A stretch of 56,822 nucleotides of DNA, from positions 1 through 56,822 of IMG/VR virus record IMGVR_UViG_3300002307_000005. One strand, given 5' to 3'. Of the stretch, positions 1 through 56,822 are shown one piece after another. Every line of letters starts with the position of its first letter. The stretch's first letter is position 1. The position numbers and the translations under genes are program-made. The notes under the pieces are model-generated. The model saw only the letters and a program-made list of their open reading frames with translations, had not been told where the DNA came from and ran no database searches. Origin of the DNA: a virus (Duplodnaviria; Caudoviricetes).

Positions 1-77
1 GGCTTTGGCGGTGGCGGTGGAGGGTCGGCTTATATTGGGGGAAACGGCGGTTTTGGCGGTGGCGGTGGTGGCGGCGG
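1..77. repeat. 77-bp terminal overlap, identical to 56746-56822 (circular assembly)
   Basis: Exact match of both ends; reading frame of the Gly-rich gene is continuous across the join. Confidence 0.95.
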
Positions 78-144
78 TATTAACGGTGCTGGTGGTAATG
101 GCGGCAATGGTATGGTTATTTTTGCTTGGACTGAAGGGTACTAA
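1..144 (+). CDS. C-terminal end of Gly-rich tail fibre-like protein (continues from 55495 across the circular join)
   Basis: Frame 1 reads GFGGGGGGSAYIGG...GNGMVIFAWTEGY, TAA at 142-144; in frame with ATG 55495. Confidence 0.85.
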   Translation, partial: GFGGGGGGSAYIGGNGGFGGGGGGGGINGAGGNGGNGMVIFAWTEGY

Positions 145-146
145 TT

Positions 147-545
147 ATGAAATTAGCATGGATTGAAAACAACCGCATCCGCGACATCGCACCCGGTGAT
201 CCGGTCAATTGGTATCACGCTGAAGTTGCGGCCTTTTACGATACCGAAGTGCCTGACGACGCTGCGAATGGAGATGACTGGGTCAACGGCCAACTGATCA
301 AGCCAAAACCGTTTGTTCCCCCCGCACCCGAACCAGCACCACGCACATGGACTGCTGCGGACATCCGCGCAGGCCTGACGCTGGCCGAGCGCGTGAAGTG
401 GGACAACGACTCGGCACCAGAAGTGGTGACCGCTAAGCAGGAAATGGCATCGCCACAACTGCTGGAGCACACCACCGACGTGCTGGCCTTGTTGGTCGGC
501 GCACAGGTCATTTCTCAAACATCCGCAGATAAGGTGCTGGCATGA
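147..545 (+). CDS. Tail fibre-associated protein (possible assembly chaperone)
   Basis: 132 aa directly after fibre gene; function inferred from position. Confidence 0.55.
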   Translation: MKLAWIENNRIRDIAPGDPVNWYHAEVAAFYDTEVPDDAANGDDWVNGQLIKPKPFVPPAPEPAPRTWTAADIRAGLTLAERVKWDNDSAPEVVTAKQEMASPQLLEHTTDVLALLVGAQVISQTSADKVLA

Positions 546-685
546 TCTTTCCAATCCCTGCCGACACCCTGAACAAGGTCATGGGTTATCTGGGCACCAG
601 ACCCTACCAAGAGGTCTACCAGTTGATCCATGAGATTCAGGAGGCTGTGAAGCCGCCAGCACCCGATAAGCCATCAGAGGAGTAA
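542..685 (+). CDS. Small hypothetical protein (47 aa, MIFPIPADTLNKVMGYLGTRPYQEVYQLI...)
   Basis: ATGA overlap with upstream stop, fills gap exactly; below ORF-track cutoff. Confidence 0.65.
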   Translation: MIFPIPADTLNKVMGYLGTRPYQEVYQLIHEIQEAVKPPAPDKPSEE

Positions 686-688
686 CCC

Positions 689-910
689 ATGGACAACCAA
701 CAACTCTTCAACATGGTCGTATCTGTTGCTGGGTTCTTGGCCGTCTGGGTGTTCAACAACCAGACCCAGAAACTGCAAAAGATGGAGGATCGGCTGAACA
801 ACATGCCGAGGGAGTACGTCAACCGCGACGACTACCGATCTGACATTAAGGAAATCAAAGACATCCTGCACCAAATCTTTGACAAGTTGGACGGGAAGGC
901 CGACAAGTAA
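689..910 (+). CDS. Single-TM coiled-coil protein, holin/XhlA-like candidate
   Basis: N-terminal hydrophobic helix then charged coiled coil; RBS GAGGAG; lysis region. Confidence 0.55.
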   Translation: MDNQQLFNMVVSVAGFLAVWVFNNQTQKLQKMEDRLNNMPREYVNRDDYRSDIKEIKDILHQIFDKLDGKADK

Positions 911-1413
911 TGGAGCCGATCACCACTGCCCTTGCGGCGTTTTCAGCCGTCCAGAAGGCGGTGTCGTTGATCAAGCAGGCATCGAAGACAGCCAACGACG
1001 TGGCCAGCCTCGGCCCACTGATTGGCAACTACTTCGACGCCAAGCATCAAGCCGTCAAGGCGGTCAAGGAGACCAAGAAAGCTGGCGGCTCCAACCTCGG
1101 CAAGGCTGTCGAGATTGAACTAGCCCTGAAGTCGCAAGCCGACTTCGAGGAACAACTCAAGGGTTTGTTCTTCCCCAACAACATGGACATTTGGGAAAAC
1201 ATCCAAGAGCGTGTTCGTGCTATGGATCAGGAAGACAAGCACGCTGCCCGAGCCGAACGCGACCGCGCCAAGCGGGCCAAACGCGAAAAGGAAGAAATGG
1301 TTGAAATCGTTGCGGTTGTGCTAGCCGTGATTATCTGCTTCAGCCTGCTTGGTTTTGGCACATACATGATCTACGACTTCCGCCAAACAACCAAACTGGG
1401 GATGAAAAAATGA
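910..1413 (+). CDS. Membrane-anchored protein (C-terminal TM)
   Basis: IVAVVLAVIICFSLLGFGTYMIY hydrophobic stretch; TAATG coupling. Confidence 0.6.
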   Translation: MEPITTALAAFSAVQKAVSLIKQASKTANDVASLGPLIGNYFDAKHQAVKAVKETKKAGGSNLGKAVEIELALKSQADFEEQLKGLFFPNNMDIWENIQERVRAMDQEDKHAARAERDRAKRAKREKEEMVEIVAVVLAVIICFSLLGFGTYMIYDFRQTTKLGMKK

Positions 1414-1640
1414 AATGGATCATGTTGGGTATTGCCCTGATTGCCACAGCGCTTTTGCTGGATGGCTGCAACGACCATTACCGCTACCCATGCCAGAACC
1501 CGGACAACTTCTATGCCAAGGAGTGCCAGAAGCCCAAGTGCCAGTTCACGCAGATGTGCCCCGAATACCTCGTAGCACCCGTTTTGGAGAAGCAAACCAA
1601 TGTCCAGCCAGCAGCATCCGAAGCATCCGCTCAACGCTGA
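1410..1640 (+). CDS. Small Cys-rich lipoprotein
   Basis: Signal peptide ending LLLDGC; four further Cys. Confidence 0.6.
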   Translation: MKWIMLGIALIATALLLDGCNDHYRYPCQNPDNFYAKECQKPKCQFTQMCPEYLVAPVLEKQTNVQPAASEASAQR

Positions 1641-2097
1641 AGCCATCGAAGTCCGTGTCTGGGGCTTTGTCGTCGTCGCGGTGACGCTGATCCTGTGCTT
1701 CATCGTCGTGTCGCTGCTGTACAGCGTGACGTTCGTGACGCAGCCAATCAAGTCGATGGCCCCGATTGATCAGGCCTACACCAAGATGCTCAACGACATC
1801 GTGCTGCTGATCGTCGGCGGGATCGGTGGCGTCATGAGCAAGCGTGCCGTGGGTGCAGCGGCCAACGCCATGGCCGGGCCAACACCACAAAATCCCTGTA
1901 CACCTGTGGCGGCTCAGTGGAGTCCGACTCCACCCTCACCAGTTCCCGGCCAGCCGTTTGGTGCCATGCCTGTGTGGAAGAACCCGGATTTGGACGAAAG
2001 CTGGACACCCGGCCCACCCCCGACCACACCACCCGAGCACCAAGAGCCTGACGAAGACCGTCTGGCCCTCGCAATGGCCCGGCAAGAGGTGTCTTGA
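1600..2097 (+). CDS. Two-TM protein with Pro-rich C-terminus (holin candidate)
   Basis: Two hydrophobic helices; upstream of spanins and endolysin. Confidence 0.55.
   Translation: MSSQQHPKHPLNAEAIEVRVWGFVVVAVTLILCFIVVSLLYSVTFVTQPIKSMAPIDQAYTKMLNDIVLLIVGGIGGVMSKRAVGAAANAMAGPTPQNPCTPVAAQWSPTPPSPVPGQPFGAMPVWKNPDLDESWTPGPPPTTPPEHQEPDEDRLALAMARQEVS
1917..1933. repeat. 17-bp palindrome copy 1 (GTGGAGTCCGACTCCAC)
   Basis: Exact copy inside CDS 1600-2097. Confidence 0.9.
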
Positions 2098-2564
2098 TGT
2101 TTGGGGTACCTCTGCCCTACGCAGCGCTCGGAGGCCTCTTGCTGGCCGTTTTGGGCTACTTCACGGGACATCACTACGGCTGGGCGGAGCGTGACGCCGA
2201 AATGCAGGTGGAAATTGCCAAAAAGAACGAGGAGGCGCGGGACACCGAGCAACGCCTGACTGCCCAAATCAACGAACATGATGCCAAACTGACGGAGGCC
2301 AACAATGCCCTTGAACAAGAATCTTCTGCTTTGCAGCGTGCTATCCGTGCTGGTCGGGTGCGCCTCCCCGCCACCAGTTGTGTACAAGCCAGCACAAGTG
2401 CCGCCCCTGCCGCCCCAAATCCAGAAGCTGCAGCCGAATCTGACCAGCAGACTCTCCTCCTTATTGCTGCCATCGCCGCAGACGGGGACAGGGCCATCAA
2501 TAGCCTCAACGCCTGCATCGACACCTACAACTCAGTCCGGGAGCAAATGAATGGTCACCGCTGA
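2097..2564 (+). CDS. rz: i-spanin (Rz-like)
   Basis: N-terminal TM, coiled coil, RAGRVRL motif, C-terminal LNACI; contains embedded lipoprotein ORF. Confidence 0.8.
   Translation: MFGVPLPYAALGGLLLAVLGYFTGHHYGWAERDAEMQVEIAKKNEEARDTEQRLTAQINEHDAKLTEANNALEQESSALQRAIRAGRVRLPATSCVQASTSAAPAAPNPEAAAESDQQTLLLIAAIAADGDRAINSLNACIDTYNSVREQMNGHR
2305..2550 (+). CDS. rz1: o-spanin (Rz1-like), embedded in Rz in +1 frame
   Basis: Lipobox LVGC then Pro-rich mature part; lambda-type embedded arrangement. Confidence 0.75.
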   Translation: MPLNKNLLLCSVLSVLVGCASPPPVVYKPAQVPPLPPQIQKLQPNLTSRLSSLLLPSPQTGTGPSIASTPASTPTTQSGSK

Positions 2565-3150
2565 AAAACTTGGGAAGCTGGGCATCGGTGCCCAGTGGGT
2601 TGATCCCCTGAACGAGACGTTCCAGCGTTTCAATATCACGACACCGCGCCAGCAGGCCGCATTCATCGGACAGTGCAGCCACGAGTGCGGCAACTTCCGC
2701 CTGCTGGAGGAGAACCTGAACTACAAGGCGGCAACGCTCATGAAGCTGTGGCCACGACGTTTTCCATCTTTGGAGGTGGCCAGTCAATACGCCGGGAACC
2801 CCAAGAAAATCGCCAACATGGTCTACGCCAACCGCATGGGCAACCGTGACGAGGCTTCTGGCGACGGATACCGCTTTCGTGGCCGTGGGTGCATTCAGAC
2901 AACCGGATCGGCCAATTATTACCATGCTGGTAAGGCGCTGGGGGTGGACTTCATCATGAACCCCGACTTGGTGGCTACGCCTCAGTACGCAGCCCTGACA
3001 GCCGGGTTCTTTTGGTCGACCCATGGCCTGAACGCCTTGGCCGAGGCTGGGGACGATTTGGCCTGCTGCAAGCGGATCAATGGCGGTACCATTGGCCTTG
3101 AAGACCGCAAGCACCGCACCCAGCAAGCCCTTGCCGTCCTGACGGCGTAA
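2551..3150 (+). CDS. Endolysin, glycoside hydrolase family 19
   Basis: AAFIGQCSHEC, GDGYRFRGRGCIQTTG..NY and INGG..GLEDR motifs. Confidence 0.9.
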   Translation: MVTAEKLGKLGIGAQWVDPLNETFQRFNITTPRQQAAFIGQCSHECGNFRLLEENLNYKAATLMKLWPRRFPSLEVASQYAGNPKKIANMVYANRMGNRDEASGDGYRFRGRGCIQTTGSANYYHAGKALGVDFIMNPDLVATPQYAALTAGFFWSTHGLNALAEAGDDLACCKRINGGTIGLEDRKHRTQQALAVLTA

Positions 3151-3182
3151 TGGGACAATCGACACAACCATAGAAGGTCAAA

Positions 3183-3824
3183 ATGAGCACCAGTCCATCA
3201 TGGGTGATGACATACGATTCACTGACATCCTCGGTGCTCCAGTACTTGGAGCGCTCCGACGCTGCAGTGGTCAACGCCATCCCCACATTCATCACACTCT
3301 GCGAGTTTGAAATCGCCCAAAACATCAAGACCTTGGGTCAGATGGAAGTGGTGGACTCAGTCATGCAGATCGGCAACCCTGTCATCCAAAAGCCAGCCCG
3401 GTGGCGCAAGACCACGTCCATGACGCTGTCCAACAGTGGCTCCAAGCAGCCCATGCTGGTGCGCAAGCTGGAGTACCTGAACAACTACGCGCAGGACGTG
3501 ACGGCAACAGGCACGCCGCTGTACTACGCAGACTACGACTATGACCACTGGTTCGTGGCCCCAACACCCGACAAGGCCTATGCCTTTGAGGCGCTGTGCT
3601 ACACCCGCCTGCAGCCCCTGTCGGCTCAAAACCAAACCAACTGGTTGACCCAGAACGCGCCCAACGCCATGCTGTTCGGCACGCTCAAGCAAACCGCCCC
3701 GTTCCTCAAGAACGATGCTCGTCTGGCGCTGTGGAAGCAGATGTTCGACGAAGCACTGGGTGCCCTCAAAACCGAAGACACGCTGCGAGTTGCAGACCGT
3801 GCCGCCATTGCAGTGGATAACTGA
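3183..3824 (+). CDS. Head-tail adaptor / tail tubular protein A-like
   Basis: 213 aa; TNWLTQNAPNAMLFGTL resembles podovirus adaptor proteins; first gene of tail block. Confidence 0.55.
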   Translation: MSTSPSWVMTYDSLTSSVLQYLERSDAAVVNAIPTFITLCEFEIAQNIKTLGQMEVVDSVMQIGNPVIQKPARWRKTTSMTLSNSGSKQPMLVRKLEYLNNYAQDVTATGTPLYYADYDYDHWFVAPTPDKAYAFEALCYTRLQPLSAQNQTNWLTQNAPNAMLFGTLKQTAPFLKNDARLALWKQMFDEALGALKTEDTLRVADRAAIAVDN

Positions 3825-3826
3825 TC

Positions 3827-5059
3827 ATGACCGCATATGTAAATCCGTTCACAGGCCAGACGGTCAGCCCATCCTCAGTCAGCTACGAAGCACTGTCTTT
3901 GACGGCCAATTTGTCGCTGCAATGGCCAATCAACGGCATCACTGGCACCCCCGCCAGCAGCATCATTGATGTGACGGCCACATCGTCTGGCACTGGCACT
4001 GGCTGGTTGTTGGAGTTGCCACCCGCCACTCAAGTGTCACCCGGCCAGTCCGTGATTGTGCGCAACGTCGGATCGCAACTGTTCACCGTGACGGACAACG
4101 GTGGCAACACCATCGTGGCCGTGTCGTCCGGCGTGGCCGAGTTCATCTTCTTGGTGGACAACACCACGGTGAACGGCACATGGGCGTCCGTGGTGTTTGG
4201 CGCTGGCACATCGAACGCCAATGCAGGAGCCTTGGCTGGTTACGGCCTGACGCCAATTGGCCTGACGCTGAACCAAGCCTACAACATCACCAACTACTAC
4301 TCCAACGCAGCATTGGCGGCAGCAAACCGTGCGCAGTTCAACGTGTGGTCTGGTGGAGTTGGTGCGTTCACGCTGCCTTCCGCAACATCCGTGGGCAACA
4401 ACTGGTTCACGATCATTCGGAATAACGGCACAGGCATCTTGACGTTGACCCCTGCAGGCACCGACACCATCGACGGCAACGCAAACATGCAGTTGCAGTT
4501 GACCGAATCGCTGGTGATCGTGTCCAACGGATCAACCGGGTACAACACCTACGCCTACGGTCGATCCAACGCCTTTGCATTCACGCAACTGGCTCAGGTG
4601 GTGACTGGCGGCACGCTGACGCTGACATCCGCACAGGGTGCCAACATCATTCAGGAATACTCGGGCACCCTGACGTCCAACCAGATCGTTGTGCTTCCAT
4701 CAACCGTGCAGCTTTACTCGCTGCAGAACGGCACCTCTGGTGCTTACACCATGACGTTCAAGACGGCTGTGGCTGGCGGATCGACGGTGGCAGTTGGTCA
4801 AGGCCAGACGGCCTTTGTTGTGTGTGATGGCACCAACGTGTACAGCACCACAAGCAACACCGCCAGTTCATTCACAGCTATCACGTTGGCCCCCGGCTCC
4901 GTTGGCGCTCCGTCCATGAACTTCCAAGGCAACACCAACACTGGCGTGTACCTGCCAGCATCCAACCAACTTGGCTTTGCCATCAATGGTGTCCAGCAGA
5001 TGCTGCTGACATCCAACGGTCTGACGGTGCTCAACGGTATCTCAGGCGGCACTTTCTGA
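3827..5059 (+). CDS. Tail structural/fibre protein
   Basis: T/S/G/N-rich beta-type sequence with repeated LP.A..VG modules. Confidence 0.6.
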   Translation: MTAYVNPFTGQTVSPSSVSYEALSLTANLSLQWPINGITGTPASSIIDVTATSSGTGTGWLLELPPATQVSPGQSVIVRNVGSQLFTVTDNGGNTIVAVSSGVAEFIFLVDNTTVNGTWASVVFGAGTSNANAGALAGYGLTPIGLTLNQAYNITNYYSNAALAAANRAQFNVWSGGVGAFTLPSATSVGNNWFTIIRNNGTGILTLTPAGTDTIDGNANMQLQLTESLVIVSNGSTGYNTYAYGRSNAFAFTQLAQVVTGGTLTLTSAQGANIIQEYSGTLTSNQIVVLPSTVQLYSLQNGTSGAYTMTFKTAVAGGSTVAVGQGQTAFVVCDGTNVYSTTSNTASSFTAITLAPGSVGAPSMNFQGNTNTGVYLPASNQLGFAINGVQQMLLTSNGLTVLNGISGGTF

Positions 5060-5069
5060 AGGACGCAAT

Positions 5070-7088
5070 GTGACCGCAAAGGTAATTCAGCTTCAAGTCA
5101 AGCCCGGTATCCAACGGGATGGCACGCAGTTCGCCGCCCCGACCTACGTGGATGGCGAATGGGTGCGCTTCCAGAACGCCCTGCCACGCAAGATCGGTGG
5201 GTACAAGGGTGTGTTCTTGAACGCCAGCGGGATTTCTCGCGGCATGACCATGACCTCGACCAACGGCATCAACTACGTGGTGTCTGGATACAGCCTCGGC
5301 TTGGAGCAGTGGTACACCGACAACGACGATGGCGTGGGTTTTGGCCCGGTGTCATACGCCATATATGGCGGCGCAGTGAAGGTGCAGATCGTCAACGCTG
5401 GCTCGGCATACACCAACGGAACTTACACTGCCGTGCCTTTGACTGGCGGCACCGGGACAAGCGCTCAAGCCACGGTCGTGGTGGCTGGCGGTGTCATCAC
5501 CAGCGTGACGGTGACTGCCGCAGGCACTGGATACTCGGTGGGCGACATCTTGAGTGCATCGTCGGCATCCATTGGTGGCACAGGCTCCGGCTTGTCGTTG
5601 CTGCTGCTGCAGAACACTTTGTGGACTGGTGGCAACAGTACACTTTGGCAGTTTGACATTGGCTACGATTCCACTGGAGGGGCCAACAATAACATCATCG
5701 CGCACCCCGGCCAAAACCTGATCAACATTGACTCGACCGTCAACACGCGCCCACTGTTTGGCCCATTCCCCGGCACCACGCTGGCACCTGTTGGCGTGTT
5801 CACGGCGTCAGGCACAACCACAAACACCTCCACCAGTGTGACCTTCACCAGCACCATCGTGTCGATTGGAGCGGGTCTGTCGGTTTCTGGGACGGGCATT
5901 CAGGCCGGAACAACCATCGTCAGTGCCTCCGTGGTGGGTAGCGTCTTCACAGCCGTTTTGAGCCTGCCTGCGACGGCCTCCGGCACGGTGACCCTGACAT
6001 TTGACGCCAACATTTCGGTGTCCGGTGGCGTGGTGATGCTGCACCCGTACCTGTTCGTGTACGGCAACAACGGCTTGATTCAGAACTCGTCGGCTGGCAA
6101 CTTCAACGACTGGGTTTCTGCGGACGCCAACGCCAACAACGTGTCCACTGGCAAGGTGGTCAAGGGTCTACCCCTGCGCGGTGGTACAACATCGCCTGCA
6201 GGCCTGTTCTGGACGCTTGACTCACTGGTTCGCGTGACGTACAGCCCCAGCACCGTGAACGGTCTGAACTTCTACTGGAAATATGACCTGCTGACCAGCC
6301 AGACATCCATCATGTCCAGCCAGTGCGTCATTGAGTACGACGGCATCTTCTACTGGGCCGCTGTGGATCGCTTCTTGTCCTACAACGGTGTGGTGCAGGA
6401 AATCCCGAACAACTTGAACCAGAACTACTTCTTCGACAACCTGAACTACGCCCAGCGCCAAAAAGTCTGGTGTACCAAGGTGCCTCGCTGGGGTGAAATC
6501 TGGTGGTTCTACCCCAAGGGTGATGCCACAGAATGCACCGACGCCATCATCTACAACGTGCGCGAGAAGACGTGGTACGACGCTGGCGAGGCACCGGGCG
6601 CACGCCGCTCGGCTGGAACATTCTCTGAAGTGTTCCGCAAGCCTATCTGGGCCGGGAATGGAGTCAACTCCACTGGCAAGTACACCCTCTGGCAGCATGA
6701 GACTGGCACCGACGAGGTGTACACCACCAACGTGAACGCCATCCGCTCGTCCTTTGAGACGAACAACTTGGGCTGGGTCACTGGTGGCCCCGGCAACCCA
6801 CAACTGTCCGGCGACAACCGCTGGCTGCGCATCGAACGTGTGGAACCTGACTTCGTCCAAACCGGGGACATGAACCTGTACGTGACTGGCCAAGGCTACG
6901 CCGATGCCCAAGTTCAGACCTCAGACCCCTATGTTTTCACGCCATCGACCCTTAAAATCGACTTGCGTGAGCAGCGCCGCTTGTTGCGTTTGAAGTTTGA
7001 ATCGAACACATACAACGGCGACTACTATCTTGGCAAAGTGCTGATCAGCGCGGATATGGGCGATGAGCGGGGAACTGCAAATCCATGA
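5070..7088 (+). CDS. Tail tubular protein B / P22 gp10-like nozzle protein
   Basis: 672 aa, aromatic-rich C-terminal half (WGEIWWFYP, IIYNVREKTWY); position before ejection proteins. Confidence 0.6.
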   Translation: MTAKVIQLQVKPGIQRDGTQFAAPTYVDGEWVRFQNALPRKIGGYKGVFLNASGISRGMTMTSTNGINYVVSGYSLGLEQWYTDNDDGVGFGPVSYAIYGGAVKVQIVNAGSAYTNGTYTAVPLTGGTGTSAQATVVVAGGVITSVTVTAAGTGYSVGDILSASSASIGGTGSGLSLLLLQNTLWTGGNSTLWQFDIGYDSTGGANNNIIAHPGQNLINIDSTVNTRPLFGPFPGTTLAPVGVFTASGTTTNTSTSVTFTSTIVSIGAGLSVSGTGIQAGTTIVSASVVGSVFTAVLSLPATASGTVTLTFDANISVSGGVVMLHPYLFVYGNNGLIQNSSAGNFNDWVSADANANNVSTGKVVKGLPLRGGTTSPAGLFWTLDSLVRVTYSPSTVNGLNFYWKYDLLTSQTSIMSSQCVIEYDGIFYWAAVDRFLSYNGVVQEIPNNLNQNYFFDNLNYAQRQKVWCTKVPRWGEIWWFYPKGDATECTDAIIYNVREKTWYDAGEAPGARRSAGTFSEVFRKPIWAGNGVNSTGKYTLWQHETGTDEVYTTNVNAIRSSFETNNLGWVTGGPGNPQLSGDNRWLRIERVEPDFVQTGDMNLYVTGQGYADAQVQTSDPYVFTPSTLKIDLREQRRLLRLKFESNTYNGDYYLGKVLISADMGDERGTANP

Positions 7089-7321
7089 GCGTAACCTACG
7101 ATCCCCGGAACATGGAATGGGACTTGTACTGCAGTCTGATGTGCGAGTTGTTCGCATCCAACCAGATCGGTACAGTCCCCGAGGATCAGTGGAGAGAATG
7201 GGTGGACGGCATCAACGGGATCGGGTACTTTGGCCAATCGGCCATACCCGATCAACGCATGTGCGAAACATGGCAGGACTGGGCAGAACAAATGGTCGGC
7301 ATCATGAGCATCGGATCGTAA
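7085..7321 (+). CDS. Hypothetical virion protein
   Basis: ATGA-coupled 78-aa Trp-rich ORF. Confidence 0.6.
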   Translation: MSVTYDPRNMEWDLYCSLMCELFASNQIGTVPEDQWREWVDGINGIGYFGQSAIPDQRMCETWQDWAEQMVGIMSIGS

Positions 7322-7324
7322 AAA

Positions 7325-10300
7325 ATGAAGCAAACAAACATTGATACCTTTGAGGATTTTGTCAACCCACTGAACGGTCTTGGCTCTGTTAACAACGTCG
7401 CTTTGGCTTCTGGTTTGAGTGGAAACAACACCACTACGCTGACACCCGCGCCACTTGCGAATACCACTGCCAACACTACCGCGAACACCGCTGCGGACAC
7501 TACGCTGGCAAATAACAACACGGTCGCAGCGACCACGACTGCGCCAGCCGTTGTGTCGGGTGCCTTGCCAGTCGCAGGCGGCGCAGCAGACCCAATTTCT
7601 GATTTGTACACGCAGTACGCCGGGCGTGCTGCCGACCCGAGCGGACTTGCCTACTGGCGTCAGCAATTTGGCGATACGGTTGACCCAAGTGAGGTGGCAA
7701 CATTCCAACGTGCTGTTGCAGACAATGTGGCAAAGGGCGTGGAGTCAACAGCCACTGCCACCAACTACAACCCGTACTTCACAGCCAACCCGGATGTGGC
7801 TGCGGAGTACCTGAAAAACACGCAAGGCATGACGCCTGAGCAGTTTGCCGCCTACCACTACAACACATACGGCAAGAATGAAGGCCGTGCTGCGCCAACA
7901 GGGGGCACCACCACAACCTCGTCACCAGTGGAAGGGGTCAACACTTCACCGGATGCATTGGCCGCAGCAAACGCTGCGAACACACCCACAACTGCACCAG
8001 CAGCCAACCCCACTTCAAACACGTCTGCTGCTGGAGCAAGTTCAACGCCGACAACGGTGGAAGATTTGTATAGAACCTATTTGGGGCGAGAGCCAGATGC
8101 GGCTGGTTTGGCGCACTGGAAAAGTCTTTTTGGCGATACTGTTGACGACACTGAGCGCAGAGATTTCATTCAAAACGCTTTTGGCGAAATGAGCACAACT
8201 CATGCCGGGTCTTTGAATCCGTTGGCTTCTCAGATTTTGGCAACAAGCGACCCAACAAAATGGACAGGGCAAGGCTGGGGGTCTGCGCAAAACAATGCAT
8301 ACGACATGGCCCGTATCATGGCAAGTATTGGGATTACTGACCTCAAAGATTTTGGGCAATTGCCGACGTACCAAAATCTTGAGACGCAATACACATACAA
8401 CGGACAGCCCGCCACACAAAATCCAGACGGCAGCTTTTCCGTACATGAACTTGTGGGTATGACGGGCTACGACGGTGAGCCAATTTATCAAGACAAAACA
8501 GTTGCGGCCAAAGATGTCACAACACACTACGGAACAACAAGTTTTTCTGGAGGGGAGAATGGGGATTTCTATTTCTCTCCCGTCGATCAATCCAAAGTCA
8601 TTACAAAGGATGGACAACCAGTAATTCAAACTGGCACCACTTACGGTAATACCAAGACTGGTCAGGCCGTTCCAAGCAGTTACGGCGAGCGCCAGACAGG
8701 CAACGCATGGGGTGGTACGTTTGCTGGCGATGGAAACACTGGCTACCGTGTTCAGTACGATGCGCAGGGTAACCCGCACTTCTACACGACATATGCGTCC
8801 AGCAATTCGTTGATGAATTTGCTGGCCGACAACCCCGTTCTTAACGTAGCGGCAAACTTGGCTGCTGCGTATTTTGGTGGCCCAGCAGGTGTTGCTGCGT
8901 TGAATGCCGCAGAAGGCAAATCTGGCGAAGATGTTTTGAAGGCTGGGGTGACGGCGTACCTTGGTGGGGAACTAACCAATGGCTTGACAGACGGGACGAG
9001 CGTTGGCCCCGAGGTAACTAGCCCAACCATTGCCGACCTAACAGGAACCAATGCGCCACTGAACTTTACTGGCGCTGGCAACGGTGCGTGGCTTGGTGCC
9101 ACGGAAGACCTTGCAGCGGCAGGAGCAAGCACCGCCAGCGCTGGAGGTTTGCCATCGACCGCAGGAAACATTGCAAACACCACCACGGGCGCTTTGGATG
9201 CTGCAAACACTGCAGGCAATGCGGTCAGCACAGCAGGAACGGCTGGTGCAAACGCCGCCAGCACAGCCGCCAGCACAGCAAGTTCGGCAACAGCCGGGGC
9301 TGCAGGAACTGCTGCAGGAACAGCAGGTCAGTCAATGGCCATGCGTATTGGCACATCACTTGGTCTTGAGGGCACCGCCGCCAACATGGCAGGCAATGCG
9401 CTGCTGCGTGGTGGCTTGTCTTCGGCCATGGGCGGCAACTTTGCAACTGGTGCCGTCACGGGCGGATTGATGGGCTTCGCAAGCCCTCAACAGCTTGGTG
9501 GTTTGGTTACAGAGAGCCTGTCACAGGCTGGCATCGAAATCCCCGCAGGCGCTGCCGCACAGACTGCCATCGGCAACACGATTTATGGCACGCTCATGAA
9601 TGGTGGCGACCTGAAGCTGGCACTCAAGAATGCCGTGGCTGGATACGCTGGCGACAAGGTGGCCAACTCTGACACAGTCAGCAACTTCATCAAAGACAAC
9701 AACATCAGCGGCACCCTTGCAGCCACCATTCGCGGTGGCTTATCCGGTGCTGCATCGTCGGCTGTCAAGGGCAACGACATCCTGACTGGTGCTGTGTCTG
9801 GCGCTGGCGCTTCGGCTGTATCCAACTTGGCCAATGGGTATCTCAAGGACGCTGGCGTGAGTCCAGCCAACGCCACGGCACTCTCCAAGGCCGCGTCTAC
9901 TTTTGCTGCGCAGAAGTTGTCTGGTGCCACCGACTACAACGCGTTTGTGGCTGCAACACTGGCTGGTGGTTCTGCATCGCTGGCAAAACAGGCTGTGCAG
10001 GACATCAACAAAATTCCAGCGGAGAACATGGGCAATCAGTCCAGCATTCGCGCCAGCACGGACGTGGATGCGCTGCAGCGTCAATTTGACACCCAATACA
10101 CGGACGCCACAGCCGCAGGCGGATTGCCAAACAGCACAGACACCGTGCAAACACCCGGTGGTCTGCAGTTGGCCGCTGCAGGTGCTGGTACAGCCTCTGA
10201 CGCAGGCAACGGCATCTTCCGTGTTGAAGGCTCTGGCGCACCGATTTACGCTGACAGCAACAATGCCTCTGGCGTTCGACCACCGCCCGGCTATGCCCTT

Positions 10301-11758
10301 GCTGCAAGTGACGATCCAGTGATGCAGGAGCCTGCACGCTACGACGCAAATGACAGACTGTTGCCGAAGTCAGACGGCACTTATTACGACATCACTCAAA
10401 ATGCTTGGTTTAAACCCTCGGGTGGGTTTGACTTGTCAGGGGTAACCGATCACTCGAATCTTTTCGGCACACCATCCTTGACCTCTGGTACAGCCATTGA
10501 CACTACTGGTGCTTTGGGTGGTGGGAACGGGACTTCTGGCGGTGTTAGCACGCCTGCAGACGATGCCGGAACAATGACCATCATCAGTGATCGTCCGCGA
10601 ACCATCAATGTTGATGACGCGCCAGAAATGGTCATCACCTCGGATCGGCCAACGAAACCCGTCGTCACTACAACAGACGATGACACACCAGAAATGGTTA
10701 TCACTGCAGATCGTCCAGTTCCGCCTGACGATCCCACCATTACACCAACGGTGATCACACCCCCTGTGGTAACACCCCCACCTGTAGTCACTCCGCCACC
10801 CGTGGTGGCTCCGCCACCCGCAGTCGTTCCGCCTGCACCTCCTGCTGTGAAGGTGCCAACTCCAACCACGGGTGGTGGCTCCTACACTGAGCAAAAACTT
10901 AACTCTTCACCTCAATTCCTTGCAGGAGCACCCGTGTACCAAAAGGCACTGCAGTTGGCCGCGCTGCATCAACTCTTCAACTCGCTCACACCTGAGATGC
11001 GTCAGGTGCTGGCAGAACGCGGCATTGAGCCACCAAAAGAAGAACATCCTTCCAAAGAAAAATCTTTTGAAGAGCAGGCGGCAGAATATGGTTACAAACC
11101 ACAAGCCCCGATCATGGAAGCGTCTGGTGGCAGCATTCAGGACTATTTGACCCCCAAATTTGCTTCATCCGCCCCCACCAGTTTGGCGGCAGCGCCTATG
11201 ACCGAACAAAAGTCTCGCATGGGTGCCCTGACGCACCTGAGCCAAGGCCCACTGAAGGCCTCCAGACCGCTCGGAGGACTTGCCCAAGGTGGATTGCCCC
11301 ACAAGTACGCCGAAGCGGCTCCAAAGGGCCATAAACCCGAATTCATCACGGGCCTGACTGGCTACTATGCTCAAGGCGACGGCACAGGCCAGTCCGACGA
11401 CATCCCAGCCATGCTGCACGACGGTGACTATGTGATCGACGCAGACGCTGTGGCGGCGCTGGGGGATGGCTCCAGCAAGGCCGGGGCCGAGGCTTTGGCC
11501 AAGTTCCAATCCAAGGTGCCCCATCGTGACGGTGGCCCCGTCCACGGTCGTCCAGTCGCTGCCAAGATCGCAGACGGCGAGTACGTATTCCCTGAAGCGT
11601 TCGTCACGGCCCTTGGCCATGGCGACAACAAGCAAGGCTCCAAAATGCTGGACGCCATGCGTGAAGAACTGCGGGAGCACAAAAGATCGGCTCCTACCAG
11701 TAAAATCCCTCCAAAGGCAAAAAGTCCACTTGACTATCTCAAGATGGCGAAAGGTTAA
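7325..11758 (+). CDS. Large internal virion/ejection protein (1477 aa) with DUF4214-like repeats
   Basis: A/G/T-rich; two LY..Y.GR..D..GLA.W repeats; duplicated C-terminal DG(D/E)YV..ALG.G module. Confidence 0.6.
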   Translation: MKQTNIDTFEDFVNPLNGLGSVNNVALASGLSGNNTTTLTPAPLANTTANTTANTAADTTLANNNTVAATTTAPAVVSGALPVAGGAADPISDLYTQYAGRAADPSGLAYWRQQFGDTVDPSEVATFQRAVADNVAKGVESTATATNYNPYFTANPDVAAEYLKNTQGMTPEQFAAYHYNTYGKNEGRAAPTGGTTTTSSPVEGVNTSPDALAAANAANTPTTAPAANPTSNTSAAGASSTPTTVEDLYRTYLGREPDAAGLAHWKSLFGDTVDDTERRDFIQNAFGEMSTTHAGSLNPLASQILATSDPTKWTGQGWGSAQNNAYDMARIMASIGITDLKDFGQLPTYQNLETQYTYNGQPATQNPDGSFSVHELVGMTGYDGEPIYQDKTVAAKDVTTHYGTTSFSGGENGDFYFSPVDQSKVITKDGQPVIQTGTTYGNTKTGQAVPSSYGERQTGNAWGGTFAGDGNTGYRVQYDAQGNPHFYTTYASSNSLMNLLADNPVLNVAANLAAAYFGGPAGVAALNAAEGKSGEDVLKAGVTAYLGGELTNGLTDGTSVGPEVTSPTIADLTGTNAPLNFTGAGNGAWLGATEDLAAAGASTASAGGLPSTAGNIANTTTGALDAANTAGNAVSTAGTAGANAASTAASTASSATAGAAGTAAGTAGQSMAMRIGTSLGLEGTAANMAGNALLRGGLSSAMGGNFATGAVTGGLMGFASPQQLGGLVTESLSQAGIEIPAGAAAQTAIGNTIYGTLMNGGDLKLALKNAVAGYAGDKVANSDTVSNFIKDNNISGTLAATIRGGLSGAASSAVKGNDILTGAVSGAGASAVSNLANGYLKDAGVSPANATALSKAASTFAAQKLSGATDYNAFVAATLAGGSASLAKQAVQDINKIPAENMGNQSSIRASTDVDALQRQFDTQYTDATAAGGLPNSTDTVQTPGGLQLAAAGAGTASDAGNGIFRVEGSGAPIYADSNNASGVRPPPGYALAASDDPVMQEPARYDANDRLLPKSDGTYYDITQNAWFKPSGGFDLSGVTDHSNLFGTPSLTSGTAIDTTGALGGGNGTSGGVSTPADDAGTMTIISDRPRTINVDDAPEMVITSDRPTKPVVTTTDDDTPEMVITADRPVPPDDPTITPTVITPPVVTPPPVVTPPPVVAPPPAVVPPAPPAVKVPTPTTGGGSYTEQKLNSSPQFLAGAPVYQKALQLAALHQLFNSLTPEMRQVLAERGIEPPKEEHPSKEKSFEEQAAEYGYKPQAPIMEASGGSIQDYLTPKFASSAPTSLAAAPMTEQKSRMGALTHLSQGPLKASRPLGGLAQGGLPHKYAEAAPKGHKPEFITGLTGYYAQGDGTGQSDDIPAMLHDGDYVIDADAVAALGDGSSKAGAEALAKFQSKVPHRDGGPVHGRPVAAKIADGEYVFPEAFVTALGHGDNKQGSKMLDAMREELREHKRSAPTSKIPPKAKSPLDYLKMAKG

Positions 11759-11760
11759 AA

Positions 11761-12882
11761 ATGGCAAACCTCCTGCAAAGTTCCCAAACTCAAGCCACCA
11801 CGGCTCCGAGTTTTTTTACCGACTATCTCAACAACATTGCCAAAACTGGGCAGACACAAGCTGGGATCAATGCACAAGGTCAATACGATCCGACGCTTGG
11901 TGCTCAGTACGTCGGTGCCCAGCCCCTGCAACAGCAAGCCTTTGATCAGGTCAGTGATGCCGCCTCGGCCTTCAAGCCCACGCTGACTGCGGCGGGCAAC
12001 ACGTTGTCGTCGGCAGCAAGCGCATCAAGCCCACTGTCTGCCGCTTCGCCATACCTGCAGGAGGCCAGCGGCGATGTGGGTGCTGCCGCATCCGGTCTCA
12101 TGAGTCCGTACATGACCAATGTGGTCAACGCGATTGGTGACACTGGCCAGCGCAACATCATGCAGAACTTGGCACCGCAAGCCACTTCAGGCGCGGTGGG
12201 TTCTGGCCAGTTTGGCTCCAAGCGCGGTGCCGAAGTTCTTGGTCAGACAATCAGCAATGCCGACCGCGACATCCTGAACCAGCAGTACCAAGCGATGAAT
12301 ACGGGCTACAACACAGCCCTGCAAACCGCCTTGGCACAAAAGCAACTGGAAGGAACGCTGGGCAGCACTGCAGGTCAGTTGACCTCTGCAGGAACTCAAA
12401 ACCTGATCAACGCTGGTGCGCAGCAGGGCCAGTTGGCATCGACCAACCAAGCCCTGAACTTGGCTGACATCAACGCTTTGGCGACCTTGGGTGGCCAGCA
12501 GCAGACCATTGCTCAGAACAAGGAACTGTTCCCGCTGACCAACCTGTCGACGTTGTCAGGGTTGATTCGCGGCTACAACGTGCCAACAACGACCACAACA
12601 ACCGCCGAGTCTTCGCCGCTGTCCGCATTGGCTGGCCTCACTGCTGGCGCCGCTGGCTTGTTCACGCCGGGGCCAAATGGCGTCACACCATGGACTGGTT
12701 TGAGCACCGCCTTGGGGAATGCTGGCAACACGGTGTCTGGCTGGTTTGGAAACACCGGAAGCACTGGCGATTTGACAGCCAATGCACCCGTTATCTCTGG
12801 CGGAAACCTGACTGGCCCCGGCTCAGATTATTCGGGCGGCACCGTCACAGGTGCGGATGGCACCGTGCTGTATCAGCCGTAA
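11761..12882 (+). CDS. DNA transfer (ejection) protein
   Basis: Q/A/G-rich, MSPYMTNVV and GQFGSKRG motifs, hydrophobic C-terminal segment. Confidence 0.6.
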   Translation: MANLLQSSQTQATTAPSFFTDYLNNIAKTGQTQAGINAQGQYDPTLGAQYVGAQPLQQQAFDQVSDAASAFKPTLTAAGNTLSSAASASSPLSAASPYLQEASGDVGAAASGLMSPYMTNVVNAIGDTGQRNIMQNLAPQATSGAVGSGQFGSKRGAEVLGQTISNADRDILNQQYQAMNTGYNTALQTALAQKQLEGTLGSTAGQLTSAGTQNLINAGAQQGQLASTNQALNLADINALATLGGQQQTIAQNKELFPLTNLSTLSGLIRGYNVPTTTTTTAESSPLSALAGLTAGAAGLFTPGPNGVTPWTGLSTALGNAGNTVSGWFGNTGSTGDLTANAPVISGGNLTGPGSDYSGGTVTGADGTVLYQP

Positions 12883-12898
12883 CTCAAAGGATTGAATC

Positions 12899-14374
12899 AT
12901 GTCGACCCAAGAAATCAAGGCCGCACTGGCCTCCGATCCGTCAAAGATCAATCCCACTGGTGCGCAGCCAGAAGATTTGTCCGAGTACCAACAGTCTTTG
13001 CAGGAGCAAATCAGGGCTTTGGAGAAGCGGTACGAAAACCCCAACTGGTTCAAGGTGGCCGCAGGCTTTTTGAAGCCTCAGTTGGGCGGCTTTGCTGCGT
13101 CTCTTGGATCGGCCACCGAGGCGCTTGGTGAGAATGTCGAGCAGCAACGTGCTGCAGCACTTCCAATCGCCCAGATGCGCTCACAGTTGGCTCAGTCCAA
13201 AATTTTGACGGGCCAAAACAAAACGCAGTCCGAGGAATTCGAGGCGTGGCGTGCCACAGGCAAGCCAATGGACGCTCCAACGTACAGCCGCATCGTGTCG
13301 TTGAACCCCGAGTCGCCAGTGGCCAAGGCTGCGCAGAAGTTCTACGAAGGTGCCAAGTCCACATTGGAAATCACCACCGGGGCCACAGCCGCGCAAGGCA
13401 AAGACCCGATGATGAACGTCATGCACTTGGTCTACGGTGGCAAGCCGATGAACGAGCAGCAGATGGCTCAGGTCGAGCAGACCATCAATGCCAACAAGCC
13501 ACCACAGATCGACCAGAACACTTGGAACGGTCTGGATCGCTACGCCAAGATGGAGGCTGCACGCGAGTACGCCAAAGCACAAACCGCAATCGGCCTGTCC
13601 GAAGAGGAGAAGTCACGCGAACAAGCCAAGGGTGCATACGACCGCATGCCACTGCTGCGCAACATCCGAGAACTGGCGCTTGGCCAAGGCATTCCAGAAA
13701 CCAAGGATGCGTCTGGCAAGACTGTTTCTGGCCAAGAACAGATGGCCAACGCCCTCAATTATTTTGGTGGCAGCAATCCCATCGAAGTGCTGGCGCGTGC
13801 CGCTGCTGATGGCAAGCTGGGTGACAAGTTGGCCGGGTTTGACACTTATGCCCGTCAAATGAATATGTCGCCACAAGTGCGCGATGACTTCCAAAAGCTG
13901 GTCAAGCTGCTGGCGGAAAATCAAGTGTCTTTGCGCAACGCTTCGACCAATCCAACGGATGCATTTTCGTCAATGCAGACAATGTCGTCGCCCAACATTG
14001 GCAACTCGCAAAAGTCTTTGGTGACGCTGGTGGACTTGATTGGTCACGGCGAAAAGCATGCTCAAGAGCGCCACAACTACATGATCAACAGCAACGTGCC
14101 TGCGCGTCAGTTGCGGCTTGATCCCAAGTTCAAGACCTTGGAGGCTGGCTTTGCTGACGAGCACTCGCGCATTGCCCTGCAAGACCCTAGCAAGGCCACG
14201 CCATCGTGGTACTCGCCTCGCACTGGCACGGAGGCCGCGCCTGCCGCAGCCGTTCGCCCAGCATCCACGGCACCTGCAGCATCTGGCTCCAAGCCAGCAT
14301 TCCAGTTGCCTTCTGGCTTTGAGCGTGATCCAACCGACCCAACAGGCCGACGCATTCGGAGAGTTCAGCAATGA
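12899..14374 (+). CDS. Ejection protein
   Basis: Helical 491 aa, GGFAASLGSA amphipathic N-terminal motif; synteny. Confidence 0.55.
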   Translation: MSTQEIKAALASDPSKINPTGAQPEDLSEYQQSLQEQIRALEKRYENPNWFKVAAGFLKPQLGGFAASLGSATEALGENVEQQRAAALPIAQMRSQLAQSKILTGQNKTQSEEFEAWRATGKPMDAPTYSRIVSLNPESPVAKAAQKFYEGAKSTLEITTGATAAQGKDPMMNVMHLVYGGKPMNEQQMAQVEQTINANKPPQIDQNTWNGLDRYAKMEAAREYAKAQTAIGLSEEEKSREQAKGAYDRMPLLRNIRELALGQGIPETKDASGKTVSGQEQMANALNYFGGSNPIEVLARAAADGKLGDKLAGFDTYARQMNMSPQVRDDFQKLVKLLAENQVSLRNASTNPTDAFSSMQTMSSPNIGNSQKSLVTLVDLIGHGEKHAQERHNYMINSNVPARQLRLDPKFKTLEAGFADEHSRIALQDPSKATPSWYSPRTGTEAAPAAAVRPASTAPAASGSKPAFQLPSGFERDPTDPTGRRIRRVQQ

Positions 14375-15744
14375 CCACACGGGCAGAATTCAACAACAAT
14401 CCGGGAAACATCCGTCCACCCAAGGGGATGGATTCGGCAAAACACTATCCCGGATTGATTGCAATTGATGACAAGGGTTTTGGCATCTTTGAATCGCCCG
14501 AAATGGGTCGCAAAGCCCTTGAAGATGACATCCGTCACAAGCTGAAAAAGGGCTACGACACCCCAGACTCATTCATTGATCGCTACACCCCTCAAGGCGA
14601 CGAAAACAATGAGCATGGGCGCACCAACTACAAAGCCTATTTGATGGATCAAACGGGCTTGCAAAGCTCGGGAGACAAGTTCAATGAGAAGGATGTGGCC
14701 AAGATCGCAAATGCCATTTCAGCCTTTGAGCATGGTGGATGGAAATTCGGTGAGCCTGCGCCGACCCCTGACTATGCGCAGCCCCTGAAGGTCGAAGAGG
14801 TCACAGAAGAGGCTCCGGCAGTTGTGGAAACTGTGCCATCAACAAGCACTGTGTCTTCCATCGAAACGCCTGTGGATAGGACTGGCTTGAGCATCATGGG
14901 AGGCGGTATTGGGGCTGGCGTAGGCACCACTGGCTTGGCCACGCAAAAGGGCGTGGAGTTGGCCATGAGGCTCAAAAACCGCCTGACTGGCAGTCACCCC
15001 GTGACAGCGGCCATGGACTTGGCTGATCAAGCCCTTGCGCATGGCGACCTCCCCCCAGCCCAAGGCCCAGCCGCCGCAAAGAACACTGGCACATACAACT
15101 ACGCCAAGAAATTTGGCCTGACCAACACCGAAGCGGCTCGTGCGGTGGATATGTCAAAAGGGCCGGGCGGAGCTTGGGACTTAGTTCACCAGATGAATGA
15201 GGCCAGCGCCAAGATCGGCCCCGGCTACACATCCATCCCCGAGCGTTCTGATATTTTGTTGGACACCAGCGCTGGCTCTGGCCCCCGTGGCCAAACAAAA
15301 ACCTATGTGCCCGGCGTAACCTCAGGCCCAAAAGTTGGTTTGCCACCGACGCCATTTGAAGCCCCCCTGACAAATGCCGCCAAGTTCATGGGGGAGGCCG
15401 CATCAAAAGCCGCTCCCTACCTTGCCCCTGCAGCGCGTGTGGGCCTGAGCGGCTTGGGTGGCGTGCTGGGTGCCAATCAACTCTATGACACAGCACAGTC
15501 GTACCGCGCACATCCCGGATACATGCCGTCGCCGCGAGAAATCGCCAAAGGCTTGAGTGGTCTGGGTGGTGTGGCTGCTATGGCCCCGTTTGGGGTAACG
15601 CAAGCTGCTGGCGCACTGGCTCAAATTCCGCAAATGGGTGTTGAGTTTTACGACTGGTTGCGCCACAACAAAAATAACGCAACCAAAGAGTCGACGCAGC
15701 GCATGCTGGAGAATGTCGACCCAATGGGAAATCCGCTTCCTTGA
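14371..15744 (+). CDS. Ejection protein with N-terminal NNPGNI lysozyme-like domain
   Basis: NNNPGNIR...F.SPEMG...RYTP..ENN...Y pattern of virion muramidase-like domains. Confidence 0.6.
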   Translation: MTTRAEFNNNPGNIRPPKGMDSAKHYPGLIAIDDKGFGIFESPEMGRKALEDDIRHKLKKGYDTPDSFIDRYTPQGDENNEHGRTNYKAYLMDQTGLQSSGDKFNEKDVAKIANAISAFEHGGWKFGEPAPTPDYAQPLKVEEVTEEAPAVVETVPSTSTVSSIETPVDRTGLSIMGGGIGAGVGTTGLATQKGVELAMRLKNRLTGSHPVTAAMDLADQALAHGDLPPAQGPAAAKNTGTYNYAKKFGLTNTEAARAVDMSKGPGGAWDLVHQMNEASAKIGPGYTSIPERSDILLDTSAGSGPRGQTKTYVPGVTSGPKVGLPPTPFEAPLTNAAKFMGEAASKAAPYLAPAARVGLSGLGGVLGANQLYDTAQSYRAHPGYMPSPREIAKGLSGLGGVAAMAPFGVTQAAGALAQIPQMGVEFYDWLRHNKNNATKESTQRMLENVDPMGNPLP

Positions 15745-15789
15745 TCACGACGGCTGTCTCCCCGCCGTGAACCCTGTAGGGGGTTTATT

Positions 15790-15822
15790 GACCTCCCGCC
15801 CAAAAAGCGGGAGGTCTTTTTT
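15790..15822 (+). terminator. Rho-independent terminator between convergent operons
   Basis: GACCTCCCGC / GCGGGAGGTC 10-bp stem followed by T6. Confidence 0.85.
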
Positions 15823-15876
15823 AAGACAACATTCCGATCACAAATCCAACCGCCAAGGCTGTCAAGATCAAGTGGA

Positions 15877-16347
15877 TCATGCCTTGCCCCGCACCTGTTG
15901 GATGCGCTCGGCCACCAGATGGTTGACTGAGCGTGCCACTTCGATGCACTTGGCGCGTTCTTGCAAGGCAATGACTGGCGTGGCCGCTGCTGCAAAGGCG
16001 TTGGCCAGCTTCACCAAGTCCTCTTCAAGGAAGTTGTAATTCTCTTCCAGCATCACGGTGCGGAACGCTGCACCGACTTGCTCGGGCGTCAGCAATGACA
16101 CAGGATCAGACATGCTCGAGGTGGGCTTGTAGGCCCGTTCAAACACTTCCTTGGGTGACCAAGAGATATACCCCTTGAAGTTGGGATGGTTGGCTTGGCC
16201 ACCGTCCGTGTATTCGACGAGGTACCCAGCGTCATCACCATTCTCGTCGGTGAAGAGTTCCCAGCCTCGGAGGATGTTGTACGCCGCACGGGTCATGTCG
16301 ATGGCGTTGATCAGCTTGGTGCCGATGTATGGTTTCATGTCGCTCAT
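15877..16347 (-). CDS. Two-domain protein with N-terminal GYLVEY...SWSPK.VFE.AY phage domain
   Basis: RBS GAGGAA before MSDMKPYIGTK; motif recalled from proteins fused to DUF2829/Tad2-type domains. Confidence 0.6.
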   Translation of the reverse strand: MSDMKPYIGTKLINAIDMTRAAYNILRGWELFTDENGDDAGYLVEYTDGGQANHPNFKGYISWSPKEVFERAYKPTSSMSDPVSLLTPEQVGAAFRTVMLEENYNFLEEDLVKLANAFAAAATPVIALQERAKCIEVARSVNHLVAERIQQVRGKA

Positions 16348-16354
16348 GGTTTCC

Positions 16355-17158
16355 TCACTTGATGTGAACAAAGGGGGTGACTTGGCCGGGCATGGTGGAT
16401 GGCAGCTTGCCGTCCCACTTTTCGATGGCCTTCAGTTCGACGTACTCACGGCCACCTTGCGAGGTGATCGCAGCAGCACGCAGTCGGATCGCGTCGGCAT
16501 CGCCTTGGGCTTCAACACGCTTGCGGTCAGCTTCAGCCTTGGCGAACTCGACTTCCTTTTGCTTGGCGGCAATCTGGAAGTTGCGGTTGGCGGCTTCTTT
16601 GATGGACGCCTCAAGCGCAGGGTCTGTCACCAAGTTGCGCACGTTGGCAGAGCGAACAAAGAACCAGCCCTTGCCTGCGCTGTCATCCAGATCGGCTTGC
16701 AGTGCCTTAACAACGTCTGCAGCAATCGACACACGCTCAGTGTGGACGGTGTCGCTGCCGTACTTGGCGATGGCGTTGTAGATGGCCTCACGGGCTTGAC
16801 GTGTCACGTAGTTGTTGCCAACACGCACACCGTCTTCGCCCTTCATTTCGGCCATGTCGCCGGGCCAGCGGGTCATGATGTCCGCAGCCTTAGCTGGGTC
16901 GATTTGATAGTAGATGTCCACGTCCAAGTCGGCCAGTGTGATCTTGTCTTTGGTCTGCGGCTTCATGTCGTCCATCTTGAGAAGCAGTTCTTTGGCCGAG
17001 ACCTCAGTCACACGCTTGAAGACGGTCATGTACACGCCGGGCGGCATGGTCTCTTTTTTGACCTGCCCCATGGTGGACTCGACGCCGATGTTTCCGGTGT
17101 CGATTTGGGTGCATGCGGACATGCCTAGCACCGCGAGAATTGCCAGTAATTTTTTCAT
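16355..17158 (-). CDS. SPFH/prohibitin (band 7) domain lipoprotein
   Basis: MKKLLAILAVLGMSAC lipobox; IDTGNIGV; C-terminal AEADRKRVEAQGDADA...IEKWDGKLP. Confidence 0.85.
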   Translation of the reverse strand: MKKLLAILAVLGMSACTQIDTGNIGVESTMGQVKKETMPPGVYMTVFKRVTEVSAKELLLKMDDMKPQTKDKITLADLDVDIYYQIDPAKAADIMTRWPGDMAEMKGEDGVRVGNNYVTRQAREAIYNAIAKYGSDTVHTERVSIAADVVKALQADLDDSAGKGWFFVRSANVRNLVTDPALEASIKEAANRNFQIAAKQKEVEFAKAEADRKRVEAQGDADAIRLRAAAITSQGGREYVELKAIEKWDGKLPSTMPGQVTPFVHIK

Positions 17159-17168
17159 GATTTTCCAG

Positions 17169-17360
17169 TCAGAGAATGTTGATTGATCCGTTGTGCGCAG
17201 CGAAGAACAGGCCAGCCCAAAGGCCGAACCAAATTGCAATCACCACACCAGCGTGCCGCAACAAAAAGTCCTTCACGAAGAACTTTGTGCGGAACGGTGT
17301 GTACTGCCAGCCCAAGTAAACCAAGACCAGCAGCGTCAGCAGCAGGATGAAATGTTTCAC
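17169..17360 (-). CDS. Small two-TM membrane protein
   Basis: GTG start; two hydrophobic stretches. Confidence 0.55.
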   Translation of the reverse strand: MKHFILLLTLLVLVYLGWQYTPFRTKFFVKDFLLRHAGVVIAIWFGLWAGLFFAAHNGSINIL

Positions 17361-17364
17361 AGCT

Positions 17365-17532
17365 TCACCACCAGCCGAACCAGATACCTGTGCCGTGAAT
17401 GTTTGCCACGGGGAACACCAAAGCACCAGCCAAGAGGAACCCCCATGCGGAAGTCTTGATGCAGACAACCACATGGGTGAGCCATGACCCGATGATCCAG
17501 CAAATAAATGCCAATCCGATCAGCGAGTCCAT
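17365..17532 (-). CDS. Small membrane protein (55 aa, MDSLIGLAFICWIIGSWLTHVVVC...)
   Basis: Fills gap, upstream GGAG; below ORF-track cutoff. Confidence 0.6.
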   Translation of the reverse strand: MDSLIGLAFICWIIGSWLTHVVVCIKTSAWGFLLAGALVFPVANIHGTGIWFGWW

Positions 17533-17535
17533 GGA

Positions 17536-17742
17536 TTACTCCATACCGGACAGTTCTTGCTGCTCGGGTGCTTTGAAGTTCTCGACCTCAACGCCTTTTT
17601 GCATCAACTCCACCAGATCGGTCTGGGAAGCCACATGGGCGTGGATCGTGTTGTGCGCCACATGGGCGATTGCTTGGGACTTGGTGTTTGCGTTCACCAG
17701 ACGGATGCCAGTGGGGCCACCAACTACATAAATACGTGCCAT
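17536..17742 (-). CDS. Hypothetical protein (68 aa)
   Basis: Start MARIYVV after GGAG RBS. Confidence 0.65.
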   Translation of the reverse strand: MARIYVVGGPTGIRLVNANTKSQAIAHVAHNTIHAHVASQTDLVELMQKGVEVENFKAPEQQELSGME

Positions 17743-17744
17743 GA

Positions 17745-18533
17745 TCAGACTCCAAATTTGTTTTTCAATTGCCAGAAGGACAGCAGGGCTTGGAACATTT
17801 TCCAGCCGCGCTGAAGGTCTTCTTCGCTCCATTCCTTGACCTTCACGAGGCCGGGATAGGACACAGAAGCGAAGACGTTTGCGCACCGTGCATTGGGCAT
17901 ACCCACGCCGATTCGATAAGCGGCAAGTTGCATCAGGTGCTCGTCATACGCCGGGACTTCATTGTCGGGGCCAAACTCTTTGGTTTTGGCGTCCAACATG
18001 ATGCCCACAGGCGCAGATTCGTCAGGGCGGGTAAAGAGGTCAGTCTTACCGCCGAAGCCCAGAGGGTGAGAAAACGAGACTTCCGTCTCCCAGTTCTGGA
18101 ATGGGTGAGTTTTGAAGTGGTTGAACACGGCCTCCTCAAAGCCCTTGGCGATGTCATCGTGCTCGACAGGGCGCACCCCGCTGTACCACATTTCAATCGA
18201 CTCATGGACTCGTGTGCCACGTTCTGCTGCAGCCTTGGCGGTCGATTTGGAATCCATTACCACTCGGGCAATGAATTCCTTCTCGGTCTCGCCATCGACC
18301 CGTGGAAGGGTCAATGCGGCCAGAAGCAGTTGTTCGTTCTTCCAAACGTCCAAACCGGGCTTTGCAGCCACTTTCATGATCGTGGTGACCGAGGGCACCA
18401 GATTCATTTTTCGTGCGTCCCTGAGGGTCGTAGGACGGTCTGAGCCATCCTTTGCCTTCACGGTGTACTGTGGCTGGCCGTCTGCACCGCGATACCAGTG
18501 CGTACTCTCAGCCGCTCTCACAATAATTGTCAT
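17745..18533 (-). CDS. PD-(D/E)xK exonuclease (recombination nuclease)
   Basis: PSVTTI, RGT.VH, E...GFGGKTD...LDAKTK and QLAAY motifs. Confidence 0.8.
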   Translation of the reverse strand: MTIIVRAAESTHWYRGADGQPQYTVKAKDGSDRPTTLRDARKMNLVPSVTTIMKVAAKPGLDVWKNEQLLLAALTLPRVDGETEKEFIARVVMDSKSTAKAAAERGTRVHESIEMWYSGVRPVEHDDIAKGFEEAVFNHFKTHPFQNWETEVSFSHPLGFGGKTDLFTRPDESAPVGIMLDAKTKEFGPDNEVPAYDEHLMQLAAYRIGVGMPNARCANVFASVSYPGLVKVKEWSEEDLQRGWKMFQALLSFWQLKNKFGV

Positions 18534-18543
18534 ACTTTATACC

Positions 18544-19188
18544 TCAGAAAGGTATATCAGAGTCGTCTTCATCCAGCGCAGGGGCTGCTGGCGCTGCAGG
18601 AGCAGATGCTTTGCCGTTCAGCTTTTCCCACTCGGGCGTAGACATGATCTTCTTCTTCAGGTTTTCGCTGAAGGTGTTGAACATTTCCATGTCGGGATCA
18701 CTGAGCATGAACACTTCGTTCTTGTTCACGGCAGTGGGCAGGCCAGCTTGCTTGATCATGGATGGCACGGGCGTGATGCCGTTGATGTTGACGTACATCT
18801 TGCCGTCTGCGCCTTGCTTCTCGATCACGTTCAGCATGCACCACGCACCCAAGACGGTCTTGAGGTCGAAGCGGCGCATTTCTTCTGCGGAGAAGGGCTT
18901 ACCGCGCCATGACTGAAGGTCAGCACGCAGGTTGGCTTTCTCAGACCACGACATGGTGTAGTTCTTGAACATGGCGAACGGGCGACCGTCCCGCATCTTC
19001 AGTACGTTGCCTGCATCATCTTGGCCGTGGATTTCCCAGCCCATCATGATCTTGCGCAGGTACTTGACTTGGCCAAGGTACTCGGACTTCTGCGTGCCCA
19101 GATCAATGATCCGGTAGCAGCGTGCCAAGTGCAGGCCAGAGGGTGTGGACTCGAAAGAACCACCAGTGTCTTCAACATAAAAGGACAT
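18544..19188 (-). CDS. Putative ssDNA-binding protein
   Basis: Acidic C-terminal tail EDDSDIPF; adjacent to exonuclease. Confidence 0.65.
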   Translation of the reverse strand: MSFYVEDTGGSFESTPSGLHLARCYRIIDLGTQKSEYLGQVKYLRKIMMGWEIHGQDDAGNVLKMRDGRPFAMFKNYTMSWSEKANLRADLQSWRGKPFSAEEMRRFDLKTVLGAWCMLNVIEKQGADGKMYVNINGITPVPSMIKQAGLPTAVNKNEVFMLSDPDMEMFNTFSENLKKKIMSTPEWEKLNGKASAPAAPAAPALDEDDSDIPF

Positions 19189-19280
19189 TAAGGTCTCCAA
19201 AAAATGACATCACAGATGACGATGATTGCGCCGATAGCACACGTCAGCATCAACAACTTGTCTTGCAATTCATCACTCAT
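19188..19280 (-). CDS. 30-aa single-TM peptide
   Basis: MSDELQDKLLMLTCAIGAIIVICDVIFWRP; AGGAG RBS; stop overlaps SSB start. Confidence 0.45.
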   Translation of the reverse strand: MSDELQDKLLMLTCAIGAIIVICDVIFWRP

Positions 19281-19316
19281 GTAATGCTCCTAAACCCGGC
19301 AACATCGCCGTGCCTG

Positions 19317-19337
19317 AACTATAACACAAAATTAAAG
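19317..19337 (-). promoter_or_regulatory. Leftward promoter, variant of repeated promoter motif
   Basis: Reverse strand CTTTAATTTTGTGTTATAGTT, 17/21 identical to the copy at 25159; extended -10 TGtTATAGT. Confidence 0.6.
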
Positions 19338-19347
19338 AGCGCAAGGC

Positions 19348-19375
19348 TTGCTCAAACAAAAAGTTTTGGTACACT
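19348..19375 (+). promoter_or_regulatory. Rightward sigma70-type promoter for Cro-like gene
   Basis: TTGCTC-N16-TACACT with TG extension. Confidence 0.5.
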
Positions 19376-19383
19376 GAGGCCGC

Positions 19384-19584
19384 ATGACATTGACCGAATA
19401 CTTCAGCACCGAACCCAGAGGAGCCAAATCCGAAATGGCAGAACACTTGGGCATCACCCCCACATGGCTTTCACTGGTCATGAAGGGTGATCGTCAGGCG
19501 TCTGCCAACCTGTGCGCTCGTATCGAGAAAGCCACAGGCGGCTTGGTCACACGGGTGGAGTTGCGCCCAGATTTATTCGCGTGA
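19384..19584 (+). CDS. Cro/YdaS-like HTH transcriptional regulator
   Basis: AEHLGITPTWLS HTH; IEKATGGLVTRVELRPDLF family signature. Confidence 0.85.
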   Translation: MTLTEYFSTEPRGAKSEMAEHLGITPTWLSLVMKGDRQASANLCARIEKATGGLVTRVELRPDLFA

Positions 19585-19590
19585 TATAGT
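19561..19590 (+). promoter_or_regulatory. Promoter for C4-like RNA / parB-helicase-primase operon
   Basis: TTGCGC-N18-TATAGT with TG extension. Confidence 0.55.
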
Positions 19591-19621
19591 TTCGACATCG
19601 CTTGGCGGCGATTTTTTGGGT

Positions 19622-19700
19622 AAACCGAGGCCGGAATCCTGACAGTACCCACTGTTCCGCCAACACCGCAAGGTGAGGATTCCGACCTCGGTTTTTTTTT
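19622..19700 (+). ncRNA. C4-like antisense RNA / attenuator
   Basis: Long closing stem; hairpins GACAGT/ACTGTT and CACC-GCAA-GGTG; unpaired CCGCCAA complementary to TTGGCGG at 19602-19608; U-tract. Confidence 0.75.
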
Positions 19701-19710
19701 GGAGAACGAC

Positions 19711-20523
19711 ATGACAAGAATGGTGAGACTGGATCAAATCCGCCTTGATGGTGGCACTCAGTTCCGAGACCAAATTGACCAGCACAAGGTCAAAGAGTAC
19801 GCCGACTGCATGCGTGATGGCGCAGAGTTTCCTGCGGTGCAATGCACCTTTGATGGCGTGAACTACTGGCTGTGGGATGGCTTCCACCGCTACTTTGCAA
19901 GCCAAGCCGTGGGCTTCAAAGAGGTGAACGTGGTGTACAAGCCCGGAACTCAAGAGGATGCACAAGACTTGGCCTTGAGCGCCAACGGCAAACACGGCCT
20001 GCCGCGCAACGTGGCCACCCGCCGCAAGCAAGTCGAGACCGCCCTAAGCATGGAGCGCCATGCAGGCAAGTCCGACCGCGAGATTGCCAAGCTGTGCGAT
20101 GTGTCTCACACCTTTGTGGCCAGCATCCGCAACCCCGAGGCCAAGGAAAAGCAAGCCAAGAACCGCGATGCGTCCGCAGCCAAGAAAGTGGAGTCGGACT
20201 CCACCCTGAAGCCCGGTGACGTTGTGCCCACGCAACAAGTGGAGTCGGACTCCACTGACCCCAAGCCATCCATGACGCAGGACTACGGCCCAGACGCTGA
20301 AGAACTGAAAGCGATGGAGTTAGCAGAGCAGGCTGACCGCGAAATGCTGAACAAGATGTTGGAGTCCGACGATGCCTTGGCCACAGCCCACGCCGAGGTC
20401 AAGCGTCTGAACTTCCTGAACGCTCAGATGGAGGTGCGAATCGCTGCCTTGATGAACGAAAAGAACGCTGCCGTGAAGCAGATCAAAACCCTCGAGAGCC
20501 AACTGAAGAAAGCCAAAAAATGA
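19711..20523 (+). CDS. ParB-like N-terminal (CTPase) domain + HTH + coiled-coil protein
   Basis: DGFHRYFA fits GxxRxxA; AN..HG; HTH SDREIAKLCDVSHTFVASIR; GGAG RBS. Confidence 0.8.
   Translation: MTRMVRLDQIRLDGGTQFRDQIDQHKVKEYADCMRDGAEFPAVQCTFDGVNYWLWDGFHRYFASQAVGFKEVNVVYKPGTQEDAQDLALSANGKHGLPRNVATRRKQVETALSMERHAGKSDREIAKLCDVSHTFVASIRNPEAKEKQAKNRDASAAKKVESDSTLKPGDVVPTQQVESDSTDPKPSMTQDYGPDAEELKAMELAEQADREMLNKMLESDDALATAHAEVKRLNFLNAQMEVRIAALMNEKNAAVKQIKTLESQLKKAKK
20188..20204. repeat. 17-bp palindrome copy 2 (GTGGAGTCGGACTCCAC)
   Basis: Inside parB-like gene, encodes VESDST. Confidence 0.95.
20239..20255. repeat. 17-bp palindrome copy 3
   Basis: 51 bp after copy 2, encodes VESDST again. Confidence 0.95.
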
Positions 20524-22049
20524 CCGAAGTCCTAGCACAGCGAGTGTGTGATGATGGATCAACATTCCCACCACCACGCCCCTTCCAACTTGATGCCCAC
20601 GCACAACTGCGTCAGGGCTTCAAAGCTGGCCACAAGAACCAACTGATCATGGCCCCCACCGGGGCTGGCAAGACCTACCTTGGCCTGCGCATCTGCAACG
20701 AAGCGATGCAAAAGGGCAAGCGTGCTGTGTTCCTGTGTGACCGCACCACGCTGATCAACCAAACCTCTGCTGCGGCTGACGGGTACGGCCTCAGAGACCA
20801 TGGCGTGATCCAAGCCCAACACTGGCGTCGTCAACCCGAGCACCTGCTGCAGATTGCATCGGCCCAGACCATCGCCAAGCGTGAATACTGGCCGCAGTTG
20901 GACGTGCTGGTGGTTGACGAGGCTCACACGCAACTGAAGGTCTGGACTGAGTTTGCGCAGAAGACAGAGGCGGCTGTGATCGGCCTGTCTGCCACTCCGT
21001 TCTCCGTGGGTCTGGGAAAGATTTTCACGAACCTGATCAACGCCACCACCATGCATGACTTGACCGAGTCTGGTGTGCTGGTGCCCATGCGGATTTTCTC
21101 TTGCACCAAGCCCGACATGGCAGGCGCTGCCACTGCTGGTGGTGAGTGGACTGACAAGGCCGCAGAAGAGCGCGGTATGGACATCGTGGGGGACGTAGTC
21201 ACTGAGTGGCTGAAGTTTGCCGAGAACCGCAAGACCATCGTGTTTGGTGCCACCATCAAGCACTGTGAAGAGTTGGCCCAGCAGTTCATCAGCCAAGGCG
21301 TCATGGCCGCTGTATTCACGTCTGAGACCACCGCCAAGGAGCGTGAAGCCCTGTTACAGGACTACCGCCGCCCTGACAGCTTCATCCGTGTGCTGATCAG
21401 CGTGGAGGCCTTGGCCAAGGGTTTTGACGTGCCCGACGTTGGCTGCGTGTGTGATGCACGCCCACTGCGCAAGTCGCTGTCCACCGCCATCCAGATGTGG
21501 GGCCGTGGCCTGCGCTCGTCACCACAGACTGGCAAGACCGACTGCTACTTGCTGGACTTCAGCGGCAACATCATTCGCTTCGCTGAAGACTTCACCGAGG
21601 TGTTCTTCAACGGTCTGGAGTCACTGGACTCGGGCGACAAGCTGGACAAAAAAATCCGCAAGGACGAAGAGGTCGAGTTGAAGGGTTGCCCCAAGTGCGG
21701 CTACAAGCCATTCAGTAAGCGTTGCATGGCGTGCGGGTTTGAGCATGTGAGCCAGAGCACGTCTGCAGCACTGCCCGGTCAGATGCAGGAAATCACGATT
21801 GGTGAGGGCAAGAACAAAAAAGTTCTGGCACCAAACGCCGAGAATTTATGGCACCAGTGCGTGGCCTACGCAAAGCACCACAGCGCCCCTGAAAAGCAAC
21901 AGGGCAGGGCTTACCACCTTTTCAAGAAAATCACTGGCCAAGACCCCATGTGGCGCTTCACAACGGCACCCAGTGTTGAAATCACGCGCAACGTGTACAA
22001 CAAGATCACGCAACTCAACATGGCGTACAAGAAGGGGCTGCAAAAATGA
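20520..22049 (+). CDS. Superfamily 2 DEAD/DEAH-like helicase with C-terminal Zn finger
   Basis: APTGAGKT, DEAH, GLSATP, GFD.P, QMWGRGLR, CPKC..CMAC. Confidence 0.9.
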   Translation: MTEVLAQRVCDDGSTFPPPRPFQLDAHAQLRQGFKAGHKNQLIMAPTGAGKTYLGLRICNEAMQKGKRAVFLCDRTTLINQTSAAADGYGLRDHGVIQAQHWRRQPEHLLQIASAQTIAKREYWPQLDVLVVDEAHTQLKVWTEFAQKTEAAVIGLSATPFSVGLGKIFTNLINATTMHDLTESGVLVPMRIFSCTKPDMAGAATAGGEWTDKAAEERGMDIVGDVVTEWLKFAENRKTIVFGATIKHCEELAQQFISQGVMAAVFTSETTAKEREALLQDYRRPDSFIRVLISVEALAKGFDVPDVGCVCDARPLRKSLSTAIQMWGRGLRSSPQTGKTDCYLLDFSGNIIRFAEDFTEVFFNGLESLDSGDKLDKKIRKDEEVELKGCPKCGYKPFSKRCMACGFEHVSQSTSAALPGQMQEITIGEGKNKKVLAPNAENLWHQCVAYAKHHSAPEKQQGRAYHLFKKITGQDPMWRFTTAPSVEITRNVYNKITQLNMAYKKGLQK

Positions 22050-22945
22050 CCACCTTCATTGACTTTGCACGCGCACACGGGGTGGACATCGACCCCGGCA
22101 AGCTGTACGCCTCCGACAAGATTCGCCGCACTGGCACCGTCGACAAACCACGCTCGGGCAACGGCGCGTACTACTGGGATGGCCAGCGCGGCTGGGTGTT
22201 CGATTGGTCTGGCGAGGCACGCACGATCTGGTACGAAGACCCCAACGCCAAGCCATGGACGCTGCAGGAGAAGCAGGACTGGATGCTCAAGCGCCAGACT
22301 GCTGCCGCGCAGAAGGATCGCTCCTACGACATCGCGGCACAGAAGGCCGACATCACCTTGCGTTCTGCCAAGATGGCCGCGCACGACTACCTGCACCTCA
22401 AGGGCTTTCCTGACGAAAAAGGCTTGGTGCTGGACGGTGAGTTGCTGGTGCCCATGCGCAACGTCGTGACCAACAAGCTGCAGGGCTACCAGAAGATTTT
22501 CTGGGACATGGACGAGCGCAAGTGGGAGAAGAAGATGCTCCCCGGCATGCGTGCCAAGAACGCCGTGCTGTTCATGGGCGACAGAAGGGCCGAGGAGGCG
22601 TGGTTGGTCGAAGGGTATGCCACAGGCCTATCCGTTCACGCCGCGCTGCGCAGCGTGGGTTCTGGTGCGTCTGTGGTGGTGTGCTTCAGTGCATCGAACA
22701 TGATTCAGGTGGCAGACCAGATTCCCGGCAAGCGGTTCATCTTTGCCGACAACGATCCATCCAAGAAGCATCCAGACACTGGCGCAGAAGTCGGAATGAC
22801 TGGCGAAAGGTCAGCCATCCAGACTGGCCTGCCTTGGACGATGGCCGATACTGTAGGATGGGACGCCAATGACCTTCATAAAGCCGCTGGACTGTTTTCG
22901 GTGGTGAAGTGCATCATGGGAGCAAAGCATGCATTACAACAATAA
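22046..22945 (+). CDS. TOPRIM-domain DNA primase
   Basis: EGYATGLS, FADND and DAND motifs. Confidence 0.85.
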   Translation: MTTFIDFARAHGVDIDPGKLYASDKIRRTGTVDKPRSGNGAYYWDGQRGWVFDWSGEARTIWYEDPNAKPWTLQEKQDWMLKRQTAAAQKDRSYDIAAQKADITLRSAKMAAHDYLHLKGFPDEKGLVLDGELLVPMRNVVTNKLQGYQKIFWDMDERKWEKKMLPGMRAKNAVLFMGDRRAEEAWLVEGYATGLSVHAALRSVGSGASVVVCFSASNMIQVADQIPGKRFIFADNDPSKKHPDTGAEVGMTGERSAIQTGLPWTMADTVGWDANDLHKAAGLFSVVKCIMGAKHALQQ

Positions 22946-23165
22946 ATACGAGCGGAACCAACTGATCTATGATCATCACGTTCATTTGGGTCGGACGATG
23001 AGAAGCCTTGCGGAAGAGTTTGGTGTGGGCCAACAACGAATTTCGCAAATCGTCGCCAAGGAGAGACGGAAAATTGTTCGCACACCTCCAAACTATGTCC
23101 TGAAAGAACTTTTGCCTTTGAAAAGTTTTTTGGTGGAATTGGCGGAAATGCCAGTAGAATCCTGA
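22929..23165 (+). CDS. Small HTH protein
   Basis: ERN..IY...RTMRSLAEEFGVGQQRISQIV HTH pattern. Confidence 0.6.
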   Translation: MHYNNKYERNQLIYDHHVHLGRTMRSLAEEFGVGQQRISQIVAKERRKIVRTPPNYVLKELLPLKSFLVELAEMPVES

Positions 23166-23370
23166 CCCTTCTGGAAGGTCGTGCTGGTGGACTGAAAACA
23201 CCAGCGCCAACACGCATGGGGTCTGTGCCGAGTTGCACAAAACGCTTGAGTCTCCTAGGAACGACGAATAGCGGAACAGACCCCAGTCGTGTTGGTGGTT
23301 AAGCGAAGGGACGCCAGCCGATTGGGGCTGGAGGGTCACGCAGGATCGGGGGTTCTCGGTCGCCACCAAC

Positions 23371-23427
23371 AACCAACACGGCTGACGAGGCGTGATGCGC
23401 CGAAACACGAAAGTGTCCCGTGGAGTT
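23371..23427 (+). ncRNA. Type I hammerhead ribozyme
   Basis: Stem I CACGG/CCGTG; core CTGACGA; stem II GGCGT-GAT-GCGCC; GAAA; stem III CAC-GAAA-GTG; GUC cleavage triplet ending at 23417. Confidence 0.88.
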
Positions 23428-23604
23428 TCCCATGCGGGGGAATAACTGGAAACCTTAGCGGTTCAAACCTAAGAACCTTCGCAAGAGGGCGTTTAGGCCG
23501 TGGGTGTGCAACGAACCGTGACTGCACACATCTTGCCCCGCAACTTTTCCGTGTATACTCCGCCCATCATGAAATCCCAAGTGATCACCCCCCGACCGAC
23601 TGAG

Positions 23605-23680
23605 CAGTGTGTAGCTCAGATGGTAGAGCGCGTGCTTTGGGAGCATGAGGTCGCAGGTTCGATCCCTGTCACACTGACCA
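23605..23680 (+). tRNA. tRNA-Pro(UGG)
   Basis: Cloverleaf, acceptor CAGTGTG/CACACTG, anticodon TGG, CCA end. Confidence 0.92.
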
Positions 23681-23733
23681 ATTCAAATTGCCGATCCAAT
23701 AATTCAACGACGAATTATTGATCCCCGTTTCGC

Positions 23734-23820
23734 GGGGATGCGGCGCAGAAGGTGTGGCGCAGCAGACTGTAAATCTGCCGCTCAAAAGGCAAGTTGGTTC
23801 AAATCCAGCCATCCCCACCA
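23734..23820 (+). tRNA. tRNA-Tyr(GUA)
   Basis: GGGGATG/CATCCCC, GCAGA-CTGTAAA-TCTGC, long variable region, CCA. Confidence 0.88.
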
Positions 23821-23844
23821 AACCTTCAATCCCCCAAAGTTTTT

Positions 23845-23922
23845 TGTGTACGAGCACGCATGGTGTGTGCGCTCCGCTGTTAACGGAGAATGAGCTTGGT
23901 TCGATCCCAAGGTACACAGCCA
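23845..23922 (+). tRNA. tRNA-Asn(GUU)
   Basis: TGTGTAC/GTACACA, CTCCG-CTGTTAA-CGGAG, G73, CCA. Confidence 0.85.
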
Positions 23923-23927
23923 GTTGT

Positions 23928-24001
23928 ATCTCGCTCGTCCAATGGCAGGACTCTGGATTCCAAATCCAGCTATGGTGGTTCGAGTCCATCGCGGGATGCC
24001 A
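23928..24001 (+). tRNA. tRNA-Trp(CCA)
   Basis: ATCTCGC/GCGGGAT, CTGGA-TTCCAAA-TCCAG, CCA. Confidence 0.88.
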
Positions 24002-24002
24002 A

Positions 24003-24079
24003 GCCCTCGTAGCTCAGTTGGTAGAGCACCTGTTTTGTACTCAGGAGGCCGGGCGTTCGATTCGACCCCGAGGGCACCA
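24003..24079 (+). tRNA. tRNA-Thr(UGU)
   Basis: GCCCTCG/CGAGGGC, anticodon loop TTTGTAC, CCA; bulge in T-stem. Confidence 0.8.
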
Positions 24080-24088
24080 AAAAAAATG

Positions 24089-24119
24089 TTGACACACCAA
24101 GACCAGTTGCGCTTATAAT
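24089..24119 (+). promoter_or_regulatory. Sigma70-type promoter
   Basis: TTGACA-N19-TATAAT with upstream A-tract; spacer longer than optimal. Confidence 0.55.
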
Positions 24120-24153
24120 TCGCCCAGCTAGGCGTGGAAGCCGATGCGAAGCG

Positions 24154-24250
24154 AAAGCCGTTAAGTCAAACTCCGACCCCTTTGGGGTGGCGGGTCAGCC
24201 TAAAAAACTGATGCGTTCTTCCACCGGGGTTTGTCTTAACGGTTTTTTTT
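24154..24250 (+). ncRNA. Second C4-like antisense RNA / attenuator
   Basis: ~22-bp closing stem AAAGCCGTTAAGTCAAACTCCG/CGGGGTTTGTCTTAACGGTTTT; two internal hairpins; CTTCCAC complementary to GTGGAAG at 24134-24140; U-tract. Confidence 0.6.
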
Positions 24251-24651
24251 CGTCTGTACTTTCACATCCAGCTATGCCTCAGACGTTTTGGTGACTACGA
24301 ACGTTTTGATCTGAGGCGAGAGCCGTAAAAACTGTCGATGCGGCAAGCGCGGGTGGGGAAGCGCTGATTGTTGAGTAAACCGCCAGAACGGAACCGGGTC
24401 TAGAGATTAGGGTGCTCCGGGGCAACGGCAACAATCAGGTCGAGCTTGGTCAGTGCGCTAAGAAGGGGTCTCACAATGGGCCTAAATGTCTGACAGCCAC
24501 GGCGGAACATTGAGAGATGACCGTGGCCAATGATTGCGACGAATACGACCGACGTGATATTGATCTTCAGCCAACCCCGACTCTTCGGGCTAGGGGTGGG
24601 CTGTGTCCAGAATGCTCCTTCCACTCCCTCCGTGATAAACAGGAACTCAGA

Positions 24652-25119
24652 ATGTCAGAAGTAAAAAACTTGTCTCAAAGTCAGGACTGGCAAAGTGCAA
24701 CCCCAAAGCAAAGGTTGGATTTCGTTGTCAAGGCAAGGTCTGACACAAAAGATCGTCGTCAATCCGAGAAGGCGGAAAAAGAACGGCTGAAGGTTTTGGC
24801 CAAGCAGCAAAAGCCTAAAAAGAAGCGTGCCGTCAGGAGAGCCAGAACCACCAATTTACCCAGCACGCCAAGCGTCACATCCAAAGCATTTCTGGAGTCG
24901 TTTGAGTGGCGTCGATTGCGCATGCAGGCGCTCAAGAAGTACAGCCCACGGTGCATGTGCTGCGGTGCAACGCCACAGGATGGCGCAGTCATGAATGTGG
25001 ATCACATCAAGCCACGCAAATTGTTTCCCGATCTGGCGCTGGACATCAACAACTTACAGATTTTGTGCCATGAGTGCAACCACGGCAAAGGCAACTGGGA
25101 TCAAACCGATTGGCGTTAA
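24652..25119 (+). CDS. HNH endonuclease
   Basis: CMCCG...VDHIKP...NLQILCHECNHGKGN. Confidence 0.85.
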   Translation: MSEVKNLSQSQDWQSATPKQRLDFVVKARSDTKDRRQSEKAEKERLKVLAKQQKPKKKRAVRRARTTNLPSTPSVTSKAFLESFEWRRLRMQALKKYSPRCMCCGATPQDGAVMNVDHIKPRKLFPDLALDINNLQILCHECNHGKGNWDQTDWR

Positions 25120-25158
25120 CGATGGGCACGCCGCGACCCCAAAAAAATTTCCCCCAAA

Positions 25159-25179
25159 CTTTAATTTCATGTTAGAATT
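25159..25179 (+). promoter_or_regulatory. Repeated promoter motif copy
   Basis: CTTTAATTTCATGTTAGAATT; extended -10 TGtTAGAAT. Confidence 0.7.
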
Positions 25180-25218
25180 ACATCACCACGACGTTGTGGG
25201 TATTACCGGAGAGTCAGC

Positions 25219-25452
25219 ATGAAACACACATTGCGCCAGCAGTTCGATATTCAACTGGATCAAGCTCAACGCACCGCCAATTTCAAAGGCATAAATTTGG
25301 ATTTGGTCATGGTCAAGTACAAAGGCTACGCCACGCGCATCAGCGTACTTGGAAACGCAATCAGCCGTGCCGCATACGAATGCTGGAGAAATGACGGCAG
25401 CAATGTTCGCCTGTTGCGAGTTGTCGGCCCATCAAAAAAGGTGGCAGCATGA
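25219..25452 (+). CDS. Hypothetical protein
   Basis: GGAG RBS after promoter motif. Confidence 0.6.
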   Translation: MKHTLRQQFDIQLDQAQRTANFKGINLDLVMVKYKGYATRISVLGNAISRAAYECWRNDGSNVRLLRVVGPSKKVAA

Positions 25453-25664
25453 AATTCGACCCAGACCGCTACTACATCTTTGACTGCAACGGCAAGCTGA
25501 TCGGCAACCCGTTCGGCTACAAGACACACAGCATCGCATCGGCACAGACCCACCGCCGTGGCTACACGGTCTACGAAGCCATCTGGCGTGCCTTCCGCGA
25601 AGCACGTCACGCAAACCCCGAATTCAAGCTGGTCAACATGATCAAACAAGGAGCCGTGATATGA
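25449..25664 (+). CDS. Hypothetical protein
   Basis: ATGA-coupled ORF. Confidence 0.6.
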   Translation: MKFDPDRYYIFDCNGKLIGNPFGYKTHSIASAQTHRRGYTVYEAIWRAFREARHANPEFKLVNMIKQGAVI

Positions 25665-25834
25665 ACGACAAACCAATCAGAAGTTTTGGCAACGCACCCA
25701 TCAAGATGGAGGGTGGCATTGCTGACCCAGACGAGTTCAACTGGAAGTGCGATTGCGCCAAGTGCGAGAAAAAATATCAGGATTGGAAGGCCGACTACGA
25801 TGCGCAGCAAGCTGCACTGCGAGGTGAAAAATGA
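25661..25834 (+). CDS. Hypothetical protein (57 aa, CxCxxC)
   Basis: ATGA coupling at both ends; AGGAG RBS. Confidence 0.6.
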   Translation: MNDKPIRSFGNAPIKMEGGIADPDEFNWKCDCAKCEKKYQDWKADYDAQQAALRGEK

Positions 25835-26058
25835 GCCGCACAGTCAGCGTGAACGCATGGATCGACATCGACGTTGATCTTGAAAAAATCGAAACCGACG
25901 ACTTGATTGATGAACTCAAGTCGCGCAACGTCGATATTCCTGATGGCGACCCCAATGATGTGACGGAAATGTTCTACGCCTTCAAGCTGGGCCGCACCGA
26001 ACGCGCCATGGAGTTGGCCAAGAAGATCGCACAAGACCACACCGGGAGAATCCTGTGA
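25831..26058 (+). CDS. Hypothetical protein
   Basis: ATGA-coupled acidic ORF. Confidence 0.6.
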   Translation: MSRTVSVNAWIDIDVDLEKIETDDLIDELKSRNVDIPDGDPNDVTEMFYAFKLGRTERAMELAKKIAQDHTGRIL

Positions 26059-26516
26059 AGCGCCAGTTGACCTACAGCACCATGGATGTTCTCATGGCCA
26101 GCCCAGACCATCCAACGCCCGAGCCAAAGCGCCGACACCAACTTACACGCATGTGGAATGGCCTTCGCGCACTGGAGCAAGACGACAACCCAACGCTGGA
26201 AGACTGGAAGGTCGTATCAGACGCCGTGAACATGATGGAGACCTTCATCCTCATGGATGTGGTGGAAGACACCGACAACGCCATTGAGGACGCCATGGAA
26301 GCCCTCAGGGACGCAGGGAACCGCAGCAAGGCAGGCTACCCCTTGCGACTGAGCGGTAAGGGCATCCAGACCGTCCGTGGCCTGTTGGAAGACTACCGCG
26401 ACGTGATCGAGCAGATTTCCGAGCGCACGCTGATTGCAGCACACCGCAAGACCGAAAAACGCATCCATGAAATTTTGGATGGCAAACCACAACCACATGA
26501 TGTGAGGTTCGTATGA
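26055..26516 (+). CDS. Hypothetical protein
   Basis: 153 aa, GTGA coupling. Confidence 0.65.
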   Translation: MKRQLTYSTMDVLMASPDHPTPEPKRRHQLTRMWNGLRALEQDDNPTLEDWKVVSDAVNMMETFILMDVVEDTDNAIEDAMEALRDAGNRSKAGYPLRLSGKGIQTVRGLLEDYRDVIEQISERTLIAAHRKTEKRIHEILDGKPQPHDVRFV

Positions 26517-27061
26517 CAAAGATACTGATTGACGAAGCCACGGTGAAGCTGGCGCTGTAGTACGTTGAATCAGTTCCCGATGACAGAGACAACGTCGGGC
26601 ATATTGATCGACGTGCTTTGATTGCTTCCTTGCAAGCACTGGCAGAGCAGCCAGCACAACAGGAGCATGAGCCTGATGGCCCGTGGTTTCGGCATCGAGT
26701 CCGGGTCCATTTGGCAAACCGCAACTTCTATTCACACCGTGAGTTTTGCGAGAAGCTGGAAGTCCTGTTGCATGAAACTCCGCAGCCAGCACAGCAAGAG
26801 CCTGTGGCGTGGCGCGTGAGATTTCACTACGGCACGGGTGGTATGGCGAAACGAATTGGTGATTGGAAACTCTACCACTATTCACCGACTCCAGAGAAAG
26901 ACAAGGAAGTCGAGCCCCTCCACACATCCCCACCAGCACAGCGCACATGGATTGGTCTGGAGAAAAAAGACAAAAACGAAATTATCCGAATGACTGAGCG
27001 CGATGATCGTGGCTACGTGATGGCCTTGGTCGAAGCAAAACTCAAGGAGAAGAACACATGA
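26513..27061 (+). pseudogene. Modular 'EPVA...KEKNT' family gene interrupted by in-frame TAG at codon 16
   Basis: ATG 26513 MTKILIDEATVKLAL, TAG 26558-26560, then YVESV... in frame with ORF 26618-27061. Confidence 0.6.
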
Positions 27062-27336
27062 CCGAAGCCGAAGAAATGGAAGAGTTGGTGTGGCGTCGTC
27101 GCTACACCAAATTTGTGAGCGAAGGTTGCCCCGAAAACGAAGCATACGAACTGGCTGTGAAGATGATGTTCCGCGACCGAGAGGAAGACCCACAGTGTCT
27201 GCGCATTTGCTTTGAATGCACCCATCTGGCCGTGAAATATTGCTCGGTGATCAAGGATCGTTTTGGTCGCCCATCCGTACAGCCGCGCTTCACATTGCAG
27301 CGCTGCCCATCATTCAAACTCAAAGGAAAAAAATGA
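27058..27336 (+). CDS. Cys-containing hypothetical protein
   Basis: CFECTHL...LQRCPSF. Confidence 0.65.
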   Translation: MTEAEEMEELVWRRRYTKFVSEGCPENEAYELAVKMMFRDREEDPQCLRICFECTHLAVKYCSVIKDRFGRPSVQPRFTLQRCPSFKLKGKK

Positions 27337-27788
27337 GAGCACTTGGAATTGACCCCGGCGCAACTGGCGCACTGGTTTTGCTGGAAGACGGCATGCCCAT
27401 CGAGTGGACAGAAATGCCCACCACCAAGATCGGCTCGGCCACTCGCGTGAACGCCGCAGCACTGGCCGACTTCATTGCGTCCTGCTGTTGTGAGCATGTG
27501 TACGTTGAGCAGGTGCATGCAATGCCCGGCCAAGGCGTGAGCAGCATGTTCAACTTCGGCCACTCATGCGGCACGATCATGGGCGTGCTGGGTGCCATGG
27601 GCATTCCTCATACGCTGGTGACCCCGCAGGCATGGAAGAAAGCAGCAGGCCTGATCGGAACCGACAAGGATGCAGCACGCGCACGCGCCATCCAACTGTG
27701 GCCACACTGGCGCTCATTGGACAAAAAGGGCAAAGGCCAAGCACTGGCCGACGCAGCATTGATCGCAAAACACGGAGAAAACACATGA
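27333..27788 (+). CDS. RuvC-like Holliday junction resolvase
   Basis: GIDPG.TG, VEQV, FNFG, PQAWKK, ADAALIA. Confidence 0.85.
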   Translation: MRALGIDPGATGALVLLEDGMPIEWTEMPTTKIGSATRVNAAALADFIASCCCEHVYVEQVHAMPGQGVSSMFNFGHSCGTIMGVLGAMGIPHTLVTPQAWKKAAGLIGTDKDAARARAIQLWPHWRSLDKKGKGQALADAALIAKHGENT

Positions 27789-28225
27789 GCATCGACACCA
27801 TCGCAAAGTGGCACGAGCGTGCCCGGCCAGAGCCAACAGAAGAAAACCTGAACGTGCAGTTCGGTTGCCACATTGAAGAGTTCGTTGAGACGCTGGACAG
27901 TGTGTCCATCGCAGTGCTTGACAGCGACATTGATTTTGCATCCATGATGGCCGCACTTGACCTGCTTGCTGACGGCCTCAAAAAGGGCACCATCATCATG
28001 GAAATCGACAACCGAAAAGAGTTTTTGGATGGTCTCGCAGATCAGATGGTCACTGCCGTTGGCACTGCGCACTGCGCCAAGATGAAAGTGCGCGAAGCAG
28101 TCGCAGAGGTCGACCGCAGCAACTGGAGCAAGTACGACGAGAGCGGCCAGCCCATCTTCAACGATCACGGCAAGATCATGAAAGGCCCGAACTACACACC
28201 ACCAAACCTTGAGGGGATGTACTGA
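27785..28225 (+). CDS. MazG-like/PRA-PH nucleoside triphosphate pyrophosphohydrolase
   Basis: IEEFVE...LDGLAD...EVDRSNWSK...GKIMKGPNY.PP.L. Confidence 0.75.
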   Translation: MSIDTIAKWHERARPEPTEENLNVQFGCHIEEFVETLDSVSIAVLDSDIDFASMMAALDLLADGLKKGTIIMEIDNRKEFLDGLADQMVTAVGTAHCAKMKVREAVAEVDRSNWSKYDESGQPIFNDHGKIMKGPNYTPPNLEGMY

Positions 28226-28560
28226 TGAACCAAACCGATATCAACAATGCTGTCGATTACATCTACAGCCACGGCCAAAAGTACGCCCACGCAAAGGGCG
28301 AACTGGCCTATCTGGAAGAGTTCCGCAAGAGCAAGAAAGCCATGCTGATGAAGACGGCCATGACCAACGGCATCAAGACCGTTGCAGCCGCCGAAATCGA
28401 GGCTTATGCCGACATGGAGTATGTGGAGCTACTGAAGGGCATTGCAGCCGCCACAGAGGTCGCAGAAGGCCTCCGCTGGGGGTTGGTGGCAGCACAGGCC
28501 CGAGTGGACGTCTGGCGCTCCACAGAGGCCTCCAATCGCAGCATGGATCGACTGGGATGA
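28225..28560 (+). CDS. Helical hypothetical protein
   Basis: TGATG coupling; coiled-coil character. Confidence 0.65.
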   Translation: MNQTDINNAVDYIYSHGQKYAHAKGELAYLEEFRKSKKAMLMKTAMTNGIKTVAAAEIEAYADMEYVELLKGIAAATEVAEGLRWGLVAAQARVDVWRSTEASNRSMDRLG

Positions 28561-28829
28561 ACAACAAACTCACAGCGAAAGAGCGCCTGCACGTTGGGCG
28601 CGTCAAGGAACTGCCCTGCAGCGTCTGCGATGCCCCCGGCCCCAGTGATGCCCACCACGTCAAGCAGCACCGCCAGTACACCTGCGTGGCGCTGTGCAAG
28701 TCCTGCCACCAAGGCGCACTCATGGGTTGGCATGGCCAGAGGCGCATGTGGGCACTGAAGAAGATGGACGAAATCGACGCTCTGAACGTCACCATTCAGA
28801 GGCTGGTGGAGTCCGACTCCACAAGGTAG
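28557..28829 (+). CDS. Ref/DUF968-like Zn-binding HNH-type protein
   Basis: LPCSVC..AHH...LCKSCH. Confidence 0.65.
   Translation: MNNKLTAKERLHVGRVKELPCSVCDAPGPSDAHHVKQHRQYTCVALCKSCHQGALMGWHGQRRMWALKKMDEIDALNVTIQRLVESDSTR
28806..28822. repeat. 17-bp palindrome copy 4
   Basis: GTGGAGTCCGACTCCAC in last codons of gene, ~50 bp before promoter motif. Confidence 0.95.
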
Positions 28830-28873
28830 GGAAACCACTTAGCAACTTTTTTTTCAAAGGGGTGGTTTTGTTG

Positions 28874-28901
28874 CTTTAACTTCATGTTAGAATTCACTCA
28901 C
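28874..28901 (+). promoter_or_regulatory. Repeated promoter motif copy
   Basis: CTTTAACTTCATGTTAGAATTCACTCAC, 27/28 identical to 33373-33400. Confidence 0.75.
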
Positions 28902-28935
28902 GGTCAACGAGACCGGGATTACCAAGGATTACGAC

Positions 28936-29229
28936 ATGACTACCATCACCACCACCCCTTCTTCTGCTGATGAACTCGGCACCCTGCTGGCACAGATCGC
29001 CACGCTGACCAAGCAAGCAGACGCAATCAAAGACGCCATGAAGGACATCGCCAGCAAGGGCGACACCAAGTGCTTCGAGGGTGCATTGTTCAAGGCCACA
29101 TACGTCGAAGCAAACCGCTCCGTCACCGACTGGAAAAAGCTGGCTGAAGAGTTGGCCATCCCTGCCGACAAGATCGCCGCTCACACCAGCGTCACCGCTG
29201 TGTTCAGCATCAAGACAACCGCACGCTGA
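28936..29229 (+). CDS. Hypothetical protein
   Basis: First ORF after promoter motif. Confidence 0.65.
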   Translation: MTTITTTPSSADELGTLLAQIATLTKQADAIKDAMKDIASKGDTKCFEGALFKATYVEANRSVTDWKKLAEELAIPADKIAAHTSVTAVFSIKTTAR

Positions 29230-29241
29230 TTGGAGAACATC

Positions 29242-29523
29242 ATGAAGATCAAGACCACCGTTCACATCCATCACTCCCAACATTTATGGGAAGAGACTGG
29301 CGAATACCTAGTCTTCTACGCAAAGCTGCACGACACCGCGCACCGCACCTACGTTTGTTCGCAAGAGATTGAAATCGAGGTGCCAGACGACTACGACCCA
29401 CGCGCACAGAAGATCGCAGCTTTGGAAGCGCAAAAAGCCCAAGCTGCAGCCGACTACCAAAAAACCGTGACGGACATCAACCGTCGCATTTCCGAATTGC
29501 AAGCCATCGAATACACAGCCTAA
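29242..29523 (+). CDS. Hypothetical protein
   Basis: GGAG RBS; C-terminal coiled coil. Confidence 0.65.
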   Translation: MKIKTTVHIHHSQHLWEETGEYLVFYAKLHDTAHRTYVCSQEIEIEVPDDYDPRAQKIAALEAQKAQAAADYQKTVTDINRRISELQAIEYTA

Positions 29524-29533
29524 GGAGAACGCC

Positions 29534-29920
29534 GTGAACATCATAGAAAACACACCAGCGCAGCCCAAGGCAACCGCACCAGCAAAGTACTTTCACTTTT
29601 CGCAGAACAACAGCGGGGGCAGCTTCGACATTGACGACAAGGTGGCATGCCACGTCATCATTCAGGCGCACTCAGTAGGGGAGGCCAACCGGATTGCGGT
29701 GGATGTTGGCATCTACTTTGACGGCTGCGACGACGACCGCGATTGCCCCTGTTGTGGTGATCGTTGGTATCAGGCATACGGCGACGGGGATGAGACCCCG
29801 CTGATATACGACCAAGACCCCGCAACATACGAAGATATGTTCACCAAACCAAGCCATCCTGTGTGCCATGTGTACCACCTTGACGGCAGCAAGACAACGT
29901 ACCGCAAGACAACCAAATAA
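29534..29920 (+). CDS. Phage protein with QNNSGG...DCPCCGDRW motif
   Basis: AGGAG RBS; motif seen in small phage proteins. Confidence 0.65.
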   Translation: MNIIENTPAQPKATAPAKYFHFSQNNSGGSFDIDDKVACHVIIQAHSVGEANRIAVDVGIYFDGCDDDRDCPCCGDRWYQAYGDGDETPLIYDQDPATYEDMFTKPSHPVCHVYHLDGSKTTYRKTTK

Positions 29921-29930
29921 GGAGAACACC

Positions 29931-30338
29931 ATGGACAAGAACATTGCAGCCATCCTGCGCGAAGACACCAAAACATGCTCTGTGGCATTTGTAAATGAAA
30001 ACGGCAGCATGAGCAGCCCCTACACCTACATCACGCACATTGACCTTGAGGTCGGAAACTATGTGGTCGTGCCCGCCGGGAACAACAATGTTCTCAAGAT
30101 TGCGGAAGTCCTCAGCGTCGACAATGAATTGGAAATCGAACCCAACTCCGACATCAAGTACAAGTGGGTGGTTGATGTGATCGACCTCAAATCAGCACGC
30201 GAGAACCGTGAGCGCAACTCAGCGATTGAAGGCATGCTGGCCGCTTCGTATCGGGTCAATGCACGTCAGGCCTATGCTCACCAGTTCCTGAGCAACGCCG
30301 ACCCCAAAGTGTTGGAACTTGTGAAAGGTAAAGCATGA
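29931..30338 (+). CDS. Hypothetical protein
   Basis: AGGAG RBS. Confidence 0.65.
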   Translation: MDKNIAAILREDTKTCSVAFVNENGSMSSPYTYITHIDLEVGNYVVVPAGNNNVLKIAEVLSVDNELEIEPNSDIKYKWVVDVIDLKSARENRERNSAIEGMLAASYRVNARQAYAHQFLSNADPKVLELVKGKA

Positions 30339-30535
30339 TCGAAGTTTCATTCACCGAAGTGGCCCTGTTCTGCTGGGCCGTGCTGGCCACCGGATATGCA
30401 TTCAAGTGGCACAACCAGTATCAGGGTGCCAAGCACCTTGTGATGATGATGATCAACAACCCCGAGGTGCGTGATCAAATTGCCGCCGCCAAAGATCAGT
30501 TTATGAAGGAGCAAGGCTATGCCAAACACCCGTGA
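30335..30535 (+). CDS. Small single-TM protein
   Basis: ATGA coupling; hydrophobic N-terminus. Confidence 0.55.
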   Translation: MIEVSFTEVALFCWAVLATGYAFKWHNQYQGAKHLVMMMINNPEVRDQIAAAKDQFMKEQGYAKHP

Positions 30536-30683
30536 ACTCGTGCGCAAGGCGCACACACTCTTCAACGTGCCGGACGTGCCACGACGCACACAACGGCACA
30601 ACAGGCACCAATGGGTGCGCTCCGTCCAACGTCTGGGCGACCAATGGCTTCTGGCCAAACACATTGAAAGAAAACCATCATGA
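30519..30683 (+). CDS. Basic hypothetical protein (54 aa)
   Basis: AAGGAG RBS; ends in ATGA overlap. Confidence 0.55.
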   Translation: MPNTRELVRKAHTLFNVPDVPRRTQRHNRHQWVRSVQRLGDQWLLAKHIERKPS

Positions 30684-30967
30684 GCGAGAAAAAAGAACTG
30701 AGCGGCTTGGCCCGACAAATCCTTGGCGTCTCTGGTGCTGTGGACTTTTACACCCAGCAGGAATTTGACGCCGCACTGACCTTGGCCAAAGCGGAAATCA
30801 TGACCGTGGCCATTCAGACCAGCAAGCAGGCCATCATGATCGAACGACAGGCCTGCGCAGAACTGGTTGCTGGCTTGGCAGAGACCCGCCCCGACAGCAA
30901 TGCACAGGAAGCCCTCAGGCTGGCCTCTGAGGCCATTTTGAACCGCATCCCATCACAGAGGCAGTGA
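30680..30967 (+). CDS. Hypothetical protein
   Basis: ATGA coupling. Confidence 0.6.
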   Translation: MSEKKELSGLARQILGVSGAVDFYTQQEFDAALTLAKAEIMTVAIQTSKQAIMIERQACAELVAGLAETRPDSNAQEALRLASEAILNRIPSQRQ

Positions 30968-30968
30968 C

Positions 30969-31157
30969 ATGAAGAACAAGGTCATCTACACCCTGCTGGC
31001 CGTGTTCTTGATCGTCTTCTGGGGTGGCTTGATCTGGCTGAGTTTCAAACTGGCAACACCTGAACGCACGATCAACTGCGGCATTGCAGAAATCAGCCCA
31101 GACTTCACAACTGAAATGCGGCAGGCTTGCCGTGAACGCATGAGGCACAAGCTATGA
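30969..31157 (+). CDS. Single-TM protein (NCGIAEISPDF)
   Basis: N-terminal TM, two Cys. Confidence 0.6.
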   Translation: MKNKVIYTLLAVFLIVFWGGLIWLSFKLATPERTINCGIAEISPDFTTEMRQACRERMRHKL

Positions 31158-31432
31158 CCACACAACCTGAAGCCCTGCGCCATGCTGAGTGGCTAGGAAA
31201 GTCTCTAACAATTGGGGCCAAAGAAGCAGCCGTCGAACTACGCCGCCTGCACCAATCCGAACACGAAGGCTGGAGACACGCAGACGAGCTGGAGCAAGAG
31301 CGCAAACGCCTGCACGAAGCAAACCAAGCGATGCTTGATGCGCTGAAGAATCTTGCGGATGCAGTGCAACAGCCTGCGCTGCCTGAGTATGTCGCCGCCC
31401 GCGCCGCCATTGCCAAAGGAGAGCAACAATGA
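31154..31432 (+). CDS. Hypothetical protein
   Basis: ATGA coupling. Confidence 0.6.
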   Translation: MTTQPEALRHAEWLGKSLTIGAKEAAVELRRLHQSEHEGWRHADELEQERKRLHEANQAMLDALKNLADAVQQPALPEYVAARAAIAKGEQQ

Positions 31433-31665
31433 AAACAGTGATTGAGATGGCCCGTGAGGCTGGCTTTAGGGTTGGCCCATCAAGAGACGGCCCAGACGAT
31501 GTATGGGGCGTTAATGCAAACCTTGAACGCTTTGCTGAGCTTGTCCGTGCTGACGAGCGTGAGGCGTGCATGAATGCCTTAAACGCGCTGCCGTATCAGC
31601 GTTCCACAAAATACGACTGCATGGACGCCATCCGAGCAAGGAGCAACAATGAAAACAGTGATTGA
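31429..31665 (+). CDS. 'FAELVRADE...EREAC...AIRAR' family protein, paralog 1
   Basis: Shares start and end motifs with 31649-31939. Confidence 0.65.
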   Translation: MKTVIEMAREAGFRVGPSRDGPDDVWGVNANLERFAELVRADEREACMNALNALPYQRSTKYDCMDAIRARSNNENSD

Positions 31666-31939
31666 CCAAATGCTTGTTAAGGCTGGCGCATACTTTGGTG
31701 GAGAGGGCGTTATTTATGCCGACTTTGACCCTAAAAAGTTTGCCGAGCTTGTCCGTGCTGACGAGGTTGAAAAGTACAAGTGGGACATTCACTCATGTGG
31801 CCCGACTTGCACAAAGGTTGCGTGTGTTGCCATGCGTGAGGCTGTAGAGGCCGAAAGAGAGGCGTGTGCAAAGTTGTGCAAGTTTGGTCGGTCAAGTGCC
31901 GACATTGAGCAAGCCATTCGAGCAAGGAGCAACATATGA
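31649..31939 (+). CDS. 'FAELVRADE...EREAC...AIRAR' family protein, paralog 2
   Basis: Tandem paralog; AAGGAG RBS. Confidence 0.65.
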   Translation: MKTVIDQMLVKAGAYFGGEGVIYADFDPKKFAELVRADEVEKYKWDIHSCGPTCTKVACVAMREAVEAEREACAKLCKFGRSSADIEQAIRARSNI

Positions 31940-32181
31940 CCGATCAAATGACACCGTGGTTTCCATCAAGCATCAACCCCGTTCGTGCTGGGGTGTATGA
32001 AGTCTTCACGCCGAACTCACTGGCAAACAAGTACGCTTATTTCGACAAGAAGGGATGGCGTCTTTGTGCCAGCAGGATAAAGGAAGCGGAGGAAGAAAAA
32101 AGCTGGCTTGGCAGCAATTGGTGTTCAAGCATGGTACTTCCTCAGTCAATGTGGCGCGGGTTTACTAAGGAGAACACATGA
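31936..32181 (+). CDS. Hypothetical protein (WFP...PVR.GVY...WRG)
   Basis: ATGA coupling. Confidence 0.6.
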   Translation: MTDQMTPWFPSSINPVRAGVYEVFTPNSLANKYAYFDKKGWRLCASRIKEAEEEKSWLGSNWCSSMVLPQSMWRGFTKENT

Positions 32182-32369
32182 GATTTTGTTTCCACGATTG
32201 GGGTAAGTGGTCAGAACCTAAAGACACAGCTCACGATTACCACAAAGTTCAAGCACGTTACTGCCTGCTGTGCAACAAGTGCCAAGTCAAAAAGATCAAA
32301 CAACCTTGGAACATTTGGTTTGGAGCCAAAGCCATCGAAGCCGCTCACAACACCAAGGAGAACACATGA
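32178..32369 (+). CDS. Small Cys-containing protein
   Basis: CFHDWGKWS...CLLC. Confidence 0.55.
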   Translation: MRFCFHDWGKWSEPKDTAHDYHKVQARYCLLCNKCQVKKIKQPWNIWFGAKAIEAAHNTKENT

Positions 32370-32686
32370 GAGCGCCAATCACCGACAAACACCTGCTTGA
32401 AATGATGTGGGAACGATTCCCCGAAATCATGCAGCGTGGTGCAGAGCAGCCAGCACAGCAGGAGGAGCCTGTGGCAATTGTTGATGGAGACGACCACGGG
32501 TATTTTGCGGAGATATTGCCAGATCGAAGTGTCAAAGTCGGGCAGTTGCTCTACACATCCCCACCAGCACAGCGCACATGGGTTGGGCTGACGGATGAGG
32601 AGATTAGAGCTGAAGAATTTGACCATATTAGACGTAGAGACTTTGCCAGAGCCATAGAAGCCAAACTCAAGGAGAAGAACACATGA
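32366..32686 (+). CDS. Modular 'EPVA...KEKNT' family protein
   Basis: Shares DNA blocks with 26513-27061. Confidence 0.65.
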   Translation: MRAPITDKHLLEMMWERFPEIMQRGAEQPAQQEEPVAIVDGDDHGYFAEILPDRSVKVGQLLYTSPPAQRTWVGLTDEEIRAEEFDHIRRRDFARAIEAKLKEKNT

Positions 32687-32880
32687 CCACGACACAAAAC
32701 GTCATGGCTATCAACGGATCGCGCTCGTTTGACGAAGCCCAAGCTGAACTGTGCAAGATTCGCCACCCCGAAAAACACGGGCTGTTTGGAATCGCCACAA
32801 AGGACAACCTGCAACTGTGGTGCATCATGCCGCAGCAGGTTTTGGACTTGATCGTGAAATTTGACGAGGAGAAGACATGA
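32683..32880 (+). CDS. Hypothetical protein
   Basis: ATGA coupling. Confidence 0.55.
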   Translation: MTTTQNVMAINGSRSFDEAQAELCKIRHPEKHGLFGIATKDNLQLWCIMPQQVLDLIVKFDEEKT

Positions 32881-33125
32881 CACCGAAGTCTTTTGACATA
32901 GACACAGCCAAGGAAATTGTTGGTGACTCGCGTATGCGCGTCATTGAGGCCAAGGCTCGCGCCGATGCCGATGCGGGTACGAATGATGCACCACAGCGCG
33001 ATGCGGGCGGGTATTGGGATCGCGTTCGTAGCGATATGGAGTACGTGATCTACATCACAGCGCATCACAACAGACTTCAGCGCATGGAGCGTATCAAACA
33101 ACGAGAACTGGAAAAGAACACATGA
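32877..33125 (+). CDS. Hypothetical protein
   Basis: ATGA coupling. Confidence 0.55.
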   Translation: MTPKSFDIDTAKEIVGDSRMRVIEAKARADADAGTNDAPQRDAGGYWDRVRSDMEYVIYITAHHNRLQRMERIKQRELEKNT

Positions 33126-33340
33126 CAGACATTTACTGGCCCGGAACCAAGATCATCAAAAGCCAAGGCAACGCCTTCGACTGGCGACACTACGGCAGCA
33201 CCATCATGCAGGACAAAAAGTTCATCCAGTCGGAGATTGCCAAGAAGAACTCCGCAGGAACTGGAGCCGATCCCAAGAAGCAATTCACCATCTACAGCAA
33301 GGCTCGGCCATCCGCAAAGCGTGGAGTCGGACTCCAGTAA
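33122..33340 (+). CDS. Hypothetical protein
   Basis: ATGA coupling; last gene before promoter motif. Confidence 0.55.
   Translation: MTDIYWPGTKIIKSQGNAFDWRHYGSTIMQDKKFIQSEIAKKNSAGTGADPKKQFTIYSKARPSAKRGVGLQ
33321..33337. repeat. 17-bp palindrome copy 5 (16/17: GTGGAGTCGGACTCCAG)
   Basis: In last codons of gene, ~35 bp before promoter motif. Confidence 0.9.
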
Positions 33341-33372
33341 CGTATTAGGGTTTGTCCCTATATTCCATGCTC

Positions 33373-33400
33373 CTTTAATTTCATGTTAGAATTCACTCAC
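33373..33400 (+). promoter_or_regulatory. Repeated promoter motif copy
   Basis: CTTTAATTTCATGTTAGAATTCACTCAC. Confidence 0.75.
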
Positions 33401-33432
33401 TGCAAAATTAGCAGGGATTACAGGAGATTCAA

Positions 33433-33696
33433 ATGCGCGTTACTCACCTCGACAAAGGCCCAAGCGGCATGGCAGCAAGAACAGCATGTGGCCGCAATAT
33501 CTTGCGCACACCCATCTCAGTTGGCTGGAACGGCTTCAAGGACGAGCCAGCCCAGTACCGCTGCATCAAGTGCGTCGCCAGCAAGCAGTTTGAAGTCAAC
33601 ACACGCATGGACGCACGCAAGATGACTGACAGCCAACTGATTGAGCAGGCACACAAGCAAGTGCAGGCATTGAACACGGCACTGGATTCCATCTAA
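33433..33696 (+). CDS. Small Zn-binding-type protein
   Basis: H...TACG...CIKC; AGGAG RBS. Confidence 0.6.
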   Translation: MRVTHLDKGPSGMAARTACGRNILRTPISVGWNGFKDEPAQYRCIKCVASKQFEVNTRMDARKMTDSQLIEQAHKQVQALNTALDSI

Positions 33697-33703
33697 ACCA
33701 ACC

Positions 33704-33717
33704 GGGGCTTCGGCCCC
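33704..33717 (+). other. cUUCGg tetraloop hairpin
   Basis: GGGGC-TTCG-GCCCC, intergenic, no U-tract. Confidence 0.55.
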
Positions 33718-33732
33718 ATCTTGGAGACCACC

Positions 33733-34029
33733 ATGACCAAAACATCTGAACTGACAGGCGCTGCCCTTGATTGGGCGGTAGATAAGGCGCAGGGCAAATT
33801 TTGCCTTTGCCCGCATGCTTCTTATTCGACCGACTGGGCACAAGGCGGGCCGATCATTGAGCGGGAAAATATTTGGTTAACACACCACACCGCAGCAAAG
33901 ATGCACGGCGCTCATAGGGGTGACGATGTGTGGTTCCAGAAAGGCCCCACACCCCTGATCGCAGCCATGCGCTGCTACGTGGCCTCCAAGTTGGGCGATG
34001 AAGTAAGCATTCCCGAGGGTTTGGCATGA
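33733..34029 (+). CDS. DUF2591/NinX-like protein
   Basis: LTGAALDWAV, YSTDWAQGGPIIERE, GPTPLIAAMRCYV. Confidence 0.75.
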   Translation: MTKTSELTGAALDWAVDKAQGKFCLCPHASYSTDWAQGGPIIERENIWLTHHTAAKMHGAHRGDDVWFQKGPTPLIAAMRCYVASKLGDEVSIPEGLA

Positions 34030-34133
34030 TGTGGCCCTTCCCACCACCCACAGGGCCAGTTCCATGGACTACAGCCCAAGAAAAGGCTTACCAGCGCCAG
34101 AAGCTGGCCAACGCACCCGAATCACCGTTTTAA
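34026..34133 (+). CDS. 35-aa WPFP micro-protein
   Basis: ATGA coupling; MMWPFPPPTGPVPW...ESPF fills gap. Confidence 0.45.
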   Translation: MMWPFPPPTGPVPWTTAQEKAYQRQKLANAPESPF

Positions 34134-34143
34134 GGAGAACCAC

Positions 34144-34428
34144 ATGGCAACCGCCAAAAAAGCCCCCGCAAAGCCCACAAAACCCGCCGCAAAGTCCAAG
34201 GTAGCCACCCCAGCCAAAAAAGTGCTGGTGGCCTCAAAAACCGTGGCCAAGGTCAAGAAGGACGAAGAGTTCCGCATGCCTGCAGAGGTGAAGGACTGGA
34301 TCGACCAAGCCGCCAGCCGCATGAAGAGCATGCAAGGCAAGATCGACCGACTGGAGACCGAGAACAAGGAACTCAAATCGTGGCGCAAGTGGGCCGAGCA
34401 CCGCATTCTGGGAAGCAGTCATGAGTAA
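34144..34428 (+). CDS. Lys/Ala-rich N-terminus plus coiled-coil protein
   Basis: AKKAPAKPTKPAAK; AAGGAG RBS. Confidence 0.65.
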   Translation: MATAKKAPAKPTKPAAKSKVATPAKKVLVASKTVAKVKKDEEFRMPAEVKDWIDQAASRMKSMQGKIDRLETENKELKSWRKWAEHRILGSSHE

Positions 34429-34720
34429 ATGCACCCTGTGTGGCCACGTCTTGTGGCGGAATGCACGAAACTGCCAGAACTGTGGCCAAAAGATAGACGT
34501 GCCCCCTGCTGACGACACTCAGGCGGGTGGCGACCACTACAAGACCATGGCCGTGCAGCCGTGGCACCTCATGGAGGCCATCCTGACCCGCGAGGAGTTT
34601 ATTGGGTACCTGAAGGGCAACCTGATCAAGTACGGCATGCGCCAAGGCAAGAAGGACAGCCCGGACGCCGACAAATGGCACCACTACAAACAGAAACTGG
34701 ACGAGGTTCAAAATGGTTGA
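34421..34720 (+). CDS. DUF3310 (SaV-like) protein with N-terminal Zn ribbon
   Basis: CTLC..CQNC; GGDHYK...GYLKGNLIKY..R.GKK. Confidence 0.75.
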   Translation: MSKCTLCGHVLWRNARNCQNCGQKIDVPPADDTQAGGDHYKTMAVQPWHLMEAILTREEFIGYLKGNLIKYGMRQGKKDSPDADKWHHYKQKLDEVQNG

Positions 34721-34925
34721 GGTCTATCACGGCAACACGGTGTATCTGGATGGCCAGTACACCCGAGAACACCTGAAGCGGGTACTGACCACCATGGACA
34801 GGATCAGCGAGGTGAACGAGCGTCTAGGCCGGGAGGCAGCGCCCGAGGGCTTCAAGACCATGGAAGAGACGGCAGCACCCATCGTGGAGGCTGGCTGGAT
34901 CACAAACCGCAAGGGGCCACAGTGA
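34713..34925 (+). CDS. Hypothetical protein
   Basis: Overlapping operon ORF. Confidence 0.5.
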   Translation: MVEVYHGNTVYLDGQYTREHLKRVLTTMDRISEVNERLGREAAPEGFKTMEETAAPIVEAGWITNRKGPQ

Positions 34926-35149
34926 TCCGCTTCCACCTGATGGCCGGGACAGCCGCCCAAGCCAAACACATGGCCAACCAGATGGGCCTGCAGCCGACAG
35001 AGTGGAGGTACGTCTCCAAGCGGGAAGACCTCATGGGACTCAAGGGAGGCGTCATGCTGATGTGCGGAGGATGGGAGAGGCGAGACGACGCGCACGAAAT
35101 CCTGACCATGGCCCGACAGCGAGACATGAGAGTGCTGTACATCAACTAA
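34922..35149 (+). CDS. Hypothetical protein
   Basis: GTGA coupling. Confidence 0.5.
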   Translation: MIRFHLMAGTAAQAKHMANQMGLQPTEWRYVSKREDLMGLKGGVMLMCGGWERRDDAHEILTMARQRDMRVLYIN

Positions 35150-35203
35150 AACTCAGAGTTACACTTCCATGCATGCGCTGAAACATCGCGTGGAAGGAAA
35201 CAC

Positions 35204-35731
35204 ATGACAGAAAAAACGACAAAGCAGGCCGCGCCCAAGAACAAGGGAGGACGACCATCCACATACGATCCTGACATTGCACGCCAGATGTGTGAGCAGC
35301 TAAGTGAGGGAATCCCACTGAGGGAGATATGCAGACAGGAGGGGTTCCCAGCGTGGAGGACGGTGTACGACTGGATGAAAAAAGACCCAGACCTTTCCAC
35401 AGCCATCGCATATGCGCGTGATGTTGGTTACGACGCCATGGCCGAGGAATGCCTGCTTATTGCCGACACGCCCATGATGGGCGAAGAGGTCACCGAGACG
35501 GAGGGTGATGACGGGATCAAGGTCAGCGTCAAGAAGGTGGACATGCTGGGCCACCGGAAACTCCAGATCGAGACTCGCCTGAAGTTGTTGGCCAAGTTCA
35601 ACCCCAAGAAGTACGGTGAGAAGCTGACCCACGCCGGGGATGACGTGAACCCTGTGGTGGTGGAGAACAACCACAACGTGTTCGGTGAGTTGCTGAAGAA
35701 CCTGAAGATGCAACGGCAGGCCGAGCAATGA
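35204..35731 (+). CDS. terS: Terminase small subunit (Sf6 gp1-like)
   Basis: GRPSTY...ICRQEGFPAWRTVYDW HTH; RKLQIETR...PKKYG. Confidence 0.85.
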   Translation: MTEKTTKQAAPKNKGGRPSTYDPDIARQMCEQLSEGIPLREICRQEGFPAWRTVYDWMKKDPDLSTAIAYARDVGYDAMAEECLLIADTPMMGEEVTETEGDDGIKVSVKKVDMLGHRKLQIETRLKLLAKFNPKKYGEKLTHAGDDVNPVVVENNHNVFGELLKNLKMQRQAEQ

Positions 35732-36057
35732 TCCACTTCACCAAAATGGCTGGTTTCGTTCAAGTCGGCCTGAACTTTTATCGCGCCCCCGGTGGGTTTG
35801 TGGCCATCTGGGCTTGGTGCGACGCCAAGAACTACCGCATGACCCATCGCCGCATTCGTCTGCGCCTGCATATGTGGCCATTCATCCTGACCAGCCGTGA
35901 AAGTTACTTCGTGGTCGAGCGCTGGCTGGATCGCAACTTTTACGTGGCAGTGCCGCGCACTGTGGCCGAGGACGAGGGCAAACACTTTGAGGTGCTGGCC
36001 GCAGCCTTCAAGCGTGAGGGATTCCCCTCCAGCTTGAACGGGAAGACCCTGTCATGA
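35728..36057 (+). CDS. Hypothetical protein between terS and terL
   Basis: ATGA overlaps at both ends. Confidence 0.55.
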   Translation: MIHFTKMAGFVQVGLNFYRAPGGFVAIWAWCDAKNYRMTHRRIRLRLHMWPFILTSRESYFVVERWLDRNFYVAVPRTVAEDEGKHFEVLAAAFKREGFPSSLNGKTLS

Positions 36058-37490
36058 GCGTTGCCCTCGACATCCTTCAGGATGAAGAGACCCAGAAGGA
36101 ATACAGCGCCCTGTCGGTCTATCAGCAGGCTGCATTCAACTGGCAGTTCAAGTGGCTGCAGGAGCAAGCCCTCAAGCACCAGATCGAACCACCGGGCGAG
36201 TGGTGGAGCATCTGGCTCATGCTGGCTGGCCGTGGAGCCGGGAAGACCCGTGCAGCCGCTGAGACGCTGGCATCATGGGCATGGGAGACGCCCAACACTC
36301 GGTGGCTGGTGTCCGCCCCCACGTCCGGTGACTTGAAGAGCACATGCTTTGAGGGTGAATCCGGCCTGCTGAAGGTGATCCCGCCCATTCTGGTGGCCAA
36401 GTACAACTCCAGCCTGCACGAAATCACGCTGGTCAATGGCTCCCTGATCAAGGGCATCCCGGCATCCGAGCCTGAGCGCTTCCGGGGGCCGCAGTTCCAT
36501 GGTGGATGGCTGGACGAGTTGGCCGCATGGGAATACCTGCGCGAGGCGTGGGACATGATCATGTTCGGCATCCGTCTGGGCAACCGCACCAAGCTGATCG
36601 CGTCGACCACGCCCAAGCCAAAAGAGGTGGTGATGGAGTTGATCGACCGCGAAGGCGACGACGTGGTGATCACCCGCGCCAGCACGTACAGCAACATCAA
36701 GAACCTTGCGCCATCCTTCCAGAAGCAAATCCTGCAGTACGAGGGCACCAACCTTGGACGGCAGGAGATTCACGCTGAAATCATCGACCCAGAAGAGGGC
36801 GGCATTGTCCGGCGTGACTGGTTCCGCCTGTGGCCAGCCAACAAGCCGTTCCCCAAGTTCGAGTACATCATCCAGTCCTACGACTGCGGGTACAAGGATG
36901 GCGCTGCCAACGACCCGACAGGCTGCATCACGCTGGGCGCATTCAAGCCACTGGACGGCGGCATGTGCGTGATGGTCATCGACTGCTGGCAGGAGAAGCT
37001 GCAGTACCCCGACCTACGCCCCAAGATCATCGACGAGTACGAGACGGTGTACGGTGAGGGCAAGGAGAAGAAGCGGGTCGACCTGCTGCTGGTGGAGGAC
37101 AAGGCCGCTGGCATCAGCCTGATCCAAGACTTGCAGCGTGCCCACCTGCCAGTGATCGGCTACAACCCGGGCAGGGCCGACAAGACCCAGCGCCTGAGCA
37201 TCGTGGCCAACGTCATCCGTGCCGGGCGCGTCTGGGTGCCTGAGAGCAGCCAGCGCAAGGGCTTTGTCCGTGATTGGGCCGAGGGCATGGTCAGCCAAAT
37301 ATGCTCCTTCCCCGAGACCGTGCATGACGAGTTCGTTGACTGCATCAGCCAAGGCCTGCGCTACATGCGTGACGCTGGGTGGATCAGCATTGACGCCCCG
37401 CCACGGGAAGACTACGACGACGACGACATCTATGATGCCGACGAGTACAACCAACGGGCACGGTCGATGGCCAACCCGTACTCTGCATAA
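36054..37490 (+). CDS. terL: Terminase large subunit
   Basis: AGRGAGKT, FRGPQF..WLDE, STTPKP, GRQEI, C-terminal HDEFVD nuclease motif. Confidence 0.95.
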   Translation: MSVALDILQDEETQKEYSALSVYQQAAFNWQFKWLQEQALKHQIEPPGEWWSIWLMLAGRGAGKTRAAAETLASWAWETPNTRWLVSAPTSGDLKSTCFEGESGLLKVIPPILVAKYNSSLHEITLVNGSLIKGIPASEPERFRGPQFHGGWLDELAAWEYLREAWDMIMFGIRLGNRTKLIASTTPKPKEVVMELIDREGDDVVITRASTYSNIKNLAPSFQKQILQYEGTNLGRQEIHAEIIDPEEGGIVRRDWFRLWPANKPFPKFEYIIQSYDCGYKDGAANDPTGCITLGAFKPLDGGMCVMVIDCWQEKLQYPDLRPKIIDEYETVYGEGKEKKRVDLLLVEDKAAGISLIQDLQRAHLPVIGYNPGRADKTQRLSIVANVIRAGRVWVPESSQRKGFVRDWAEGMVSQICSFPETVHDEFVDCISQGLRYMRDAGWISIDAPPREDYDDDDIYDADEYNQRARSMANPYSA

Positions 37491-37519
37491 CTGAAGTGAG
37501 ACTTCAAAACAGCATGAAA

Positions 37520-37536
37520 GTGGAGTCCGACTCCAC
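37520..37536. repeat. 17-bp palindrome copy 6
   Basis: Intergenic after terL; flanks TGAAA/TTTCA extend the symmetry with one bulge. Confidence 0.95.
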
Positions 37537-37553
37537 CTTTCACCAACCTTACA

Positions 37554-37570
37554 GTGGAGTCCGACTCCAC
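37554..37570. repeat. 17-bp palindrome copy 7
   Basis: Starts 34 bp after copy 6. Confidence 0.95.
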
Positions 37571-37587
37571 CTGACTGGAACCTGACC

Positions 37588-37797
37588 ATGAGACAGTTTG
37601 ACAACGAAGACCTGACAGCCGAGTACAACCGTGGGCTGGCCGAGGGCCGCAAGCAAGGCCTGCAGATGGCCATTGACGCCTGCACAGCACTGGAGCGACT
37701 GAAGTGGGAACTGGCCCACAAGACGTTGTCAGAAGGCGGCACCATGGCCACGGTCGGCCCACTGGAGTGCATCGCAGCAATTAAGAGGCTGGCATGA
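37588..37797 (+). CDS. Hypothetical protein
   Basis: 69-aa ORF. Confidence 0.5.
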   Translation: MRQFDNEDLTAEYNRGLAEGRKQGLQMAIDACTALERLKWELAHKTLSEGGTMATVGPLECIAAIKRLA

Positions 37798-38006
37798 GCT
37801 ACGGTTGCCACAACAGGCGCGAGTACAAGGCCAAGGTGCTGGTGCAGGATGGCTGGTGGATGGATGGCCAGAGCCGCACAGCCAAGATGGTGGCGGTACC
37901 ATTTCCCATGACACGGGATTGTCAGTACACGAAGTCCGACCTTGGCCAAGCGGATGCCCGATGCAGTGGCTGCAGGCATAGACTTGACACAGCCCAAAAG
38001 GTATGA
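37794..38006 (+). CDS. Small Cys-rich protein
   Basis: YGCHNR...DCQY...CSGC. Confidence 0.6.
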   Translation: MSYGCHNRREYKAKVLVQDGWWMDGQSRTAKMVAVPFPMTRDCQYTKSDLGQADARCSGCRHRLDTAQKV

Positions 38007-38034
38007 TCGGGGCAACATTCCCTTGAGGGCACCC

Positions 38035-41000
38035 ATGGCTTCACCCAAACAACCCAACGTCGAGCAAATGCTTGAAGAACTGCGCCAGAAAGCAGTTGGC
38101 CCACGGGAGCCACTGACGCCGATTGACACGGCCAAGCGCAACCTGCAAGGCATCTACGAGGGTGTGAGCGCCATTCCCGGCAACATCAAGCGCATGGTGC
38201 AAGACCCGGTGGCCTACGCCAAGAGCATTCCCGCGCCGACTGGCGACCAGATCATGAACGCGATTGGCCCCGGCAACGTGGGTATGGCTGGCATCATGAT
38301 TGGCCCCAAGGCCAAGACGTGGCACGCAGGACGCGCACAGATGGCCGAAGCCATGGAGACGGCTGGCCGCACACCCGAGGAGATTTGGTATTCCACTGGC
38401 ACCTACCGTGGCCCCGAAGGAAAATGGCGACAGGAAATTGATGACAGCAAGGCTGTGCATCGCCATGGCTACGAAATCAAGCAGAAGGCCCAACAATTGC
38501 AAGACCAACAGGCCATGCTTAAAGTCGCCGCAAAAGAGTCGCTGGCTCACGGCAAAGAAGTGGTGTCCGACCTGTTCCCCAAAGAAGCCATTGCCGCACG
38601 CAAAGCAGTCAAGCAGCAGGTCAGCAACATCGACGACGAGTTGGGCGGTTATTTTGGTTTGAAGCAAGACCCACAGACCCGTGGCAACCTGCTGAAACAC
38701 GGATACGAGCATCCAGAGTTGTACGCCGCTTACCCTGAGTTGGCCAATTACGTGCTGACCCAAGGTAGGCGAGGTGACCCCGGCACGCTTGGATCGCTGC
38801 ACGGAAATGATGTGCAGTTGTATCAAGAGGGTGTCGCTCAAAAGAACCCCGGAAGCACCATTGCACACGAGTTGCAGCACGCCATTCAAGATATTGAGCG
38901 AACACCCCGAGGCGGCAACGTATACGAGTTCATGAGGGCACGTCAAGACGCCAACGAGGCCATAAAAGGCCACAATGACGCTTTGTCGTACATTGCAAAA
39001 CGCATGGATGAAGCATCAGACCCAGCCGTTCAAAGGGACTTGAAGGCAACCTACGACGAAATGCTGGAGCGCCGCGCACGAGCCTCACATTACACCCACA
39101 TTGACCCGTACCAAGAGTACCGGAAGCTGGGTGGTGAAGCCGAGTCGCGCATGATCCAAGAGCGCCTAAACATGACGCCGGAGGAGCGTGCTCAGACATT
39201 CCCCATGGGTTCATACGACGTCAATCCAAAACAGCTTCGCCTGCTGGATCAAGGCGAGCAGATCGACATTTATAAAGCCCAAGGAGGCACCGTGACACCA
39301 TTCGATTACGAGAACCAAGAGCACGTCAGTAACGTCGCCAACATCGCAGCCAAGCACCCACACATGAGCAAGGTGCCGGACGCCGCCAAGCACCTGTCTG
39401 AAATGCTGGCCACTGGCAGCTACAAGTACATCGAAGACCCCCGCATCCAGCACGCCATCAAGCAGGCCGGGCACAGTGGCTACTTCATCAACCACAAGAG
39501 CGGCAAAGAGCGCATCGTGAAGAAGGCCGTGGGCGGTACCGTCCAGCCTTCGATTGATCAGATGCGCAATGCATTGAACGACAAGACCCGCTTTGCTGGC
39601 TTGAGCCAACTGGCATCGGTCGGCGCGAACGAGGCACCCAGCCTTGGCGTGAAGGCCTACATCCCGCCTGCAGGCCGTCCTGACAATGGCGAGATGCCCG
39701 TGGGTGGAGTCGACACCCATCAAGGCGACCTGCCCGTTGGTGGCATTGACATGAGCCAGCAGCAGCCCGGCCAGCAGATGATGCCCACACCGCCCGGCCA
39801 ACAGCCCGGCATGGATCAGGTGCCACAAGGCGACAAGACCAACATCATGGACGGCACAGGCACACCTCCCGGCCCCAACAACAACCCGCCACCCGGAATG
39901 CCCGGTGGTAGCAGCATCCTGCAGATGACACCGCAGGGTCAGGCCATGGCCGCGATGGGTGGTGGCCAGAAGCCACAAGGCTTGGCCAAGGGTGGCCAGC
40001 CAAGCAAGGCTTTGCATTACGAGCCATCCCCAGCCATGATGAAGGCGGAGATTGAAGCGCACGCCGAACGTATGGCGCGTCAAATGTCTGGTCTCGAGAA
40101 CCCCAACGAGAAGACGCTGCAGCAGTTGGCGCGTGAGCAGAATCTCCCTCTGGACATCCGCAAGGGCGGCAAAAAGCAGGACGTGCCTGTGATCGACTGG
40201 GAACAGCAAAAGGGTGCCTACTCCATTGGCGTGCCCGGTGACCCAAGTCGTGGTGGTCTGGTGCCCGTCTCACGCAACAAGAAGCGCATGGGTCTGGACA
40301 TGCCCAAGGCTGGCGAGTACCTGCACGCCATTGGCGGCGAGAAGCTGGAAAGCCCTGTGCCCACGTACGGTGGCAAGGATTACGGTGCATACGGCCACCC
40401 AGAGGGTTGGGCCAGTGACCTTGGTGCCAGCGCTGGCATGTTCAACGTGGTCAAGCGTCTGGCCGAGGAAGACCCCAGCCGCAAGATTCTGGGCCACTAC
40501 CACAAGATGTCGCCCGAATCACTGAATCATGCCGTTCACATGATGGATGCCGTGCTGTCCTATCACCAGCCGCACAAGTCCGACCCTGAGCGCATTTCGA
40601 TGCTCAATCACTTGATGCGCAACGTGAAGACCACCAACGATAAGAGTGACGTCCCCTACCCAGAGTTCCCCGGCTTTGAGAAGCCCAACGACGTGATGTT
40701 CCATGGCTCACTGAACTCCGGCATGCGCAAGAAGATCATCAATCTTCTGGGCAAGCAAAAGTATTTTCCGGGCGGCAAGCAAAAGCTGCAGGACATTCAG
40801 TACGCCATCAGTCACCCAGAACTGCGCAACATCGAGACTGGCGCTGGTGGCTCGTCCATCCTTCAGTTTGACCCAACCCGTGAGTTGCGTGGAACCGTGT
40901 CAAGCCACCCAACGTATGGGCACGACATCCCATCCAAGCTGGTGGGCCGCACCAAGTACATTGTCCCCGCCGACATCCTTGCACCACGCTCCATGCACAA

Positions 41001-41226
41001 CGCACGCAAAGAGATTGAAGCCATGGGCAAGAATGTGGTGCCATTCAATCAGGCCAAGATGAACATCATCCGCGAACCGATTGACGAGCAGTACATCAAC
41101 CAAATGGGCGAGTACGAAAATGCCATGCGCAAACGCCTTGGGTACAAAAAGGGTGGCGGGGTTAAACTTCACGCCGATCAAGACACCATGGCCCTCGAAC
41201 TGAGCCGCAAAAAGAAAGCCAAGTGA
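38035..41226 (+). CDS. Large polyvalent protein with LPD23-like / zincin HExxH domain
   Basis: WRQEIDD, HPELYAAYPEL, HELQHAIQ..E..RGGN, GEAESR. Confidence 0.65.
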   Translation: MASPKQPNVEQMLEELRQKAVGPREPLTPIDTAKRNLQGIYEGVSAIPGNIKRMVQDPVAYAKSIPAPTGDQIMNAIGPGNVGMAGIMIGPKAKTWHAGRAQMAEAMETAGRTPEEIWYSTGTYRGPEGKWRQEIDDSKAVHRHGYEIKQKAQQLQDQQAMLKVAAKESLAHGKEVVSDLFPKEAIAARKAVKQQVSNIDDELGGYFGLKQDPQTRGNLLKHGYEHPELYAAYPELANYVLTQGRRGDPGTLGSLHGNDVQLYQEGVAQKNPGSTIAHELQHAIQDIERTPRGGNVYEFMRARQDANEAIKGHNDALSYIAKRMDEASDPAVQRDLKATYDEMLERRARASHYTHIDPYQEYRKLGGEAESRMIQERLNMTPEERAQTFPMGSYDVNPKQLRLLDQGEQIDIYKAQGGTVTPFDYENQEHVSNVANIAAKHPHMSKVPDAAKHLSEMLATGSYKYIEDPRIQHAIKQAGHSGYFINHKSGKERIVKKAVGGTVQPSIDQMRNALNDKTRFAGLSQLASVGANEAPSLGVKAYIPPAGRPDNGEMPVGGVDTHQGDLPVGGIDMSQQQPGQQMMPTPPGQQPGMDQVPQGDKTNIMDGTGTPPGPNNNPPPGMPGGSSILQMTPQGQAMAAMGGGQKPQGLAKGGQPSKALHYEPSPAMMKAEIEAHAERMARQMSGLENPNEKTLQQLAREQNLPLDIRKGGKKQDVPVIDWEQQKGAYSIGVPGDPSRGGLVPVSRNKKRMGLDMPKAGEYLHAIGGEKLESPVPTYGGKDYGAYGHPEGWASDLGASAGMFNVVKRLAEEDPSRKILGHYHKMSPESLNHAVHMMDAVLSYHQPHKSDPERISMLNHLMRNVKTTNDKSDVPYPEFPGFEKPNDVMFHGSLNSGMRKKIINLLGKQKYFPGGKQKLQDIQYAISHPELRNIETGAGGSSILQFDPTRELRGTVSSHPTYGHDIPSKLVGRTKYIVPADILAPRSMHNARKEIEAMGKNVVPFNQAKMNIIREPIDEQYINQMGEYENAMRKRLGYKKGGGVKLHADQDTMALELSRKKKAK

Positions 41227-43751
41227 TGGAAGACCTCGACCCAACTCTGGAACCCCAAGTCGCAGAACAAGATGATGGCAGTGCCATTGTGGACTTGCCG
41301 GACATCGAAACGGAAGAGCAACCAGACGGCTCGGCCATCGTCACCTTGGATGAAAAAGGCCCGGAAGACAACCCTGACTTCTACGCCAACATGGCCGAGA
41401 CGCACAGCGAGTACGACCTTGGCAAGCTGGCCATGCGCTACATCGACCTCTTGGAAAAAGACAAGAACGCACGAGAGCAGCGTGACAAGCAATACGAAGA
41501 GGGCATCAAGCGCACAGGCATGGGCAACGACGCCCCCGGTGGTGCCACGTTCATGGGCGCATCCAAGGTAGTCCACCCAGCCATGGCTGAAGGCTGCGTT
41601 GACTTCGCTGCCAAGGCCATCAAGGAAATGTTCCCACCAGACGGCCCAGTCCGCACCAAGGTGCTGGGCAAGATGGACGAACTCAAGGCCGAGCGCTCCG
41701 AGCGCAAGCGTGACTACCTGAACTGGCAGATCACCGAGCAGATCGAAGAGTTTCGCGACGAGCAAGAGCAACTGTTGACCCAACTGCCGCTGGGTGGATC
41801 GCAGTACTTCAAGATTTGGTTCGACGAGCAGAAGAAGCGCCCATGCGTGGAGTTCCTGCCAATCGACCGTGTGATCCTGCCATTCGCCGCAACGAACTTC
41901 TACACGGCACAGCGTGCGGCTGAAGTCCACGAAATCACCGAGTACGAATTCAAGCGCCGTGTGGCCAGTGGCATGTACCGCGACATCGACATGATTTCGT
42001 CGACCATGGAGCCGGAGCAGACCAAGTCACAGAAGGCCAACGACAAGATCGAAGGAAAGAAGTGGGAAGACAACGAGGACGGCCTGCGCAAGGTGTACCA
42101 CGTCTACACCCACTTGGAGTTGGAGGACGACAAGTACACCAAGGGTGAAATGGCCCCATACATCCTCATGATCGACGAACTCGACAACGAGGTGGTGGGC
42201 CTGTACCGCAACTGGGAAGAGCAAGACGAGACCATGACCAAGCTGGACTGGATCGTCGAGTTCAAGTTCATCCCGTGGCGCGGTGCTTATGCCATTGGCC
42301 TGCCCCACCTGATCGGTGGCCTGAGCGCAGCCCTGACGGGTTCCCTGCGTGCTTTGCTGGACTCGGCGCACATCAACAACGCCGCCACCATGCTCAAGCT
42401 CAAGGGCGCGAAGATGTCGGGCCAGTCTCAGCAAGTGGACGTCACCCAGATCGTGGAGATTGAAGGCGCACCCGGTGTGCAGGACATCCGCCAGATCGCC
42501 ATGCCCATGCCGTTCAACCCGCCCAGCGCGGTGCTGTTCCAGCTTCTGGGCTGGCTTGATCAAGCGGCCAAGGGGGTTGTGTCCACCAGTGAAGAGAAGA
42601 TCGCTGACGTCAACGCCAACGCACCAGTGGGCACCACACAGGCTTTGATCGAACAAGGCGCTGCGGTGTTCTCGTCGATTCACGCACGCTTGCATGAGTC
42701 CCAAGCCCGTGTGCTGAAGATTCTGTGCCGCCTGAACCGTTGGCACTTCAACGAGATGCGCAAGTCGGACGTGGTGGCCGATCTGGAAATCACCCGCGAC
42801 GACTTCCTGAAGAACACCGACGTGATCCCGGTGTCCGACCCGCACATCTTCAGCGAGACGCAGCGCATGGCCCAGATGCAGGCTGTGCTGGCGCTGGCAG
42901 ACAAGCACCCCAACGAGTTCAACATGAACGCTGTGCTGTCTCGCTCACTCAAGCAGATGAAGATTCCGAACATCAACGAGTTGATGAAGGACGTACCTGC
43001 GCCGGAGCAACGCACCTCGGCAGACGAGAACGCTGCCATGCTCATTGGCCAGCCAGCCTATGCGTACATGCAGCAAGATCACATCGCTCACATTCAGGAT
43101 CACCTGCAGTTCGGCATGAACCCATTCTTGGGCCAGTCGCCATTCGCAGACCCGAACTACCTGAACAACTTGATCGAGCACCTGAAGCAGCACATGACGC
43201 TTTGGTACCTGAACCGCAGCAACGGTTACGTGGCCAAGTCCCGTGGCGGCAAGCCCGTGGACAACTACGACGATCCATTGCTCACAGGCACCATCGACCA
43301 GTTGTACACCACCGTGGGTGCCCACGTTGCACTGGACACGCAAGAGGTGTTCAAGCAGTTCGCTCCAGCCTTCCAGCAACTCATTCAGATGGCCGACAAG
43401 CGCAAGCAAGCCCAGAAGCAGATGCTGCCACCGGACGCTCAAGTGGTTCACGACACCAGCATGGCCGAGACCCAGCGCAAGGCGCAGGACGATCAGGCCC
43501 GACTGCAACTGGACGACCGCAAGCTGCAGCAAGACATGGCCAAGCACTTGGACGACAACAAGACCAAGATTGCCATCGAGAACGCCAAGCTGACGCATCA
43601 GACCATTACGGACATTGCAACAGCAGAAGTACCGCCTGCACCCGCTATCATGGGCGCAGGTCAACCCGGTATGCCACAGGGCATGCCACAACCTCAGGCA
43701 GCGCCAGCAGGCATGCCACAACCCGAAGGAGTGCCAAATGGCAACGTCTGA
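41223..43751 (+). CDS. Portal protein
   Basis: 842 aa; GASKVVHP, E.FP.DGPV, APVGTT.AL.EQG; precedes GroES/scaffold/capsid. Confidence 0.85.
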   Translation: MMEDLDPTLEPQVAEQDDGSAIVDLPDIETEEQPDGSAIVTLDEKGPEDNPDFYANMAETHSEYDLGKLAMRYIDLLEKDKNAREQRDKQYEEGIKRTGMGNDAPGGATFMGASKVVHPAMAEGCVDFAAKAIKEMFPPDGPVRTKVLGKMDELKAERSERKRDYLNWQITEQIEEFRDEQEQLLTQLPLGGSQYFKIWFDEQKKRPCVEFLPIDRVILPFAATNFYTAQRAAEVHEITEYEFKRRVASGMYRDIDMISSTMEPEQTKSQKANDKIEGKKWEDNEDGLRKVYHVYTHLELEDDKYTKGEMAPYILMIDELDNEVVGLYRNWEEQDETMTKLDWIVEFKFIPWRGAYAIGLPHLIGGLSAALTGSLRALLDSAHINNAATMLKLKGAKMSGQSQQVDVTQIVEIEGAPGVQDIRQIAMPMPFNPPSAVLFQLLGWLDQAAKGVVSTSEEKIADVNANAPVGTTQALIEQGAAVFSSIHARLHESQARVLKILCRLNRWHFNEMRKSDVVADLEITRDDFLKNTDVIPVSDPHIFSETQRMAQMQAVLALADKHPNEFNMNAVLSRSLKQMKIPNINELMKDVPAPEQRTSADENAAMLIGQPAYAYMQQDHIAHIQDHLQFGMNPFLGQSPFADPNYLNNLIEHLKQHMTLWYLNRSNGYVAKSRGGKPVDNYDDPLLTGTIDQLYTTVGAHVALDTQEVFKQFAPAFQQLIQMADKRKQAQKQMLPPDAQVVHDTSMAETQRKAQDDQARLQLDDRKLQQDMAKHLDDNKTKIAIENAKLTHQTITDIATAEVPPAPAIMGAGQPGMPQGMPQPQAAPAGMPQPEGVPNGNV

Positions 43752-43878
43752 TCAAGAACAAAAGGGCATCAACGTGCCCCAGCACAAACGTCTCGCCATG
43801 GGTGAGAAGTTGAATGGCCAAACCCAGCAGGGCAACTCCAAGCCCCAAGGCGGTCTGGCCCAAGCAAAGAAAAAATGA
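43738..43878 (+). CDS. Small hypothetical protein (46 aa)
   Basis: AAGGAG RBS; MATSDQEQKG... Confidence 0.5.
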   Translation: MATSDQEQKGINVPQHKRLAMGEKLNGQTQQGNSKPQGGLAQAKKK

Positions 43879-44054
43879 TCGCTTCGGTCATTCATGTGGC
43901 GAAATTGCGACAGGCAGAGATTGCGCACTCCCTTGCATTGGGAAACGCATTCAACTGGGAGTCGTACCAGCGCATGGTCGGGGAGCATCAAGGACTGCAG
44001 TTCGTCCTTGACTCCGTCGACAAGATGCTGGATGAAGAAAAAAACAAAGAATAA
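43875..44054 (+). CDS. Small helical protein (59 aa)
   Basis: ATGA coupling; WESYQRMVGEHQGL; precedes GroES. Confidence 0.6.
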   Translation: MIASVIHVAKLRQAEIAHSLALGNAFNWESYQRMVGEHQGLQFVLDSVDKMLDEEKNKE

Positions 44055-44126
44055 GTCCCACTCCGGGACTGAGGCCGCGCTGAAAAGCGCTTTAACGATG
44101 CACCTGCAATATGGTGTTTTAGGAGT

Positions 44127-44588
44127 ATGAGTATGAGTGAGAAAGAACCGATCCCGACCATTGACGGTACGGCTGGAGTGTCTGAGCCAACTGAGTTGGC
44201 GTGGGCCTTTCCTGACGTGAATCCGGGTCAGGCACCCTTTGGCGGGCGAGTCATCGTCCAGTTGCGCCGCATCAAAAAGAAGGCTGGCCGCATCATCATC
44301 GTCGATGAAACCAAAGAAGCCGAAAAGTGGAACAACATGATCGGCAAGGTGGTTTCGATTGGCCCGTTGGCCTTCAAAAACCGCGAAACCATGCAGTCAT
44401 GGCCAGAAGGTAGCTGGGCACAAGTTGGCGACTATGTTCGCGTCCCTCGTTGGGGCGGTGACCGTTGGGAGCGCAAGGCACCAGACACCGACGACGGGGA
44501 AGACCCCGTGCTTTTCATGACCCTGAACGACCACGAACTGATTGCGCGAGTCACCGACGACCCGCTTTCGTTCAAGGCCTATGTCTAA
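44127..44588 (+). CDS. GroES-like co-chaperonin
   Basis: PFGGRVIV, GKVVSIGP, VGDYV...WGG, LNDHELIA. Confidence 0.8.
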   Translation: MSMSEKEPIPTIDGTAGVSEPTELAWAFPDVNPGQAPFGGRVIVQLRRIKKKAGRIIIVDETKEAEKWNNMIGKVVSIGPLAFKNRETMQSWPEGSWAQVGDYVRVPRWGGDRWERKAPDTDDGEDPVLFMTLNDHELIARVTDDPLSFKAYV

Positions 44589-44600
44589 CCGGAGGATCGC

Positions 44601-45608
44601 ATGGCTACAGACGACAACAAAGACACAGAATTGAGCATTGCAGAGGGCCAAGACGGCTCCGCAGTGGTCGATTTGCCCGAGGACATGGTGTTGCCAGAGG
44701 ATGGCGACGAAAATGCCTCAAAACCCGCTGAAAAGGCCGAAAAAGCCGATGGCGGCGAGGTCGATGGCGACGAAACAGACCACCCAGACGACACGGACGC
44801 TGTCCGAGCCGCCAAACGTGCTCGTCGCCGCGCCAAAAAAGACCTGATCCGCAAGACAAACGAAGAAAAAGACGTCCGCCTGCAGCAACTGCAGCGTGAA
44901 AACGAGGAGTTCAAGCGTCGTTTGTCCAATGTTGAGCGTGAGACGCAGAACAGCCAGATCGCACGCCTCGACAAGGGTCTTGAAGACCAGAAGGTGCGTC
45001 TGGAGTACGCCAAGATGAAGATGGCCGAGGCCGTCCGCGCTGGTGACGGTGACGCCATGGTCGAAGCACAGACCATGTTCAATGAGGCTCAAAGCGCTGT
45101 GGGCCAGTTTGCCCAAGCCAAGCAGCAAGCCGAGCGCATTGCCCGTGAAGGCAACCAGCCGCAACGCGAAGTGCCCACGGTTGACCCCACCGTGCAGCGC
45201 AACGCCGCCGACTGGATGAAGCGCAACAACTGGTACAAGCCAGACACATCAGACCGTGACAGCCAGATCGCCAAGAAGGTGGACGAACTGTTGGTCACAG
45301 AAGGCTGGAACCCATCCGACCCAGATTATTGGGACGAACTGGATTCCCGCTTGCAAAGAGCATTGCCTCATCGCTACAATGAGGCATCAGGCAGTGATTC
45401 CGCTGTCAGGAAACCGAGGAACGTAGTGGGAAGTTCAGGTCGTGAGGCTTCTGCCGCATTTGGTGGTACCAATCGCACACAGTTCGTGCTTTCGCCCGAC
45501 CGGGTCAAAGCCATGAAAGAAGTGGGCGCGTGGGACAACCCTGCACGCAAGAAAGCAATGATCGACAACTTCATCAAATACGACCGCGAAAACGCTGGTC
45601 GCCGCTAA
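44601..45608 (+). CDS. Capsid scaffolding protein (putative)
   Basis: Acidic N-terminus, long coiled coil; between portal and capsid. Confidence 0.65.
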   Translation: MATDDNKDTELSIAEGQDGSAVVDLPEDMVLPEDGDENASKPAEKAEKADGGEVDGDETDHPDDTDAVRAAKRARRRAKKDLIRKTNEEKDVRLQQLQRENEEFKRRLSNVERETQNSQIARLDKGLEDQKVRLEYAKMKMAEAVRAGDGDAMVEAQTMFNEAQSAVGQFAQAKQQAERIAREGNQPQREVPTVDPTVQRNAADWMKRNNWYKPDTSDRDSQIAKKVDELLVTEGWNPSDPDYWDELDSRLQRALPHRYNEASGSDSAVRKPRNVVGSSGREASAAFGGTNRTQFVLSPDRVKAMKEVGAWDNPARKKAMIDNFIKYDRENAGRR

Positions 45609-45627
45609 TCAATACTTGGAGAATGAC

Positions 45628-46206
45628 ATGGAATCCCCGTACACACTCTACCTTGCGACCAACGCAGTCAATGGGAAGCAGTATGTGGGGCTATCCAAAG
45701 AATTTCACAAGCGTTTGGTTCATCACAAGTGCGCACGCTCAAATTCCGCTTTCCATCAAGCAATTCGTGAATATGGTTTTGACAATTTTGTCTTTTCACA
45801 TATTGCGGATGCGTTTGACCTTCAAGCGGCTTGCGATCTGGAGCGCATGTTGATTCAACAACACAACACGCTGACCCCAAATGGGTACAACTTGACCGTA
45901 GGTGGACAAGTTGGGCCACTGGGACTCAAACACACCGCAGAAGCCAAGAAAAAAATTGGCCAAGCGAACATCAACAGACCCGCAGAAGTGCAGGCCAAAT
46001 TCATCTTGGCGCAAAAGGGAAAAATTCGTTCCCAAGAGTTCAAGGACAATTTGTCCAAGCAGTTCACTGGGCGCAAACACACGCCAGAAGCAATTGCCAA
46101 AATCAAGGCCAGTTGGGAAAAACGCAAAGCGGCCAAGATGATTGCTTCTACAATGCTAAACAATTTCACAAATAAGGAGCACTCTCATGACCGAGAGTCG
46201 TCTTAA
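45628..46206 (+). CDS. GIY-YIG homing endonuclease with NUMOD3 repeats
   Basis: TLY.ATN.VNGKQYVG, R...H, PNGYN, HTAEAKKKI, HTPEAIAKI. Confidence 0.85.
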   Translation: MESPYTLYLATNAVNGKQYVGLSKEFHKRLVHHKCARSNSAFHQAIREYGFDNFVFSHIADAFDLQAACDLERMLIQQHNTLTPNGYNLTVGGQVGPLGLKHTAEAKKKIGQANINRPAEVQAKFILAQKGKIRSQEFKDNLSKQFTGRKHTPEAIAKIKASWEKRKAAKMIASTMLNNFTNKEHSHDRESS

Positions 46207-46735
46207 AAAATCTCTCACTGCTGGTGGCCGCTATGATCGCGCAAGCGAGGACGCAAGCCGCGCAGCACCCGAGGATAAGTTCATTTCAAATCAGGAACGT
46301 CGCAAGATGTGGAGTGAGGAATGGACGCAATCAGCCTTGCCAAAACTGCCCAACATGGATGGGTGGCACCTTTGCTGGCTTTCGACAACCAACAGCTACG
46401 ACTCCATCGACAAACGGATTCGCCTTGGGTACGTTCCAGTTAAATCTGAAGAGTTACCGGGCTATGAAGACTATCGCGTGAAGGCGGGTGAGCATGTTGG
46501 ATACATCTCCTGCAACGAGATGTTGTTGTTCAAACTTCCCATGGACATCTATCAAGAAGTCATGCTCTATCAGCACCACGAGAAACCTCGTGAGGAAGCT
46601 GACAAGATTCGTGTGCAGATTGAAAGCCTCCAAGGGCAGCGTGACAGCAACGGCAAGTCGCTGGTGAACGTCGAGGGTGAAGGTCTTGGTAATTTTGATC
46701 AGCATGCACCCAAATTGCCCATGTTTTCGGGCTAA
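46187..46735 (+). CDS. Head-module protein
   Basis: AAGGAG RBS; GWHLCW...GYVPV...LLFK.P. Confidence 0.65.
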   Translation: MTESRLKKSLTAGGRYDRASEDASRAAPEDKFISNQERRKMWSEEWTQSALPKLPNMDGWHLCWLSTTNSYDSIDKRIRLGYVPVKSEELPGYEDYRVKAGEHVGYISCNEMLLFKLPMDIYQEVMLYQHHEKPREEADKIRVQIESLQGQRDSNGKSLVNVEGEGLGNFDQHAPKLPMFSG

Positions 46736-46750
46736 CCCAAGGAGTTTCAA

Positions 46751-47365
46751 ATGAGTTCTACCTCTGCTCCGTTTGGTCTGCGTCCTGCGTTCCATCCTTC
46801 CGGTCTGGATCGCGCTCAGGCGTTGGCAAACGGTATCGTCTCTGGCTACGCCACGGACATTCTCAAAGGCGCACCCGTGCGCTACAACAGTACTGCTGGT
46901 ACTTCGGTCGCCGCTGGCACCATCACCAACGCTGCCTCTGGCGGTGCTTGGTCTGGCGCTTTCGCTGGTGTCGAGTGGACTGACACTACTGGCCGTCGTC
47001 GTATCAGCAACTACTGGCCTGCCAGTACCACGTTCCAAACTGGTTCGTGCATTGCCTACTACTACAACGACGCAAACATCGTGTACGAAATCCAGACTGA
47101 CGCGACCATCGCTCAGACCTCTCTGGGTGGCGAATACGATTTCAGCGCCAGCACTGGCTTGACCGTGACTTCTGGTTCGACCACCACAGGCCTGTCTTCG
47201 ACTTGCCTCGGCGTGTCGACTGCCAAAGCCAACGGTGCTCAAGGCCAAATGCGTGTCGTGGACATCGCTCCCTATGTGGACAACAACTGGGGTGATGCCT
47301 TCGTTGTGGTTCGTGTCGTCAACGCTCAGTCCCAGTACTTCGGTTCTGTGACAGCCATCGTTTAA
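46751..47365 (+). CDS. Capsid decoration/minor head protein
   Basis: APFGLRP N-terminus; directly upstream of capsid gene. Confidence 0.6.
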   Translation: MSSTSAPFGLRPAFHPSGLDRAQALANGIVSGYATDILKGAPVRYNSTAGTSVAAGTITNAASGGAWSGAFAGVEWTDTTGRRRISNYWPASTTFQTGSCIAYYYNDANIVYEIQTDATIAQTSLGGEYDFSASTGLTVTSGSTTTGLSSTCLGVSTAKANGAQGQMRVVDIAPYVDNNWGDAFVVVRVVNAQSQYFGSVTAIV

Positions 47366-47378
47366 GGAGGGCTAACAA

Positions 47379-48293
47379 ATGGCAGCCCCAATGCGCAGTA
47401 CGGACTTCCGTTCGATTGTTGAACCCATTCTGAATGAGTGCTTCGACGGTGTCTATGACCAACGTGCCGACGAGTGGAGCCGTGTGTTCCGCGAAGAAGA
47501 CGGCATCCCACGCAACTACCACGAAGAACCCGTCCTGTACGGTTTCGGCGCGGCTCCTCAGTTGCCCGATGGCACCCCAGTGACCTACCAACAAGGTGGC
47601 GTCCTGTTCCTGAAGCGCTACGTGTACAAGGTGTATGGCTTGGCCTTCGCGCTGACCAAAGTGCTGGTGGAAGACGGTGACCACATCCGTATCGGCCAAG
47701 TGTATGCACGCCATCTGGCTCAGTCTCTGGTGGAAACCAAAGAACTGCTGGCCGCAAACGTGCTGAACACTGCTTTCAACAACAGCTATGCTGGTGGCGA
47801 TGGCGTGTCCCTGATCAACACCGCTCACCCAATCGTGAACGGTACCTTCAGCAACCAGTTGGCCACCGCCGCTGTTCTGTCCCAGACTTCTCTGGAGCAG
47901 ATGCTGATTCAGGTTCGCCAAGCTGTCGACAACAACGGCAAGAAGATTCGTCTGGTGCCCCGCCAACTGGTGGTCGCCCCCGGCAACATCTTCCAAGCCG
48001 AAGTGCTGTTGAAGAGCGTTCTCCGCACAGGCAACGCCAACAACGACATCAACCCCGTCAAGTCCATTGGCTTGCTGGACGAAGGTGCCGCTGTTCTGTC
48101 GCGTCTGACATCGTCCACCGCATGGTTGGTGCAGACTGACGCCCCAGAAGGCTTCAAGCTGCTGATGCGCCGCCGCCTCGAGAAGACCATGGAAGGTGAC
48201 TTTGAAACCGACTCCATGCGCTACAAGGCGACAGAGCGCTACGACGTGGGTTACACCGATCCACGTTGCGCTTACGGTACCCCCGGTATCTAA
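47379..48293 (+). CDS. Major capsid protein (Mu gpT-like, HK97 fold)
   Basis: GFGAAP, ETKE..AANVLN.AF, GGDGVSL, YKATERY..G..DPR..YG.PG; strong RBS. Confidence 0.88.
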
Positions 48294-48300
48294 GCAAAGC

Positions 48301-48332
48301 AGGGAGTGGAGTCGGACTCCACTCCCTTTTTT
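48301..48332 (+). terminator. Terminator after capsid gene built around palindrome copy 8 (48306-48322)
   Basis: AGGGAGTGGAGTC-G-GACTCCACTCCCT followed by T-run. Confidence 0.8.
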
Positions 48333-48364
48333 CCATCTGTCTATGCTTTTCAAGGAGAAAGACA

Positions 48365-49339
48365 ATGCCTCAGTTTTCCGACGATCTTTTCTTAGGCCCA
48401 GCCCAAACATACATGGGCACAGGCCCAACCGCCGTTGAAGGCGTGTTTGCTGGTTCCGTGTCTGGTACAACCCTGACCATCACTGCAACCCTGTCTGGTG
48501 ACCCCCTGCAACTGGGCCAATTCATTGGCGGCACTGGCGTGACTGCTGGTTCCTACGTGACCGCCTTCGGCACAGGTTCCGGTGGTGCTGGTACGTACAC
48601 CCTGAGCGCTTCTTCCAGCGCCACAGGTGCCATCAACGTGTTTGCCTCCGGCAACGCCTTGCTGGGTGATCCATCCCCTATGGATTTGGGTGTTGGCCCT
48701 CTGGGTCGCATCTATGTCTGGGATTGCCTCCCTCAGACCCTGAACACTGCAGCCATCGCGGCATCGCAGACCCCTGCAGCCGCTGGCGCATTGACCCTGA
48801 CCGCTGGTGCCTCCACCAAGTCTGTGGTTCGCTCTGACGGCACCACAGTGATCCAGTTGGATTGCGCTCGCGCAGTCAGTATCAGCTTGGTGACTGGTGG
48901 CACGGCTCGCGCCTACACCGTGTCGGGCTACGACTACTACGGTCAGCCAATGACTGAAGTGATCACCACCGTGGCCGCAGCCACAACCCCCGGCAAGAAG
49001 GCGTTCTATCAGATCGTCTCCGTGGTCGGTGCTGGTGGCGGCTCAACCACTGCTGTGACAGTTGGTACCACTGACGTGATCGGCTTGCCTGTTCGAGTGG
49101 TTGATGCTGGCTACGTGGCTTCGGTCAACTGGGCCAACACATTGGCTCGTGACACTGGTACGTTTGTTGCTGCCGTCACCGCAGCCGCAACCAGCACTAC
49201 TGGTGATGTTCGCGGCACTTACACGCCATCGACCGCCACAAACGGCTCCAGCCGCATTGTGATGTCGATTGCTTGCAATGCCATCATGGTCGGCCCCAAT
49301 GCAACCCGCACTGGTGCTCTCGGCGTAACTCAAGCCTAA
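48365..49339 (+). CDS. Virion structural protein
   Basis: T/A/G-rich; [14 protein letters not shown]; AAGGAG RBS. Confidence 0.65.
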
Positions 49340-49351
49340 TAGGAGGCCGTC

Positions 49352-50458
49352 ATGGGTCAATTCAAACCAATGGTCAAAATGATGACCACCGAACCTTCGG
49401 TGATCCTGAAGCTCAAAAAGGGCGGCAAGGTTGCCAGCAAGGCTGACGGCGGCTTTATGCCAATGGCCTCTACCCAACCTGCAGGCCTGCCTGCTCGTGG
49501 CGGTATGGCCCCTGCAGCAGCCCCTATGCGTCCTTCCATGATGGATCGTCGCCGCGCCATGATGGCTGCGGCTGCACGCCCCGCCATGAATCCCAACATG
49601 ATGAAGAAGGGTGGCAAGGCCGAAAGCAAGCATGAAGATGCTGCCGAAGACCGCGCCATGATCAAGAAGGCACTGGCTGGCAAGAAATTTGCCTCCGGTG
49701 GCAAGATTGACGCAGTCATGGACAAAACCACTGTCAAGGGCAATGTCGCCAAGTTCGCCAAGACCAAAGTGGTCGACGGTGACAAAAACGACAGCGCCAA
49801 AGGCACCAAGGGCGTCAAAACTGGTAACGCTGGTGGCTACGCCAATGGCGGCACCATCAAAGGCAATGTCGGCAAGTTTGCCAAGACCGATATGGCAACC
49901 GCTGATCGCAACGACTCGGCCAAAGGCACTGGCGGTGTGAAAAACGGCAACGGTGGCGGCTACGCTTCCGGTGGCACTATTTCCGGTTCCAAGAACTGGG
50001 AAAACATGCCTGCTGACACAGCCAAGGCTGGCAAGTCTGGCGGCACCACTGGTGGCGTGCGCAATGGCAATGCTGGTGGCTACAAGATGGGCGGTACAGC
50101 AAAAAAAGCGTATGCCACGGGGGGTAATGTCGTAGACGACGGGAAAGCAGAGGCCATGCCTCGCAAACCCGTTTCGCGTCCCGTGGCAAACAGCATGCAA
50201 TCCGGCACCTTCAAAAAGGGTGGCAAAGTTGCACGCAAAGCTGAAGGCGGCGATATGTCGGGCGGTTCTTACGACCGCTGGAAGAAGGGTGAACGTGAAG
50301 AGAACGAAGCCATGCGCGAGAGCATCCTTGGTGCCCCCAAGCGTGCTTACGAGGCTGTCAAAGGCCTGTTCAGTTCCCCCAAGACTCCAGAGGGCAGCGT
50401 GACCAAGACTGAGAAGTCCGTCACCGTCACCCCGAAGAAGCGCGGCGGCAAGTGCTAA
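49352..50458 (+). CDS. Lys/Gly-rich low-complexity protein with repeated xxxGG motifs
   Basis: About 11 [FYMLK]-[AK]-x-G-G motifs; internal duplication. Confidence 0.7.
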   Translation: MGQFKPMVKMMTTEPSVILKLKKGGKVASKADGGFMPMASTQPAGLPARGGMAPAAAPMRPSMMDRRRAMMAAAARPAMNPNMMKKGGKAESKHEDAAEDRAMIKKALAGKKFASGGKIDAVMDKTTVKGNVAKFAKTKVVDGDKNDSAKGTKGVKTGNAGGYANGGTIKGNVGKFAKTDMATADRNDSAKGTGGVKNGNGGGYASGGTISGSKNWENMPADTAKAGKSGGTTGGVRNGNAGGYKMGGTAKKAYATGGNVVDDGKAEAMPRKPVSRPVANSMQSGTFKKGGKVARKAEGGDMSGGSYDRWKKGEREENEAMRESILGAPKRAYEAVKGLFSSPKTPEGSVTKTEKSVTVTPKKRGGKC

Positions 50459-50463
50459 GTAAG

Positions 50464-50488
50464 GTGGGGGCTACGGCCCCCGCTTTTT
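50464..50488 (+). terminator. Rho-independent terminator
   Basis: GTGGGGGC-TACG-GCCCCCGC then T5. Confidence 0.8.
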
Positions 50489-50505
50489 AATTTTTGGAGT
50501 CCTTC

Positions 50506-51249
50506 ATGGGAACTTATTCTTCCGTAACGCGCTCTGGCGCAACAGAACCATTTGACTTGCAAGTTGCCCGTGGCCAGATTCAGGGTCACAGCACAGTCAA
50601 CATTTACGGCTTTCAGGTTGCCGTAACAACAACCAACATCCCGGTTTGGGAGTCTGCTGGCGCTTACACGTACCCAGCCTCTGCCACAACCATGAACCTG
50701 TCGAGCACCGTGAACACAGGCCCAGACCTGTCTGGCACAACCATTTTTATCTCTGGCTTGGATGCAAACTACGTTCCAATTTCAGAGACGTTGGCGCTGA
50801 CTGGCACCACTGTTGCCGTGACGACAAAATCTTATTTGCGCATCACTAACATGACTGTGACCGCAGGTGCTCCAACGGGCACGATCACACTCAAAAACTT
50901 GGCGAATACCGTCACCTACGCCCAAATCAACCCGTCCATTGGCCGCACACAGATGGCCATCTACACGGTTCCAGCGGGCTACACGTTCTATCTCAGCCGC
51001 ATTGATGCATACACGTCCGCCAACGGTTCAACCGCTGACTGGATTCAGTATCGCAACGTGGCCACCTCGTCAACTGGTGTGACAACTTTGTCTCAGCAAG
51101 CGCCATTCACAAACACATACCACGCACAGCGTGTGATGCCTCGCCCCTTTGCCGAGAAGACGGACATTCAGTTGCAAGCCAAGACAAGCGCCAACTCGTA
51201 TGCGGTCAGCATTGCGGCTGAAGGCTACCTCGTCAAAAACGCAGACTAA
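50506..51249 (+). CDS. Virion structural protein
   Basis: LQVARGQI.GH...IYTVPAGYT...EKTDI; GGAG RBS. Confidence 0.65.
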   Translation: MGTYSSVTRSGATEPFDLQVARGQIQGHSTVNIYGFQVAVTTTNIPVWESAGAYTYPASATTMNLSSTVNTGPDLSGTTIFISGLDANYVPISETLALTGTTVAVTTKSYLRITNMTVTAGAPTGTITLKNLANTVTYAQINPSIGRTQMAIYTVPAGYTFYLSRIDAYTSANGSTADWIQYRNVATSSTGVTTLSQQAPFTNTYHAQRVMPRPFAEKTDIQLQAKTSANSYAVSIAAEGYLVKNAD

Positions 51250-51258
51250 GGACACACC

Positions 51259-51819
51259 ATGCCTTTGATCAAAAGCAAATCCAAGGCTGCGTTCGGCAAG
51301 AACGTGGCTGCTGAAGTGAAGGCAGGCAAGCCAGTGAAGCAAGCCGTGGCCATCGCTTACAGCACCAAGCGTGCCGCTAAGAAGGCCTACGGTGGCTCGG
51401 TGGACGACGACTACGACGACTCCGATGCGCCACCACGCACCCGGTACCGTCCTGCGCCTGACGCCAGTCACTACGACAGCGACATTGACTACCGTAACGG
51501 CAGCATTGGCAAGGCTCGCGCTCCTCTTCCACCGTCCATCAAGCCCAACAAGGCTGATGTGGCACGCAAAGAGAAGATCGACAAGAAGAATGATCTTGAC
51601 ACCAAGATCATGAATGCAGCACAGAGGTCTGGCAACAAAGAAATTGCAGAAAAGGCTTTTGTGCGCAGACACGTTCGGGAGAGGGCTGAAGGCCTGCAAG
51701 CCAATGCCAAGAGGTTCCCATACAAGGCTGCAGAATCTCGCAAAAAATGGTCGGAAGAGATTGGTGGCGGCAAGCCTGCACCATTCAAGTCTGGCGGCAA
51801 AGCCAAGTCGAGTTGGTAA
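51259..51819 (+). CDS. Basic protein with GKPVKQAVAIAYS N-terminal motif
   Basis: Motif typical of small head-module proteins; two GG motifs. Confidence 0.6.
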   Translation: MPLIKSKSKAAFGKNVAAEVKAGKPVKQAVAIAYSTKRAAKKAYGGSVDDDYDDSDAPPRTRYRPAPDASHYDSDIDYRNGSIGKARAPLPPSIKPNKADVARKEKIDKKNDLDTKIMNAAQRSGNKEIAEKAFVRRHVRERAEGLQANAKRFPYKAAESRKKWSEEIGGGKPAPFKSGGKAKSSW

Positions 51820-51828
51820 GGAAACAAC

Positions 51829-52896
51829 ATGGCATATAGCGGAACAGTCGGTCAAACAGTCATCACGGTGCAGAACCTGATCGACAACGGGGCACGTCGG
51901 TGCGGGAAACTGGCCGAGGAACTGACCTCCGAGCAGGTGCTCAGTGCGAAGCAGTCGCTGTTTTTCGTCCTGAGCAACCTGATCAATCAGGGCATCCAAT
52001 ACTTCGCCATCAAAAAGCAGGTCTATGGCCTGCAGCCGAACCAGTACGAGTACCTGTTGCCCGTGGGTGGCAACGACGTGCTGAACGCCCTGTATCGCTG
52101 GATGACGCGCCCCACAGGTGCATACACCACGTCGGCTGGGGGCATTGTGGCCAACGTGGCTGACGGCAACGTCGAGACGTACTGCCAGCAGACATCGCCC
52201 AACGGCAACATGGTGGTGGCGTACTCTGACCAGCAGTACATTGGCTCCATTGGCATCATGCCGTATGTGGCGGGTGGCGGCACGGCCACATGGAATTACT
52301 CGTTCCAGTCGTCCATTGACGGCGTGACGTGGAAGACCCTGTACACGGGCACCAACGTGGCGGTGCAAGATGGCCAATGGATTTGGCAGGACATTGACCC
52401 CGGCGCAAATGTGTCGTTCTACCGCATCGTGGCCTCGGGCGGCACAACGCTGGCGCTGCGTGAGTGGTACCTTGGAGTCAACTCCACTGAAATCACCATG
52501 TCGCGCCTGAACCGGGACGACTACACCAATCTTCCATCGAAAAATTTCACCGCAAATCAGCCCTTCCAGTTTTGGCTGAACCGAACCATCCCTCAGGCAA
52601 CGCTCACATTGTGGCCAACGCCGCAGAGTGCTTTTTACCAGATGACGGTTTGGTACTCCAGCCAGATTCAGGATGTCGGTTCCTTGAGTGGCCAGTTGGC
52701 CATCCCAGATCGCTGGTTGCTGGCCATCCAGAATATGCTGGCGCACCAAATGAGCATGGAGTTGCCTGCCGTGGACATGGCACGCATCCAGTACCTTGAA
52801 GGCCAAGCCGAGAAGTATTTCATCATGGCCGAGCAGGAAGAACGCGACAAGTCGCCCATCTACTTCGCCCCTTCGATTGGATGCTACACACGATGA
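51829..52896 (+). CDS. Head-tail connector-like structural protein
   Basis: SRLNRDDY..LP.K...P...LWPTP pattern; central beta-rich insertion. Confidence 0.55.
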   Translation: MAYSGTVGQTVITVQNLIDNGARRCGKLAEELTSEQVLSAKQSLFFVLSNLINQGIQYFAIKKQVYGLQPNQYEYLLPVGGNDVLNALYRWMTRPTGAYTTSAGGIVANVADGNVETYCQQTSPNGNMVVAYSDQQYIGSIGIMPYVAGGGTATWNYSFQSSIDGVTWKTLYTGTNVAVQDGQWIWQDIDPGANVSFYRIVASGGTTLALREWYLGVNSTEITMSRLNRDDYTNLPSKNFTANQPFQFWLNRTIPQATLTLWPTPQSAFYQMTVWYSSQIQDVGSLSGQLAIPDRWLLAIQNMLAHQMSMELPAVDMARIQYLEGQAEKYFIMAEQEERDKSPIYFAPSIGCYTR

Positions 52897-53405
52897 CCAC
52901 TCAGGTTTACTGGATTCGCGCAGCACACCACTCTGATGTCACATCAGAGGGATATGTTGGCGTTTCCCGCAACGCAAACAAGCGGTGGGCATACGGCCAC
53001 AAATGGGCGCACGCCAAGGGCCGACATGAAAATCCACGCTTGTCCAACGCAATCACAAAGCATGGCTGGGACAACTTGGTCAAAACAGTGCTTGTCGTTG
53101 CAGACGAGGCATACTGCTATGAACTTGAACAAAAGCTGCGTCCGTCAGACAGAATTGGCTGGAATCTGGCCATGGGCGGCTGCAAACCCCCCGTCAGCAA
53201 GTCCCGTGGCCCTGACTATGTCAGCCCACTGAAGGGCGTGCCTCGCCCGACCCCATGGTTGATTGGAAACACACGGGCACCTTCAATTGAGGCCTGCGTT
53301 GCTGGCGGCAAAAAAGCCAAAGGCCGCAAGCAAACTCCTGAGCAAATTGCCAAGCGAGTCGCGGCACGCCGTGCCACCCTAGAATCACAGGGAAGGACTC
53401 ACTGA
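52893..53405 (+). CDS. Second GIY-YIG homing endonuclease (NUMOD3-type tail)
   Basis: VYWI...GYVGVS....R...H, GWN...GG, KQTPEQIAKR. Confidence 0.75.
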   Translation: MTTQVYWIRAAHHSDVTSEGYVGVSRNANKRWAYGHKWAHAKGRHENPRLSNAITKHGWDNLVKTVLVVADEAYCYELEQKLRPSDRIGWNLAMGGCKPPVSKSRGPDYVSPLKGVPRPTPWLIGNTRAPSIEACVAGGKKAKGRKQTPEQIAKRVAARRATLESQGRTH

Positions 53406-53683
53406 TGCCACGCTTCCTGAACACCGAAGGCAATGCATCCATTGCAATCTTCATCTGCGACCGTTGCAAGATGAAGCGCCCCATCATTGAGGCTATGCCT
53501 GACGGGAACTCGCCCGGCCTGAAGGTGTGCCAGCAGGGGTGTGCCGACGACAAAGACCCGTACCGCCTCCCGGCCCGAAAAACGGAGCGGATCACATTGC
53601 AATATCCACGTCCCGATGTATCATTGGACGACCTCAGTGGTTCGCAAATCCCGTATGGCGGGTACGTCGATAAGACCACCTGA
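53405..53683 (+). CDS. Small Zn-finger virion-module protein
   Basis: ICDRC...GLKVC..GC.D...PRPD. Confidence 0.65.
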   Translation: MPRFLNTEGNASIAIFICDRCKMKRPIIEAMPDGNSPGLKVCQQGCADDKDPYRLPARKTERITLQYPRPDVSLDDLSGSQIPYGGYVDKTT

Positions 53684-53707
53684 ACCGAGCGCTGATCAAG
53701 GAAAAAA

Positions 53708-55084
53708 ATGGCACAGTCAGGCTACACACCAATTCTGCTGTACAGCAGCACCACCCCCACCAACACCCCAGCGCTTGGCAACATGGCCGTGGGCGAACTT
53801 GCCATCAACACCGCTGACGGCAAGCTGTACTACAAGAACACCGCCACCAACACCATCAAGGTGCTGGCCGATGGCTCCATCGCCACGGGTAACCTGCCCG
53901 GTGGCGGCACAGGCACAGTGGTGTACCAAAGCTCCACAGGCACCACGGCATACCTGACACTGGCCACGGCTGGCTACCTTTTGGTGGCTGGGGCCACGGC
54001 ACCAACTTACGTCAATCCGAGCAGCGTGACTGTTGGTACGGCCACCACCGCTACAACTGCAGGGTCGGCAACCACTGCAGGGTCGGCAACCACCTCTGGG
54101 ACGGCCACAAACGTCGCAGGAGGCGCTGCAAACCAGTTGGTGTACCAAACAGGCCCCGGCACCACAGCGTTCTCTGTCGCACCTACTGCCAGCGGCACTG
54201 TGCTGGGGTGGACAGGCTCTGCATTTGCATGGGTGTCGGCTCCAGCAGCAACTTCTGCCACCAACCTTGCTGGAGGGGTTGCTGGTGCTCTGCCATACCA
54301 GACTGCACCGGGCGCAACAGCTTTCACTGCTGCGGGAACAACTGGGCAATCCTTGCTATCGGGCGGCACCGGATCGCCAACTTGGGGTACGCCATCCAAG
54401 GCGACCAACATTGCTGGCGGTTTGGCCAATCAGGTGCCATATCAGTCGGCTCCAGACACAACTGCATTCAGCAACAGTTTGCAATTTGACGGCACAACTT
54501 TGCGCGTTGGTGCAAGTGCTTTGTTGGGTGGAACAACAAACCCCATTTTGGGCATCACTGGTGCGGCGAACAACTACATCCAGTCATACATTTACAACTC
54601 CACCAACGGGGTGAGTTCATCGGCTGATTTTGTTGCTTACGCCAGCAACAGCACAGACGCACACGGATGGGCAGACATGGGCTTCACAGGCCCAAGTTAT
54701 GCCGATACCGTGTATACCGTCACTGGCCCAAATGAGGCGTATCTGTTTGGCTCCGCGCTCAACAGCAGCTACACCGGGAACTTGGTGTACGCCACAGACA
54801 GCACTGGGTCTGCAAACTCGCATCAATGGTATGTGGGCGGTTTTACACAAGCCAAGAGCGCGTGGAAAATGCAACTCACATCCACGGGTCTTCAGCTTGC
54901 AACGCCTCTGGGGTCGGGATCAAACTACGGCACTTTTGGACAAGTGCTGACTTCTGCTGGCCCGGCATCAGTCCCGACATGGACAACCATTGCTGGTGGT
55001 GCGCAACCTTTTGTCACGATGGCAACTGGCGGCAACCAGCCTCCCGGCTCCTTCAACCCATCCGATTCTTTTGCCTTGATCTAA
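53708..55084 (+). CDS. Tail fibre protein with Mtd_N-like N-terminal anchor
   Basis: GELAINTADGKLYYK; repeated ATN.AGG...PYQ.AP..TAF units. Confidence 0.7.
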   Translation: MAQSGYTPILLYSSTTPTNTPALGNMAVGELAINTADGKLYYKNTATNTIKVLADGSIATGNLPGGGTGTVVYQSSTGTTAYLTLATAGYLLVAGATAPTYVNPSSVTVGTATTATTAGSATTAGSATTSGTATNVAGGAANQLVYQTGPGTTAFSVAPTASGTVLGWTGSAFAWVSAPAATSATNLAGGVAGALPYQTAPGATAFTAAGTTGQSLLSGGTGSPTWGTPSKATNIAGGLANQVPYQSAPDTTAFSNSLQFDGTTLRVGASALLGGTTNPILGITGAANNYIQSYIYNSTNGVSSSADFVAYASNSTDAHGWADMGFTGPSYADTVYTVTGPNEAYLFGSALNSSYTGNLVYATDSTGSANSHQWYVGGFTQAKSAWKMQLTSTGLQLATPLGSGSNYGTFGQVLTSAGPASVPTWTTIAGGAQPFVTMATGGNQPPGSFNPSDSFALI

Positions 55085-55093
55085 GGAGATTTC

Positions 55094-55495
55094 ATGTCAA
55101 CCTCTGCACAGTACGCATCGACCCCAAAGGTCGGCGCGGCTCTTCTCACAACAGCGGACACCTCGCTGACTGCACCCACCACGGTGGGCACCGTCGTTTC
55201 TGCTGGCGCTTCTGGCACCCGTATTGACTACATCGAAGTGATGGGCGTGGCCACCACCGTTGCCAGCCTGATCAACCTGTTCATCTACGACGGCACAACA
55301 TACAGCCTGTGGCAGCAGATTCCTGTGCAGGCAGTGACGACTGGCACAACTACGCCATCGTTTGTGGCGAACTTGGCAAGCAATGCGAACGCCAACGTGA
55401 TGCCGTTGATTTTGCCGACAGGTTATTCCCTGCGTGCCACGACAACCGTGACACAGACAGGCGTCAAAGTTTTGGCTTACGGAGGTGACTTCTAA
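55094..55495 (+). CDS. Tail fibre-associated structural protein
   Basis: 133 aa, ends LILPTGYSLR...GGDF. Confidence 0.6.
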   Translation: MSTSAQYASTPKVGAALLTTADTSLTAPTTVGTVVSAGASGTRIDYIEVMGVATTVASLINLFIYDGTTYSLWQQIPVQAVTTGTTTPSFVANLASNANANVMPLILPTGYSLRATTTVTQTGVKVLAYGGDF

Positions 55496-56822
55496 TGAAC
55501 AAAGGTATGTACGGCATTGGGTTGCCGCCTAACTATGCAACCCGTGTGGCTCCAGCCCAATGGAACAATTCGATTCAATTCAACACACCGGGCGCTTTTT
55601 CTTTTACCGTGCCCTTTAACGTTTATCAGTTGGCATTCTTTTCTGCTGGTGCAGGCGGCGGCGGTGGTGGTGGACAGTACTGCGCCACGGGCGGCGGCGG
55701 CGGCGGTTCCGCAAAAGGCATCATTGATGTTGTGCCCGGTCAAATTATTACGGGCGTGATTGGCACTGGGGGTGCTGGAACTGCAACATCCGGTGTTACA
55801 GCAACCGCAGGAGGAACCACCTCAATTGGTGCTTTGGTTAGTTGTACGGGGGGTGGCGGAGGAAAGACCACAACAAACACTAGTTCAACTAACAATGCTG
55901 GCGGTGCTGGTGGCACAGCATCTATATCCGCAACTTTGCGCGGCTTGATTACATACACTGGCGGAAGTGGAGGCTCTAGTTCGCAAGCGAATGCAGGCGC
56001 TGTTACTGCTGGCACTGGTGGCGGCGGTATTAACGGTGCTGGTGGATCAATTTCTTGTGCATCCGCTTCAGGCGCTGTTACTGCTGGTACTGGTGGCGGC
56101 GGCTTCTTTGGTGCTGGAGGTGCAATTACATTAACCGCATCGTCCAATAGTGTTGTTACTGGCGCTACTGGTGGTGGAGGTTTTTACGGTGCTGGCGGTT
56201 TCATCTACCAAAACTACTCAGTCGTTATTTCTGCTGGTTCTGGTGGTGGTGGATATTTAGGTAATGGTGGAAATCAAAACGTGAATCAAGCAAATCATGG
56301 TGCTGGTGGTGGTGGTAGTGATTCTGCAGGTCAGAATGGTTTATATGCTGCCACTGCAACATATGCAGGTAGTGGTGGCGGCCCATTCGGTGGAAATGGC
56401 TCAAACCCTAACGGGCCATCCGGGACTGTTTTAGCGGGTAATGGTGGCGCACTTCAAACCCAATACGTCAGCAATCCAATTCTTTGGTTTTTTAATAACG
56501 TATCGGTTGTTGGTGGCGGTGGCGGAGGCACAAGTTCTGGCCAAGCAGTGCCTGCCGGAAATGGTGGGCTTGGTGGTGGCGGTGGTGGCTGCGGCGGTTC
56601 CAGTAACATAGGCAGTGGAAACGGCGGCTTTGGCGGCGGTGGCGGTGGAGGAATTAACGGAACCTTGTTTTCAGGCAATGGAGGCTGGGGTGGCGGTGGC
56701 GGTGGCAATGGCAATACGTCCGGTAATTCTTTAACCGGAAACGGCGGCTTTGGCGGTGGCGGTGGAGGGTCGGCTTATATTGGGGGAAACGGCGGTTTTG
56801 GCGGTGGCGGTGGTGGCGGCGG
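55495..56822 (+). CDS. Gly-rich tail fibre / receptor-binding protein (~464 aa, ends at 144 after wrap)
   Basis: TAATG start; MNKGMYG...FTVP..V.......GAGGGGG; open to window end; missed by ORF track because it spans the join. Confidence 0.8.
   Translation, partial: MNKGMYGIGLPPNYATRVAPAQWNNSIQFNTPGAFSFTVPFNVYQLAFFSAGAGGGGGGGQYCATGGGGGGSAKGIIDVVPGQIITGVIGTGGAGTATSGVTATAGGTTSIGALVSCTGGGGGKTTTNTSSTNNAGGAGGTASISATLRGLITYTGGSGGSSSQANAGAVTAGTGGGGINGAGGSISCASASGAVTAGTGGGGFFGAGGAITLTASSNSVVTGATGGGGFYGAGGFIYQNYSVVISAGSGGGGYLGNGGNQNVNQANHGAGGGGSDSAGQNGLYAATATYAGSGGGPFGGNGSNPNGPSGTVLAGNGGALQTQYVSNPILWFFNNVSVVGGGGGGTSSGQAVPAGNGGLGGGGGGCGGSSNIGSGNGGFGGGGGGGINGTLFSGNGGWGGGGGGNGNTSGNSLTGNGGFGGGGGGSAYIGGNGGFGGGGGGG
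56746..56822. repeat. 77-bp terminal overlap, identical to 1-77
   Basis: Exact match to window start. Confidence 0.95.

What the first reader, a model, noticed from the sequence alone, without database searches (positions are those of the whole stretch)
19711..20523. Orphan ParB-like protein with eight parS-like 17-bp palindromes, two inside its own gene
Seen: GTGGAGTC(C/G)GACTCCAC occurs at 1917, 20188, 20239, 28806, 33321 (16/17), 37520, 37554 and 48306, four in each orientation. Two copies lie just after the HTH-coding part of a gene with a ParB GxxRxxA motif and make it read VESDST twice. The palindrome has no stop in any frame, so it can sit inside CDSs. No ParA, integrase or CI is visible. 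Known: ParB-family CTPase clamps (ParB, KorB, VirB) load at palindromic sites, and KorB/VirB act as long-range transcription regulators. Inference: this is a phage-encoded clamp-plus-site system for genome-wide regulation, replication or packaging, with the site carried inside the gene so specificity and site are inherited together.
Basis: partly seen in the sequence, partly recalled or inferred. Interest (0 to 1): 0.92.

Follow-up and report, generated by a model that had tools for sequence, protein, structure and literature searches.

The report
Phage ParB-like protein with co-evolving palindromes
A freshwater phage carries a ParB-type DNA-binding protein whose 17-base palindromic target lies inside its own gene and at fixed places in the genome, and relatives have changed protein and target together, so the pair is real, although its job (probably choosing where DNA replication starts) is still inferred.

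Summary
GTGGAGTCSGACTCCAC occurs 8 times (7 exact, 1 with one mismatch) in a complete 56.8-kb phage genome, against 0.01 expected. Two copies lie in the disordered linker-coding part of a ParB-fold/HTH/coiled-coil gene.

Relatives show a co-evolving protein-site pair:
- A perfect 16/17-bp palindrome lies in the same 280-nt gene window in 50 of 81 loci, against 0 of 77-81 in five control windows.
- Its sequence is lineage-specific, changes on both arms together, and tracks the first two residues of the recognition helix.
- Each site type is found only in genomes with the matching protein.
- It is not a host repeat.

The gene is the first of a conserved ParB-like/SF2-helicase/primase triad. Its C-terminal domain travels with the helicase when the N-terminal part is swapped. 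Prophage relatives keep only the in-gene site. Lytic relatives add sites, always one just after terL.

Best reading (about 0.4): an origin-selecting protein, analogous to lambda O with ori inside O. Main rival (about 0.3): a KorB/BisD-like clamp that regulates transcription. NTP binding, clamping and function are untested. I rate it a new variant of a known kind, interest 0.7.

The parts
19711..20523 (+). ParB-like gene (270 aa; alternative TTG start at 19699). Domains: ParB/Srx N-terminal domain 1-100, HTH about 101-160 (recognition helix 133-140, HTFVASIR), disordered linker 165-188, coiled-coil C-terminal domain 196-269.
20188..20204 (.). In-gene palindrome 1 (reads VESDST, residues 160-165).
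20239..20255 (.). In-gene palindrome 2 (reads VESDST, residues 177-182), 51 nt from the first.
20360..20370 (.). Partial copy TGGAGTCCGAC (11 of 17 positions). It encodes the conserved LESDD motif of the C-terminal domain; its significance is unknown.
28806..28822 (.). Palindrome in the last codons of ORF 28209-28829 (phrog_1588). The same position holds a site in relatives G001, G006, G012 and MW202545.
33321..33337 (.). 16/17 copy ending at the stop codon of ORF 33122-33340.
37520..37536 (.). First of a pair in the gap after terL (33 nt after the last terL sense codon).
37554..37570 (.). Second of the pair after terL, 17 nt before the ATG of ORF 37588-37797.
48306..48322 (.). Copy after the major capsid gene. 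It forms the top of a longer hairpin, GGGA-site-TCCC, followed by TTTTTT (terminator-like).
1917..1933 (.). Copy inside ORF 1600-2097 (phrog_25359), in a Pro-rich stretch.
20520..22049 (+). SF2 helicase (ResIII + Helicase_C, phrog_16). Its start overlaps the ParB-like stop (ATGA).
22046..22945 (+). Toprim-type primase (phrog_2249).
19384..19584 (+). Cro/YdaS-like HTH gene, the first gene of the rightward operon.
19622..19703 (+). 22-nt inverted repeat followed by T9, a terminator-like hairpin between the cro-like gene and the ParB-like gene.
18544..19200 (-). SSB-like OB-fold protein with an acidic C-terminal tip ending DIPF. NCBIfam labels it 'replication initiation protein, NGO0469 family'.
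17745..18533 (-). PD-(D/E)XK-type exonuclease (phrog_298).
36054..37490 (+). Terminase large subunit, the landmark for the conserved downstream site.

Best explanation
Two levels, with different confidence.

(1) Strongly inferred, about 0.9: the gene encodes a dimeric ParB-fold/HTH protein. Its recognition helix (H133, T134 ...) reads the 17-bp palindrome GTGGAGTC-S-GACTCCAC, one half-site per subunit. Protein and site form a cognate pair that has diversified into many specificities among related phages.

(2) Inferred, about 0.4: the pair is the origin-selection part of a three-gene replication module (ParB-like, SF2 helicase, primase).
- The protein nucleates on the palindrome(s) inside its own linker-coding DNA, the one site that every relative keeps.
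- Through its conserved coiled-coil C-terminal domain it brings in the helicase encoded immediately downstream. With the primase and the phage SSB-like protein, the helicase opens and primes the DNA.
- This is functionally analogous to lambda O, whose origin lies inside the O gene between a specificity domain and a partner-binding domain, and to the herpesvirus UL9 SF2 origin helicase. Both analogies are recalled, not tested here.
- The ParB N-terminal domain would give nucleotide-gated self-association or clamping at the site.
- The extra sites of the lytic group (always one just after terL) would be secondary loading sites. Their purpose (further origins, titration, or coupling to late functions) is open.
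For: Binding pair:
- 8 sites against 0.01 expected.
- A perfect 8+0/1+8 palindrome lies in gene nt 400-680 in 50 of 81 loci, against 0 of 77-81 in five equal control windows. Repeated segments peak at gene nt 480-540.
- Changes are symmetric on both arms.
- Among 47 loci with perfect 17-mers, helix residue 2 = P goes with A at arm position 6 in 21 of 21, and S/T goes with G in 22 of 23.
- On a tree built without the HTH and linker columns there are 6 independent pairs on supported branches. The base goes the same way in 5-6 and the opposite way in 0.
- Helix residue 1: H with GTGGA/GTGGT in 9 of 9, Q with TACTA/TACTG in 11 of 11 rows.
- The cross-matrix of 13 genomes' site patterns (11 distinct) against 13 genomes gives exact matches only in the genome of origin or one with the same pattern; 1 of the 13 (G011) has no exact match at all.
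- The palindrome occurs once in a 5.6-Mb Variovorax genome, inside the gene.

Fold:
- Foldseek hits ParB 7bnk (9e-8), Noc, Caulobacter ParB and KorB over about 140 columns.
- The linker that encodes the sites is disordered.

Replication role:
- A helicase ORF of about 509 aa starts within -30 to +260 nt of the ParB-like stop in 75 of 81 loci.
- The triad is kept in 7 of 12 bacterial-genome loci tested, which are prophage-like, and in temperate phage AP1.
- The AP1 homolog is 22% (N-terminal domain) and 17% (HTH) identical to the window's protein but 55% in the C-terminal domain. The C-terminal domain therefore travels with the helicase and primase while the specificity part is exchanged.
- The only protein labelled 'replication initiation' in the genome is really SSB-like. 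No other initiator was seen among the 33 ORFs scanned.
- Prophage relatives keep only the in-gene site.
- The layout cro-like gene, terminator-like hairpin, then this gene matches the lambda order cro-tR1-O (the lambda layout is recalled).
- Three small integrase-linked islands carry the ParB-like gene with its site but no helicase or primase. That fits a hijackable initiator plus origin.
Against: - Many relatives have a single palindrome in the gene, whereas classical origins have several iterons.
- There is no clear AT-rich unwinding element. GC dips only 6-9 points below the locus mean at -80..0 and +220..+280.
- The lytic group keeps extra sites at fixed, mostly intergenic or 3'-end positions: after terL in 11 of 11, the last codons of the orf28209 homolog, and after the portal gene. 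An origin model does not predict this; a regulator model does.
- Conservation of the ParB nucleotide-pocket residues (Q17, R19, G57, R60, N92 invariant in 50 sequences) is not needed by a simple origin binder.
- The phylogenetic test of covariation is small (sign test median p 0.06). The H/Q split is a single event on the tree.
- AP1 (32% identical) has no repeated palindrome.
- No binding, nucleotide or replication experiment exists. A test of contact between the C-terminal domain and the helicase could not be run.
Confidence: 0.4

Rival explanations
1. KorB/VirB/BisD-like regulator. The protein loads at the palindromes as a nucleotide-gated sliding clamp and controls transcription of phage operons at a distance: repression, anti-silencing, or activation of late genes. 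The in-gene site would serve autoregulation and co-inheritance.
For: - ParB N-terminal domain, HTH, long flexible linker and C-terminal dimerisation domain together make the clamp architecture. KorB structures 8qa8 and 8qa9 are among the fold hits.
- The window has 8 dispersed sites in 57 kb, 5 of them intergenic or in the last codons of a gene.
- Positions are conserved across relatives although the sequence differs: after terL in 11 of 11, and in the 22-nt terS-terL gap of another lineage.
- In G001 and G004 a TNGACT-17-CATAAT promoter-like motif lies about 25-45 nt after the post-terL site (read).
- KorB and BisD long-range control is documented (abstracts and passages of PMC11790492 and PMC12409273, seen in the listings).
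Against: - Prophage relatives have only the in-gene site: 1 in 5.6 Mb, and none other within 78.5 kb even with an 11-nt core.
- There is no site in the divergent early promoter region 19201-19383.
- In several relatives the post-terL site is 17-30 nt from the next start codon, which leaves no room for a promoter.
- The sigma-70 consensus scan found no more promoter-like sites than shuffled sequence (4 against 7.6).
- The box II and box III glutamates used for CTP hydrolysis in Myxococcus ParB are absent (alignment; their role is recalled).
Confidence: 0.3
2. Packaging or self-recognition mark. The protein marks the phage's own DNA at sites next to the terminase genes and elsewhere, either to help start packaging or to tell its own DNA from that of co-infecting relatives. 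The many specificities would be the result of competition between related phages.
For: - A site directly flanks terL in 11 of 11 genomes, or sits between terS and terL in another lineage.
- The major capsid protein is 93-98% identical among 12 relatives while the ParB-like protein is 42-81% identical. This fast diversification of protein plus site resembles immunity or incompatibility determinants.
- The cross-matrix is strictly cognate.
Against: - The genome has its own small terminase subunit (phrog_1482), the usual pac-recognition protein.
- The gene belongs to the early replication operon and travels with the helicase and primase, not with the terminase.
- Prophage relatives lack any terminase-linked site.
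Confidence: 0.1
3. Site-specific nickase. The ParB-like 'nuclease' domain nicks at or near the palindromes to prime rolling-circle or nick-initiated replication, or to make T5-like strand interruptions.
For: - Invariant D13, D56, H59, R60, N92 and near-invariant H95 and K-rich motifs could form a catalytic site.
- Some ParB/Srx-fold proteins are annotated as nucleases (a Pfam family name seen; their activity is recalled).
- An origin inside the initiator gene is also typical of nicking initiators (recalled).
Against: - A symmetric dimer on a palindrome would cut both strands.
- The closest fold hits are NTP-binding ParB, Noc, KorB and sulfiredoxin, not nucleases.
- No metal-binding acidic cluster was examined.
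Confidence: 0.07
4. Plasmid-type partition (a ParB centromere system) for a plasmid prophage.
For: ParB fold and palindromic sites. Phage-plasmid N15 has four SopB sites, IR1-4 (passages of PMC7205306).
Against: - No ParA.
- TIGR00180 scores 15.8 bits against a 58.45 cut-off.
- Relatives are integrated prophages with integrases or lytic-looking phages without one.
Confidence: 0.03
5. The palindromes act as RNA or DNA hairpins (terminators, processing sites) unrelated to the protein, and the association is only linkage.
For: - Symmetric changes also preserve a hairpin.
- The copy at 48306 is the top of a terminator-like stem followed by T6.
Against: - The sites covary with helix residues over independent branches.
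- Copies lie inside coding regions in different frames.
- Most copies lack a T-run.
- Copies far from the gene change together with the gene.
Confidence: 0.03

Closest known systems
KorB of IncP plasmid RK2 (ParB-family CTPase clamp and global repressor)
   Same: - ParB N-terminal domain plus HTH fold (Foldseek 8qa8 3.5e-5, 8qa9 6.8e-5).
- A short palindromic operator dispersed over a mobile genome of about 55-60 kb (8 here; 12 for RK2 is recalled).
- Some sites far from promoters or inside genes.
   Different: - No ParA/IncC partner, and no KorA-like partner identified.
- Coiled-coil C-terminal domain.
- Box II reads GFHRYFA, without the glutamate and the first arginine.
- Always linked to a helicase and a primase.
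- Prophage relatives have a single in-gene site.
- The host element is a phage.
Chromosomal ParB/Spo0J with parS, and Noc with NBS
   Same: - Best fold matches (7bnk, 7bm8, 6sdk, 7ng0).
- 16-17-bp palindrome read by the HTH.
- One B. subtilis parS lies inside spo0J itself (recalled; searches did not retrieve the statement).
- Specificity can be switched by a few helix residues (recalled).
   Different: - TIGR00180 is far below its cut-off.
- No ParA.
- Different C-terminal domain.
- Dozens of natural specificities within one phage family.
Lambda O protein with ori-lambda inside the O gene (also SPP1 G38P/oriL, P22 gene 18); all recalled
   Same: - The cis site is embedded in the flexible interdomain part of the gene for its own binding protein.
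- The N-terminal specificity part covaries with the site.
- The C-terminal part is linked to the next replication gene.
- The gene follows a cro-like gene and a terminator.
- SPP1 also has a second initiator site far away in the genome.
   Different: - No sequence or fold relation.
- 1-2 perfect palindromes rather than four iterons plus an AT-rich block.
- The partner is an SF2 helicase rather than a DnaB loader.
- Extra sites at fixed places in the lytic group.
N15 SopB with four IR centromere sites
   Same: A phage-borne ParB-family protein with several separate inverted-repeat sites (IR1-4; passages of PMC7205306).
   Different: N15 has SopA and is a plasmid prophage. Here there is no ParA and no sign of a plasmid state.
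BisD of ICEclc and VirB of Shigella (ParB-like CTP clamps that activate genes)
   Same: Orphan ParB-like proteins on mobile elements that act from specific sites (abstracts).
   Different: No evidence here for transcriptional activation; the link here is to replication genes.
Phage 5mYOX-associated ParB-like regulators (bioRxiv 10.1101/2025.08.14.668559)
   Same: Phage-encoded ParB-fold proteins without ParA.
   Different: Those lack the DNA-binding domain (passages read). This one has an HTH and a cognate site.

Membership tests
ParB/Srx superfamily (ParB N-terminal domain, PF02195) | Sequence match to the family model | tested here: inconclusive
   The single sequence scores 17 bits against a cut-off of 26.3. 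Many close homologs carry a precomputed PF02195. The family profile hits sulfiredoxin at 1.5e-6 and Myxococcus ParB at 1.2e-5. PHROG 1033 'ParB-like partition protein' gives E 2.7e-19.
ParB/Srx superfamily (ParB N-terminal domain, PF02195) | ParB N-terminal fold followed by an HTH DNA-binding domain | tested here: met
   AF2 model pLDDT 85. Foldseek hits to ParB, Noc and KorB at E 9e-8 to 7e-5 over about 140 columns.
Canonical partition ParB (TIGR00180) | Score above the curated cut-off | tested here: not met
   15.8 bits against 58.45.
Canonical partition ParB (TIGR00180) | ParA partner encoded on the same element | tested here: not met
   No PF13614 match in the complete genome, while the control genomes all match. 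PF01656 was not searched.
ParB-type CTPase clamp | Box I (Q-x-R), box II (GERRxRA) and box III (ENxxR) nucleotide motifs | tested here: inconclusive
   Q17-x-R19 and N92 are invariant. Box II is G57-F-H-R60-Y-F-A63, so the glutamate and first arginine are replaced, and the box III glutamate is replaced by A/S. The box names and residue roles are recalled.
ParB-type CTPase clamp | CTP (or other NTP) binding and site-triggered clamp closure | not testable with these tools
KorB-like global regulator | Several dispersed palindromic operators on the element | tested here: inconclusive
   Met in the window (8), MW202545 (8) and G009 (11 at one mismatch or fewer). Not met in prophage relatives, which have the in-gene site only.
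KorB-like global regulator | Operators placed relative to promoters; a co-repressor | tested here: inconclusive
   The consensus promoter scan shows no enrichment. A promoter-like motif near the post-terL site is seen only in G001 and G004. No KorA-like partner was sought.
Initiator with the origin inside its own gene (lambda O type; an analogy, not homology) | Binding sites inside the interdomain part of the initiator gene | tested here: met
Initiator with the origin inside its own gene (lambda O type; an analogy, not homology) | The next genes encode the replication partners | tested here: met
   Helicase follows in 75 of 81 loci. The triad is kept in 7 of 12 bacterial loci.
Initiator with the origin inside its own gene (lambda O type; an analogy, not homology) | Iteron array plus an adjacent AT-rich unwinding element | tested here: not met
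   One or two palindromes per gene. GC dips only 6-9 points below the locus mean.
Initiator with the origin inside its own gene (lambda O type; an analogy, not homology) | Origin activity of the site | not testable with these tools
   Only contig-kept runs were listed, so there are no read depths for marker-frequency analysis.

The most novel reading that the evidence does not exclude
A ParB-fold, nucleotide-gated DNA clamp has been recruited as the origin-selecting initiator of a phage replication module (ParB-like, SF2 helicase, primase), with the origin written into its own linker.

The two-residue recognition code (helix residue 1 for the outer bases; residue 2 S/T against P for G against A at arm position 6) has radiated into dozens of mutually exclusive specificities. 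These would act as replication-incompatibility or 'immunity' types among otherwise near-identical freshwater phages.

Minimal integrase islands that carry only the ParB-like gene and its site would be satellites that steal the helper's helicase and primase.
Probability: 0.3. Interest if true: 0.85.

Novelty: new variant of a known kind. Interest (0 to 1): 0.7.

Why it matters
ParB-like genes without ParA are among the commonest unexplained genes of phages. This family has at least 1,508 proteins at E <= 1e-3 and 525 confirmed loci in IMG/VR. For this family the target site can now be read from the genome for each member. That gives a natural series of matched protein-site pairs with a simple helix-to-base code. 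This is ready material for specificity engineering and orthogonal DNA-labelling tools, and for testing how ParB-type proteins change targets.

If the replication reading holds, it would be the first ParB-fold origin-recognition protein. It would also explain why this gene evolves far faster than the capsid gene (42-81% against 93-98% identity). Cultured systems exist for testing: Acidovorax phage AP1, and the Variovorax sp. RT4R15 and Zeimonas arvi prophages.

Tried and rejected
- Host repeat or REP-like element: rejected. The related 17-mer occurs once in a 5.6-Mb Variovorax genome. In a 3.8-Mb Zeimonas genome it occurs twice inside the gene, plus one 1-mismatch copy on another contig.
- The 18544-19200 protein as a rival initiator (NCBIfam NF046043): rejected.
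  - The label goes back to weak BLAST hits (passages of PMC1931599).
  - All 63 homologs found end in an acidic tail plus (I/V)PF.
  - The model's best fold hit is the SSB-like PrgE (1.8e-4), followed by weak SSB, RPA and PriB hits. phmmer against PDB found nothing.
- Sigma-70 promoter and terminator scan of 19000-38500: no enrichment (4 against 7.6 promoters; 25 against 24.1 terminators).
- TTAGGG motif after the sites at 28806 and 33321: only 6 copies in the window and no clear pattern. Left as a passing note.
- Half-sites: GTGGAGTC occurs outside full sites only twice, against about 0.9 expected, so there is no half-site array.
- ESM Atlas search with the C-terminal domain: best score 0.79, below the tool's lead level, and no named family.
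- Covariation of helix residue 6 with arm position 8: S/G goes with C in 21 of 24, but A goes with T in only 10 of 20. Too weak to claim.
- Literature:
  - Searches found no paper on this family or on Acidovorax phage AP1.
  - Two searches and the passages did not retrieve the statement that a B. subtilis parS lies in spo0J, so that point is given as recalled.
  - Supplements were not opened.
- Sequencing runs: 13 listed, all kept as contigs, and no RNA holder listed. Read laying was therefore not used, and no depth-based origin mapping was possible.
- Of the 43 IMG/VR stretches with the window's exact 17-mer, 23 showed no similarity to the window by blastn or landmark tblastn. Only 5 records were checked for a ParB-like gene: 3 have one and 2 short fragments do not. 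The rest were not followed, and some may be chance matches.
- The search of protein representatives, Rfam and PADLOC were not used.
Full report
**What the window is.**
- It is a complete virus record of 56,822 bases. IMG/VR classes its ends as direct terminal repeats and CheckV rates it 100% complete. The repeat is 77 nt, most likely assembly overlap.
- Nearly identical DNA is held by four freshwater metagenome runs, one of which may be the source.
- Gene order is as follows.
  - A leftward operon with an SPFH protein, an exonuclease and an SSB-like protein (16355-19200, minus strand).
  - A rightward early operon: cro/YdaS-like HTH, a terminator-like hairpin with T9, the ParB-like gene, SF2 helicase, primase, five tRNAs, an HNH protein, MazG and small ORFs.
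  - Then terS, terL, a large protein, portal, capsid and tail genes, running across the record ends.
- Six-frame searches find no tyrosine integrase and no ParA-type ATPase.

- The 17-mer occurs 8 times (7 exact, one 16/17), against 0.01 expected, with the centre base C in four and G in four.
- Two copies lie 51 nt apart in the gene 19711-20523 and read VESDST twice.
- The AF2 model (pLDDT 85) shows four parts:
  - a ParB-type N-terminal domain;
  - an HTH, with helices 122-129 and 133-140;
  - a low-confidence segment 165-188;
  - two long C-terminal helices.
- The palindromes are therefore written into the start and the middle of the flexible linker.
- Foldseek matches Myxococcus ParB, Noc, Caulobacter ParB and KorB over about 140 columns (E 9e-8 to 7e-5). 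A family profile finds sulfiredoxin and ParB in PDB.
- Pfam ParB_N and TIGR00180 are below their cut-offs for the single sequence.
- The other six copies lie as follows:
  - in the last codons of two small ORFs (28806, 33321);
  - as a pair in the gap after terL (37520, 37554);
  - as the top of a terminator-like hairpin after the capsid gene (48306);
  - inside a Pro-rich part of ORF 1600-2097.

**Relatives turn the observation into a system.**
- The nearest GenBank phage is MW202545.1, whose ParB-like protein is 48% identical. It has eight copies of a different 17-bp palindrome, TACTAGTC-W-GACTAGTA. Two lie at the same place in its ParB-like gene and two just after terL.
- An 81%-identical IMG/VR relative uses GTGGAATC-S-GATTCCAC, one symmetric step away from the window's site, with five copies in its record.
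- In 81 loci (80 from IMG/VR plus the window):
  - Repeated DNA segments peak at gene nt 480-540: 27 and 24 loci in the two peak bins, 0-13 elsewhere.
  - A perfect 8+0/1+8 palindrome lies in gene nt 400-680 in 50 loci. It lies in 0 of 77-81 loci in each of five equal control windows of the same gene and the helicase gene.
- More than a dozen site types were seen, all differing by changes on both arms.
- In 13 (near-)complete genomes, 12 of the 13 site patterns (11 distinct) match exactly only in their own genome or one with the same pattern; G011's 15-nt pattern has no exact match at all, since its own copies differ from it at one base.
- The capsid protein of these genomes is 93-98% identical to the window's, while the ParB-like protein is 42-81% identical. 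Protein and site are therefore a fast-diversifying pair.

**The protein reads the site.**
- The helix starts C-x-V-S-x1-x2-F-V. In the 50-sequence alignment:
  - x1 = H goes with arms starting GTGGA/GTGGT (9 of 9);
  - Q goes with TACTA/TACTG (11 of 11);
  - K goes with (G/C)AGTA or GGTA;
  - R goes with CGTAGTC;
  - A goes with GTGTA;
  - D/E goes with several ..GGTT/..AGTT types.
  - Two rows with E (L062, L070) carry Q-type sites and are exceptions.
- Among 83 loci with the motif, 47 have a perfect 17-mer. In those, x2 = P goes with A at arm position 6 in 21 of 21, and x2 = S/T goes with G in 22 of 23.
- A FastTree tree was built without the HTH and linker columns. On it:
  - x2 changes at least 11 times;
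  - six independent pairs lie on supported branches (11 on all branches);
  - the base changes the same way in 5-6 and never the other way;
  - the sign test gives median p 0.06, range 0.03-0.125.
- The H/Q split is a single event on that tree and gives no independent support.
- Because the S/T-against-P rule holds within the H, Q, K and A/R classes, linkage alone is an unlikely explanation.
- Additional bacterial-genome loci fit the same code:
  - Variovorax VSHP with GTGGAATC;
  - a Comamonadaceae MAG VSRS with TGTAGTC;
  - LSQP with TACTAATC.

**It is not a host repeat.**
- In the 5.6-Mb Variovorax genome the palindrome occurs once, inside the gene. In the 3.8-Mb Zeimonas genome it occurs twice inside the gene, plus one 1-mismatch copy on another contig.
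- Within 78.5 kb around the Variovorax gene, even an 11-nt core finds no second copy.
- The window's exact 17-mer is present in 43 IMG/VR stretches.
  - 20 are relatives, with the site after the capsid gene, after terL, or in the 22-nt gap between terS and terL.
  - 23 showed no similarity to the window. Of five such records tested, three have a ParB-like gene and two short fragments do not.

**Context points to replication.**
- An ORF of about 509 aa (the SF2 helicase, 58-90% identical across 44 sequences) starts within -30 to +260 nt of the ParB-like stop in 75 of 81 loci. In the window the stop and start overlap as ATGA.
- The ParB-like/helicase/primase triad recurs in 7 of 12 bacterial-genome loci tested: Variovorax, Zeimonas, Lampropedia, Glaciimonas, Simplicispira, Kumtagia and a Burkholderiaceae MAG. 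It also recurs in the temperate Acidovorax phage AP1, which has an integrase.
- The AP1 protein is 22% and 17% identical to the window's in the N-terminal domain and HTH, but 55% in the C-terminal domain. Across the family the linker is 11% identical on average, and the N- and C-terminal domains about 51-52%.
- The protein is thus modular. A specificity part (with the site at its 3' edge) is exchangeable, and a partner part stays with the helicase and primase.
- The only protein labelled as a replication initiator (18544-19200, NCBIfam NF046043) is SSB-like instead.
  - The label derives from weak BLAST hits.
  - All 63 homologs end in an acidic tail plus IPF/VPF.
  - The fold's best match is the SSB-like PrgE.
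- Three bacterial loci carry the ParB-like gene with its palindrome next to a tyrosine integrase, without helicase or primase. One is followed by AbiEi/AbiEii, and one is an island of about 6 kb ending at a tRNA-Ser.

**Evidence against a pure origin model.**
- Many relatives have one palindrome only.
- GC dips near the site are modest.
- The lytic group keeps extra sites at fixed places although the sequence differs.
  - A cognate palindrome lies 0-67 nt after the terL stop in 11 of 11 genomes that have a terL match. One search, at one mismatch or fewer, had found 9 of these.
  - Copies lie in the last codons of the orf28209 homolog in five genomes, 94-205 nt after the portal gene in three, and near nt 500 of a tail-fibre-like ORF of about 800-880 aa in four.
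- These placements, together with invariant nucleotide-pocket residues (Q17, R19, G57, R60, N92), fit a KorB/BisD-type clamp that acts on transcription or on late functions.
- The two readings are not exclusive. KorB itself serves both partition and regulation (abstracts).

**Verdict.**
- The cognate protein-site pair is as well supported as sequence analysis allows (about 0.9).
- The function is inferred:
  - origin selection for the helicase-primase module, about 0.4;
  - clamp-type regulator, about 0.3;
  - packaging or self-marking, about 0.1;
  - nickase, about 0.07;
  - partition, about 0.03;
  - hairpin only, about 0.03.
- No paper describing this family was found. A 2025 survey of ParB-fold proteins notes many orphan phage forms without assigning this one (passages). 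The 5mYOX-linked phage ParBs lack a DNA-binding domain (passages).
- I rate it a new variant of a known kind (a ParB-type protein with a palindromic site on a mobile element). What sets it apart is the in-gene site, the readable specificity code, the rapid diversification and the fixed link to a helicase and a primase.
Supplements of papers were not seen.

Noticed in passing
L123:5897-7962, L126:8769-12475, L128:7215-13162: In three Burkholderiales genomes a full-length ParB-like gene with its own linker palindrome sits next to a tyrosine integrase, with no helicase or primase. One is followed by AbiEi/AbiEii. One forms an island of about 6 kb ending at a tRNA-Ser. These may be minimal satellites of the phages described here.
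   Followed up: partly
G002 (record of L010), 6 places, e.g. L010:10476-10491 and 10500-10515: This relative uses a 16-mer with an asymmetric centre, GTGGAA-ACAA-TTCCAC. All 6 copies (3 exact, 3 with 1-2 mismatches) in the 20-kb fragment point the same way, 6 forward and 0 reverse.
   Followed up: no
window 28823-28850 and 33338-33365; also G001, G004, G006, G012: The sites at the ends of the two small ORFs are followed within 5-16 nt by (T)TAGGG and, in some, a matching CCCTA (TAGGGTTTGTCCCTA). This could be a second regulatory motif or a hairpin. There are only 6 TTAGGG in the window.
   Followed up: partly
window 18544-19200 (-): NCBIfam names this family 'phage replication initiation protein, NGO0469 family'. 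The fold and the conserved acidic ...DIPF tail indicate an SSB-like OB-fold protein, so the family name is probably misleading.
   Followed up: yes
window 20360-20370: An 11-nt partial copy of the palindrome encodes the conserved LESDD motif of the C-terminal domain, so the peptide VESDST of the sites echoes LESDD. This may be chance, or a trace of how the site arose.
   Followed up: no
L016, L017, L025, L027 (helicase ORFs of 781-815 aa): In four relatives the helicase ORF is about 270-300 aa longer than the usual 509 aa, which suggests an intein or an inserted domain.
   Followed up: no
window 23605-24079: A cluster of five tRNA genes (Pro, Tyr, Asn, Trp, Thr) lies directly after the primase gene.
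   Followed up: no
L161, L162, L166, L174, L180, L195 (one Planctomycetes chromosome) and several Nostoc loci: The N-terminal domain plus HTH (residues 1-140, 37-47% identical), without the coiled-coil domain, occurs in many copies in some bacterial chromosomes: 6 in one Planctomycetes genome. The context was not examined.
   Followed up: no
window 48302-48332: The capsid-gene terminator-like hairpin is built around a copy of the palindrome (GGGA-site-TCCC plus T6). Several relatives with the same site type share this, but MW202545 and G001 have no site there.
   Followed up: partly
IMG/VR record of L203/L215/L224/L234 (G016, 24.7 kb): This record has four copies of the window's exact 17-mer but no detectable similarity to the window and no ParB-like gene in the 34%-complete fragment. 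It may be another phage type using the same site.
   Followed up: partly

Follow-up and report, generated by a model that had tools for sequence, protein, structure and literature searches.

The hammerhead (HH) ribozyme considered here comes from a freshwater phage, the record of which (56,822 bp, complete, with terminal repeats) was analysed over its whole length and is referred to below as the window. The site and the features around it are the following.

20520-22049, + strand: helicase gene (Pfam ResIII, 2e-18; Helicase_C, 2.3e-14)
22046-22945, + strand: Toprim primase-like gene (Pfam Toprim_3, 9.3e-06, 26.4 bits, just under the cut-off of 27.2)
23377-23422, + strand: complete type I HH
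23418-23544, + strand: conserved RNA of ~127 nt
23605-24079, + strand: five tRNA genes (Pro, Tyr, Asn, Trp and Thr; five found by ARAGORN, four by Rfam)
24517-25119: HNH endonuclease gene, ~1 kb downstream of the unit (Pfam)

The distance of ~180 nt to the tRNA cluster given in the initial annotation is in fact 178 nt, counted to tRNA-Pro (23605). The strand and helicase-primase context described there are likewise consistent with what was found, as both genes lie upstream on the + strand and no terminator-like site precedes the tRNA genes (none was called in 22800-24600 of the window). Nor does the interval from the primase gene to the first tRNA contain a called promoter-like site. The HH itself can be broken down as follows.

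23377-23381 (CACGG) with 23418-23422, + strand: stem I, 5 bp (from the sequence)
23382-23388, + strand: core C3-A9, CUGACGA (from the sequence)
23389-23393 with 23397-23401 (span 23389-23401), + strand: stem II hairpin, 5 pairs in the minimum free energy (MFE) fold
23402-23405, + strand: G12-A13-A14-A15.1, with G12-A13-A14 at 23402-04 (from the sequence)
23405-23408 with 23413-23416, + strand: stem III, with the A15.1-U16.1 pair and a GAAA loop (from the sequence)
23417/23418, + strand: predicted cleavage site, between C17 (23417) and C23418 (N1, base 1 of the structured RNA; from HH geometry)

The MFE fold of 23371-23427 is exactly the HH fold. The energy of that fold is ordinary (z -1.01; equalled by 29 of 200 shuffles), and a loose HH core pattern, with 14 matches where 4.5 were expected, is uninformative. 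As such, it is a strict descriptor alone that separates the site from chance. This descriptor, comprising the core, GAAA, the A15.1-U16.1 pair, an H17 that is not G and stems of at least 4, 3 and 3 bp, matched once in the window, with both strands considered, and not at all in 300 dinucleotide shuffles. The loose pattern also returned an HH-like string at 47514-47561 (- strand), which was rejected, as it does not satisfy the strict descriptor. Together with the covariation in 43 sequences presented below, these results bear out the complete type I HH originally proposed, and HH geometry predicts the same position of cleavage, after C23417.

A search with the HH models of Rfam, which had been put forward as a check, remained below threshold. 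The calls in the window at gathering score were limited to four tRNAs, with no HH; with E-values of up to 10, the sole HH line was Hammerhead_3, at 14.5 bits against a cut-off of 48.5 (E 3.3) and in a different register. Similarly, no HH was matched at gathering score in 15 related loci of the B form defined below, nor at E-values of up to 5 in loci L004, L054 and L055. A consensus core and three covarying helices, of which II and III are capped and I is open, as in type I HHs, were nonetheless found. The sub-threshold score is a matter of the narrowness of the models and says nothing of a missing chemical feature. In four sequencing runs of RNA, or of what is taken to be RNA, coverage was seen on tRNA stretches only, at 90-99% likeness and probably from other organisms. 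None of it extended over 23340-23515, and it is thus uninformative as to transcription or RNA ends there.

The HH is fused to the conserved ~127-nt RNA in such a manner that the predicted cut lies at the first nucleotide of that RNA. When 50,697 phage records were searched by blastn, matches of 72-73% identity over window positions 23401-23544/5 were obtained in four phages, namely, Pectobacterium phages Pappous and Taid, Dickeya phage Setonix and Enterobacter phage SDFMU_EhYP. The matches cover the part that follows the predicted cut site, and in the Pappous and SDFMU_EhYP loci, an HH with different stem sequences is also found directly upstream. A search of IMG/VR with an 18-nt string (17 specified bases) revealed 58 loci, among them one chance match (L049). 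A stricter pattern yielded five contigs, all MAG-derived, in 185,579 species genomes and 100 stretches in metagenome contigs, while freeing eight loop positions added nine viral loci. De-duplication left 147 distinct copies, located on contigs of phage or metagenome origin. Neither the HH nor the 3' half of the RNA formed part of any search pattern. Because the pattern was an exact one drawn from the 5' half, the invariance of its positions is partly by construction and diverged members would be missed; a scan of the collected loci for diverged extra copies found none, and the window holds a single copy. Host range is based on the four isolates and on MAG labels, the latter being weak evidence for phage contigs.

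Conservation of the HH was considered in an alignment of 43 distinct sequences, in which rows identical over the extracted stretch were merged and from which L005, L008, L018 and L049, with no core within 80 nt, were excluded. The core C, U, G, A, G and A, along with GAAA and U16.1, are invariant in all 43. Pairing holds in 94.1% of cells, as compared to 76.2% in shuffles (a level of 94.1% being reached by none of 500) and to 28-47% when partners are slid. Double changes were seen at two pairs of stem I, at all four counted pairs of stem II and at two of the three counted in stem III, the last being 100% paired. The stem I pair adjoining the core is CG in 22, GC in 16 and AU in 4 of the 43 sequences, and the sequences of loop II vary. 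Among the 124 copies that carry an HH, N7 of the core is U in 67, C in 37 and A in 20, while positions 10.1/11.1 are G-C in 74, A.A in 24, U.U in 15, G.U in 8 and other combinations in 3. H17 is C in 67, A in 34, U in 3 and G in none of the 104 copies with all three stems parsed.

These counts also bear on the possibility that the HH-like motif is catalytically dead, or else a chance look-alike serving as a three-way junction. The scores below Rfam thresholds, the unremarkable fold energy, the decay of the core in three copies (L008, L147 and L114) and non-canonical 10.1/11.1 positions in 39 of 124 copies would agree with such a reading. It is, however, highly improbable, given that no shuffle out of 300 yields such a motif, that the catalytic core positions are all kept while the stems vary and that H17 is never G.

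Fast cleavage by type I HHs requires a tertiary contact between stems I and II, either loop-loop or a pseudoknot. No conserved contact between stem I and loop II, nor a pseudoknot of the described kind, is visible in the HH copies, such that the HH cannot be assumed to be active at the Mg2+ levels of cells; a tertiary contact may instead be provided by the attached domain. The extension of stem I (AAC/GUU) that was earlier thought able to contact loop II is unsupported, since its GUU (23425-23427) belongs to a covarying helix of the attached RNA, termed P5 (23425-30 with 23448-53). Indeed, the 3' strand of stem I is conserved in sequence (N-CGYG) because it doubles as part of that RNA, in which the following elements were delineated.

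23418-23424, + strand: N1-CGUGGA, the 3' strand of HH stem I prior to the cut; CG-GGAG invariant in the 43-sequence alignment
23425-30 with 23448-53 (span 23425-23453), + strand: P5 hairpin, 100% paired and covarying
23434-39 (inside the P5 loop) with 23536-41, + strand: P4, second pseudoknot, 99.2% paired
23440-47, + strand: conserved GAAUAACU in the P5 loop, 131 copies (2 of these being single-substitution variants), with GAAUAAAU in 7
23458-64 with 23513-19 (inside the P2 loop), + strand: P3, first pseudoknot, 90.4% paired, double changes at 6 of 7 pairs
23468-23497, + strand: P1 hairpin, recovered by the MFE fold
23498-23504, + strand: N2-CGUGGG, a repeat of the N1 motif and start of the 3' half; G23502 putatively paired with C23446
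23504-10 with 23523-29 (span 23504-23529), + strand: P2 hairpin, 99% paired, double changes at 5 of 5 pairs
23530-23544, + strand: conserved AUCUUG, the P4 3' strand and terminal AAC (conservation; P4 covariation)

As read from its sequence, the attached RNA is a pseudo-symmetric double pseudoknot made up of helices P1-P5. Each half opens with N-CGUGG, after which comes a hairpin, and the loop of that hairpin is paired to the tail of the opposite half; it is this shared plan that suggests the pseudo-symmetry. The helices were first read by eye and then tested by pair counts in 20 of the 29 distinct viral B-form sequences, L005, L011, L018, L041, L046 and L060 being left out on account of large insertions and L022, L036 and L042 as near-duplicates of L014. 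In these 20 sequences, to which the percentages listed above for P2-P5 refer, the whole domain structure is 84.4% paired, as compared to 65.7% in shuffles (0 of 500 reaching the observed value) and 33-46% when slid. P1, at 51.7% when the register is fixed, is low because the flank helices shift register; by eye, the B-form flanks pair. Mutual information calculated over 119 distinct rows (127 of 138 copies having been parsed) ranks the pairs of P2-P5 at the top. Across the same 119 rows, P2 is 100% Watson-Crick or GU. The two variable pairs of P4 are 98-99% Watson-Crick with four pair types, and the middle pair of P5 is seen as CG, AU, GC and UA. The nested part of the structure (P4, P1 and P2) is the MFE fold of 23418-23544, and many of the unpaired nucleotides of the domain are invariant.

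When compared to Rfam 15, the domain was unmatched beyond chance level in either permutation (e.g., CRISPR-DR58, 20.3 bits against a cut-off of 38), the families without a match including riboswitches, twister, pistol, hatchet, drum and manA. ARAGORN and the Rfam models for tRNA, tmRNA and tRNA-like structures called nothing in 23371-23604. A closing helix between ACACGG (23376-81) and CCGUGU (23549-54) was rejected, as it is not kept in the nearest relatives, L020, L039, L044 and L170.

Changes in the loop of the 5' half and in the motif of the 3' half are linked. In the seven copies in which GAAUAACU is replaced by GAAUAAAU, namely, one A form near the subgroup of the window and six varied B forms, the 3'-half CGUGGG becomes CG(C/U)UGG in every case. 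A loop C thus accompanies a motif G in 131 copies (129 with GAAUAACU and the two single-substitution loop variants), a loop A accompanies U in 7 of 7 and no mixed case exists among 138 copies. This switch from C:G to A:U points to a tertiary pair between C23446 of the 5'-half loop and G23502 of the N2 motif. In addition, N1 (23418) and N2 (23498) are identical in 130 of 138 copies (G/G 72, C/C 45, U/U 11 and A/A 2), with one tight group of HH-less copies comprising U/U, G/G, A/A, A/A and one G/A; we would guess that this covariation of identity reflects a symmetric contact on the pseudo-dyad. Lastly, the Y of N1-CGYG covaries with a purine located in the loop of the 3' half (U-A in 62 and C-G in 35 of 119 rows), a weaker signal in that it has two states only and may reflect two subfamilies. 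As this Y is at the same time paired in stem I, the stem I state and the domain state would be mutually exclusive.

The unit occurs in two gene orders. Among the 147 copies, 39 are A forms like the window, 99 are B forms and 9 were not parsed. In the A form, which is also that of Pappous, SDFMU_EhYP and an enterobacterial group, the order is HH, 5' half, P1 hairpin and 3' half, whereas in the B form, a flank is followed by the 3' half, the joint, the 5' half and a second flank, with the two flanks often pairing in place of the P1 loop. In both permutations, the HH is positioned at the joint between the 3' and 5' ends of the RNA. Since the HH fills that joint whenever it is present, it always lies directly 5' of N1. 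There, a CUGANGA core with stems I and III was found in 124 of the 144 copies that could be evaluated (the other three being interrupted by a contig end); 104 of these have all three stems, while in the other 20, stem II is very short or has U.U at its flank. The HH-less copies, all of them B forms, consist of 12 with direct joints of 1-3 nt, 5 with a non-HH insert of 22-25 nt and the 3 with decayed cores. That the domain exists in these without an HH argues that the domain is the primary unit and the HH an accessory.

All 39 A forms, by contrast, have an HH core ahead of the ~127-nt RNA, 38 with three stems and one with a stem II mismatch. Of the two targets of release that the initial annotation had offered, a tRNA precursor or a neighbouring structured RNA, it is thus the second that stood. 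The tRNA precursor as such did not, with a same-strand tRNA abutting the unit in 32 of 138 distinct loci (44 of 138 when the distance is extended to 6 kb) and 106 of 138 copies not being beside a tRNA. In SDFMU_EhYP, a T7-like phage, a long outer stem bears the unit at its tip, and the flanking genes are those for the capsid and the tail tubular protein. At the same time, units fill the entire spacer between two tRNA genes at L029 and L066, and ARAGORN places the end of a tRNA 0-9 nt before N2 in 5 of the 12 direct-joint copies. In four more direct-joint copies, T-arm-like sequence was noted by eye before N2. Conserved neighbouring proteins were not found when 1,990 ORFs from the 138 loci were compared all-against-all by BLAST, the biggest family being present at 13 of 138 loci and the top cluster consisting of antisense ORFs over the element itself.

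Such surroundings also bear on the idea that the unit is a self-cleaving insulator, i.e., that it cuts polycistronic phage RNA and that its fold shields the new ends from end-dependent RNases, with no function in trans. The downstream RNA would be protected in this manner at its 5'-OH end and, in the case of B forms, the upstream RNA at its 2',3'-cyclic phosphate. RiboJ is a synthetic insulator, and the unit would be its natural counterpart. In annotated cases, the unit is always intergenic and co-directional with its neighbours, and no antisense tRNA lies within 500 nt at any of the 138 loci. In T7-like phages, it follows what by eye is a terminator-like hairpin and precedes a tail gene, and in phiKDA1 the outer stem is kept with a different cargo of 41 nt. 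The cleavage products of B forms would, moreover, remain paired via P3 and P4. Yet invariant unpaired bases and a tertiary pair that are kept across very different G+C contents exceed what a stable plug needs, and the HH-less copies inside tRNA arrays cut nothing. We consider an insulator unlikely.

The distribution of the unit was also considered in terms of a small mobile element, in which a unit of ~170-200 bp spreads as DNA and the HH serves the element, for instance by limiting harm to host transcripts. Close relatives do differ in its presence. MW202545, a relative of the window, lacks ~170 bp (23375-23544), with the unit in the window being inserted after CAACAAC and ending in CAAC; the empty site of MW202545 holds a sigma-70-like promoter (10 of 12) ahead of the tRNA cluster. 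Likewise, SDFMU_EhYP has the unit and phiKDA1 does not, while SDFMU_Pec is without both the unit and the outer stem. Near-identical enterobacterial copies are found in at least four different flanks, the unit is rare among isolates (4 of 50,697 phage records) and, in the window, the HNH endonuclease gene is close by. Against this, neither a transposase nor an integrase nor a reverse transcriptase is associated with the unit among the ORFs around the 138 loci, the subfamilies do not agree in any target duplication or terminal repeat, and the patchy distribution is explained by ordinary phage mosaicism. Furthermore, the strong purifying selection on the RNA fold implies a function at the level of RNA. 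A mobile element is, as such, quite unlikely.

A function at the RNA level could be that of an allosteric ribozyme or riboswitch, with the domain acting as an aptamer for a small ligand, which might be symmetric or be bound in two copies, and with binding either favouring stem I or competing with it, thereby tuning cleavage and downstream expression. Known RNAs of pseudo-two-fold build, the c-di-AMP riboswitch among them, recognise symmetric ligands. The conservation of the domain resembles that of aptamers and ribozymes, with invariant junction nucleotides and two pseudoknots, and one strand is common to stem I and the tertiary contacts of the domain. We nevertheless hold this to be decidedly improbable, since no Rfam riboswitch family matches, the class of the downstream gene is inconsistent and copies between tRNA genes have nothing there to regulate. 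In A forms, moreover, the HH is transcribed ~100 nt ahead of the 3' half, such that the full aptamer is absent when the HH first folds.

The reading preferred here, and considered to be probable, is that 23377-23544 (+ strand) corresponds to one composite RNA in which the HH is a self-removing leader that sets the 5' end of the ~127-nt RNA. From the anatomy of the HH and the conserved RNA, the covariation of their helices, the two permutations and the HH-less forms, we infer cleavage, an order of folding and re-use of a stem I strand. The region would be transcribed with, or by read-through from, the helicase-primase genes (20520-22945), the probable source of such transcription. Read-through followed by cleavage is plausible given the upstream genes on the + strand, the absence of a called terminator and the promoter seen only at the empty site of MW202545. 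The HH would fold first and cut co-transcriptionally between C23417 and C23418, after which the 5-bp stem I would melt and the freed CCGUGG strand, bearing a 5'-OH, would take its tertiary place in the double-pseudoknot fold. The cut would thus provide the structured RNA with an exact 5' end and detach it, together with the tRNA precursor, from the upstream mRNA. In such a scheme, the structured RNA would be the functional unit and the HH an accessory module at the 3'/5' joint. Nothing in the window was found to define the 3' end of the structured RNA; our guess would be RNase P cleavage at tRNA-Pro. It may likewise be guessed that the mature RNA is compact and stable, is co-expressed with the phage tRNAs and binds a host or phage factor. 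B forms fit this scheme less well, as the cut would leave a nicked, two-piece RNA in which the 5' strand of stem I stays tethered. Ideas involving circular RNA or trans-ligation were dropped, there being one cleavage site per unit and no source of a second 5'-OH.

A more far-reaching proposal, which we put forward tentatively and regard as rather doubtful, is that the ~100-nt pseudo-two-fold double-pseudoknot domain represents a new functional RNA class, the folding of which is gated by HH cutting and the yielding of the stem I strand. The domain might bind a ligand or a protein, perhaps in the role of an anti-defence decoy or sponge, or it might be catalytic in its own right. Were this so, the unit would be a natural ribozyme-gated RNA switch found in permuted forms across phages, the hosts of which may span several bacterial phyla.

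Many bacterial and phage HHs are located in intergenic regions, according to the sections at hand of Perreault et al. (2011; PMC3088659). Compared to type I HHs (Rfam clan CL00010) as described in those sections, the present HH has the same core, three helices, an open stem I, C, A or U at H17 and a phage intergenic setting. It differs in scoring below the Rfam thresholds in the window and in the A.A or U.U found at 10.1/11.1 in 39 of 124 copies. Here, a double-pseudoknot RNA takes the place of the loop or flanking mRNA into which stem I would otherwise run, a stem I/II contact of the described kind is not evident and the 3' strand of stem I is constrained in sequence (N-CGYG). As an HH, it is, by its sequence features, a new and unusual member, given that stem I is under sequence constraint, that A.A or U.U is common at 10.1/11.1 and that it is fused to another RNA. 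Whereas the roles of known phage HHs are mostly open, that considered here can be assigned a definite role, one open to testing, by its place exactly at the joint of a conserved, permutable RNA fold, and offers a concrete model of a ribozyme that would mature, and perhaps gate, another structured RNA.

Theta ribozymes, which are HDV-like, with a nested double-pseudoknot fold and a cut at their own 5' end, sit directly 3' of tRNAs. The present unit, unlike these, lies 5' of the tRNAs of the window. Its helices follow the order P5, P4, P5', P3, P1, P1', P2, P3', P2' and P4', which differs from the HDV order, and no match to the HDV family was found in the window by Rfam with E-values of up to 10. 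Theta ribozymes are similar in being small self-cleaving ribozymes in phage tRNA regions that are thought to define RNA ends (PMC10879173, as far as the text at hand extends), yet belong to another class with another fold, and the HH here would set the 5' end of an RNA other than tRNA. GOLLD and ROOL (PMC12286853, in the portion at hand) are also phage non-coding RNAs of complex fold and open function, for which tRNA arrays are a common setting, as they are here. The present RNA is far smaller (~100 nt without the HH), folds otherwise, carries a ribozyme and gives no sign of multimerisation. With the two-piece permuted tmRNA (RF04321), it shares the principle of one fold in two gene orders, with a cut at the joint leading to a base-paired two-piece RNA. 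By contrast, ARAGORN and Rfam detect no tRNA-like or mRNA-like part in it, and the cut is predicted to be made by a built-in ribozyme, not by cellular RNases. Stable RNAs C and D of phage T4 are small non-tRNA RNAs of open function that lie within the tRNA gene cluster and are processed with it. The present RNA, as a small non-tRNA RNA in a phage tRNA cluster, resembles these by description; we know of no ribozyme at RNAs C and D.

No description of the domain was found in the literature searched, although members might yet be present in the alignments that underlie Perreault (2011) and Weinberg (2017). A text search for strings of the conserved motifs returned, among the matches listed, only chance matches. 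The motifs found by Eckert et al. (2023; PMC10085705) in metatranscriptome RNA replicons are, in the text at hand, not the HH-linked RNA. A link of the 'drum' motif to HHs was set aside, the available part of PMC5737381 stating none. The domain stands a fair chance of being a new class of RNA. Hallmarks of a sophisticated function are seen in its two pseudoknots, in the tertiary pair that covaries, in the many unpaired bases that are invariant and in the circular permutation that occurs naturally, and its presence in cultured Pectobacterium and Enterobacter phages renders genetics feasible. Carried by many phages that are unrelated to one another, often amid tRNA genes, it is also a small addition to the puzzling non-tRNA RNAs of phage tRNA arrays. 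At one locus (L016), the HH-RNA element is accompanied by GOLLD, a permuted tmRNA (RF04321) and 21 tRNA genes identified by ARAGORN.

In MW202545, a relative of the window without the element (i.e., the type I hammerhead and the double-pseudoknot domain), a sigma-70-like promoter (L002 3220-3249; TTTACA-18-TACAAT; 10/12) lies ahead of that phage's tRNA cluster. Comparison with the window at ~23545-23560 revealed the -35 part of this promoter to be replaced by the element, with a -10-like TATACT being the sole remnant. When the window was scanned for promoters at this matching site, none was called. As to the patchiness of the region among relatives, two free-standing homing-endonuclease-like genes, the first found ~440 nt downstream of the tRNA cluster, may be contributors:

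24517-25119, + strand, HNH homing-endonuclease-like gene (Pfam match, 1.5e-08)
45616-46206, + strand, GIY-YIG and NUMOD3 homing-endonuclease-like gene (Pfam match, 1e-09)

One tRNA call in the window was reported by ARAGORN, while the Rfam tRNA model gave no report at gathering score in the window search:

23845-23922, + strand, tRNA-Asn (GTT)

An outer stem of ~18 bp is common to two Enterobacter phages, namely, phiKDA1 (L168 ~565-660) and SDFMU_EhYP (L003 1455-1670), yet encloses an unrelated 41 nt in the former and the hammerhead and domain in the latter. As a guess, these T7-like phages may use the stem repeatedly as a hairpin for RNA processing, possibly by RNase III.

Departures from the usual hammerhead were also seen among the collected loci. 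In L005 and L018, stem III is enlarged by an insertion of 45-60 nt, with the core and predicted cut site being retained. In L008 and L147, the core reads UUGACAAGAG where CUGANGA is expected, and this decayed hammerhead stands alongside a variant 3' half of the element. It looks like a ribozyme midway through loss. The phages bearing this form, with which L150 was grouped by context, contain 17-29 tRNA genes. Elsewhere in the window, the loose core pattern matched a CUGAGGA...GAAA string (47514-47561, - strand), which was rejected as a second hammerhead upon failing the strict descriptor.

Two ORFs that overlap the structured RNA, the second similar to the first, are probably spurious:

Pectobacterium phage Pappous (L001) 1511-1627, 38-amino acid CDS annotated as 'hypothetical protein'
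Window 23289-23603, 104-amino acid ORF

The Taid match is likewise labeled 'hypothetical protein' in the blastn hit table of phage records.

Finally, positions 1800-13150 of L016, an IMG/VR contig of 91.6 kb, are a dense ncRNA island, in which the element, a GOLLD RNA (171 bits, Rfam), a permuted tmRNA (108 bits, Rfam) and, in addition to that tmRNA, 21 tRNA genes identified by ARAGORN lie within one phage region.
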